DNA from: Balanoglossus misakiensis
Lineage: Eukaryota > Animalia > Hemichordata
Length of the DNA: 64,000 nt
Direction of reading: 5' to 3'
NCBI GenBank assembly: GCA_040954595.2
Contig: CM082589.2
Span: forward strand, 2,724,075-2,788,074
In this document: piece after piece, positions 1 to 64,000 of the stretch
Position numbering within the stretch: position 1 is the stretch's first letter
Layout of the letters: each line of letters opens with the position of its first letter
Program-made: the position numbers and the translations under genes
Notes under the pieces: model-generated
What the model was told of the DNA's origin: nothing
Databases searched by the model: none
What the model saw: only the letters and a program-made list of their open reading frames with translations

Positions 1-107
1 GAGAGTGTGTGAAATTATCTAATCTGTACTATGCAAGATTTCATCATCACCTATGAATACAAATCTCCACACTGTTCAGAGTCCTTTTGAGATGTGTACA
101 TAATTAC

Positions 108-3100
108 CTCTTCACAAATTGATGACAACGTCACACCTTCTTTGCCCATTCTTTCCTTCACAAAGTCGATCGTTTCTTGACTACTCAAAACGTTCCTGCA
201 AGAGAGAGACAACGGGGGTTACATCATTTCTAGAAATGCCTCATTCTGTGGCATGACATACAATGTAAGTGCAATCAATATTTGAACAGGTGTGATACAA
301 CTGCAGACAACCAACAATGAACGTCACTCACCAAATTCCATCACAGGCCACCACAATGAATTCGTCCTCAGGAGTAAGTGTAATGGTCTGAATGTCGGGA
401 AATGCTGAAATCATCTGCTCGTCTGCAGCAAGCTCTTTGTTCTGTTTGTAACAATGATCGCCTGACAATGAAAAAATTAAATGGCATCAGGAGTGATACC
501 CCCTGGGTGTTTACCACCAGTTTTGGCTAAGGTTATAGATGTAGCCAGGGCTGTAAGTGAGCACAGGGGGTGACTGTCCATGAAACATTCCCACATACCT
601 ATTGCCCTGGACAGATTAAGACCACCATTGACTCTGCCATCCGAGGTGACTTTCCCGCCCGCCTTCTCGATCCGAAGCCTCTCCGGTTCGTCTTCCGGTT
701 TGTGGTCGAGGGACATGTCGATGGCTTTCCCACTCCGTGAAACGATGCACCTGGAATCGCCGGCGTTTGCCACGATGAGCTGGTTGCCGCGCATGAGTGC
801 CACGGTCGCCGTGCATCCACTATCGCTGCCGGGCTGTAGAGATTAAGAACGTAGACATCAGTGTACATACATAACCATCAATCAAAATTATGATCATCCG
901 CGTATGTATTGTAAACTCAAACAAGAAATTTCCAGTACTCACTTCCTCCTTGTCTGAAAGACCCATAATTCCTTTCACAGCACCACCACTCTCCTCCTCC
1001 TCCTCCTCATCTCCACATCCTTCATCTTCATCATCATCGTCGTCATCTTCATCGTCGTCATCTTCATCATCATCAGATTCTTCAGATTCATCATCCTCAT
1101 CTTTGTCCTCATTTTCATCTTTGTAATCATCGTCATCATCCTCTTCCTCATCCTCCTCAACTAAGAACACAGAAAATGGTCAGAAGACAACAAAACACCA
1201 TGAGGCTCTCATTGTGTTCCTCATAACACACGTCATTTATCTAAATTTTGATTTTAATATTTCTATTTATATCACTCACCAGCATCACCATTTCCTAATC
1301 CTGATTGTCCTGCTACAATTTCCTCTGGCTTTTCAGCCGACTCTTTTGAACCCGTGGAAACCCCATTGGCATCACCATTCCCCGAGAGTGCAGTTTTACC
1401 GTTACATTTTTTCGCCTCACTGTCGGCAACGTCCGATTGGTCACAGTCTGATTTTGTCTGTTTACTGTCACTTTCCTCAGTGTGCGTCTGTTTGTGGTTG
1501 CTCTCCTCCGAGATCTGATCTTTTGTTTTTTGACCGCTGGATTCAGTGTCTTTGTCGCTGTCCTTTCCACTGGCAAGTGCCTCCTTGCTCAGGGGGTTTA
1601 GTCGGCTCTGACTTTTCCGAATGACCGGTGACAGAAGATCTTCTTGGTTGACTTTCTTCCGGAGGGCCTTGGTGTTGGCCTGTTCTTTGAGTTGGTAGCC
1701 ATATTTGGCTAAGAGTTCTGTGAGTGGTAATGTGGCCTCTTCTGTCAGCTTTGTTGTTTCTTCATCTGTGAAAGAAAATAAATTGTTAGGAACCTAAAAA
1801 AATTTGAGCAGAGTTTCACACTAAACATGCGTTCTTTTTCATTTTTTTAATGTGGTCAACACTTCTCTCATCTAATTCGTGTTTCCGACCTAAACCCTTC
1901 CCCGGCTACAGAGACAAGACAGAAATCCACCAACCATCATTGTCTGCTGCGTCTGGCTCTTGCATAGTTCCGGAAATTTGCCGGAGTTCTCGGATGATGT
2001 CTGTCTGAGTCAACGTTGCATCGAATTCCATGAAGGCCTCCTCCAGTCCCTTTCCCAGGTCGCCCGCTTTGTACGACTTGGTGTTTTTGATGAAGTCCGG
2101 CAAATGCTGGGCGCAGTAGATGGCAACTTCAGCACCTGTTGAAGGAGAAGCATGGATAATTGTTTCAGCTCTTCACCTAAAAAAATTCTAGCTTGTCACA
2201 AGATGGCGCTGTTTACAACAGTTATTAACCCAGTATTACTAACAAACGAAATTTTATCTGTACTTATATGTTCTTACTGACGAGAAAAACTGTGTTCGAG
2301 AAACCTACCACCATGCCCATCATATACACCAAACATGGCTGTTTGATCGTCCAGATTTGAAATACAGTTGTGTGCATCCTGTGAACAGAAGAGAGAGAGA
2401 GAGAACAGTTAATTAATCAATTAATCACTTATTATTTATTCAATGCTAGAATGCGTAAACATGCACAATGTTACACTGCCTGATGAAATCTGGTCATTAC
2501 AGGTCACCTGAAGGTCGAGAGTCCATAATTATATACAAGAGTATGAGTGTGACCTTCACATTTTGACCCATTCTCGCAAGTCTGTGACAGATTTAGAAAT
2601 TGCCAATTATTTCTCTCAGCAGACATTGAACATCTCATCCAATTACTGCCAACAGAGTACCCAATATCATGTGACATGCACACAAGCCATGGCTGGGGTC
2701 AACCAGATATCCAATTGCAAATTTTAACCATGGAATTTAATTAATGCCACTGAAATAGCTACAAAGGTGTCCTAAAAGCATTGCTAATTTGTGAGCGCTA
2801 ACCCAATATAATCCATCTGCATTTGGGGCAACAAAGTGCAACACACAATGCTTGTAAACAGACGTAACCTTGACCTGAAAATGTGAGTTGACATCAATAT
2901 CGACGACTACTGCACCATGCTCCCGTTTCCTGCAGCCAGTGTTCCTAATTCTGAGACAAAATGACACCCCCCCCCCCCCCAACCAAGTTCTTGACGTCAC
3001 CATGACACCAGACCAAACAGGGGTCTCCTCACTGAAATATGACATCATTATCATGGCGGCAGAGCAGCTGGCCTTCCTGTCATTATCGTCCGATTCGAGG

Positions 3101-3772
3101 CTTTGTGATCCTGTTTATCCCTTTTGTAATAGACAGATCGACCCTGTCCAGCCACAATTACGCAATTCGCCCTTTATTGTGGATAAATAGCACTTCCCTA
3201 TCACAACCGTCAAAATGGCGGTCGTAGAGTGGTTTGTTTATATCAGATTTCCGAATCTATATGTCTATCTATAGATTTGGACACATTTGCCCCGAGAATG
3301 AGCTGCCTCTCACTCGACTTGTTGATCATGATAAAACAGAAAATACAATGGCGATCTGTGATGTTGTGACGTGGTCACAACTTCACCGACAACCAGCAGC
3401 TGCAGTGTTCGGGCGATAACGCAACACGTGTGCCGTATCGCGTACACAGTTATGTCACAAACAGTTTGACAAGCGTATGGCTTCCAGAGAATTCACAATT
3501 CAAACGGTGACGTGCTCACGACAGTAAGCTTCGGGACGAATCCCTAGTAATAAATGTGTCAAGGTTTCAAGCTGCGTGTTCACCGATCTCGACAAATCGA
3601 GAACAAAGCTGTTTTCTAAAATGCCGGTAGCGCGTCGCGTCTACGTCTATGATCATCTCACCTCCATATAGTATCGCCAACCCTGCATCGCCGACGCTCC
3701 ATAATCGAATATTTCTGTCGTTCCGTTCTCCGAAGTCTTGTCCGTCACGGGGCTGGATAAATAGGCACCCAT
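108..3772 (-). CDS. PPM1G: Protein phosphatase 1G (PP2C-gamma), multi-exon, 3' end outside the window
   Basis: Exon 1 (3662-3772) reads [12 protein letters not shown]...[13 protein letters not shown]. Later exons give [15 protein letters not shown], a long acidic insert (~943-1161), [42 protein letters not shown] and [12 protein letters not shown]. All have GT-AG boundaries. Confidence 0.95.
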
Positions 3773-4371
3773 TGTGATTGAAGATGTGATTTCAAAACTG
3801 TCAAATTTCGGTCAATTCCTTCGATCTTGGCGTCGGTGATCAGTTCTCAGCTAACCACGTGTGTACTCTCTTCGTCTTTTATTCTTTTCCGCCGTTGAGC
3901 TTATTGGATCATGTGACTGACGTGACGTCATGGGCAGTGTCATCAAAATTTGTCGAGTCAGACAGCCCCACCTTGTAAATACGCTTTTATTTTAAGACCC
4001 AAACGTAATTATTCAGTCATAAAATTCACGGTAAAGTCCATTATTAGTGTTGCTGAAAGTAATAGACACATTAACATTGCTGTACTCTCGAGGTCACCTC
4101 AAGAGGGCGCATTGAGAGGTGAATGAACTTACATTCGCACTGGAAAATCGTTATCAGTCACAACATAAGGTATTTACCTTGGCACTGTTATCATTTTTAC
4201 GATTATCTTCTATCGTCAGAGTTGTGGGGAATGTCACAATGTTTCGTGCAAGGCTTTGAGGGGGCCTGTACTAGTCGTGGATCTAGATTTTGAAAAACAA
4301 CAACGACAACAACCAAAACACTCACACACAAAACCATCGTCAAAATATTTTATTGTCACCCCATAGGCCTA

Positions 4372-7300
4372 TCATTTTACTGGATAACTTCCTTCTTTGA
4401 GATTCTGATCAATATCACCTTCTTCCAATTCATTTGGGGCATCGCCTAAAGAAAACTTAACGACAGACGGCGATCTTGTAACACCAGCGGGACTTAAATC
4501 CGTACTAGTAATCTCAGGTGTGTTTTCCGGAGAGTAGTGGACACTATTGGCAAGTAGGGCTTGTGAGCTCCTCTTCTGTTCCCTAAAAGACAATAAACAT
4601 TATTCAACCGTGAAAATGTGCAGTCTGTTTTTGGTCCACCCTCCCCAGGAAAACATAGCAAGGAACGAACAACAACCCCTTCAAAGCAAATTAAACAACG
4701 AAGGAATGCCAGCGACAGAAAAAAAAGTTTCTTCAATTTCAAACGTTACCTGATTGCATTTAACTTGTCTGTAGTCTCCGAGCGCCTCATTTCAGTGATG
4801 GGGTAAAACCACAGAACAATTAAACCGAAACACAAAATGAAAACGGATACCCATGACACAAGGATCCTGAGTGTCATGGCAACCGAATCTGGTTGTTCAC
4901 ATGCGCCATTCTTATATCCCGCAAACCTGGAATGAAAACGAAGAGAATGTTTTCTGTTTCGCAATGCACAACGTTAACCTTATGTCCATTCGCTATAATT
5001 TTAACCAGATTTTAACTAGAGGGTGTAAGAATGAACTTACTCGAGGACCAATGCTGACACTCCCAATGCAATCCCAACGGCGAGTTTTGTGAAAAAGACG
5101 TAAAATGAATAAAACAGTGCCTCTTTTCTGGTTCCAGTTTTCACGGTAAAATCGTCTATAACATCGGGAACCATAGACCTTTGTTGGGAAAAATCAAAAC
5201 AATTATATTTCATGTTGATGAGAGGAATTAAATTAAATTAAATTAAAATAAATTATTCATATCAAATCAATTTAAATCAAATCATCAATCATAAACCTTA
5301 CCACAGGCAAAGGTAAACACCGAGAGCGCTTCCGAACATAACACAGAAGACGTAAATAAGGACTACATTCCCAGGAATAAAGAATAGACCAGACATGGGT
5401 ACGATCATGATCTGCAGAAACATGACATAAGCTGAAGTCAATACTAAATCATAAGTAAATATGTGTAGCATAGTAAGTTATCCTGAATTTGCTTTCGCAA
5501 ACTTATCCTCGTGTGGAATGTGCGCTGCGCCAAAGTAAAATTTTTGATTTCTTACTATCATTCCTACTCCTAGAGGTAGCTTCTTTCCCCATCTTTTTAT
5601 TGCTAGCTGCCATAACGGTAAAAACACCAACATCGCTGTCTGCAATGAAGGCAATGGAAAAGTAATGCCGTTATGTGTATTATTACAATTGGTGAATTTA
5701 TTTAAAATCTGGTTGCAAACAAAACAAAACAAAGACCACTTACCAGAAGAACCATAAGCGCAAGCTGAAAATTATCATACTCAAGCGCCAATAAAAGGTA
5801 CAAAGCCAAATTTCCCTGGACTATCTGAAATAGTGGTAAACAAATAATAAAATTCCTAAAAATATTTGCAAGTATCTAGAAAGACTACTTTATGTGTTCA
5901 ACCTCATTAATATGTTTTTACAAATCAAAATGTCGGTGATATCACTGCATGTCAAAAGTCTTACCTGTAATGATAGAGAAACGCATAGGTAGCACAAGAG
6001 TAGCAAAACATATGGTCGGTGACTGAAAACTTCCTTTAAGCTGCTGAAAAACGCCTTTGTCTCCGTGTGGTGGTCTATGGCATCGTCTGAAACAGAAAAT
6101 GTCAGACCCCGGATGTCGAACCCGCACGTACAGTACACGTACTTTCAACAACGAAGGTGGCTTCGCTCCAATTATGTCAAACCATTATGCACACATTATC
6201 CGTCAAAAGTAAACAACCTACCTTTCATTTCTGACGTTCCTATGATAAGAAACAGGCAAGAAACGATAACGATAACGCAGACGGTACCTGCGCACAGCAT
6301 GAATGCAATTTCCTATAAGTAAAACAAAGTGGTCGATGTTGAGAGGAAATCTGACTTGCCCTCAACTCAGTTGGTAGATTGTATTGCAACAGAGTTTGGT
6401 AATTTTACCACATTGTGATAATTAGTTTCTCGGTTGTTACGTCTTCACACTATTGGCTACGTGCTGCAACGTAGTAAAATGACTCTTTCCTCTTAGCGTA
6501 AATCGAGTAAAAAAAGCAAATACCATCGAATGTCTCTCCTCGGGGGCTAGAGTAGGGACATCTGCGCTATTGTTTGTTGCGCAAGGGTCGTCTCCAGTGT
6601 ATCTACCAACTGTAAGATAGGCGGCCATGAGCGCCACACCAAGCACAGCTCCGAATACTTCGAAGACCAGACCTGAGTGATTAAGAACAGAAAACTTACC
6701 TTAAACAATGTGACTCGCACGTTACCAGGAAGAGAACGATGCTTATAAAGACTCATGCGACAATTTGGTGGGGGGAAATTATTGGTATTTCTGCAAGCAG
6801 TACTTACGATATGCAGTTGCGGAATCCCTGTCCCCTGGCTGATCACTTAGATACATTGTCAAGGATGTATATGGCAGATAATTGCACTGAAAAATAAATA
6901 TCTCATTCAACACGCATTTCTAGCCAATGCTTTGAGTGTAGCTCGTAGAACTTATGTCCCTTGAAAGGCCCAACAAAAATATTTTTGAGCAAAGTCTATA
7001 CATGTAGTACCATGACAACATACCGTGAGAAAAGTCATGAATGCGCAATAGATGATAAGATAGTAGGCCATCTTTGCCTCGGCGCTTATATCGGGAACAT
7101 ACCACAAAAGGAAATAAGTAATTGCACAAAACGGCGTTGATATTACGATCCTGTCAATTAAAAAAATCACTTTATACATAGATGCTTTAAATGACGTCAA
7201 AATGCCAAAGTAAAACATTCACAGTATGAGCCAAATCATCTATGTTACTCAAGCAGCTATGAAGTTTATACAGTTGTGTTTTCAACACTGTATATAGGGC

Positions 7301-7981
7301 CTAGCTTTATACAAGTACATAAGTCTTTACCATGGTTTCATTTTCCCGAACCTTGTCTCTGTCTTCTGCACCAGGATGCCTACAGTAGGATCGGTGACTG
7401 CATCCCAGGCTTTACCACTGAAGACGATTATACTGGCGTATAAGGGGCGGATCTGTCAAATGGAAGACATACGAAGTTCAATTTGGTTGTCGAAATTGTC
7501 ATCTGATGTTTCTCTATACATTTGGACACAGGTGGTATCAGTTTGGCCAATAGAAAGCATTGATTCAACCAAGACAACAACAACAACAACAACAACAATT
7601 GCTACTAACCATTGCCACCTCAAGTAAGAACAAAGAGATATAGAAGGCTATCAAATTAGATGTCATGGGATAAGGTATGCCACCGATTCCATAACACACT
7701 TTGCTGCGTGTCTTCAAACGTCTTGTGTCTCCCAGCACTTCTGTCCCTGTGGTTGGTCCAAGCAAATGCTGTTTCTGTTAGCGGGTAGAATTCAAGCCCA
7801 TGAAAATCTCTAATACACGAAAATATATTGAAATATTGTTCGAAGTTCTGCTTTGGTTACGGTAGGACAAAATTCACGCATCAGGGTCAAGGCTTCTGAC
7901 TATTGTTCTGGATATATAGCTTACCTCCCCTGGGGCCGTCGGCTCGGGCGAGTATTCTGCGGTAACTGTGTCCTCACCCAT
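4372..7981 (-). CDS. MFSD2-like (MelB/GPH family) lysolipid transporter, copy A
   Basis: Spliced exons read MGEDTVTAEYSPEPTAPGE|KQHLL..KVCYGIGGIPY..AWDAVTDPTVG..FGKMKPW..YFLLWYVP..RDSATAYR..SMVPDVIDDF..FYSFYVFFTK..YPITE. These match MFSD2A/B family motifs. Confidence 0.88.
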
Positions 7982-9791
7982 TTTGTCCTCCTGGAAGAAC
8001 ATAGTTGGGTATTTTCTCGTTCGGAACTTCACTGTCACTTTATGGTAAAACCACATATGCCCGGGTCGAGAACTCTAAGTCACCGTGAAAAGGGGGGTGC
8101 CACGTGCAGCCATACTATCATAAGGCCATCACAAAGTCAGCATAACCGTTTCACCCCACATTTCAGTTGTACGGAATTCTGACATCCCTAGACGTATAGA
8201 CAATAATCAATGTGGTAAATAAGGGTGGTGTCAAAACTGACATTTGAACTGCAGTACGTTCTGCCGATGAATTTAGGACACAGTTCAATGTCAAACTGGG
8301 ACTTTGGTATTCACAGTGAGCTACTGTGTTGACATATTGTCCTGACGAATACGGCCTAAATAGGTTATCATCGTATTGGTAGCCTATGTGCTTGTTTGTC
8401 GCCACCTTTGGTATTTGGTCAACGGACTTATGGATTTACCATTTATGTCTACCCCACACGTCACACATTTCTAGGTTTCGATGGTCAGCCACAACAGCCA
8501 GCCTTCGGTTTTTGACAGTTTTGGGGGCGTCAATCAACAACATTGTTTGGCGTTAAAACGCAGTGTCACCATATGCAACAAAGCTCATCACCACTGCCAG
8601 TGGTTTTCGGAAAAGATATCGTATTCACACACGACAACAACTAATAAAGTCAGGCGACATGACCAGCACTATTAAAGCTCCCGTTCCAGATCACGTTAAA
8701 TATAGCCCACATGTATTTACATCTCGCGCCTATCACATGGTGCCAATAAAACTCGTCAGCCATATGAAAAAAACACGATTTCAGTCGATCTTTTGACGTG
8801 TTCTGCAAATGATCATGTCAATCCCCCCAGTTGCCCTAGCCTGTGTGCTAGATTGACAACTGAGGAACGGAGATTGAAAAACCCTACCTTTAGGACTGCC
8901 TATTGGTAGTAGCAGTGCGCTAGAGGTTTCCAGTCAATGGTTGTTGTTCGAGGCTTTGGTATAATGACCTTGCTGTTACCCTGGCCCACCCTTACAGCGC
9001 CACCACGCCCAATACGCCCAATACTATGCGTATAGTGTACATATGGTAAATAGTCGTCTCGGTCGTCTAAGCCAAAAAAGCGAGACAGCCAGTGGCACAG
9101 CAGAATGTTTTTGGATACAGGGTGACCCAAATTCTTCAATCATATGTGAACTGTGTACTGATTGTCACTAATACCTATTCAAAGACAACAGTCACACCTG
9201 TTTAAAACTGATATGTCATTTTATTGTCTTAAAGTAAAAATTTAAAAATCACACCTTTTTCCCACCCCTTTTGATAGATAACTAAACTTACACCCAAACA
9301 GTAAATGTGTCTTTGATAAGACTGCCTTGTGAATCAAAGTTGACTATACTATATCGTTGGAAGACTTCCGGTTCAAAACCACCAATCTTTCAAATTTTGC
9401 CAGGAATTTTATTGTCAATAAATAATCACTTGTTCTACCGAATGACTTAAAGCATTAAAGCACACTTTTCATTGTCCATGTAAATTTCCGATAAAAAAAA
9501 CTGACATGAGGTATTCTGAGTTTGTGACTGACATCAGTAAACCTTTGAAAATCATCATATTGTGAAGACCTTTGACACTGGAAAACATCTTTCTTGTATT
9601 TCCCGAATAACCGAAAATTTGCTGCCCACCAAACGAGTATACTTGCATTGTACTCAAAATGAGAAAACAATCCCTCCAGTCAGTACCTCAAATTTAACAC
9701 ACGATTAAGGCACTGTTGTAAATGTTACGGCAAATGAATATTTCATGAGTAACAATAATGTGGGAGACATGTAGTCCCCAAAAGAACGTCA

Positions 9792-12700
9792 TTATTTCAT
9801 ATTCTGGTATATCTCATCTTCTTCAATTTCCTTTGGAGCATCGCCTAACGTAAACCTAATAGTAGACGGCGATCTTGTAACACCGGAAGGACTTAACGGT
9901 GGGCTTTCTGGGCCGGGTGACTTTTCTGGAGAGTAGAGTACGCCTCCTCCAAGAGCTAGAGAGCTTCTCCTCCTTTCCCTAAAAAGGCAAGGTAAATTCT
10001 TCAATCATCATCATCATCATGCCAATGGTGTTTGCTTACAATGGACTGTTTTCCGTTCATTGCGAGATCTCGCGAGATTTGGTTAATTACAACAGCATCA
10101 AGTCGAGATTTCAATGAAACCAGAATAGGTAAAGACGCATCACTTAATTAATCACCAAATATTACCTGATCGCTGCTAATTTTGTTCTTGTCTCCGAGCG
10201 TCTCATTTCAGTGATTGGGTAAAACCATAGAAACACTAATGCAAGAAGTAAAAGGACTACAGGCGTCCACGAGACGAGGATTCTGAGTGCCAATTCGACC
10301 TGTTCTGGTTGTTGGCATGCACCGCTCTTATACCCTGTAAACCTAGAAAAAACATGAAGACATATTTTTTAAGTTATGCTGCTATCATCTTATGCTTCAG
10401 TGGTTGTAATATAGAAATACCTAGATGCAAAATGTCGGACGAAAATTACATTGTAAACTGACTCGATAAAATTATAAACACGTTTCGTCGATTTTGAAAG
10501 CGACCTAATGATGTAGAGAGCTTACTCGAGGACCAATGCCGACACTCCCAATGCAATCCCAACGGCGAATTTTGTGAAGAAGACATAAAATGAATAAAAT
10601 AACGCCTCTTTCCTGGTTCCAGTTTTCACGGTAAAATCGTCTATAACATCGGGAATCATGGACCTTCGGTTCAAAGAAAGTAACAAAATACATTATTTGT
10701 TGACAGAAGTAGAGTGCGAGAATACGAGTATCTGCAAAACGACGCGTGCTGCCTTTCCACAATAAACAAAAAAGCCAAGCAGGGGTGAAACCTTACCATG
10801 GACAAAGGTACGCAATACCAAGAGCAGCTCCAGACAGAACACAAAAACAATAAATGACAACTTCATCGCCAGGAATAAAGAATAAACATGCCAGTAACGG
10901 CATCATCACCTGCAAGAACAGACGCACGCATGTTCAACAAAATATCAAATCATTAGCAAAAATACCAGTGAAACGGGAATTATTGTCGCTTTTGAAAACG
11001 TGTGTCTTATTATGCTATCACCAAGGATATTCCGAATGTCTTACAATGATTCCCACGGCTAAAGTTGGTTTCTTTCCAAATCTTCGTATACATAGTTGCC
11101 ACAAAGGTAAAGCTATCAGCGTCGTTGTCTGAAATAAAAAAGGTAGTGGCATGGTTACTATGTCATCTGTCAGATTGCTTGATATCTGCTGGTCAATACA
11201 ATACAATACGATACAATAATACGATACAATCCAATACACTTACAGGATAAATGTAAGTTTACTTACCAGCAGAACCATGAGTGCCAGCTGAAAATTGTCA
11301 TACTCCAGGGCGAGCAGAAAGTATAAAGCTAAATTTCCTTGGACAATCTAAAACAATACGAATTTAGTAGGTTTTAGAATACATATACTTGCATTTCGGT
11401 CCAAAGCAATGTTCAGAATGCAGCAATTAATACCTCCCCCACATAATGTAAATATCTAAAATACAAAATTGCAGCCGCCATTATAAAATAATAAAACAAA
11501 ATCTCATACCTGTAATGACAGAGAGATGCAGAGAAAGCACAAGAGAAGTAAAATGTATGGTCCATGACTGAAGACTTCCTTTAGGCTTTTGTAGAAACCC
11601 TCTGTCTCCGAATCGTGGTCGATTGCATCATCTGAAAAGAGAACAAGAAAATATGACATCAAATTTGCATGTGGATTGTCCTGGAACTGATCAACAGATC
11701 CGTCTCGAACCCACGACAGAGAAAAAGACCAAATTATCTTTACCTTGTCTTTCTGATGTTCCCAGGGTAACAAACAAGCAACATATGACAAAGACGATGC
11801 AGATGGTACCCGCGCCCAACGAGAATGCAATTTCCTACAAGTAAACAAAAGCACGTGTTACTTATTCATATAATAAACAGATCCGGGGCACTCGAATGTC
11901 GAATCGCACAGACGTGGCAAATTCAAAATAACATCTGCATTTCAATTGAACCTTTCTTGCGTTCGTTCATATGGAAGATGGACAAAAGTTTAAAACAGCG
12001 ATTATAACAGGTACCATAGGGTGTTTTTCGCCCGGAGCCAGGGTAGGGATGATTGTAGCATTGTCGATTGCACAGGGGTCATCTCCGCCGACACTGGCGA
12101 CTGTAAGATAGGCAGCCATGAGTGCAACACCCAGCACTAACCCGAATACTTCAAAGGTCATACCTGAGTGATTTAAAACAAGAAAAACAAATAGTAGTAG
12201 GCATATTTTAACTGTATACATTCATCAAATCAAATGGAAACATAGTTGTACTTACGGTATGCCGTTGCGGAGTCTCTGTCTGATTGCTGATCACTCAGAT
12301 ACATTGTCATGGCTGCATATGGCAGATGATAGCACTGAAAAATAAACCCGTCTTGATTCAATTTCGCATAACTATAACTTTTTTAAAAAAGTCCTGAACA
12401 TCGCTATAATGAACCTTTCGCGTGTTATCACATCCTGTCCAGACGCATCAGTTGGTGAAAGTCGGGTTGCAGTCGCATAAGAGCGCAAAAGATGCAAGGA
12501 GTGGTAAATTCCCAACCAATACATTTGACCTAACAATGACTTATGAAAACCGTTCCCTTTATAATATTCATACACACTTGCATACAAGCAAACATACATT
12601 ACACATAAATAAGATAAATAACAACAATACCGTGAGGAAAGTCTGATATGCACAATAGATGACCAGATAATAGGCAACCTTTGAATTGGAGCTTATGTCA

Positions 12701-14115
12701 GGAACATACCACAAAAAGAAAAATGCTAGAACGGCAAACGGCGTTGACATCACCATCCTGTAAGAGACCAATGTTATGAATTTTAAGAACGATGTAAACC
12801 GACATATTTTATAAATCATACGACAACGTTTGCATGCAAATATAGATCAAAATCAAATGAGAGACCCAAGATGGCGACTTCAAAGAAAATGTCGAGTCGT
12901 GCCACTATAGCATAATGGAAATTAAAATGTTCGTTACCATGGCTTCATTTTTCCGAATCTTGTGTTTGTTTTCTGGACAAGGATGCCTACAGTAGGATCG
13001 GTGACGGCATCCCACGCTCTACCAGAGAATACGATGATACTGGCGTACGCAGGACGGATCTGTGAACGGGGTACATGTGACACACTCAGTTTGGATTTTT
13101 CACTCTGTCAATTACGTGAGTTTGTACACATACTGTATATCAGAAGTTTACAGATAACCTTGTATTGGATACATCGTTTTGATATACAATTATAGTCCTT
13201 GCATTGCTAACATTGTCAACCTGTCCGTCTGTCTGTCTAGATCTGTCTCTGCCACACCTACAAGTACAGTGCCACTAACCTGTGCAACTTCAAGTAAGAA
13301 CAAAGATATATAGAAGGCTATCACATTGGACGTCATGGGATAAGGCATACTACCAATTCCATAAAACACTTTGCTGCGTGTCTTCAAAGGTTCTGATTCA
13401 AACACCGTTTCCGTTGCCAGCAAAGGCTGTTTCTGTTAATCGATCGGGAGGAAAAAACTATTATGACTCTTCTTAAAATAAGATAAAGGGGAAGGCACGT
13501 GAGGTTGCATTTTTGTTCTAAACTACTAGACAACTGTTTTTCATCGCTGGTGCAAAGTATTAAACGATTCGTCATATCAGAGGGTCATAGGTACACCTGT
13601 AATGAGGCCAGAAACCAACTTTATGCGATAATGAATGACATATGAAGTTGTTTCAGTTAAGTTAACTTAACCCTACTTTTTGACCTGAATCGCTTTATCA
13701 TTGTTGTGTATCTCAGCCGTTGATGGGGGAAATAAGTGTGGATATATGGCACGTATTATCTGTTTTTTTTGTTTTGTTCAAGTGTTTTTTCTACATGCGG
13801 ACGACACTGCATCCAATTGCAAGGAATAAGTGTCGCTATTCATCGAGAGAACATTTGTGAACAGAAAGATAATGTGACCAAAACTATATTTACATCGTGT
13901 GTGCAAAAAATAATAGTGGAAGCTATAAAACTATTATAAATAACAGCGGGCAGCGTATTTATCGTTATTTTCTGATATTGAGTTGAAAATATTCACAGAA
14001 ATTGTCTGGTCTCTTGCAGGACTCTTGAAAGTAAGCAAAACATGAACAAATAGCTTACCTCTGTTGATTTCCTCGACTCGGGCAAGCCCCCGTTTTCAAC
14101 AATGTCGCCATCCAT
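9792..14115 (-). CDS. MFSD2-like transporter, copy B
   Basis: Same exon structure as copy A: MDGDIVENGG..STE|KQPLL..AWDAVTDPTVG..CYHLPYAAMTMY..RDSATAYRMTFEVFG..FYVFFTKFAVG. Stop at 9792. Confidence 0.88.
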
Positions 14116-16117
14116 TTTGTTCTCTCAGACGAATTGGATTCACGTGTGTTCGATTTGAAGTCTTCACTGGAAAATTATGTTGGGTCACCCATGTGGTGGA
14201 ACTTGATGTGCGGCTAAGTCGGCCAGGAGATCAGAGCTTATGGTGAAAGATTACTGCAACCGAATAGCCGCAAAAGAGAGCGACGCTACCGTTCCCCAAA
14301 CAGATCCACGGTTCCCGGGGATGCTGCAGTCCAGCCTGCAGACCGTTTCACCGTAACCCAATTTTTTGTTAAAACAACTCGATGGTATTTACGAGACCAG
14401 AACCTTTGTACAGCAAGCCGCTGTCGCCGCGATGCGACAAGACACACCAGTATCTACCTCTATCTGGTCCTTGTGCGCTGATGACGCTCTTGGTCGCCGA
14501 GTGCTGATTGGTCACTGGACGGATGGCTCCTCCAATCAAATCAATTAACAAGTCCCGGGTCGAAAAGTTTAGGAGAATCTAAACAAAAGAAGGGCAAATT
14601 TAATATCAGTGCTTCATCGCAGAATCGTAACTCCGTCACTGATTAACGTTAGGCCCGCATATCAGTTGTACGGAATTTGGACCTTAATTGTGGTTGTTTT
14701 GTCAAGCAATGCGTCTCGCTCTGGACGTTTTATGGCTACAATCAATTTCGTTGTGCGGATGTGGGATGACAACTGAGTTGACAACTTACTGGTGTTAATT
14801 TTGTTTCGTCAGCCTATAAGCGTATACCTATGTTGTTATTTGAATGAGAAAGATCCATATCATACAGGTCACGTAGGTCCCCTGCTTTCATTTTCATCGA
14901 AGTTTCGATGACAGCTACTCTCGTGACTACAAAATCTTCAGTAGGCGTTCCCAGATTGAGTGCTAAGGGGTATGCGCAAAAGCTTTTCGGTAAAGATCCG
15001 TTTTGTTTCGACTGCGACCAGGCTACTGCAAGCAGTTCAATGCCAAACTGTGGTACTTGCAGCTCTGAGAGAGTAACTGGGTTGAAATATATCGTCTGCT
15101 CTGTTAATAATTGAGTCAACGAACTTCATTGATACTTGCGAATCATGACAGGTTTAGGCCTAGGTCCCGGCACAGAATGTCACCGATTTGCACGACTTCT
15201 CTGTCCGATATCAAATCAAATTGGCACATCAAAACAGGGCGCTGTTGAGTTAGATGTCAATAGTTAACCCCGGGACCGCGATATCCACTTTTTGGACATA
15301 TGACTTCAAAAGCTATGGTGTTTTTTCTCTTAACCCGAAATTGAGGTCAGGGCACTTGTGTAACTTATAACTGGTGTTGGCCTACATGTTAAATTTAATT
15401 TTAACGTATTAACATCATTCGCCTGTCACACGGACCTAAACTGCTAATCAAAAGGACAGTCAGTCGTAGGCCTACAGGTAAAACCGCAAGTTGACGTAAT
15501 AATCAATTTGTCCGACGGTCTATGAATATGTATGGTGTAGGCCTACCACTGCCGCGCCGTTCCAACGTAGGCCTAAGCCCGATGCTTCATCCCGGCGCCT
15601 GATGTACGATCGGTTTTGTTCCTTGGCTGAAAATTGAACAAGCAAATTTCCACGAGTATTCAAGTCTTCAAACCTTACCTTTCAAACGCCCCTTTGCAAT
15701 CACAGTGCGCTGCAGTCACCGGTTTCTGGTTAATGGTTGTTGTTGCGCGTGACGATGATGACTAACCTTTGAACTGTCACCCACTCACCCACTAATAAAA
15801 CAAGTCGACCTTGCAGCGCCATCGCCGGTCATGGAATGAAAACGAAGGGCAAGCTCAAAATGGTAGAAACTTTAATCTATAGCTAATAATCGCCATCAAA
15901 GTATCTAATATACAAGCTTACAATGGTACAAAAAATTTCCTATGTACATTTTCGTGTCTACATATGTATAGTGTCAATAGCGTCACACCTTCGTCTTCGC
16001 ATGACTACAAAACGAGTCTACCTCAGGGGAAAATTAACTTTCAGAAATGGCCGGAAGCAAGAAAAGTAAAAAATTCAGCGTCATGGTACAGAGAGGTAGA
16101 TCTCGAGTCAACACTTT

Positions 16118-19100
16118 CTAAGTTGGGGAGAGTTCAGGACTGCTTTCATTATTTCCGGCTATGGTGAATTTAACTTCGGGCGGACTTCTGTTCGGCTCCT
16201 CTTCGAGTGTTTCCGTTGAAGGTACACGCGTCACTCCGTTGCTTCTGCTCCTATAGAGCGCCACCTGTGAATTTCGCCTGTAAAATAAACGCGAGACAGA
16301 CAACATTGAGCAAGTCTCTCTAGACAGCTTGTCAATTGAAACAGAGAGAGAGACACAGACAGCCTGGTAGACAGGCAGACAGACAGAGAGATCCTTACCT
16401 TCTTTCAGCAAGTCTCGTCCGTGTCTCTGACCGTCGTAGCTCTGTGATAGGATACATCCAAATGAATAACAGTGCCAAGATCATGAACGTCACTGGGACT
16501 ACGGATACGAGTATTCTCAACATGAATCCCACTGACTCGGGTTGTGAACAAGCCCCTGTTTCATAACCAGCAACTCTGGAATAAAACAACAACGTCATGT
16601 GTACTTACAACTGAAATTGTACCAGTAAAATAGATAAATTAAATTCGTGGCGTACCGAATCATGAACACCTAGAGTACTGTTCATACCCCGTGCACATAT
16701 CAATGAAAGCAACTGGCTTTGACTATACTTACTCCAGGAGCAGCGTGGATACGCCAAGTGTTATTCCAACCGATAACTTGTTAGCGAATACATAAAACGA
16801 GACCATGAGGGCATCCTTCTTCGACCCCGTTGCTAAAGTAAAATCGTCCATGACGTCTGGTGCCAATGACCTATGTCAAAGACACATCAAAAATGAAAGG
16901 ATTAACGTGTGTCTGTTTAATAATTTACAAAGCATAACTAGTTTGAAATATCATCATTGCCGTCGTCGTCAAAGTCGTAGATTAGGTGGGGGAGAGAACT
17001 TACCAGGGACAGAGAAGTAGGGCAGAGAACATTGTCCCTATCGCTGCAGACATCGTGTATACAGCCACAGGGTCGCCAGGTAGAACGAGCAAGGAACACA
17101 GCAATGGTATCATAAGCTGTAAAGAGAACAGATTGGAAAACGAGTTAGACTCCGTTGAGGATGAATTATAAAATGTCTTCCATGTACGAAAGGTGTCATG
17201 TAGTGACATCAATGTTGAACGTTTTGAACCACCACAACAAAACTTTTATTTTCATCTCTCTGTTTTAGACCGTTGACCGATCGAAACATTCAGTAGTCAG
17301 TCGTTTGTGGGCGCTCGTCAACAGAACGAAAACTCCTCACGGACTCCTCGAGTGACGAGCGCCGGAAGGAGAATGAACAAAATGGCGGAACTTCGTCACT
17401 TCCGGTGAGACCTTACCAATAGAGCTATCCCTGTGGTTTTCCTCTTTCCGATTTTCAGCAGAGCGTACTGCCACACCGGTACAAAGACGAGGGAAGTACC
17501 CTGTAATGTAGGACATTAGAATATAACATTTCTGATCCAATTAAGGTCAACCTTGGTTTAATTTTCAGTTGTAAAAAAATCCACGAACAGTCGACAATAT
17601 AGCTTGGAATCCGTATAACCCAATCTCCGTTATTAGCTACGTTGTATTCTGCCATGATAATGTTACTTAGTCAACCACACTACCATAGAGAAATTATTGA
17701 ATCATCATCCATCATGGAATATGGCACAATATATATCATACTCACCAGTAACACAATAATGGCGTACTGAAAGTGAATGAAGTCTAAGGAGTATATGAAA
17801 AATAGGGTCATGTTTCCCATTACACACTGAAAGAAAAATGAAATAAAGAGACTTTAGAATAAATATTGGTATTTTCAAGTTGAGGAAACATTCCCATTGA
17901 CTGTTACACAGAGAAAGAAATGGAACTTGTTTTTGTATTTCATTCTTACCACTAAACCCAAAATGGTGCATAGGAAGAACATCAGTGACGTCACGTATGG
18001 CACGTGTGTAAATATTTGTTTTAAGCTCGCACAGAATGGGTCCCGCGCACCCTCGTCCTCCACGATGTCTGAAAAATAATTATAAAAACGTTTGTATGCA
18101 TTTGAAAGCCCTTGGTGTGTGAGAAAAATGTTTCTCAAGTTACCGTGAACTGTGTTAAATTCGCACTAGAAACTGAATTACACAACATCACTGATTGCAT
18201 AACTGTTGCCTCTCAGTTCCGATTCATGTACTACACATCATTCCATTGGATAACATTTAGAGAGCGTTTGATCAAAGGACGTTCATCATCCAATCAGTTC
18301 TCGTGTCATTCGAGTGTGCCATACAGGAGTGCTTTGATCCCAGACTGTGTCGGTCCCTCACTGCCAGACAAACGGTCAGGAATGAGAGAGCACGTGTTCG
18401 GACAGAAGGATATCAATACGACGCCACCTTACCTCTTTTCTCTGTTGTTCCTAATTGTACGACGATGCAAAATATCACAATGAGAATGCCAACCATGCCA
18501 GCACCGGCCATGAAAGCAACCGCCTGAAAGAAACGTTGTAGTCTGTCAGCAGTGATGTTTAAGGAGAGAGGTTTCCCTACTCCCGTTTATTAAGATTTTA
18601 CATCACACATTTTTGTCCAGATCCGTTCCAGATGTTAAGACAATGCGGGCAAAGACGACTAGGGCACCTGTGAGTGTATGTAAATTCTGTTTATGATTTG
18701 CATATGTATCGAAGGCCCGATTGCTATAAATACTTACTGCAGGGTGTCGTTCACCTGGCGGGACTGTTGGTCTGTCCGTGATATTTCCATTTGCACAGGG
18801 GTTAGTGAAACTGCCATCACCCATCTGTAAGGCCAATAACTGGGCATAGATGACGCCGCCGAGAACGGTTCCAAACATCTCGCACAGCATACCTGTTTGA
18901 GGAAAGACATTTCAGAAATACATCACGTCCTCCGAAATGGTTACAGCGTTATGTGGTCTTATCGCTGTGACGACATAACGAGGTGAGAATTCATCGTCTG
19001 ATTGGCTCGGCTTGTTAAAGGGGAAATCCGTCGTAGCTGATTTCTACATAATTTGGTAGCTTTGATGTCACTCTTTCAGAAAAAAACATATTCGCCATGT

Positions 19101-21086
19101 ATAGGTCGCGCGATTTTTTACAAAATCTAGGGAAAGTTGGCAGAATTTCCAATATGGCGTTTACTGTAATTTGAATCATGGGAAAAAAAGCGCCAGGACC
19201 AACTTCCGCCCACCTTAGTGTGGGTGATACCATTTTCCGATTGGTGTCACTGCGTCACAAGCTAAGCGTATTTGCATATTTTCCATGGGTTATAGCTCAT
19301 GAAAACTGTCAATAGATGACAAATTTTCGACTTTGCTGATGATTGTTTATCAACTGATGCAAAGAACAAACAATAGCTATGAAAATACGCCTAGTCTGTC
19401 GCCCAGTGACACCTATCGGAGAATGGTATCACCCACACCATGGTGGGCGGAAGTTGGTCCTGGCGCTTTTTTTCCCATGATTCAAATTACAGTAAACGCC
19501 ATATTGCCAACTTTCCCTAGATTTTGTAAAAAATCGCGCGACCTATACATGGCGAATATGTTTTTTTCTGAAAGAGTGACATCAAAGCTACCAAATTATG
19601 TAGAAATCAGCTACGACGGATTTCCCCTTTAACGTCGGTTTCAGAAACATATACTCATTGCACGTCACACTGCTCGAAGTCATACTTACGGTAAGCGGTT
19701 GCCGAGTCCCTGTCTTTCTGTTCCGGACTCAATAACATCGTCAAGGCAACGTACGGCAGATGATAACACTGGCGAGAAAACAAGCAGAACGTCATCGATA
19801 GATAACAGAACATTTGCACCGAAGAAAACTAACTAACGTCGTTTACATATCGACGACTGAAATGACAATCTGTGTATCTCTCACACATACGGCCAGTTGA
19901 CAAGGAAACGATGATCGCCATGGTTCTTACTGTAAGGGCCGTTTGAAAGGTGCAGTACATCACAAGATAATAGATCAGTTTGCCACGTTCGCTCATGTCT
20001 GGAACATACCACAGGAAGAAATATAACACCACAGCGAATGGCGTTGCACAGGCTAACCTGTGAAGAAACAGAAAAAAACATGCATCCCTGAAGCTGGTTT
20101 GACTTACAAGAACAGTGCTCATTACGTGTACACACAACTGTATGTCCGCTATCTTTCTTGGACACTGTGGATAAATCTGACAGAATGGAACTTAGTGCCT
20201 TATAACACGGATCGTGTAGCTCGTCCTTACCATGGTTTGAGTTTTCCAAATCGCGGATTGTCGAATCGATCAATACTCATTCCTACAACAGGATTCATGA
20301 CGGCTTCCCACGCCTTGCCAAGAAATATGATAATACTGGCGTAGATTGGTCGTATCTAGAAAAGAAATCAGAAATTGATAGAGCATTGTACAGTATACTT
20401 TATATTGAAAGTTTTTTCCTCACCAAATAACATATAGTCGACTGTAACGTAGCCTTTAAATTTGCTATAGCCATCCGCCCGTCTGTCTATCAGTCTGCCT
20501 CTCTGTCTATAGATATAGCTGCATGTCTGTCTGTCTCTGTCTGTCTGTCTTTATTTATTTATTTATTTATTTATACTTTTCATATAAGATGGCAAAATAT
20601 GTTTTACTAATTCTTTAATAATTACCATAGCAACCTCTAAGAGGAAAAGGGTCATGTATATTCCAATGGCGTTCACGGTCAATGTGAACGGTATTCCTCC
20701 GATCCCGTAGCATACTTTAGACCTTGTCTTCAACTCACACTTGTCAGTAAACACAGGAATCGACGAATTCCTCAAAAGAGGTACTTTCTTTAGGGGGAAA
20801 ATAAACACACACATTTTATGAGTACGTCTTTATCAATTACATATACGGCGAACTTGTCAACGACTCTCACAAAATTCTCATTATTTATTTAATCCGGCAA
20901 TATTTTCATTTCGCTCATGTAGTTATAGCATTGCAACGCCCTCGTCCAAAGGTCCTTTTGTTGCTAGGCAACGCGTCAATGGGGGTTCGCAATGCGGCCA
21001 CAACCATAGCCAGGTGGCCAAATGAGTCTGATTGAAAGGCAGTAAAACTACGATTGCAATACCTCGTCAGCCAAGTCGTTTTCCAT
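16118..21086 (-). CDS. MFSD2-like transporter, copy C (divergent)
   Basis: MENDLADE|KVPLL..KVCYGIGGIPF..AWEAVMNPVVG..FFLWYVP..RDSATAYRMLCEMFG..SFYVFANKLSVG..YPITE. Exon phases are consistent with copies A and B. Confidence 0.87.
19015..19632. mobile_element. Non-autonomous foldback MITE with TTAA target-site duplication (Kolobok-like)
   Basis: TTAA at 19015-18 followed by AGGGGAAATCC, and GGATTTCCCCT followed by TTAA at 19629-32. Inverted arms are ~250-260 bp around a ~100 bp spacer. It lies in an intron of MFSD2 copy C. Confidence 0.85.
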
Positions 21087-23075
21087 CGTAATACAACCGT
21101 TTTCTGTGAAGACCGTTCTCTTACTCGGTAGCCATGCGGGTTATATTAAAACGAGGAAAACTTAAAGTGGGGATTTTGAACAGTCAAGTAGTTCACACTG
21201 CAAACTCCACTGCGGTGATGATGATAAAGGTCGTTCACTTCACTTGGATTGGTTTCCTGAATTCCTGTAATAAAAGGAAACGCGTGAACGTATACAATGT
21301 ACGTACACTTGTACGTCTGTGATTTTGAAGGTGACTAGGGTTAGGGCTCTAGCGCTTGTCTGAGGTTAGGGCGACCATATTGTAAATTAATTGTGTGTAC
21401 GCTAAAAACCAAGGCGCTCATTCTTTTTGTTGACTGACAAGTACACGTCGCTCTTCGCTTTTGCCACGGGTTATGACAGGTTGTCAAGTTATCAATAAAG
21501 GCTCCATAAATAATCATCATAAATCATCTTTCTCTACATCTGGTATTTTTTGGTTTACAATTCTCCAGAGGTCATTTCTGCGATCGCGTTGATTTGCTGA
21601 GATAGCCAAGCCACTTTCAGGAATATTTGACCCGATTCTGGTCTAGCGCCATCACAAGTAGGTCATCGACAGTCATTGGCCTCTATACACGGTGCAAGTG
21701 GATAATTTATGTGGATAGTTATTAGTGTGTAAATATGACAGTTGAGCTTATTCGGTTTATTAAACCTGGTAGACAGCGACGGGAATTGTAGAAAATAAAC
21801 ACTGGCTTTATACCTAAACACGTTAACAAGGGGATATCACCACTGAAATAATACCCCATACATTCCCCACAGTTGAAAGGCCGGCTATCCTACACTTAAT
21901 AATGCTGGTTGATAAAGCTTATATATATCCCGTCAAGGCAAGTAACAGATTAATCCGAAGCTTCTGTGCAACCATCCTCATCATGACTAAACATTTTCAC
22001 TTAAAAGTTGTAAACGATAATTTTGCCTGTAACGTCTTTCCTAAGTTCAGTAGAATACGCACAATCTCTTTAAGTGGCCCACAATGTCTCGACCTTCAAC
22101 CTGACATCAACATGTGCATGCACGCGCTGGTGCGAGGCGCGCTGTTTTACAAGTAACGCGTCTTTTCTTGAGGGCTATGTTTTTACGACACTGTCAAAAC
22201 ATTCTACAAAATGAAAACTCATACGGCACCTTGGTACTGCTTATTTGCATCAGCCTTTGGTGACTGATTTTACGACCTGGATATAATAACGACCCCGTCG
22301 TGTTTCAAACTATATTGGAAGTAGGCACACCAGCCGCAACAAAACGTGAAATCGTCAATTTGGTTTAAAATCAAGACGTCATAATATAAAAATCCACAGG
22401 ATAACGATTGCACAGAGCAATCGTACGAAAATAAATTCGCAAGCAACCTTACCTTGACCCGAAGCATTAAGCATGGTACTCACTACCTACGTGCAGTTCC
22501 TTTAGCTGTGTGTAAAAAAGTGAAAACAGCTCGTGAACTTTCACAGAGTGACCTCGTACAGGGCATGGAACTCCTAGCGCAGCTGTAGTTAGCGATTTTT
22601 GGACGCCGCCAACGTCCATTTTTCGTCATTCACGCAACGCAGTGAAGCGCTTAAGCTTACTCAATCCCGTGATCCCGCCAACATGTGTGCACTGAATTCC
22701 ATATCAATCCGATCATCCGTTTAGGGGGTCACACTGATACAAATAACAGCAACAATGCGACATAAGTTTCCATGGTTTATCACAAACGGTAGTTTAAAAT
22801 AACATCTTTAACATACGGATATAGAAAAGAAGCGACATTATTTTATCAATCTATAAAATATGTTTATTTTAGGATTGGGAGAGCGCTTGTAAGCAGAAAT
22901 AGTTTAGATTCCTACTTATGCGAAAATTAGCCATTCAGACACACTCAGCAGTGTTGACGTCATTTTAGACACGAGAACCCCCGTGACTCTAGATCGACAT
23001 CACGTGACAGATCGTAGAGAGTGAAAGAGGCTGCAAATCTCACTGTTGCCGGTTCGACTTCCAAATCCAAGTTCG

Positions 23076-25314
23076 ATGAAATACTGCGGCGTAAAATCTC
23101 ACTACTGTCTAAGCTTTGCAGGGGTGGCAATAACACTTTGTTTTCTTCTTTGGATGACACAGGTGAGTCGTTGATGGTTATTTGATTTGGATTAGTGATT
23201 CCATATTCTCCGTGGCTTCTTCCATTGTCAGTGGCTTGTTGGAATAATCTGTATTTGGCGTCCATGAAACGCCTAAGAACTCATAAAATTCCTGAAATGC
23301 ATGTCGGGCTTACAAAGTAAAGGACATATGATTTTAGTAGCTGCATAAGACCCTTGGACAGAGTTGTAAACGTGTGACATTATTTATTTCACTCTGATAG
23401 GCTATTTTATATTATTTTGCTCATTGAAGCATGGCCAACTACATTTCATCAAGGCTCTATTCAAAACCCATACCCGGACATAACACATGCATAATCCCAT
23501 ATCATTTAGTGTTTAGTCATTACCACATATTTTATTACTGACGTATTCTCGTCTCCCATATACAGGGTTTGGTTGTAACTGATTATTCAGTGAGAACTGA
23601 CTATAATAACAAAGAACTGTATTCCCAATGATATATACTGCAATCAACCGTGTGCTTTTTCTATGTAAATGCCGGACATAATATTTTGATTAGACCGATG
23701 AACACAGCCGCACACAGATTACAGAGCACATGTAGCATATACATGTAATGCGAATCGCGAACATCATCACCGCTTATTATGTATCGTGCATGCCTTTATA
23801 TGTCCAGACGTCGAAAGCTGATTTCAACGCAGCTAAATAATCGATACACCACTGCTTATACAGAACCGTATAAATTGTCGGATATTTATTTTCTATTTTC
23901 AAGCGCACAGTAGGATTAATTACTTTTTTTTTGGTCGAAATCTGCCACGTTGTGCCTATGTTTGAAGCAGCGGCTGGTGTATGATTTTATCGCCTATGTG
24001 CCTACTAACCAGCTCATTAAGAAGCCATACGATTAAATGCGTATATAACAAAACGCCATTCCAATAGCGCATGAGGAGATTTTGTGACGCTCCACTGTCC
24101 ACATGCATGCGCTCGCTATTGCATTTTCATCAATTTTATTTCAATCATTCTTTAACATTTCTTGCATAGCGCATTTTCCAGTTGTAGCATCTTATGCACA
24201 CAGGTGTTTTATGACCTCCATTTCAACCATGCCAAGACTTCGCTCATGTCCGCCATTGTCGCAGCGACAAAGGTGCTCACTTCCAAAAAACCGACGGTGT
24301 CGATGAACTGCTGGTCTGCTGTAGAAGAAATGGCGCGGGAATTAGGCATTAAGCCACCCGATGACGCCATGATCCCTGTAAACAACGCAACTGGCGAACG
24401 CCGCCTGCCATTTACTGCCAGCAGTGGTACTCTTGGTCTAACGTCACCGCTGACCTCGAGGTATGATCATCAGTTTTTAAACGTCCCTTCGAGAACAATC
24501 GAGAAGAAAAATATCACACAGTTGTTTGTTTATTTAAAAGACACTTTCTAAAAAGAATTATAGAGGTAAATAATATGATTTGGTCGGCTGAAACTTCTTG
24601 CAGATTTGGTTTGCGTGAGGATGCCGTTGGAAATACTACCGCGACTTCTGTTTATGAAGGGTCTACTATCCACGTGGTTATTGAAACATTCGATTCCAGA
24701 GGACGGAATCGTGACGTTGGCGGCGACTTTTTCTTTGCCAAGATGTCAAATCAACAGCTGAAAAAGTCGACTGCAGGAATGGTGACTGATCACGCGAATG
24801 GTACCTATAGTGTGTACTTTTACTGCGGCTGGTCAGGCTCGGCAGAAATCACAATTACTTTGGTTCATCCACGCGAGGCGGTGCTCTGGATACGTAATGT
24901 ATACAGGAACATCGAACGCCGAGTCGATTGGACAGGTGTCTTCAAAAATGCAAGTTTTACTGAAGAAAGCACTTGTTACGTGTTGGGCGACTCGGTCTGG
25001 AGTGATAAGTGCGAATATGGAAACGAGAATGCGTTGGGAAAGACTCTCTATGTTTGCGACAAGCCTCGAAGTTTGGGGTGTGAGCAACTTTCAACTGTTA
25101 CTACACAGATAAAGACATTCGCCACATATGTCCAGACATATCTACCTGCCGATAAACGATATCTTTTCAAAGGGTGAGTGGACACTTCAAACGGAATAAA
25201 TTCATTGATTCCAATTAGTCGTCGTCGTCCTCCTCCTTCCCCTCCTCCTCCTCCTCCTCCTTCTCATCCTCCTCCTCCTCCTCCTCCTCCTCCTCCTCCT
25301 CCTCCTCCTCCTCC

Positions 25315-25375
<61 letters not shown>

Positions 25376-26569
25376 AAAAGACACTTTAACCATGGTGGTG
25401 TATATTGAGAAAACCTTAAATTAACCACATATTAAAATAGCAAGTTTACATATCTGGCTAAGTTATATCTAAAATATTATGCTAGCTAACAAAAAATACA
25501 GCTTGTGTGATTTTTTATCGAAATCCAACCTATTATTATTTAAATTATTTTTGTTTTAATTATTATCCTCAGTGATAACCTGGTAAAACCACTTGCTGAT
25601 AGCCCGTTACAGATTGTTATAGAAGGTAATCCAGAGATTTATATCTTTTAAATTAATGGTCATGAACATTTGTCACACATGTACAGATGAGTGATTTTGT
25701 TACCGGATTTCATTAGTGGAAAGAATTTGACAGTATAGTCGGTACATTGGAATGTCAGACAAATGTCATTGTTTTCTTGAACAGATAACGCTGATTTGAG
25801 CGGTGAGGAAACCGATGAACTGCCCATGTGCGGACCCGATCTTCCTCTTTCAAATACTGATGGCTTCTGGGAGAACGACAACAAATGGGTGTCACGTGTT
25901 TGCCGAGCGCGTCATTGGTCAGCAGATGAAGCACTGGAGTGCCTCAGGGAGAAGACGATTTACATGTTGGGAGATTCCTCATTGAGACAATGGCACGAGT
26001 CGATGACGAAAATCTTGGGTGAACCTCCGGATTTAGACAAACTTCGACGCAGAACGACAGTCCAGTCGCACAATATTACCGTTCTGTTCTATTTTCACGC
26101 AATCATACTAGGGAGTCCAGCAGTTGATTTCTGGTCACAGAATTTTGAAAGTGACGTCATTGACAGCATAACGGGAAATCAGTGCAATTCCGTGGTAGTT
26201 GTGAATCCCACATTTCACTTCGCGTCGTGGACAACTTCGTCCTACGTGGAAAGGCTGCTGCATTTGCGGCAAGCCATTCTCCGTCTCCAAAGGCGATGCC
26301 CAGAAATCACCGTCGTCTTGAAGGGCACACACCCAAGAGATCATCAAACGGCCGAATCTTACATCCACAGCAGCGACTCTATACTGTACGAGATGAACGG
26401 ACTGCTCCGAAAAATATTTGGAGGAATGCAAATTAATTTCATCGACGTCTACCATATGTCACTTTCGCATTCCGCTGCTAATAATGTCCACATGCCTATG
26501 GATACCGTGATTCGACAGCAAGTTGATTTATTTTTGTCATATGTTTGTTCGGGGATGACAAAACCTTGA
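23076..26569 (+). CDS. NXPE family member (neurexophilin/PC-esterase, SGNH-like O-acetyltransferase), copy 1
   Basis: Exons 23076-23162 (TM anchor MKYCGVKSHYCLSFAGVAITLCFLLWMTQ), 24204-24460, 24604-25173 (Ig-like GGDFF..DHANGTY), 25573-25625 and 25785-26569 (YMLGDSSLRQW..NNVHMP..FLSYVC). Confidence 0.9.
25223..25375. repeat. Compound (CCT)n(CAT)n microsatellite in an intron
   Basis: Directly visible triplet repeats. They produce the spurious poly-P/H and poly-M/R ORFs in the ORF track. Confidence 0.95.
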
Positions 26570-27468
26570 GTTCTTGCCCATAGATTGTCATTTATTTGTG
26601 GCATTTTACAACGAAATTATGCATCATTATCTGTAACTATTGTATTCTTCATCATGCTACAATTAATAAAAAAAGCACAACGCTGGTTTCTTGGTGACCT
26701 AGGGCGTCATTTGCAGAGTTTGAAGAGATTGTGTTGTTTATAATTTATCATGGTATAACTTCTTTGAGTCTAAAGGTTTTGATGTTTTGAGATCATCAAC
26801 GGCAGCAAATTGTATCAATTAAATTCCACACAGCTATAACACCACCATTGGATGACGCCATGTGGTTTGCCCCGTTACCTTTCAATTTAAATCACAATGC
26901 TGTAGGTTTATTGTCCCGCAGATCACGTAATGGTACGTAATGGTATTGTACCGCGACCTATTCACTCGACTTTGAACTGTGCGCGCCCACATGACCCCGT
27001 GACCTTTGCATGTGGAAAACAGGACTTCAAGATGGCCGTGCTTGTAGCAAGCGTCTTGTGGAGGATACAAGATATTTAGGGGCCCATATACGGTATTAAT
27101 TGCCGTTTTTCAGGTACCAAAGTCGCTCATTAAATGTCGGAGGACTATAGGCGTCTATCAATGTCATTTATTTCGTCATCTTTGAAGAGTTTGATTGTTT
27201 TTTTCACGGCGAATTACGTTCTCAGCCGGGTAACCTTGTCTCCAAGCGCACGGGCGATCTGTGGTCACACCCAAGACCCGCCCTTCACAACGGCGACATT
27301 TGCCTTATGATTCGATATATGTGTGTATTTTACTACTTATATTACCTACAAACTAGCTATTACACTGACTTTTCATTTTAATTTTTTAATGTATGTTACA
27401 TTTGCCCCCAACCATATGTTGCTGCCTACGTCCCTGTATAATTACTTATATAATCTAACATTCACAGG

Positions 27469-30400
27469 ATGAATGCGTCGCGTTTAGTGTTTTGTGGTAT
27501 TGTCCTGGTATCTGTGACAGTCATCACTTTATTGTTCTACTACCCAAAGCTGGTAAGTTGTTTTTAAATCTACTTTATTCTGGCCCCATTTCTTTCAAAT
27601 CACAACTTGCACAAAATCAAATATACTAAAACATTGATCGATTAACCTTTAAAGTATGTGAACTGTGACATTTTGAAAGGAGTGGAAATCGCACAGTCAA
27701 TTCAACCTGCAATCTGATTCAAACCAGATGTACGGCGACGTCTCAAAACAACAGAGAACTGTTGCTGCATGAAATATATGATGTGCTATCCTATATGCTG
27801 ATTGAAGAGTCATGGCTGTTACTATATGATGCCGTTTACAATATGTGACGAAATTCTTTTTATTTTCACGCATAACGGGAAAGCTCCATTAAAAGTAGTT
27901 ATCAAGGGATTAATCATATGCAAATATTTGAAGGGAGTACAGTAGTTAGCAGTCTCTTACGTTCGCCTACTTGCAATAGATCTGGAATAGATATCAATGC
28001 GCACCTCTACTCCACACGTCAAATAGTGCTTACCTGTCGTACAAATTGCCGAAATGTTTTTAGAGAAATAAAATGAAGATATATTCTAATATAGTTAATT
28101 TAATTTTGAATGGCCCGGAACATTTTTGGATAGAAAATAGTGCCGCGCATGCAACAAAGAGATGTGTAAAGTGTCAGCCACCATGCACAAGGAAATGTGA
28201 AATAACAAAATAATAACAAAACTAAACGGATTTCAGGTAATCTTGCATATTAAGTGACCCGAACTTGACAATAGCCAAGTCGGGTACCAAGTGAAGTAGT
28301 TTTAATGGAGGCTTCCCGTAATTTTTCCAACGAAATATTTTGTTTATCCCATGATGGATGTCATTGAGAAGAATTCGTTTGTCCGCTGTACATATGTTGT
28401 ACACGTTGTCGCGGTCGACAGCATATGTCATTTAATGTACTGATGATGCAGTGGGTTATTGTGTGGGAAAACCATCAGACTAGTAATCATAATCGTTAGT
28501 TCCAGCCCCGGCATGGCTTTGGTGTTGTGTCCTTTGGCAAGGCACTTTACTTCTCATTGCTTCTCCCCACCCAGGAGTGATGGGTACCTGGTAGGACAGA
28601 GATTGTAATGTGTGTGTTTAGCTCTGCTGCGCCTATGGCTGTACATGTGAGCTGTTGTTTACTCGCTAGGGAGTTGCATGGAATATTTAGGTCTAATGAC
28701 CTTGAAAAAACTGCAAAGCGCATTGAGATGTATTGTGTAATGTGCTACATAAGAAACCAATATTAATATTATTATAAATTGAGAATTCTAGTATATTCTA
28801 TCATGCATGTTAGGGTTCACCTGATGGTGTTTGGTATGCTGTATCTGACACGTTTCCTAAGAACCACGCCCCTCTTCGCCGGAGAACACTTTGCTTCACT
28901 TCAAGTGATGGTTTATATGCACGTGCGCTTACTTCATCAAATCTCAAATCAATATTTCAGCGTTCCGATGGTACACAGTATCTCAACGGCAACCAGTGGG
29001 CCAAATTCAAGTCTGGGTCGGCAAGTCCTCGTGAATGGTCTGCACCACTCGAAGAGAGAAGTGAAGCAACTGAGGAATACAAAACAGATCATGTCTGGAA
29101 CGTGTCGCGGGGATTTCTCAGCAGCTGTGGACGAACAAGCGCCAGCAAATCAACGTTTGTAGTGTTGAACAGCGGAACAATACAAACAGGTGACGTTGTC
29201 CGGATTCTTGTAACAGCACTCGATGAATACAACAGAACGCGATCGCATGGCGGCGATATGCTTAGGGCCACGCTGTTGAACAAGAAAGCTAAATTTGCCA
29301 CGCAAGGAAGAATTGAAGACCACCAGAACGGGTCATACACCGTATATTTCTACGCAGGGTATGCCGGTAGCGTCAATGTCGACATCACTCTAGTTCTCCA
29401 GCGCGAGGCGATCGATTGGCAACGGAACATCTTCAGGACAATTGAACCGCGCGCTTGGTGGACAGGCAAATTTGCTCTTGGTAAAAAAACTGAAGCGTCT
29501 CCATGTTTTGTGATGAGAGAGGGGACGTGGAAGAACAAATGCGAATTCCCCCACCAGAATGCTCTGGGGAAAACGAGATTTCTCTGCGAGCCTCCAAAAT
29601 CTCTCCCGTGCAGCAGTCTGTCGTCCATATCCGTGTTGAAGAAACCGAAGTTGCCATCGCGGTTAACCAAAGAAATGGCAGAAAATGGTTATTTGTTCAA
29701 AGCGTGAGTACATATACTTAACTACGAATAAGATTGGGCCAGGTTATTTCGGTATAACTTGTATTTTTAGCTTCTGGACAGCAATGGACGGGTTAGCTGT
29801 TGCGTAATAGTGTGCCCATCACAGAACACAGCCATATCCATGTGTCTCCTGTGATAAATCCCTAAAAATATGTCGAATACAGCCCATTGCAAAATGGCCG
29901 TAATTTTCACATCTGTTGCTTTTACAGGCCGAATGCCCTACAGCCCATCAAGGGAGGTGTGTCAACGTTGGTGATCGAAGGTAACTTTTACCCTAAGGGA
30001 TTGGTCTCTTTCTTCTGCCGGGGGCGGTCGATTCTATTTTGTTGACGTCAAAAAGTGACTGATGTGTTAATTAAGTGTGATTGCCTACCTTTAACGATAT
30101 GACTATAAGTTATTTCATTTTTTTTCATATCATTAATAACAGATTCTAAGAATCGCCTGAATCAGTCGGAAGTTCCACCGTGTCAGACAGATCTTCCAGT
30201 CCCGGTGTCTGATGGGTATTGGCTCGGTGACAGGTGGCACTCGCTGATGTGCAAGAGCAGAGAGTGGTACGACCCGAAAGAAGTTCAACAATGTCTTAAA
30301 GGGAGAGATATCTACTTTCTCGGTGACTCGACAACTCGCCAATGGTTTCAGAAATTTCTGGAGATTTTGGGCTACCCCCTGGTAGTTACAGGCTCCAACT

Positions 30401-30954
30401 GGAGAAAACGCGTTGCGTCTATTCCTCGTGAGTACACCGTCACTGGAGAGGACGATTACGCTTGGGAAATATCGGACTTGAGAAATGATATCAATGTTAC
30501 ATATCGCCACCACGCGTTGACCCGCCACTCGGAAGTGCCCATCTCTCGCTTTCCGTATCTCGTCGACGTTGTCGATGCATTGGCGGCCCCGGATTGCAAC
30601 TACGTCATTCTGATAAGTCTGTGGGCTCATTTCAATTCGTGGACACAGGACAGCTTCGATGAGCGACTGTTTAACATTCAGAGAGCCCTGGAGAGACTGG
30701 GGAACCGTTGCCCTAACACGCCTGTAGTTATTAAAGGTCCCCATGAGCGGAACTCCCTGTCCCAGTACTGGCTCCTGTTCGACATGATACGAACTCTAAG
30801 AAAGGCGTTTGTTGGGCACAATGTCTTTTTCATCGACATATGGGACATGAATTTCGCCTATGCCTTCGCAAATGGTGTGAGGATTGATGTGCACATGCCT
30901 ATGAATCTCATAAGGCAAGAAATCTTCATGTTTCTGTCGTTTGTCTGTGGCTAA
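27469..30954 (+). CDS. NXPE family member, copy 2
   Basis: Exons 27469-27552 (TM), 28961-29703, 29928-29980 and 30143-30954. Motifs: GGDML..DHQNGSY, YFLGDSTTRQW, FIDIWDM, DVHMP..FLSFVCG. Confidence 0.9.
28445..28775 (+). mobile_element. Degenerate tRNA-derived SINE with CORE-like domain and L2-like tail
   Basis: Decayed A/B-box-like head (tgatgcagtggg..gttccagcccc), CORE-like gtgttgtgtcctttggcaaggcactttacttctcattgcttctccccacccagg..atgggtac, and tail gcaaagcgcattgag..tattaatattattat. Confidence 0.65.
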
Positions 30955-32723
30955 AACTTGGCCCTTGCTAATTCTTGAAACAGTTTCATTTTGGCTGAAA
31001 GCGTTGTTGACACAGAAGTCGCAGTGTTACAAATCCGTAGCCTCTAGTACTGCACAATCGACATCTAGTAAAGTCAACATACAAACAAACACGCAAAATA
31101 AGCCCCAAATTGAAGTAACATAAAAAAATTACCTGATTTTACTATTTTTCTTTAGTGCTCTGCAAGCAGCAAAATTTCGAAAACGCGTCATTAATTATTT
31201 TAAACCAAAATGCTGCGACAAACAGCCGCTATGGCGGACACAATTAATACCATTTTATCGACGTTCGATTCTTCCCGAAATGAGGTCATGTCCTTTGGTG
31301 AGAAACTGCCATGTCATTTATGACTCTTATGCTTCGTACCACGGTTCGTACGGATTAAATTAATTGATCTTGGTGGCGGTTTTGATGAGGGGCACCCGCA
31401 TCTTTTTGCCTTTTGCTATTGGCCTATATAAGGACAATACGTTTAGTTTTGAAGGAAACTGGTGTAGACGCCGGACCAGGGGCCTGTAACTGGTACTTAA
31501 AGTCACAGTAGGCATGAAGGGGACACCTTTTGCTCAGGTACCTATCTACTAACCACTACTAACCACCCATAGAATACTAAAGGCGTCGTTACGCTCCCGT
31601 TGCAGTCTGTAGATCGTTACCCGACCAGGCAAGATTAAGTGTACGCCTATAGTGTGATTTGGAAACAATGCATCAGATATGTGGAAATACACTAGCATTT
31701 AAGGACAAAGTCATTGCCGCCGAGATCGATTATTTCTCCGTTACTGCGAAACATACTTTCGCTAAAATCGACAAAAAAAACGCTTAAAGTGAAAATAGTT
31801 TTCCCAGCCGATCTTCTTGTTCTGTTTCTGGGGGTGTGTTCACTCACATTCAGTTGACTTTGACACGATTTGGCTCGATTTACGGGGATATGTTTGCTTA
31901 GTGTTGGCGATTACATTGCAGTAATAGCCCCGATTGATGCCTCTGTCCCGCTAAGGTTTCACTATACCATCCAAGGTAAGAGCGTAACACAATAGTGCAA
32001 TTTACTTTTCAACAGTCTTTGTGGTTACAACCGGTGTCGCTTACACGAAGTGGACAATGCGGAAAAACAAATAACACGGCATAGGTCTCAAAGGTTGTCA
32101 GCAGGTGGGAGCTTCGATGACGCATGTCTGAGAGTAGTTTTTGATCGTTGTTTATCAGGATGTCTGATCGTCCAGACAGAACACTTTTTTGCTTCGCCAT
32201 CAACAGACGTATGTAGCTAAAATAAACACTTGCCTGGAGCTAGAGTTAACTCATTTTAAAACATTCAAAAACTGTGAGCCAAAGAGACCTATATTTTATC
32301 ATATGCCTGACGTTTTCAAACTCACACTTTCGATATTTCCATTAACAATATGAGAAAGAAAATGAATAATAAAAACTTGCTTCAATAGCCTACAGGAAAA
32401 CAACACTTGTCTGTTTTGAATAAATATTTTAATATATCGTAATGCCAGAACTTTCACAGCTATTATCTTTAGCTAAATAAAACAGCATAACCCGTTACAT
32501 ACCTATTAGAAACCTTTTGTAACTGGTCACGTGTGTCGATCAGGGTGAGTCGTGTGCAAAAATCCATCCTTAAAGTTGTGCGCCAAAAGAGCGCCTGGCT
32601 TGTAAGTTTTACGCCGTCAAAAGTAAGACATCTACCGCCGAAGAGAATTCCGTGAGGCCAATCGTTTATTTGCACACCTTGACTTCAAATTCAAAATAAG
32701 CCACACGTGTTTGCTATTTGAAC

Positions 32724-35700
32724 ATGGAACATCAGGTGGGTACTAAATTTATTTTTAAGTTTAACGCACAAGGTGATTTCGATATCATTCCCTAATTTAT
32801 AACAACTGTTAAGAATTCATTTATTAAGGTTCGTGATAAAGTATTTGCCCAAAGTAACACTTCGATTAGGACCACTTCTGTCTGAAGAAGACTGATTCCA
32901 TTAATTCACACATTCATTAGATTGTGAGAGAAGTCAGCTTTTAAGATGATCGGGTAAATAAAGTCACTTGTCTCTTGAGGTACACGACTTTTCAGAAGCA
33001 GACATTCCAAATTCGCGCAACCTGAAAGCTCCTTCGCCATCTCTTAACCCCTTTAACGCAGTCAACGTGTTACTTTCGCAAAATCATAAATTTTACCATG
33101 TTTATTTAAAAGATTTTATCAAGACCTGCGGACAATTTAAAATTATGTCCTCTTGGTCCAGTATTAGTGGGAGGAATCGGGAAAAGTGTGTGAACATGAT
33201 AAACAAAAATGTTGCACAACTTTAGATGGTGCAACATTTGTGACATGGAAAGGGTTAACATAACGACAGATAAATCTCCGAAGGTTCGCCTGAATGCGTT
33301 TTGTATGAAAACAATCTTTCATAACGTTCAAAATATGGACGAATATCCATGACTGTGTATATCTATTGATTAAACATATATAGGCACTGGAACCAGCTAT
33401 ACCTAACACGGCAACGCAAGCAGAGGTTGTTTCATCCATTCTTCCTGGTTTGCTGAGTTGCCCGAAGTATGTGCCCCACTGGTACGTGTACGACAAGGTG
33501 GGGTCGGAGCTTTTCGACCGCAACACCGAAGAAAACCCCCACTACCACTTATGCCGTGTGGAGGACATGCTTCTCAAGAATCACGCAGGTTAGTCAATTT
33601 ATTTATTTATTTATTAATGTATTTATTTTATTTTATTTATTCTTCATTCCAATGATAAAGATCTACATAACTGCGATACCCATTTACTATACTTGCATAA
33701 GAGACACACTTATTTAAAAAAAGGGTTCAATTTTCCTTGGACACACGGAATCTCCATTCACCATATTCACACCATATTAAAATTTATATTTCCGCAGAGA
33801 GCATCATCTCCAGCTTCGATGCAACTTCAGCGTTTGTTGAGCTGGGAGCAGGCAACTCGAGCAAAACACAAACTTTGATCAACGCGATGCTGACCAAGGA
33901 GAACTCGCTGCGGTTTGTCCCCATTGACATTTCCAAAGGTATTTGTGAATATTCGCACAATCCGGTATATCACTTTGAACATTAAGCCCACAGTGCACCA
34001 ATGCAACCACTTACACTACTATATTCTTAGCAGACCTTATCGGAAATACAAGCTTGCCGCAAGGCTGTTCAGTATACAATTTTACTTTCTGTTTTGGAAA
34101 CATTGTTTTCTTTGGACGTATCATGCAGTAAACAACGGTCAGATACTCCAAGCGACGATATGACATTTGACCGATAAAACCGATATAGTGCAAAACCGAT
34201 ATAGTGCAATGCAGTAAAGGCATTTTGTTGATCTATTTTCATATGTAAAATATAATAGACGTTGACATATATTTTCATAATGCTAATGAAGGCAATTGAA
34301 CGTTGGAAATGTTGAGTACAATTGGAAACTGTATGCTCCCCTCACTTTGCACAGTTCAGCCGGCGCGCAGTGGGGCTCTAACTTTTGTCTCACGCGAGAC
34401 TTAAATTTCAAAAGGTTACAAAAACAGAAGCTAACCACCCTCTCATTGGCATCCGTCCATGACTCATCGATCAATGTCAACGATGACGTCCTCATTATGG
34501 GAGGGTGCACGCTTAAAGCACCACAAAGGAAATTTCGTAGTTTCTCCATTTATCTGCATGGCAGGGCTACTTTATAGGGGCAATATAAGTCTATTTTCGT
34601 TGATAAAATTACACAGGGACATCATCAGGTCAATAGAAAATTTGTTCACTTCAGCGTAGCACCCATAAACTTGATGTACAGTGGACACCAAGATGAGGGT
34701 AACCACACTGTGGTGTAATATTACTGGGTTTTTAACGTTTCAGATTTCCTCGAGAATAGCGCACGGGTATTGAAGGAGAAGTTCCCAGCGATGGACATAC
34801 AGCCATTTGTCGGTGACTACGTCGAGGGCATCAAGCACGCCCAGTCGTTCCAGGGACCCAAGCTTTTCATCTTCCTTGGCAGTAGTTTCAGCAACATTCC
34901 AATGGCGCAGATGTTGCCTTTCCTTGAGACCGTCAGGAATTCTATGACAGGTGATACACCACTTGATTCCTGTGTCAGTTTGGGCTTACACAGCATCGTA
35001 AATTTTATTCTCCGGATTATGTATATTTGCATATTGTGGTGTCTGGGTACTACAGTCGTATACAGCTATTGTATTTGTAACAATGAATACTTCTCATCAA
35101 TTTGCATTTTGCTAATCTATGCAGGTGGGCAGGACCGATTTCTCATTGGTCTCGACATAACAAGGGATCCGTCAACGGTGGAGAAGATGTACGCTCATTC
35201 TTTATTCGCCGATTTCAACAGAAATGTCCTCACGCGACTAAATCGGGATTTCAAAGCCAACTTTGATCAGAAGAAATTCGATCATTACGCCAATTACCAT
35301 ACAAGTAGCGGAGAGCACGCCAACGGGACCTTGATGGAAAATGCGGAATACATCGAACTGGGATTTAGAAGTAAACGTCAACAAACAGTTACGTTTGGTG
35401 AGTAGTGTGTCTCAAACATTTTAATCACACTTCAATCAGTATCAGCTTCTGTGCATGTCAGTCGTGGCGTTTTGATTTTCAGAACAGTGACGAGGCAGTG
35501 ATGGCCACCCGGAAACGGCCGTTCACATGTCAAGTTGCGTTTGTTATGCAAAGCAAGGTCATGTTGGGTCAGGTCATCAGTGGTTTGACACAGTTCAGAG
35601 GTCGCGCTCTTTGGCGATAGCGAGCGATTTTCGTAGATTTTGAGGTTAACCTGACAACTAAACTGACAACAAAATATTTTGTTCTTCTGACAATAATTTG

Positions 35701-36557
35701 GAGGGATAATAAAACGTTGCCTCAATATGTTAAATATTTAACACCGTGTTTCGCCGATCGTAATGTTCGGTTCTGGAGTTCCGGGCATGCAATGTTTACA
35801 AGCAGAAAGTAGTTCCCTGGTGCTCATTCGCATATGTACTCGTGACAAGTTTACAGCATACCATACTAACACTGGCTGGATAAAACTGTTGCTGCACGTG
35901 AAGTATGAATGTACTTGTTATTAGTAGTGATCTTAATGGGCAAAGGAAATTGAAAATACAGTGACGTTTTCATTATAACGTGCTTTCAACAGGGACTATT
36001 TTATCTCATTTGCATATCACCTGTTCGATAGCAGTTTGATTTGGCTGGCGACAAGGACGCAATCGGCAGGAAATATGGTTAATGCGTATACCTTCTCTGT
36101 CAGCACACAGATTCAACGTCTTTTTTCTGAGATTTATACCTGTGTCTATCGCGTTTGGTGGTCTAGCAGAAAGTGCAACACTATATCCTCCGAATGCAAC
36201 CTCGTGAACTAGACATTTCAGACTTCACGGTCAAAGGGCGTCAGGGATACACGGTGTTTGCGAAAACATTTAGTCACTTATAACCACGGAGTGTACTATT
36301 ACTTATATTGTTCTGTCGTAGAACTTAAAGTTAAAAATAACGTCGGCGTTCTTTTGTTTTCCAATGCAGAGGCCATTGGTACAGAAATCGAATTTCAACA
36401 AGAGGAAATCTTCTACACGCATGTGCCCGGGAATATGAGCATGAAATGGAATTGGGGCCAATTTGAAAAGCTTGCCTCGATGGCCGGCTTGAAAACAGAA
36501 AAGAAATGGACAGATGACAACAATAGATTTGCACTGGGGTTGCTAAAATTAGACTGA
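32724..36557 (+). CDS. EgtD/EasF-like SAM-dependent amino-acid N-methyltransferase (Methyltransf_33), ~341 aa
   Basis: Exons 32724-32735 (MEHQ, tentative), 33384-33588, 33798-33938, 34744-34950, 35125-35397 and 36370-36557 join in frame. Motifs: GLLSCPKYVPHWYVYDKVGSELFD, VELGAGNSSKT, FVPIDIS, FLGSSFSN, FLIGLD, FNRNVLTRLNRDFKANFD, WTDDNNRFAL. Confidence 0.88.
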
Positions 36558-36849
36558 TAATTAGGTGTAGAAAACTGCATGTCATTTAAATTACAAAATA
36601 CAAAGGTTGGAGGTGTGTGTAAAATATTGAAATGCGTGCCTTGTTGTATAGCTTTTATGACTGTCAGTTTATTCAACAATATGATTTTACAGAGTAATTA
36701 TAATTGATGGTTTCTTTCGGTTTCTCTGCTATATACCAATGATGCATTATCATTCAATATGATAATATATATAGTATGTTCTTATACGGATATTAATGAT
36801 ATACATTGTACATGAAAGACAATACACAAGTCTCCAGTTATCTTCGATA

Positions 36850-39291
36850 TCAACCTGTCTGTGTAGCTACGTTGGAGTAATGCATTTGAATGTCACCTAC
36901 AAATAGTTCATCCCCTTCAATATGGCCTACTTCGCCGTCCAGGTGCTTATTCTGTTGCTTGTGGGTGACGAGTGGTCCGATCAACAGCAGTATGAGACCG
37001 CCAAACACGGACAAAGACCCGTAGAAGTAAAAGGAGTTGTCGTAGCTGCCAGTTAAATCATAAATCAGTCCTGTAAATAAAGGAATGTAAATATGTAAGA
37101 CTACATTACAGAATTATACGTTTTTTTTACTCTGAGTATTTCTTTGCAATTCATCATGGCAATTGCAATGTTTCTTGCATATTGTTTTATTTTGATGGCA
37201 GAGCTTAATTTGGTATGTGGGAAAGACCAATGCCTTGGACTTACATAGAATATATCTGCAGTGTTTGGTGAGGGCGTCCTTTGGAAACAAGGCATATGAT
37301 ACTTAGTCAAATCATGTCTCGAATGTTAATGAGTGAAATTACACCCGATAGAAAGTATACCTGCGCATGGCGGGCCAAAGAGTCCACCCACTCCGGTGAA
37401 AAAGGAATACAATCCAAGACCAGCGACCACCATTTTGGCCGACAGTATGTCCATGGCAACCTGTGGAGCCAGCGTGTAAATGAAACCAGTAAAGTGGCCA
37501 AGCAGGAACGCGTAGACCGAGTAAGCAGCGAAGGACCTCACGAAGTAAGTCAATGTATTCAAAACTCCGACTAACAGCAGCATCAGACCGAACCATTTCG
37601 AACTGGTCATACCAAAACGGTCACAGCATGATACAACAGGTGGTGACAGCCTTCCCAAGACGCTCCCCACACCTGTTATCGATACTATGAGGGCTATGTC
37701 ATTCAGCGATGCCAGGTTCTGCGACTCTGCGCGCGCCAGCATGTGTGCTGGCGCCCCAAAGATGCCTGCTCCGACACCGAAGAGACTCGCGATTAAAAAC
37801 ACCACAAAACAGGGGTGCTTGGTGAATATGACGCAATCACAAGCGGCAATCACCATCTTCCAATTTCGGAATTTTGGTTTCTTTTCCGTGTCTTCTGTTT
37901 CCTGTTCACATTCGCCTTCTGACTGATTCTCCCGTTCAGTAGTCTTGAGGTGTTCTGGCAATCCGAACAAAGCAGCCGAGATGAACATGTGCGCATTCAT
38001 GCCCGCGAACAAGATCGACGCTCCTCTCCAACCATACACATCGATCAATTTCTGCAGCAGTGGGGGGAAGATCAAAATTCCGATACCAGCTCCCATCGAG
38101 GCCAGGGAAATTGCCAGCACGTACCGACGTTTGAAGACGTGAGCAACAATACCGAATCCAGGTGCTACTATGAGTCCGTATCCTAGTCCTGTAAACAGAA
38201 ACATCTAGTTGTGAAATCAGGATGGTATTATTTCTTCATTCAGGTGTCAACATCTTGTAGACACACTTTATCAGTGTGCTGACAGTACCCGTGAGTCTAT
38301 CCGAGGAAGCCTTTGTTGTTAGCTGGAACTTGGGTGACTATAGGAAATCCATACCACGTGGTATCATGTTGACTGCATGACATTGTATGCAATAGTAAAG
38401 TTTCTTGAAGCTTGAATCTTGGAAGCATTATACAATCTCACTTGACACTCAAAGAGGGACGGTGCTCACAAAAACAGAACATCTGTCACTTACCGACGAG
38501 AATGCCAATACTGAAGTATAAGAATTCGAGTTTTGGTGCGAAGGCACTTAGGAAAAACCCGACTGTAGAAAGTAATGTCCCAATCATTACTGTGAGCCTG
38601 AAACCGATTTTCTTGACAATCACATTAGAAAACGGACCTGTGCATAAAATAACAATTTGCATAATATGTTAACAATTAATAACTGTTGAAAACTTAAATC
38701 TCAGGAACTGTGGATATAACAAAGATAGACAGCCATCCCTAGTCAGCGAGTAGTGTACTCGCTTTATGTAGGGTACGGTCACTCCAGGACCGCGGTCGGG
38801 AGTCAGTCTTCCGTTACGACCTTGACGACGGAGGTAAAGCGAGTAGTTATTCGATCCTTTGAGTGGGTCATTACTTATACGCCTGCCTGGATCTTTCTAC
38901 TGCATGCTCCACAATTTGAACATTTTTAACGAGCAAACCAGAGGACTTCGATCATGCTCACCCCTGGGCAAATGTTATACACAATCATGAAAGAAAACAA
39001 TGGCAGGTTCAGATAGTCATGTCTCAAGTCTTGCAAGGTGAATCTAAGGACAAGACCAATGGTATTCGAAAAGATAGGGTACGCGCAGTACTTACCAAAC
39101 CCCATTTCTATGAAGAGAAATAACGCAAGAATCCATGAAGTCTGTGCGGATGACGCGTCAAAGTGAATCTGAATCGCCACAAACAATGGACCAAATGCTT
39201 GGTAGACCCCAAATACGAAAAGAGTGCAAATATGGGAACCAAGAACAACAAGCCACCCGGTGCAGTCTTCACTGAAATCGGAGTTAGCCAT
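36850..39291 (-). CDS. SLC16/monocarboxylate transporter family MFS protein
   Basis: Exons ~39095-39291 (GWLVVLGS..ASSAQTSWI), ~38493-38636, ~37361-38188 (FKRRYVLAISLASMG..YGWRGA..GPPCAG) and 36850-37070 (LIYDLTGSYDNSFY). Confidence 0.88.
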
Positions 39292-39891
39292 GGTCTAGCT
39301 GGGTCAGTAAAGGCTAATGCCAGCCTTCGGGCGTTTCAATGACACCAATAGAAATTAGTACACTGTCCTCGGGTTACGCATAGACCGTAAACCTGTAAAC
39401 TGCGCAAATGTGTCTGATCCCGTTACATTGATAATTGCTAGAAAACTCACTTCTACTATTGTCATTTTCATGACGTCTTAATTGTTACAGTCGAAAAGTG
39501 TTTCAAGAATAGATGGGAGCATGGTAGGGAAAATCAGTTGGTGATAATCAACGTTCAAAGTAGCCTCATCTCATATACATGGAATTTTTTTACCCAAATT
39601 GAGTGTTTTCCAACTATGTGACGATATGCAAGATGTTGCATGACCACATGTGCATGACCCTATTTTGCTTGCTCAGCTTGGCCAATTAATTACTAGTATC
39701 TTCTCATGGTGCAACATCTGTGTCACATGGCACTGAACTTAAAATCAAGGTTACAACGGAAACATCCATTTCGCCAAATCTGGCCGGAACTACTTAACCA
39801 CCGCACTCACCTGTGCCGGGCGTATAACCGCGGAGAGTTCTGTTAGGCGAAGATTGCAGATCAGTTACACTACTGTTTCTTCTGATTCAGA

Positions 39892-42490
39892 ATGAACACC
39901 ATGCGTAAAGCGTTTTGTGGGCTCTTCCTCGCCGGAGTGGCGACGTTCATCTCGCTGTATTCTCTCCAAAATCTTGTAAGTTGGTATTTGGACATCTGCA
40001 TATGTGTTAATTGCACTCATTTGCACAAAGCACACGTCTTTTCATTATCAGTGAATGCCGGAGTAGACTTCAGTGGAGCGAGTGAAATATATCAAATGTG
40101 CTGCTCACCTGTTAGGACATCTCATTGTCACCAATATATTCATTGTGTTTTCCATCGTGAATTACCATTAATGTACGTTTATACAGATGTCCCAGCACCC
40201 GTGTTTACACACTGTACATAATCATGAATTAAAATATCCTGAACTGTAAAATTGCGCAAAATTTGGTAACTTATGATTAACATACGTTTCACTGAAAACA
40301 TATGTTGGCCGTACGTTTGCATTGGACGATATTATTTATGCTTTAGTTTACTTGCCATGCGTGTGAACCAAGCGATTTTATTTCTATTCATTTGTTGCAA
40401 ATTTGGAACAGACTGTAAATCATGTTGTTTGATGTGCTATGCATTTCGATAGTTGATGTTTTATTATGCATTCTATAATCAAGAACGCAACTGAAAAAGT
40501 GGGACTTTGTTTACTATTTTATATGACACCATTTCATTTTAACGCCTAGTATTCAAGTACGATTCAGCGGGTGGTTGAAAATCGGTGCAAGTCCACAGAG
40601 AAACTGGAAAGAGTAGACGGAATATCACATGTTTTTTTTCAACCACGTGGGGACAGAAAAAATATTACTTTAGAATCCAAAACGGACTATCTCTGGAATA
40701 TGTCGTCAGCGTTTCTCAGCAGCAGAGGAATGACAGACGCGAATAAATCAACGTTTGTGTTGTTGAATGAAGGAGAAATAGAAAAAGGTGACGTCGTTCA
40801 GATTCGTATAACAGCTGTTGATGAATACAACAGAGCAAGGTCGCTTGGGGGCGATCTTCTGCTCGCCACGCTATACAACAAGAAGGAAAGATTTGCCACG
40901 CAGGGAAGAATTGAGGACCACCAGAACGGATCGTACACGGCTCGTTTCTACGCGGGGTATGACGGCACCGTAAGTGTTGACGTCACGCTTGTTCTCCAGA
41001 GGGAAGCTGTCACGTGGCAGGAAAGCGTGTTTAGGAAAAGCGAACCGCGTGCCTGGTGGACTGGGAAATTTGTTCAGGGCGATAAAACAGAAACCTCGCA
41101 ATGCTTCGTGAAGAGAGAGGGGACGTGGAAGAACAAGTGCGAGTTCCCTCACCAGAACGCTCTGGGAAAGACGAGATTTCTCTGCGATCCGCCAGAGTCT
41201 CTTCCGTGCAGCAGTCTGTCATTTATATCTTTCATGCTTCATGAGTTGCCAACAGGATTGCAGAAGGAAATCGGAGAGCACCGATACCTTTTCCAACCGT
41301 GAGTGACATACATGTATATATCTCGGATCTCTCCTTAGATTCTCGCATCAGTGTATGTTTGTGTGAATCGTGCACCAGGGGTTTGTCATTTTCTTGTGAT
41401 TATTGCAAGTTTTTATATCGCAAGTTTTATTCATTATTCTATTCATTGTGTTTTTACATGTGTTTTATTCAAGTGGCTGAAGTTTTGCTAGACTGTAAGA
41501 GAATATCACTTAAGCTTTCGCGCATGCTTCGTTTACAGGCCACATGCCATGCAGCCAATCAAAGGAAGCGTATCAACGCGGGCGGTCAAAGGTAACCCGA
41601 AGCATTCATTTATAAGAGCAATAATATGAACGGTTCAGTCATTGTACCTGTAAAATTTAATCACCTGTCTCTTCTTTAAAGATTCAGAAACCAGGTTTGA
41701 AGTCCCACCGTGTCAGACAGATCTTCCGGTCCCGATGTCTGATGGGTATTGGCTCGGTGACAGGTGGCACTCGCTGATGTGCAAGAGCAGAGAGTGGTAC
41801 GACCCGAAAGAAGTTCAACAATGTCTGAAAGGGAGAGATATCTACTTTCTCGGTGACTCGACAACTCGCCAATGGTTTCAAAAGTTTCTGCAGATATTAG
41901 GCTACCCGCTAGAAGTTACGGATTCCGATTCTAATTGGAGAAAAAGGGTTGCGCCAATTCCAAACAACTACACGGTTACTGGTGAGGACGACTACTGTTG
42001 GCAAATTAAGGACCTGCGGAACAATATCAATTTTACGTATCGACATCACGCGTTGACGCGCCACGGAGAAGTGCCCGTCAGTCGCTTTCCGTACGTAGTG
42101 GATATCGTCGACGCTCTGTCGGCCCCGAAGTGCAATTACGTCATTGTTACAAGTCTATGGGCTCACTTCAACGCGTGGACGCTGGAAAGTTTCTCTGAGA
42201 GACTGATAAACATTCAGAAAGCGTTGGAGAGACTCAGATTCCGTTGCCCGCAAACGCTTGTAGCAATCAAGGGCCCCCATGAACGCAACGACCTCTTCCA
42301 GTACTGGATTCTGTATGACATGATACGAATTCTTAGGCAGTCATTTGTTGGCTATAATGTATTTTTCATCGACATATGGGACATGAATTTCGCTTATGCC
42401 ATCGCAAATAATCGGCAGATGGATATACACATGCCGATGGACCTCATTGGTCAGGAAGTCTTCCTTTTCCTGTCGTTCATATGCGGCTAA
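39892..42490 (+). CDS. NXPE family member, copy 3 (close paralog of copy 2)
   Basis: Exons 39892-39975 (TM), 40550-41298, 41539-41591 and 41682-42490. Motifs: GDSTTRQW, MDIHMP, FLSFICG. Confidence 0.9.
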
Positions 42491-44036
42491 GATGTGACTA
42501 GAGATGATTGGTATCTTAAAGAATAAATAATGTGTGTTGAAAATTATTATTAGTGCACGTATCAATTTATTTTCAAGCTTCATAAAAGTAACAGAGGAAG
42601 TCTCATTCAGATAGACTTGGGGGATAGTCGGGCCATACATGCGTTCCAGTCCATAGAACGTTTAGATCAATTTGGGAATGCAAACACAAATTTACTGAGG
42701 CCTACACAGCATGTACACGTACTTATTCATGGCTACTGTAATACGCATTATAACGACCGTGTGGCGGCGCACTTATCCCGAAAATTCCTAAGTCGGATCA
42801 ATGGTATCAGATCACAAACTTCCAACATGATCTTGACCGTTTCATTTCACAACTGATTAATTATAATACGTTTGTATGCGGGACATGACCATGTGCATGC
42901 AAAGGTATATTACATGTACTATGTTTGGGTCTGAAATCAAATTTACCGCCCTAGCCAATCAACGTCGACCAATGATATTTTTTCACATGCGCTTAGGTGG
43001 GCTTACCAACAACCCGGAAGTAATAAGTGAAATTGCTTCAAGAGAAAACAAATCTAAGGTGATATACACTCACCTTAGTATTCAAGCGCAAGCACTAGTG
43101 CGGTCAGGTTGCAAAGCACACGCTACGGTGAGCAAATATTTTGTTAGAGACTGAACTTTTTCATGACTTTCACTGGCACATAGCGATAACGTTATGTCTC
43201 GCAGCAAAAACGTGTCGATGGAGTGATATGGGTACATGGATGATGTACCATGTTGTACCAGGCGCAGAGTCATCATAGCATGACATAGTGAAGTGAACAG
43301 GTGAAAGGGATTGGTTGGCCCTGGTGACTTGAAACTGTTTAACAACGCCAAGGTCGTCGCCCATACATTTCGGCATCGTTTTATTTGTACAGGTTTACCA
43401 GAGCAAAGTTCAATAACAGCGTCTGAAATAATTTTTCTGATTTTTCGCATTTATCTCATGATCTGGAAAAGTGCCAAGTGTACTTGTCATTTCTATTCAA
43501 CATTTTTCCGAAGAGTAGAAAGTGGAGTAGAGTGCCGTAACTCCGCCTCGCCCAAGTAGTGTTTGAGGAAGAACAATGGCCGTCAAGCATAAAGGCACAT
43601 TCACTTTTGTTGCCGTCCATCCTTATACATACAGACCATTCATTTTTCACCTGACTGGGGGTGATGGATTGTCTGTTTGTTTGTTTGTTTTTGGGGCCGG
43701 GTCATCTTTGGAGACAGCAAGTTAAATGTTCTACGTGGTTGGAAGGGGGGGGGGGTCGTTTTGAAACATGACACCAAGGGTAGATGGGAGGCACTCTCAG
43801 AAATACTTGTCATTAATAGTTTATGACAAATATTGTCAGTATAAATACTTTCACTGTCAAAAGCTATACTCACATTTGCTGTCAAACAAAGCTAAGACAA
43901 ATTCTGTGTTCTTTCTTTGTAGCTCGCAGCCCCACAGCACACCAAGAACGTGGCACATCAACTTGGATTTCAGCTCACTGGGAAATGATAACAAGGTAAC
44001 TCATATAAGCATCACCAGCTACCAAAAGGCCTCAAC

Positions 44037-45446
44037 ATGATAACATTGCTTAGGCGCAAATGCGCAAAAATCGTCCCATTTCTGACAGTTATGGGATCGG
44101 TCTTCCTCATCATACAGATTTCATTTCTGTATTCCACAAAAGACGTGACTGCAGGTCAGAATGGGGTCGACAGAGCCCGAGACGTCGAACCGCTTCAACG
44201 CACAAATGATGACCAGGCGGGTGTTATTGTCAAAGAGGTATATCTTCCTCCGCCGAAACACGGCACGATGAATGGCAACAGTGATCCGAGTCTCTGGCGG
44301 GTCCAGCGACTCAACGAAGAGAATAAATGTCTTGAGCTTCTGATGGGGAAGTTCAACAGTATTTCTGAAGTTCAGGGGCTTTTACAAGGAACTAAGGGGG
44401 AGAGTCTACAGGCTGTGTCAGACGACGCCATCGTGAGTTGGACCTTGGACTGTGAGCTGTTTAAGGAGAAGAGGGGTTATTTCCAGCAGCCGCTGTCCAA
44501 TGCCGAGCGGTCATACCCGATTGCGTACAGCATCGTCGTGCATCAAGACGCAGCGCAGGTGGAACGGTTGCTGCGTGCCATCTACATGCCGCAGAACGTC
44601 TACTGCATCCACATTGACCTGAAAGCGTCCAACGACTTCATGCAGGCAGTGGTGAACCTCGCCAGCTGTTTCGGAAACGTCTTCATCGCATCGAAGCTCG
44701 AGGACGTAATCTACGCAGGCGTTTCTCGACTGCAGGCCGACCTGAACTGCATGCAGGACTTGGTCAGATCTGAGGTTCCGTGGAAATATCTGATAAATCT
44801 CTCCGGACAAGATTTCCCGCTGAAAACCAACTACGAGATTATACAGCAACTGCAGACATTCAAAGGCCTGAACGACATCACTGGGGTGCTACCGAATGAA
44901 CTCGTGAAACAGAGAACGGATTTTGTGTACACTGTGGAAAACGGCGAAATGGTCCACGGCAGGCTAACCAAACCTCCCCCACCGCACAACATCACCATAT
45001 ATTTCGGCAGCGCGTATAACATCTTCAGCCGGGAGTTCCTCAAGTGGGTGCTCACCGACCCTGTTCCGAGGGACTTCCTGGAGTGGACGCGAGACACATA
45101 CTCGCCGGACGAGCACTACTGGGTCTCGCTGCAGCGAATCCCAGGTGTACCTGGCGGCTACCCGAAAGCCACCTGGGGCTCCACGGCGCGGGCCATCAAG
45201 TGGTCGCAACACGAAGGCAAACTGTACCCGCTGTGCGCCGGCCAGTTTGTGCGGCAGATATGCGTGTTCGGGGTCGGCGACCTGACCTGGCTCACATCCC
45301 AGCACCACCTGTTTGCCAACAAATTTGACCTGACCTTTGACCCGGTGGTGGTTCAGTGCCTGGAAGAGTGGATGAAAGAGAGGCTGTCGAGGCATGTCAA
45401 TTGGATCAATTTCCCACACATTCTGTACAGTGAAAATGAAAAATAA
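44037..45446 (+). CDS. Core-2/I-branching beta-1,6-N-acetylglucosaminyltransferase (GT14, GCNT family)
   Basis: 469-aa single-exon ORF with a type II TM anchor. Motifs: YPIAYSIVVH, LLRAIYMPQNVYCIHID, SRLQADLNCM, WKYLINLSGQDFPLKTN, YFGSAY, TYSPDEHYW, ICVFGVGDL, FANKFD. Confidence 0.95.
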   Translation: MITLLRRKCAKIVPFLTVMGSVFLIIQISFLYSTKDVTAGQNGVDRARDVEPLQRTNDDQAGVIVKEVYLPPPKHGTMNGNSDPSLWRVQRLNEENKCLELLMGKFNSISEVQGLLQGTKGESLQAVSDDAIVSWTLDCELFKEKRGYFQQPLSNAERSYPIAYSIVVHQDAAQVERLLRAIYMPQNVYCIHIDLKASNDFMQAVVNLASCFGNVFIASKLEDVIYAGVSRLQADLNCMQDLVRSEVPWKYLINLSGQDFPLKTNYEIIQQLQTFKGLNDITGVLPNELVKQRTDFVYTVENGEMVHGRLTKPPPPHNITIYFGSAYNIFSREFLKWVLTDPVPRDFLEWTRDTYSPDEHYWVSLQRIPGVPGGYPKATWGSTARAIKWSQHEGKLYPLCAGQFVRQICVFGVGDLTWLTSQHHLFANKFDLTFDPVVVQCLEEWMKERLSRHVNWINFPHILYSENEK

Positions 45447-48141
45447 GAATAAAATTTTAGGGGTGCCAGTCACAGGATTGTGTTAATCCTAGTAGCTTTA
45501 ATCGTTTCACTACCATGGTTCGGTCCAAGTCCATTGTTTTCTATGTGATAGTTGGACCTCCATGTCCATTTACGCCTGGTATCATGAAAACATTTCTAAT
45601 TTTATCTCATAGTGCTTGGATTTTAACATTCACTGTGGCTGTACAGACTTACAAACCTCACAATAGCCAGTTATTAGACCTAGCGGCCAGTACTTACCGT
45701 TCATGTAAAAACTCTTCTTTTCACTGTTTTTAATAGATTTTGCTCATGTCTTCTTATGAGATGTGTATTTGCTTTATAAAGTCAGCATTATGGAAAACTG
45801 TTTTATTAACCTTAAAAGGTATGCACAACATTTAATGTCTGGGTTACAAACTGTGTCACCTGGATGTTAGTGAGGGTAATGTACACAAAAGGGTGTAATG
45901 TACGTATTTCAAATCCGGGATGGTTGTCGTTTTACTGTTTGTTTCAGCTCTGGTGAACACTGGGTCGACGTTGGTCACAGGAATTTTAATGCGTGTATTG
46001 GGATTCTAGGATGTATAAATGCTTGTCTCTGCCAGTGCATGCACGGTTGCTTGTTCACATAAGTGCGTTACAGATCAGGTATTTTTCTGAAAATAACAGG
46101 TTTGTCAAACTGTGCAGTGCATTCAAAAGAGCGGTTCATATACAAAGCGTCCGGGCAGACAATAGCTGGAGGTCACTTTGGAAGAATCGGCCTTCCCAGT
46201 ATGAAAGGGCTGGGTCACTGGCCGCCGGCCAGTCAGTTCCACTTATTTACAATTATACAGGGTCACACAGTGCGTAGTTGCCTTTTCAATTATCTTTATG
46301 TCAATCAAACACTTAGCATTGCACTGGAGTAGTCTGGCGTCAAGTAAGTGTCCAGGGGGGGGGGGTGTGAGTGTCCTTCTGGGAGCAGTTGCATGATCAA
46401 GAATTCTGTGAACTCAAAACAGTGTTCGTTACTAATATCCTAGGGTATTTCCACATTTCAGTTCTATGAACTTCCAATGAATTCTACTCTGTGTTTTTAT
46501 GGACGACATCCGTCCAGCCTGTCAACTGAAGCAAGGCTCTCATCCCTGCAGTACATCTGAATGGAATAGTCCAATCTTTCTTTGTGTGAAGATAGATGGG
46601 GTCAAACCAAACTGTATTATAAACAGGTGGTTGATATGACAACGCATGCGGTACATTCACGAAACTTAATTTTTTTTGTATGATAGGCAAAAATTCAGTT
46701 TGGCTGGTACATACTGCCTACTACATGTACATACCTGTAACTTTTGAATGAAACAAAGTATAATGCTTTAAATGTACATCTCATTTCAGAAAATCCGCAA
46801 TCAGACAGACCAAACACTTTATCCATGGCAACAATTCTGGCAAGTTTGAAGCCAAATGGATATATTATTCTTTATATTATTCTTTGATGGATATTCAACA
46901 TTATGTTATTGATCAGAAGCTGGTCTTTTATTTTGACTTCTTTATTCGGAGTTGTAAATTTAGAGTGTGAGAAACATTTTGACTTTACAGCATTTTATTT
47001 TTAAGACATTGCCACCAATTAATCAATGATCAAAATTAACAGGGTACATAGACAATATACTATCTCATCATCAATTCTTTTTCTCACACTCTCTGTACGG
47101 ATACAGATTGTTTTTATTAATCAGAATCTTATTTTGACTTCATTTTTTGGAGTTGTTATTTTTAGGATGCAGTCTGTAATTGAACAAATATACATAGCTA
47201 CAATCAGTAATAGGACTAAACATGTAGGGGCAAGTTTGGGAATATTTGTTTTTCTCATTTTATCCCTAAATCATGTTACAGACCCATCTTTTCAACCTGT
47301 CAACATTCAGTTCCTTGATGTGTATATACACTCACCTTGTTACTTCAGGGTGGAGGTACGGTGCCCTCAAACGACTGTACCTTACCACAGTATAGTTACT
47401 GCTAAGAGCATTTTAATCCAGATGAAATCATCTCAGAAAATGCCAGCCACGCATGATTGATAATCAAATATGGCATGTTTCAACAATGCATTACAGAGTA
47501 CAACCAGTAGCTGTTTACTCGGAGCAGAATTTTTTTTCAAAATCTTGGAAGCTTATTTCAATTTACAGAGCATTGCAAAATAACTTGTAGCTTGAGATTA
47601 AATTAACCAAATTAATATTGAAATTGAGTGTTCGACACTTATGAGGCTTATATCTGTATGTTTTGTTTATTCAAAATTTATGAATCTGTATACAGCTTAA
47701 TGGTACATGTGATATGTATTGTTCTGGACAACTATATTTTCTTAGTTGTATTTATTAAAGACGCACACACCAGTACTTTTAACATGAACCAGTACATGTG
47801 ATTTTGCTATCTTATTTGTCTAGTCCATAGTGGTACTAATGTTGTTTTATTAACATCTATATTTTTCTATAGCAATCGCAATAAAATAACATTATGAAAT
47901 AAACTCTCGCAAAGTTTTTGTTGTAGGTTGTGCAGTAAACATACATGCAAATTTATTCATCTGTCTACAAAGAATACAAAACACACTTTGTTTGTTTGTT
48001 TGCCCCCCTGCAGCTGACCCTGTGAATATTTTTTTAAAAAAATCGAACAAGTATGACAAAAGAATAAAACATTTCTTTCCAGTCTATAGAGTAAGACCAC
48101 CAGGAACTCAACTAGAAACTTTAAAAAAAAAATACATTTCA

Positions 48142-51100
48142 TCAATTATAATACGGGTTGTAAGTGACCCAATGAGGCTGGTCCTTTTTCTTCTCTTTTT
48201 CCTTGTCAAAGAAAAGTGATTTATAAGCAGCACTCTTCTTCACATCATACGCAGCTCTCTTGTCGCCGTTTGGCGCTGACGGGCCACCGTTGGCGAGCTT
48301 GGATTTGCCGTTCACCATTTTCGTGTCTCCGTTGGAAGTGCTGGCTTCTCCGTCTTTTCTGGCAAGTTTGCTGGGCTTCGGACCGCTTGATGTGCTCGGT
48401 AGATCTGCGTCAGCCAAGAAACAAAACAAAACAAAGTGTTGAAGTTATGATGCAATCAGTCTACAATAAGGCTAAATGTTTATCCACGTTGACCCCCCCC
48501 CCCCCCCTGGTGACCTATGACATCATTCGGATGATTTATTCCGGGGCTAGTTTCAAAAGGCTTAATCTTATATGCAGCATGATTGTATTGGTCCAATGTC
48601 CATTGTTGACAGTCCAAACTCTGACCGAAATACCAGCCTGTACCCGACCACAATGCATTTGAGGGTCAGAGTAACACAGCAGTAGCTTTGATGTAAGGGG
48701 GATTCCCCCTGGGTGATTTCCGTGAACATCACCACTACCTGGACAACAAACAAAGAAGCTGGCACATCGCAGAAAAACGCTCATTCTCACGTGAAGGGAG
48801 GAAGATCAGACATCAATCTGATTTCCTTAATCCAGCAGAAAATCACAAAAGCTGTAAGTATACATATCTCTCTGTATGCATTAGCACTTTTTCAGTAAAA
48901 ATCGCCAATACTGTAGAGGGTAAAGTCGAGCTTGCATACATCTACTTAAGTACACATAGTAGCAGGGAAAATACGCACGTCACTGAAGATTTTTTTCCAC
49001 TCAATCTGTCACAACTGTGCTGTCCTGGTTTGTTAATCTACAAATTAACTACTGGTGAATTTTACAGCTTCATACAGAAGCATGAATGAGTTATTTTATG
49101 AAAAGTAAACCATTTTTGTTGGGGTGACCTAATTCCCAAATTAATCGTTATTGCTGGTCTCAGATGGCAGGTAACACTCACACACACACCAACAACAAAT
49201 GTTGGCTGACATAATTTCTTGATGAACTTTCTACCGTTTCACTCTGTGAAGTAAAATTATCTTTTCTATCATTTCACTTCACTTTTTAAGTAAGTGTGTT
49301 TGTTTTTCAATCCACCAGTTTCATTTTACAGTCTGTATATATACAATCCAAGCTGTAGTCCTGTGACCTACTTATGGCTGCCTTCGGAAACCTGCCGAAC
49401 AATGGGATTGATCCGTTCATTTCTCACTTACACAGTTTAGCTGATGAGATCGGGAGAGGTAAGGTACACATTCTGAATTAAAATTTCATGGAAATGCTAC
49501 CATCCTGTGAAATGCTTGTACAAACACAATTTTTGTTGTCACTCTTTACAGAGGATCACCTGCGCATGATCAATTGCTGCGGAGGCCTCAAACCACCCAT
49601 CCCAGTGCGAGAGCGAGAAAAGTTGAAGATCGGGGAGAATGGATACTCGTCTCCCTTCCAGTTATTTGAAAAGTTAACACACACTGGCCATTTATCCAAG
49701 AGCAAACCAGATATTCTTATCGGGCTTCTGAAGATGATTAACAGGCACGATCTGGCCGACAGAACAAGAGTCCGGTTTGAGATAGGTTTTGACAGACATT
49801 GCTCCGATGGGGAGATCGAGGCAAGATTGAACGCAATGGAGTAGAAGTTCTTCCTTAGATCTGTTTCTGAGGCAGTTTCATTAACTAAGCTGTGTATTAT
49901 TTTGAGCAGAATAACATGATTGTAATGTTATAATCCAGTGGACTTCAAAGGACTTTTAGCACTCATCTAGACAGCAAAAACACCTTTTTTAAGGCAGAGA
50001 GAACTTGCCCTGAAGTGAAAGGACTCTCATCGACTACATACCTTGTGATGCTGACGATGTACTGGGTTGCTCTGAACTCTTTGATGTACTCGCTTGGTCG
50101 GCTGAGAGTTTGTGTTTGGCAGCTTTCTTGGCTTTCTGTAAAGATATTTTAGACAGTTTTCAAGGGTAAACATTTAAGAGAGTCATGAAACTTGGACATA
50201 CCAACACCCGACCCATGACATTCAATTTCATAAACTAGCATAATGGACCCTATCTTAATACAGATTTTAAGAACAGTTTATACAAAGGAGAAAAAAGAAA
50301 TCAGTTTCCATTTGGTTACCTTCTCTGCTTTGGCTTTCGCTCTTCTTTCTTCCATCTTCTGTCTCAAGACGTCAACATCTTCATCTGTGCCGTTCAGGAT
50401 CACTTCCTCCCCCTGTGTATATGCTTTTCCACACTGGAATGAAAAGAAAACATATTCTATTGTCTACAAGTTACAGGACTTTAACACAGGGTTCCAAATA
50501 TCCCATTCTCGATGAAATTAAATCTTAGCAGGAACTGTGCTTTGGTTATCATTACAGTACCTTGTGACAGACGTCTGACTTGACTTCCTTCAAGGCTCTC
50601 TCTGAAAACACACAGCCACACTTTGTCAGGTAGCAAAATCTGAAAGCAAAGATAGATGACAGTTACAGTTATTTTCTTCATAGTTCATTTCTGTTTCACT
50701 TGTGAAGATAGCGCTTCCATTTTCCTGCTTAATGGAACCTGACACTCAGACAGACAGCGTTGACTGACCATACCTGTGTCGGCCATTCATCTCCAGACCA
50801 CTGACTGGACATATGTAGCGTGACTTCTGTCTGTCAATGTATGTATCACCTTTGTCAGCACCGTTCTCATTCGCATAGGCTGGGTTCTCTGTCAACTGAA
50901 GCTCGGTGACATCCTGTGATAATGGGGAGACGAATCATATACATCAATTTAATAACGGTCTATAATTGAGATCGAGACTGTTTTTCATGCATCAAATTTA
51001 CCATAATGGAGACAATTGTTTTCACTTACTTTCAAGTTTCTGATGTGTTGTGCATTTTCACTGGTGGATTTGTCTAGCAGATATTCCAAAACCGATTCCT

Positions 51101-51875
51101 TATTGTAGAGTCTAGAATGGAAAGAGAACAGTATTTTGGTACGCTTTGCCGGAAAGATTTTGGCTTGAGTGTATAAGCCTTAAATCTAATTCCAATGTAC
51201 TGGTACTACTATGTTACATGTTCTTTTATAATACATACAGTAACAGTATATTCACCTTCCTAATTCACAAGCAACAATAGGTTGTTCCAAAGCCTCTTGG
51301 GTGATTGCACATAGACACCATTTGGCTACCAAATCCATGTCCTTATCTTTCTGTGGAGAAAAGTACATGAAATGAACATGTTTGTTAAGTTTTATTATAA
51401 TAATACCACATTTCTCAAATATGAGTGGTCTTGGTCATGTTAATTAAGGGCTGGTTTTATTTTACCAATGAGCTGAATAATCAGAATATGAGTTACCGTC
51501 TAGGGCAGAGATGAATGTATGAACAAATGGAGTGAGCGAATGATTACTTGTTTCCATGACGCAGCACTTCCGCATTTCGCAAACGTGTTTAGCAATACCG
51601 ATCTCAAGAAATCATGATCACAGAAGCGATCGCTTGAAACAGGAATCACTCTGCATCAATATTTACATTTCTCCGTAATGAAGATTAATAAATATTCAGG
51701 CAAATCAACATTTTGACCCAACGAACGATAAAAATAGTTCATTGGTTAATTCACAGGGTAAGTGTTAGGTACACGATTGCATCTAGTTATTGGTCGTTTA
51801 GGCTACCTGTTCCGGCTTTTTCTTCAGTCTGACCAGTTCATCTCTCTTGGGAATCGTTCCTCCGTCACATCCCAT
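48142..51875 (-). CDS. RTF2: Replication termination factor 2
   Basis: MGCDGGTIPKRDELVRLKKK..KWCLCAITQEAL..VACELGRLYNKES..YICPVSGLEMNG..CGCVFSERALKEV..AYKSLF..HWVTYNPYYN, spread over 8 coding exons. Confidence 0.93.
49374..49844 (+). CDS. Small death-effector-domain (DED)-only protein, 125 aa, nested antisense in the last RTF2 intron
   Basis: Exon 49374-49458 (donor AG/gtaagg) plus exon 49552-49844 (acceptor tttacag) give MAAFGNLPNNGIDPFISHLHSLADEIGREDHLRMINCC..SPFQLFEKLTHTGHLSKSKPDILIGLLKMINRHDLADR. This resembles the FADD DED (DPFLVLLHS..RHDLL). Confidence 0.75.
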
Positions 51876-52200
51876 GGTTGCTCAGGTTAGATCTGTCCCA
51901 CGGAACAGCACAATCGTCAAAACTCTGTCAGTATCCCAAACCCACAACAAACCAACAGCGCAGCTGGTATGACGATCACTAGTATCAGTGGCATCGTGAA
52001 ATCTCGTTGCCTCTCGCGATATCGCCAGAGTTATCTAAAACAAGGGATTCCTTCATGCGGACACAGAGGGCGCAAAAAAGGGTGATGACCTTTTGGATGA
52101 CCTTTCATTTCCGGTATATAAGTTGTTTTATTTCCACGTTTCGCTCATCACTCCCCACAAGCTCAACGAGGAATCGCATCTAGTCAGCATTAGGTGAGTA
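51876..52200. promoter_or_regulatory. Putative bidirectional promoter RTF2/GALE
   Basis: The two genes are head-to-head. The region is CpG-richer and contains TCTCGCGAT (~52012), TGACCT-n6-TGACCT (52086-52103), ETS-like TTCCGG, a TATA-like tatataag (~52116) and a donor taggtgagt (~52194) for a non-coding GALE exon. Confidence 0.55.
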
Positions 52201-52842
52201 TGTAATACAGATGTTTAACAATTACCCGAAGGACGGAAAATACTTGAGTGTGTATTATCATAAGTTTGAATCTGAGGGGTGTGACTGACCATCTTCGTCG
52301 ACTGTACAGAACACACGGACGTCGTCGCCACGACAGTCGAGTCGACACCGGCAAAAACATGTATGATAGCTGACAGCTGATGCAGCATGCCGTTACACTG
52401 GATGAGCTTTTACGGTGCACAGGTGTCGAGGATTAACGGACGATATTTTACATGGTGATCAGAGTGTTATTGGCAACAGATGACGAACCAACACTCCGGG
52501 TACCGGTAACCAGCCACACCCCTTCGCGTACGTGCAAGACGTTGCCATTCTGGTGACGTAGGGGTGTTTGGTTCCGATGTGCCACGTCAAACCTGTTGGT
52601 TTTCACTGACGTATACTGTGATCATACCATACGCCAGGCATTGTTTTCTGGAATATCTATGTATGTACAGGATGTTTGTTTGAAGAAGATAATTTCTCAG
52701 TATAATTTTGTGTGTGTATGTATCATGTTCATTTCTTTCTCTCACTGAGTGTTCAGTATTTTTTTCTTATTTATCTATCAACAACGATAGTAATGACATT
52801 ATTTTCTTGTCTCGTTTCTAAAATATTTCACAGGTGAAAAAA

Positions 52843-55118
<2,276 letters not shown>

Positions 55119-56148
55119 GCCCAAATTTACCCATTTTCTTTGACTCGATAAACATTATTTGATTAAAGCCATAATTTAATCTTTCTACAATTTAAACATA
55201 TATTTATGTTAGTTTCTTATTGTTGTTTTTTTTTGCCAAAATAATTATAGATTTAATATTTTTGCAGTTTTTTCCCAAATATTAAGCAATATTTTCTTAT
55301 TTGAAACATTTGTCAAACTTGGTAAAAAGGGTACTTCTTACGGAAATTATTTATATCTTTCATGGGGGACATTATAATCAATATCCAACATTTCTTGGGC
55401 TTTAACAGTGAAATCGAACTCATTACCCCAAATTTTCCAGTACATGTGAAATCTTTGTTGGTGGCCAGTTTTTGAATTGATGAGATATTTGTGAAGATTT
55501 GCAATGATGTATATGTACTTATTTTCTCTCTGTCTGACATCCAGATGATTTATTAAGTGCATTCCCACATTCCTAGCATAATATATTTCACTTGTAATAT
55601 TTTATTTATTATATTATACGGTAATCTTCAAAAGACAAGAATATCTTTGTAGTTGGCAAGACTGTCAGGGAAGGCTTTGGTATTTGTTAAAAAATAAAAG
55701 GTATCACTCAAAAATATATTGTTTGTGAGATGTTTTGTTTGAAAGTGGCTTTTCCATGACCAGTGCATGGCTTTCATCCTGGTATGTATAGTTTTTTCGG
55801 AAAACATTGCTTGAAAATAATGCAAGGACAGTGGTAAAGCCTTCCAGACCCTCCCTAAGATATCAACTGGTTCATCCCTTACGCGTGATAAAGCAGCAAA
55901 CGTCAATATTGCTACAATATCTTGGTTTTGTTATTGAAAGACCAAGTTGAAGCAAGAGTAGCAAAAACTGACTCGCTTGTCGCAACTTCCATGCTCATGG
56001 GAGAATATGGGACACCATCCCACCCCACCCCCTTGCCAAAATTGGTCTGCCCATTACTGTTTTCGTTTTGCGACAAAAGCAGCAAAGTCGTACGCAAAAC
56101 GGTAAGTAGCAAAGTCGTAAAAGGGTAAGTTGTCGTCCATATGAAAAG

Positions 56149-58029
56149 ATGGCGGGCCATGGTGGACATGGTCATCATCACCACGGTGGTAGAGGATGTG
56201 GCGAAGATCACGACCACGACGACGACCCAGAGAGAGGTGTGCAATACAGTCTGTATCTCAAAATCGATCTCCTTAATGTAGAATGCCTCAATGAGGTGCG
56301 AGATGGCTCAGGCAAGGACGTTTTCAAACCTTGGGAATCAAGACTTGATAAAGAAAAGGTACACAACACACTCACACTGACAAGATTTTTTTTAAAAACT
56401 CACCTTCTTGCTTTTAAATTCATAAGTAATTATATTTGACAAGGGATGACTTCAGTTATTCTCCATTTTCAGTATGTTGAGAGCGATGCAGACGAGGAAC
56501 TTCTCTTTAATATCCCGTAAGTATTTCTAGCAGGTATGTTGATTTGACCTCAGCTGGGGTTGACCTCAAATAACCTTCAAGTTCAGTGTGTTGACTATGC
56601 GAGGGTGAAGCTATTTCACAAAGGCCTGGTTTACCCTCTTCTATCTGTTCAGTTTCACAGGCAATGTCAAGTTGAAAGGTGTGATTGTCATCGGTGGTGA
56701 AGATGACAGCCACCCGTCACAGATGAAGCTGTAAGTACATGTATACAATTTAGAGCTTGAGATTAGAACTGGTTGTACCCAGGTGCAATTTCTGACGGTA
56801 CCCAGATGTAATAATGTAATGCGATACTGGCTACAGCCAGAAAGTGCAATATTCGCTATATATTTGTTCACTGCAAACCTGCCCTATGGCACTGGATACA
56901 ACTCTGAAATTCATTCAAGTCAACTCTCAATTTTGACATGTATGTGCCTGAATATGACTTTTAATCATCATTTTTGTGTAAATCTTTCAAGTTACAAAAA
57001 CCGACCCAAGATGACATTTGATGACGCTGGTAGTGAAGCTGATCAAGTGTTTGAAATGCAACCAGACAGAACTGGACAGCTGGAGTATGCAACAAAGTAA
57101 GTCAGGAAAAAAACATTGATGATAAATAAACTACCACAATCCAAGTTTGTAGCGGTACTCATTGTTTGTTGTAGCATATATTTTATCACTCGACTGCAGA
57201 GAGAATTATATTAGCAGTGTAACTTACTTTCTTGACTTTTCAGAATCACCAAATTTTCTGGAGTTCATCATCTGTCCATTTATTTTTCCAAAAACTTCGG
57301 TGCTGATACAACCACTGTCTACTACATCGGTTTGAGGGGAGATTTTACTGAGGTAGGTATTCTACATTGGTTTGTAATTGAGTGCTGTTCTGGTCTTTTT
57401 TATTTTAACTTTAATTTACTTAGGTTTACTTAGGTTGTTGTGTGTTTTGATGTGCTTTTATTGTGATAATCCAATGTAACATTATATTAATTCTACACGC
57501 AATGTAGTGAGATGATACAATGTCATATGGTATATATTGATATACTAGATGATATGATAATATCGTATGACATGGTTTATATAATATGCTGATGTGGTGT
57601 GGTGTGGTGTAATGTAGCAGTAAGCGTTAATATAAGATATTAAAATGTTAGCGGCATGTTAATTGGGTGCTACTTCTAATGCATGACAGCCACATATCAA
57701 GAATCACTGCATGCAACATCGGGACTAACAGTATAATAATCCCCCTCCCTCTCCCCCTCCAGTAATCCTGAGTCACTCACAAAATGGTTAAAAAAACTCA
57801 GGAAACACCATTCTGGAGGTGACTCACCCATTAGAGTAAAATAGTTGTAGGCCCATGAAGTAAAAGCATGAAATAAAAAAAAACATTAAATCTTATCATG
57901 GCATCATATTGTCATTCTTTTAACCAGGCACAGAGACAAGAAGTTATGATTTGTAATTACGAACTCGCCGCCAACCCAGCCGACCACAAAACCGATCTAA
58001 TGGATCACGCACGCTTCGAAATCCAGTAA
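56149..58029 (+). CDS. PITHD1: PITH domain-containing protein 1
   Basis: His/Gly-rich N-terminus, then [61 protein letters not shown] and [14 protein letters not shown]. Six coding exons. Confidence 0.95.
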
Positions 58030-58933
58030 TGTCGCGGAATAAACTAAGTGCCACCAACTTTTAAATGTTGTCAGTTCTTTTAATCAAACAAACAGTAGTA
58101 CATGTATTAGCAAATGCGCATGTAAATTTTGTATCATTTTTGGGATACTGAAGTGATAGTTGGTAAATAAAAACAAAAGTATATAATGCTATCACTCGTG
58201 GTGGCGGTGTAGTCTTGCCAATATGCAAATGCAGGAGCCGTCGCACCTGGAATTACCCATGCCCGCTGGAGGTCGCCCTTTCTGAAACCGTGGTTTCTGT
58301 GACGGGATTAGCTGTACTTTTCTCACAATCTTGCCGCTGACCGACGCCTGCAAACTTGCATTTGATATTTATAGTAAACAGGAACGACGGAATAGCGAGT
58401 TTGATATTACGCGCACTGCGCGCGCTTTCGGCTAATTTCACACGCTGGTTTTGGTGAAATGAGGCGTGTATAAACAAGAAAGAGTCACGCAGTTCGTATT
58501 GAAGTTCATACTTTGGGGGTCTTTTAGTAAATTGTAGGTGGCGCATCACTATTTTTGTGGAGCATCACACATTTGAATTTCGATCAGTAATCTTCTTATC
58601 CGAACCACTCCATGTATGTTTATGGAATTTCGAAATTTTGATAAATGTAAAACTGGAGATAAGTTTGTGAAAGGCCGAAACGACTTATGTTAGCTCTGTC
58701 AAAATCTGGTCGTTCCATGCTCAGAAGCTAACAACACGCACGTGCGCATATTAAACAAATCCCTATCTCTCGCTGCATTGCGGTTTGCCTGGCAAAGTTA
58801 CTCACTTACATGTTTAATTTGTTGTGAGAAGTTTGACAATAGTGTCGCTGCGGTATTTCGGGAGTGTAATTTTCAATGAGTGGGTCTGAGAAAGCGACCC
58901 CTCTTTCAGTCGCTTAATTCTTCTCTTTTTTTT

Positions 58934-58959
58934 GAGAGAGAGAGAGAGAGAGAGATAGA
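58934..58959. repeat. (GA)n microsatellite
   Basis: Directly visible dinucleotide run. Confidence 0.9.
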
Positions 58960-61900
58960 GTGTGAATGACGAAGGGAGCCGACCATGATATTGACCTTCG
59001 GCTATGAATGTGATTCCACGGCGATACAATTGAGCTCATCACGGATATGTCTCTATTTGATTGCGACGCCACACAATGGATATCTGTGCGATCGAGTTGC
59101 GAGAGACGGTGTGAGCCGCCGATTTAACAACCTATTACCTCCACAACATTCTCGTGTTCGACCTTGAAACATCCAAGTAAATTGGGAAGAGTTTTTTTTT
59201 TTTCATTTCAATAATGGTTTGATTTGTGGGTCCGCATTTAATCGCTTTCGCGTCTCTCTGTCCAAAGCTCGGCGTTGCTCGCATTGTTGTGCGGCGTTCA
59301 GTTGGTCAAATTATCCCCATCTATCGCGCGCGGACATCTTGCGTAACATTTAATACCACACCAGTCTCGGGGTGCTAATTGAAATCATTTTGCGAGGGCC
59401 TCATTTTCTTAGATAATAAAACGTGATGGACATTGATTTCGCAGATGTGTATTTATAATAAATGGGGGAAATTGACCAAAGATTTGTCAAGCGACAATTT
59501 CTAGATTGGAGTCACGAAAGATTCGTGTGTGCGTATTCACGTGCTCGTGATGGTACATCAGTTTGATCAACAGGCGGTCATGGTGCACCGATATCCGTGA
59601 CTGGACACACGGAGAGTCAAAACCGCAGTGGTTTAAGCCCTGGCTGTACATATTAACGTATGTGCTTGGTATGTGTTTCAGGGGGGATTCTATCGACGAC
59701 GTGTCAAAACTACATAAAAAAACAGCAGAACTATAATTAAAAGTTATAAAATGATCAATAGTCCGTCCCCTCTCGTCCGCACGGTTTTTTCTTGCGTTCA
59801 ACGTGAAGTTCATTGTGCCCTTTTCAAACTTCGCACGAAAATTAATACCGGCGTCAAGTTCAGATGCACTATCGTGGGCAACGGCAGAGAGAGTTGTCAA
59901 AATCAGAGTCGCCCAGCCGTTGCCTTGTGAACGAGAGTCCTTGATCTTTAATTAGGCCTACTTGGTGGACACTCGCGTGGTAACATGCGAAAGTGATAAT
60001 AGAGACGAAAAATCGATCGGCCTTTCACATGACTTTGGCCGTCGCCATTCAGTTTTTTTACCTGGCTGTATTTGAAAACCGCATGGTGTAATTTCCGTGA
60101 CTATACAAAAAAACCTATTCGCGTTGCACACCGTCATGTTTTTGATGGGACCATCTTTCGCATTAATACCCCATTGTTGTGGATCTGCCCGCTGTCAATG
60201 GTGGCACGCGTCCGGTTGTGTCCAAATGAAAGCACCAGCCCGGCGTGCCCCGAGGTCAAACAGTCGGAGAAGTGGAAAGGTAATTGCTTCGTGTTGGTTC
60301 AAATTACTCATGCAGTCGAGGACCGGGGTCCATATCTTGCACATGTCCGCGGGGAGAACAGCCTCCTTTGGCATACACCGCCTCGTCGAACCCGGGGTTT
60401 CCTGCAGATATTGTTTTCTTGGATCCGAACCGAAACGACGCAGTCGGATTTACAAACCTTGTCATTTTTTTCCTTGACAACGACTATTTTAGTCAAACGT
60501 TCCCGAGGGTTCAAATCTTACTGAGTTTGTTTTGTAAAAATGACACGTTATTGACCTAGCGGTTGTTCAACCCGTCTCGTTCGCCGACCCGATTTCAGTC
60601 ATAATACCTCGCCCATACCTCCTCATCATATCAAAGCAAGAAAAAACATTTGGGATTAATTGCTGAGTCAGCACTTTTCTTGTACTCGTGCTGTATTTTT
60701 TCTACGGAAGAATGATCTGTACGCTCAATCAAAAATTCGAATTTTCAAGCACGGTGACATGTTGTTTCTTTCCTTACGACATTAGATAAAGCGTCCGTTT
60801 CGGCACCTTTTGTGAAAACTCCAAGAAGATGACGATATTGCAATAGCGTTTTCTCGAAATTCTACAAATTAAACACTTGCAATGAGAACATATTGGGGGA
60901 ATCTATAATCGTTTCAATTTTACCATCCTTCGGCTAGTATACCAGAACCGAACATACATTACATATATTCGATTTACGTTCTTACAAGAGATGTTTTCAC
61001 AGGTGACGGGGCAACGATCGATAATAGTCTTTTTCGTGACCGTATACCTTTTATTGATTTTTCTGCACTTTGCCTTGAACGGTTCCTTTAGAAGTCTAGC
61101 TTTTCGCGTCTACCCCTTTTTAAAGAAAACACCTATTCAATCGGCACACACTAGAAGGGCCAACGGGCTATAACGTTTTGAGGCAGAAAATGTAGACATA
61201 CACAAATTGATGTTTGACCGCTAGATGTCAAAACCGCTTTGCATTATTTTTGTTCAGGCTGGGTGCATTTTGGTCAGCGTTAATTAAATGCCGATGTATT
61301 TTATTTATCAGATCAAGTATATGCATTCTGTGGCTTGAAGGGTATTAACTCGGGAATGTCGGTGAAATATGTCTGTATAGTCGAATAAACAAAGATGGCG
61401 TTCAGTTCTGTTTCTTTTTATATTTTAGCAGAAACAAGAACCGTAATTGATAGTTTCCAAACATTGTACTAAACCTCTTGTGTCCAAGCTGTCGTGTCAT
61501 GATTTTCTCTCGAGATCATTATCTGCATGCTGTGACTGTTATCCAAAAATTGTCGTTAACTTGCTTCTTTAAAGACCTCGGCAATTCAAGAGTGTAAAAT
61601 TTGAGCTGAGAGTACTCTGTAGTATATATTGTTTTTAAGGATCCGTCAGTTGTAACTTTTGTGCATCTTTTTCTGCATTTTTGGTTTATCAGGTGGGAGA
61701 ATAACCAGTTAGTATCTCGGTGAACACCTGTGTAGAATTCGACTGGTCGACAGAAGCAATGGTTTTAAAAGACATACGGGTAAGTTGACAAGCAGATAGA
61801 TGGGGAGTTGTATTTAGGGAGTAGAAAACGAAAATGTCTCTGAGATTCAAAACATAAAACACGTGAGCTAACTAGCTGCAGCTACTGGTGGTTGTGGTTG

Positions 61901-62945
61901 GTTAGACTGGAGTCGTTTGATCGACCTTCTTCGATCGTGCCCTTCATAATTTCGTAGCTGCATACTGATCGCCTCGCCTGGCTGGGTCGATCTGTATGTT
62001 CGATGGGTGTTGGTTTTCAACACTTTCAGGGCGTATAACGGTGACTCAGAGAAAGTGAAGGAAGAGAAAAGAATTGTTCGCCCATTTGTCATTGCTTGAG
62101 TTGTTTCTCAGCGATGCAGCGAAAGTAACCCAGACGGAAAATTCGACAGCGACGCGGAGGCAGATCATTCCACCTCGCCAGGAAACCCGTAGCCCCGGTG
62201 CTTTGGGCGACTCTTGCTTCACTGCGCCCTTGGCCGGCCCCGCCGACATCACGCGAGGGAGACGAAATATGGGGGTATATAGCGGCAGGGTGGACTACAC
62301 ACATGGCATTGCGGCAACTTACACGTTGCTAGTAGCGACGCGTTCACGGGGTTCGTTTCATTAACCGAGAGATATGTTTGAAACTTAATATGATTACTAA
62401 AAGCCCCCGAACCTTGCGGCCTGTCATATTTTCAAATTGTGAAAATCGGAGAGGACGGGAAACCCGAAAACGACTCATTTTGTTAGCGCCGTGGTTGCCT
62501 CGCCTCCGGTGCTGACTTTTACTTCCAAATTCGTTCGTAGTAGTTTATCTTATTTCAAATTAGCTCAGAGTCTCGCCCGATTTTCCATCACGTGTGAAAA
62601 AATGCAATAATACTAACGGACATTTACAATTTTAAAAAGTAATTAAGCGAGCTCTCCCCCTAAGGCGAGCCGCGTAAACACGGCAACATTTGTCGATGGA
62701 GCGCTGATCGGGTTCCTTCAAAGCCAAATCGAACTTGAATGTTTCTCAATATCCCTTGGCGATTGCGGCTCCGCAGTTGCATATGACCTTGTTCTAGTTA
62801 CCGCTGCATGTAGCGGTACAAGCGAGTGTCGAAATCTCTATTGTATATTAACTTCGTTTCTCGTTGAGAAAGTGGCGAAACGAAGTTCACTATTTATACA
62901 GGCAAACTTGTACTTTTAATTTTTTGCGTGCAAGGGGTACTAGTA

Positions 62946-63083
62946 TATTTCTCGTGTCTACCCCCCCCCCCCTCCGTTTATAAATTGTGTTCTGGCCCTT
63001 GCCACATGTATGCACAGTTGCTATTTCTCGTGGCTACCCCCTCCACCTATAAATTGTGTACTGGCCCTTGCCACATGTATGCA
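62946..63083. repeat. Imperfect tandem duplication, ~60-75 bp unit, two copies
   Basis: tatttctcgtg..ccccctcc..tataaattgtgt.ctggcccttgccacatgtatgca occurs at 62946 and again at 63022. Confidence 0.85.
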
Positions 63084-64000
63084 ATCACACAAACATGCCC
63101 CTGAAACTCCAAGCCATCGAAACAAACCACAGACAAGACGAGGATCAACAAGAACCAGTAATGACACAAAAGAAACCGGGAGTAATGAAAATGAATAACT
63201 GGTTAATTTGAACTCGGGGAGCCCCGCAGCTGGCTACTGATCGCAAGCTTGAACGATAAGATCGGGGTTTAATCGCAGTGGGTTTCATTTTATTTAGGGT
63301 GTAATTGGTCCTTCTGTTTGCTTTGATAATTGCTCAAGATGGCTAGGGATGCACTTTGATGGGGATCAGACATTGCTTAATTTTTATCAAGTTCACGTTT
63401 TTTTAAAGTTAAGCCGAAGTGTGAATGTAAATTTTGTGGTCCGTCTCTCATTCTTTGTCATCCCTTCGTGCTATTTAACCTCATTTTACGTTGAACCACG
63501 ATGTCTTTGGGGACTGCCACAGACGAGGAATTTAGGGATAATCATTTGATACCTCCCTGAGGGTAGCGCAGAGGGAAAATGGAAGCCATCAGCAATGGAC
63601 CAGATAAAGATTCAAACGATTATTTAATCAATATACTGCTTTACACAGTGATCACCATAAATGGGGTAAATAATGTCCCGTGCTTGTTGCTAGCCAAGGC
63701 ATTAAGTTTCATTTTGTTAAGAGTGGTGACATAGAACCGTTTTGTAAAATGTATATCATACATACTGTACACATACTGGCCCTTTAAACCATTCACTGAT
63801 GTGGGCATTTCTACAGACATAAACAGTAAATCATTTGTTTGTGCTTGGAAATGTTTATTGGGAAACAAAAAGAAAACAAAAGGGTTAATTGTGCATAATA
63901 TATGCCCCTTTAATGAACACACACAAGAACTGAAAAAAAATTACAAAGTCAGTATTTTTTGCAAAGGTCAAATTCAGTAATCTGGTAACATGCCCCATGA

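What the first reader, a model, noticed from the sequence alone, without database searches (positions are those of the whole stretch)
49374..49844. Hidden FADD-like DED-only gene nested antisense inside RTF2
Seen: a two-exon, phase-matched 125-aa ORF lies in RTF2 intron 48405-50041, the longest RTF2 intron. Candidate upstream non-coding exons are also present (donors near 48854 and 49171, acceptor at 49331). The protein aligns to the FADD DED: DPFISHLHSL vs DPFLVLLHSV, an acidic residue at position 19, and RHDL, so the E/D-RxDL charge triad is intact. The FL motif (F25/L26) is replaced by N-C, and there is no death domain or caspase domain. Known: FL mediates DED-chain assembly, and DED-only proteins (PEA15, vFLIPs, cFLIP-S) modulate caspase-8 activation. 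Inference: this is a decoy or chain-capping regulator of extrinsic apoptosis or immunity that annotation could easily miss.
Basis: partly seen in the sequence, partly recalled or inferred. Interest (0 to 1): 0.75.

Follow-up and report, generated by a model that had tools for sequence, protein, structure and literature searches.

The report
Acorn-worm lone death-effector-domain gene
A small intact gene inside an intron of a housekeeping gene, in what is likely an acorn worm, encodes a lone cell-death interaction domain from a family so far found only in acorn worms, and it likely regulates longer immune-type proteins that carry the same domain rather than being a disabled copy of FADD.

Summary
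A 125-codon two-exon ORF (49374-49458, 49552-49844, + strand) lies antisense in the 1637-nt last intron of RTF2. It encodes a death effector domain (DED): Pfam E 8.7e-6, below the curated cut-off; its predicted fold matches FADD DED best. No death-domain, caspase or Roc exon was found nearby. It is not a one-off. A search of 1.84 billion proteins gave 10 relatives, nine named, all from acorn worms. Seven are DED-only, two are DED-Roc-COR GTPases, one is DED plus spectrin repeats. All share an RxxxGF tail after the DED. F25 is missing in 9 of 9 relatives, including the fused ones, so its loss marks the family, not a decoy. Two changes are specific to this copy (L26 to C, K33 to V), which keeps a capping role open. 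Best reading: a stand-alone DED that likely binds same-subfamily DEDs, such as DED-Roc-COR proteins, and likely damps their assembly, as CARD-only proteins do for caspase-1. Expression, binding and conservation of the nesting are untested. New variant of a known kind; moderate interest.

The parts
49374..49458 (+). Coding exon 1 of the DED-only gene: N-terminal extension and helix 1, ends in phase 1
   Evidence: second best of 2132 ORFs under a relatives-only profile, E 0.0052
49459..49551 (+). 93-nt GT-AG intron with an in-frame stop, GC 0.33
   Evidence: best of 24 in-frame junctions; splicing not observed
49552..49844 (+). Coding exon 2: DED helices 2-6, RHDL, the family's RxxxGF tail, a predicted extra helix, stop
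   Evidence: Pfam DED E 8.7e-6; 10 relatives; model pLDDT 89.6; FADD DED top fold match
49356..49358 (+). In-frame TAG upstream of the ATG; fixes 49374 as the start if the acceptor is 49318 or 49331
48854..49331 (+). Candidate 5' non-coding exon signals: donors with GT at 48854 and 49171, acceptor AG ending at 49318 or 49331
   Evidence: consensus match only; unverified
48405..50041 (-). Host intron: RTF2 intron 7, 1637 nt, the longest of seven
48142..51875 (-). Host gene RTF2, 8 coding exons, 311 aa
   Evidence: Pfam Rtf2 on 3 of 5 exon pieces tested

Best explanation
This is an intact two-exon gene for a stand-alone death effector domain of a subfamily found so far only in acorn worms, and it likely works as a dominant-negative or capping partner of longer proteins carrying the same DED type, most plausibly DED-Roc-COR GTPases. 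Shown: gene anatomy, DED homology, family membership, and the existence of DED-Roc-COR relatives in two other acorn worms. Predicted: a death fold plus one extra C-terminal helix. Inferred: it is expressed; it docks on a same-type DED through its intact helix-1 and RxDL faces; it fails to extend the assembly because L26 and K33, which most relatives keep, are changed; having no enzyme or second adaptor domain, it cannot pass a signal on. Odds that it is a real coding gene of this family: about 0.87. Odds for this mechanism and partner: 0.4.
For: Ten relatives at E 5e-18 to 9e-4; nine are named, all from Ptychodera flava, Glandiceps talaboti or Saccoglossus kowalevskii. Seven are 91-170 aa with no other Pfam domain (six hit DED); two carry Roc and COR-A; one carries spectrin repeats. 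The window is from a close kin: the neighbouring glycosyltransferase is 66% identical to P. flava and 59% to G. talaboti. The spliced protein is 48% identical to P. flava DED-only P0121 and 42% to the DED of DED-Roc-COR P0122, against 25-27% for exon 2 to FADD DED in structural alignments. G107 and F108 are invariant in 10 of 10 relatives, R103 in 9 of 10. Copy-specific changes: position 26 is C here, against L in 6, W in 2, M in 1, R in 1 of 10; position 33 is V here, against K in 8 and R in 1 of 10. In human FADD, F25/L26 form one type I face and K33/R34 one type III face (PMC12403089, passages). CARD-only INCA caps the caspase-1 filament through one defective face (PMC11874512, passage). 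Coding-like composition: GC3 0.57 against flanks 0.37-0.40. Three of the DED-only loci have several RefSeq isoform records, which by my knowledge of RefSeq usually reflects transcript support.
Against: No RNA evidence for this copy. No DED-Roc-COR gene has been shown in this genome, because no assembly is held. The tree of 11 DEDs is largely unresolved (1 of 8 inner branches well supported) and cannot say whether DED-only forms came from the fused ones. The two copy-specific changes could be drift. FADD's H9 is kept here but in only 1 of 9 relatives, so interface mapping from FADD may not transfer. The closest relative P0121 has lost RxDL, so the family's faces vary freely. FADD and caspase-8 of acorn worms were not available for comparison.
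Confidence: 0.4

Rival explanations
1. One reading: a decoy or cap for the FADD/caspase-8 DED chain of extrinsic apoptosis, like cFLIP-S or vFLIP.
For: FADD DED is the best real solved match by profile (E 1e-4; caspase-8 0.15) and by fold. L8, H9, D19 and RHDL match FADD in this copy; H9 and R72 are needed for FADD filaments (PMC12403089, passages).
Against: F25 is absent family-wide (0 of 9), so it is not a decoy mark. None of the 10 relatives has a death domain or caspase. FADD is one of few single DEDs in the PDB, so best match does not mean partner. FLIPs are tandem DEDs (PMC4558505, passage).
Confidence: 0.22
2. A positive adaptor or scaffold: it seeds or bridges DED assemblies, or binds a non-death-fold partner through its conserved tail, as PEA-15 binds ERK2.
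For: The most conserved residues lie at the end of and after helix 6 (RxxxGF), and a further helix is predicted. PEA-15 uses its DED and a C-terminal peptide on ERK2 (PMC11874512, figure legend passage).
Against: The same tail is in the fused DED-Roc-COR proteins, which points to a structural part of this DED type. PEA-15 ranks below FADD in both fold searches.
Confidence: 0.2
3. An unexpressed or decaying duplicate: the first two exons of a family gene copied into the RTF2 intron, where insertions are tolerated.
For: The ORF stops just after the shared extra helix, where fused relatives continue. None of the 9 named relatives sits on a contig of the same length as the best match to the neighbouring glycosyltransferase in its species, so the position may be recent. 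Two family-conserved residues are changed. No canonical poly(A) signal on the + strand between the stop and 50517.
Against: Start, stop, both splice sites and 125 codons are intact; GC3 is coding-like. DED-only forms of 105-170 aa are annotated in three species. The copy shares a five-residue insertion and N-terminal length with DED-only P0121.
Confidence: 0.14
4. The 5' part of a longer gene (ordinary FADD or a DED-Roc-COR) that splices on before the stop.
For: A weak GT lies just before the stop codon.
Against: Of 98 + strand ORFs of 25 aa or more from 45.5 to 52.9 kb, only the DED exon and the first GALE exon hit Pfam below E 0.01; no death, caspase, Roc or COR domain. The next + strand gene, GALE, starts near 52.8 kb.
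Confidence: 0.04

Closest known systems
Uncharacterized acorn-worm DED-only proteins (P. flava XP_070539043.1 = P0121 and XP_070564779.1; S. kowalevskii LOC144350700, LOC144359205, LOC102807859; G. talaboti LOC144434510)
   Same: Single DED, 105-170 aa, no F25, hydrophobic position 24, RxxxGF tail; 31-48% identity.
   Different: This copy has C at 26 and V at 33; it keeps RxDL, which P0121 has lost; none of them is shown to be nested in RTF2.
Acorn-worm DED-Roc-COR proteins (P. flava XP_070536673.1 = P0122; G. talaboti XP_077993940.1 = P0123)
   Same: N-terminal DED of the same subfamily, 42% and 36% identical, with the same tail and extra helix region.
   Different: They add Roc (G1, G3, G4 motifs present) and COR; P0123 has three hydrophobic C-terminal segments. 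This gene has none of these.
FADD (human)
   Same: Best solved match by profile and fold; D/E19-RxDL triad, L8, H9.
   Different: No death domain; F25, L26, L28 and K33 are not kept; extra tail and helix.
PEA-15
   Same: Small single-DED protein with a C-terminal tail (PMC4558505 and PMC11874512, passages); fold match.
   Different: 12-18% identity in structural alignments, ranked below FADD; ERK binding untested.
CARD-only and PYD-only proteins (e.g. INCA)
   Same: Logic: a lone death-fold copy of a longer protein's domain that can cap a filament (PMC11874512, passage).
   Different: Other death-fold class; here the parent and the capping are inferred only.
cFLIP-S and vFLIP MC159
   Same: DED-only content.
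   Different: Tandem DEDs; this protein has one.

Membership tests
DED (PF01335) domain family | Pfam match above the gathering score | tested here: inconclusive
   Exon 2 alone scores 26.3 bits, E 8.7e-6, cut-off 35.9; the whole spliced protein was not scanned; 1 of 10 relatives passes the cut-off, 9 of 10 hit DED
DED (PF01335) domain family | Six-helix death fold closest to DEDs | tested here: met
   Exon 2 model gives helices 2-6 plus one extra; whole relative P0121 gives six helices; top Foldseek rows are FADD DED, probability 0.99-1.00, rmsd about 2 A, but E only 0.25 and 0.015
DED (PF01335) domain family | E/D-RxDL charge triad | tested here: met
   D30 with R93-H-D-L; full triad in 6 of 10 relatives
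FADD | C-terminal death domain | tested here: not met
   Stop at 49844; no death-domain ORF among 98 + strand ORFs
FADD | FL motif and hydrophobic patch (F25, L26/L28, K33) | tested here: not met
   N, C, G, V at these places
cFLIP-S / vFLIP | Tandem DEDs | tested here: not met
   Only one DED in the window under the family profile
PEA-15 | Orthology and ERK-binding tail | tested here: inconclusive
   No PEA-15 among the 10 sequence hits nor among 38 PDB profile hits; fold match at 12-18% identity only; ERK binding not testable
Acorn-worm DED subfamily (defined here) | Over 30% identity, RxxxGF tail, no F25 | tested here: met
Filament-capping single-domain inhibitors (COP/POP-like) | Binds the parent's domain and blocks elongation | not testable with these tools
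   Needs biochemistry
Nested protein-coding gene | Spliced transcript from within the host intron | not testable with these tools
   No reads could be laid; splice model rests on sequence and homology

The most novel reading that the evidence does not exclude
Acorn worms have an undescribed DED-based signalling module: Roc-COR GTPases (one membrane-anchored) that assemble through their own DED subtype, controlled by a dispersed family of DED-only genes. This would be the DED counterpart of CARD-only and PYD-only inflammasome brakes, with this intron-nested gene as a capping member.
Probability: 0.25. Interest if true: 0.7.

Novelty: new variant of a known kind. Interest (0 to 1): 0.43.

Why it matters
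If the reading holds, single-domain brakes exist for DEDs outside the vertebrate FADD/caspase-8 system and act on GTPase-type assemblies. The family also shows that a DED subtype can lack the FL motif entirely, so FL loss alone cannot be read as a decoy. Practically, 9 of 10 relatives fall under Pfam's cut-off, so domain counts of invertebrate death-fold repertoires miss this family. The nesting itself is a common arrangement and has no shown function.

Tried and rejected
Sequencing runs: none was listed for 47800-51200; no evidence either way. Whole genome: not held, so paralogues and a DED-Roc-COR gene in this genome could not be sought. Word-index search with exon 2: no candidate among proteins of 52-168 aa; with the 9-row alignment it returned only 4 proteins, all already known. 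phmmer of exon 2 alone against the PDB: 0 hits. Metagenome contigs: 327 pattern matches, none confirmed. Complex prediction of P0121 with the DED of P0122: no answer, score 0.00, not evidence for or against. VIA-align searches could not be run, machine busy. Tree: unresolved. Rfam on 45450-52900: 0 matches. Repeats of 25 nt or more in 40-64 kb: none in the host intron, so no sign of a mobile-element origin. Atlas features for exon 2: leads only, under 0.9. Earlier-findings look-ups near, by sequence, relatives and by words: nothing. Rejected: ordinary FADD (no death domain); tandem-DED FLIP (one DED); F25 loss as a decoy mark (family-wide). Designed PPR and armadillo hits are repeat-summing artefacts (no single stretch passes). 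dN/dS and intron-position conservation could not be computed: no DNA of relatives was available. No supplements were read.

Full report
Observation. Joining 49374-49458 to 49552-49844 gives 125 codons; the 93-nt intron has GAG|GTAAGG and TTTACAG| ends and an in-frame stop, so splicing is needed. An in-frame TAG 18 nt upstream fixes the start. The host on the minus strand is RTF2, 8 exons and 311 aa, and 48405-50041 is its longest intron (1637 nt against 116-456). The coding part has GC3 0.57 against 0.33 GC in its intron and 0.37-0.40 in the flanks.

It is a DED. Exon 2 hits Pfam DED at E 8.7e-6, under the curated cut-off. An AlphaFold2 model of exon 2 (pLDDT 89.6) has five DED helices and one extra C-terminal helix. 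The whole closest relative gives six helices. Foldseek ranks FADD DED first for both, with probability 0.99-1.00 and rmsd about 2 A, though no E-value reaches 0.001. The spliced protein itself was not folded.

Organism and family. The neighbouring glycosyltransferase is closest to Ptychodera flava (66%), Glandiceps talaboti (59%) and, lower in the list, Saccoglossus kowalevskii (52%), so the window is likely from an acorn worm. phmmer of exon 2 against 1.84 billion representatives gave 10 hits. Nine are RefSeq proteins of those three species, one is unnamed. Seven are short with no other domain, two are DED-Roc-COR, one is DED plus spectrin repeats and may be an annotation fusion. None has a death domain or caspase. 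A profile from these 10 alone picks exon 2 and exon 1 as the two best of 2132 window ORFs and the stated junction as best of 24. That is independent support for the gene model. The library shows one protein per 50% cluster and the query lacked helix 1, so the family may be larger and wider than 10.

What the residues say. Numbering follows the profile alignment to FADD. F25 is absent in 9 of 9 relatives with a residue there, fused ones included, and position 24 is hydrophobic in all. So FL loss is a family trait. G107 and F108 are invariant and R103 nearly so, forming a tail that FADD does not share by alignment. Two changes are particular to this copy: C at 26 (L in 6 of 10, W or M in 3) and V at 33 (K in 8 of 10). 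In FADD these lie on a type I and a type III face, while L5/L8/H9 and R71-D74 form other faces (PMC12403089, passages; PMC4558505, passages). This copy keeps L8, H9 and RHDL. One face kept and another changed is how INCA caps the caspase-1 filament (PMC11874512, passage). Against this: H9 is kept in only 1 of 9 relatives, the closest relative has lost RxDL, and drift would give the same picture.

No longer gene. Among 98 + strand ORFs from 45.5 to 52.9 kb only the DED exon and the first GALE exon hit Pfam below E 0.01, and the family profile finds no second DED in the window.

Nesting. None of the 9 named relatives lies on a contig of the same length as the best glycosyltransferase match in its species. 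This hints that the position is recent or that a nested orthologue is unannotated. It is weak: RTF2's place in those genomes was not checked and S. kowalevskii scaffolds are short.

Mechanism. Shown: anatomy, homology, family. Predicted: fold. Inferred: expression, homotypic binding to same-subfamily DEDs, inhibition. I put 0.4 on a brake for same-subfamily DED proteins such as DED-Roc-COR, 0.22 on a FADD/caspase-8 decoy, 0.2 on an adaptor or PEA-15-like scaffold, 0.14 on a dead duplicate and 0.04 on a longer gene. The tree could not order fused and lone forms. Unreviewed notes on this genome report many ankyrin-Roc-COR-death proteins and a ZU5-UPA-DED module; these are leads that widen the list of possible partners and were not checked.

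Literature. Invertebrate DEDs fused to varied immune domains are known: DED-TRADD-N expansions including hemichordates (PMC8195603, passages), DED-RLRs (PMC8662601, passages), DED-NACHT in amphioxus (PMC2575513, passages), and Roc-COR on TIR proteins in Aplysia (PMC9334734, passages). I found no description of this DED-only family or of DED-Roc-COR in searches for 'death effector domain' with 'hemichordate' (8 papers, 6 listed), with 'Roco' and 'COR' (2 papers), 'DED-only' (16), or. Most of these were seen as listings only, the single Roco passage of PMC8195603 was not displayed, supplements were not read, and the library lacks most subscription papers. The Atlas holds clusters of 81-105 aa DED proteins in eukaryotes, which may be whole proteins or fragments, so short DED proteins are not rare.

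Verdict. Real feature, very likely a gene, member of an uncharacterized acorn-worm DED subfamily. New variant of a known kind; interest 0.43.

Noticed in passing
P0122 (XP_070536673.1) and P0123 (XP_077993940.1): DED-Roc-COR proteins, 50% identical over 807 columns, with G1/G3/G4 motifs; P0123 ends in three hydrophobic segments, a predicted membrane anchor. I found no description of this architecture.
   Followed up: partly
P0124 (XP_070580635.1): Same DED subtype in front of spectrin repeats; real fusion or annotation chimera unknown.
   Followed up: no
window 49459-49463 and 49552-49553: A second donor 5 nt downstream paired with an acceptor 2 nt downstream keeps the frame and adds one residue (126 aa); it scores 119.3 against 124.6 bits.
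   Followed up: partly
window 24467-26569, 28814-30954, 40550-42490 (+): Three similar NXPE-family genes; Pfam Neurexophilin and NXPE4_C confirmed for the last, the other two judged by eye.
   Followed up: partly
window 33701-36557 (+): Animal gene with a histidine-specific methyltransferase domain (Methyltransf_33, E 4e-28 on 34719-35405); this family includes EgtD of ergothioneine synthesis (recalled).
   Followed up: no
window about 5400-20300 (-): Repeated exons that look like two or more tandem MFSD2-type transporter genes (by eye; label recalled).
   Followed up: no
window 51875-52850: RTF2 (-) and GALE (+) start head to head about 1 kb apart; a PITH-domain gene follows near 56.1 kb.
   Followed up: no
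window 62946-63083: Two copies of a unit spaced about 70 nt apart, 88-91% alike.
   Followed up: no
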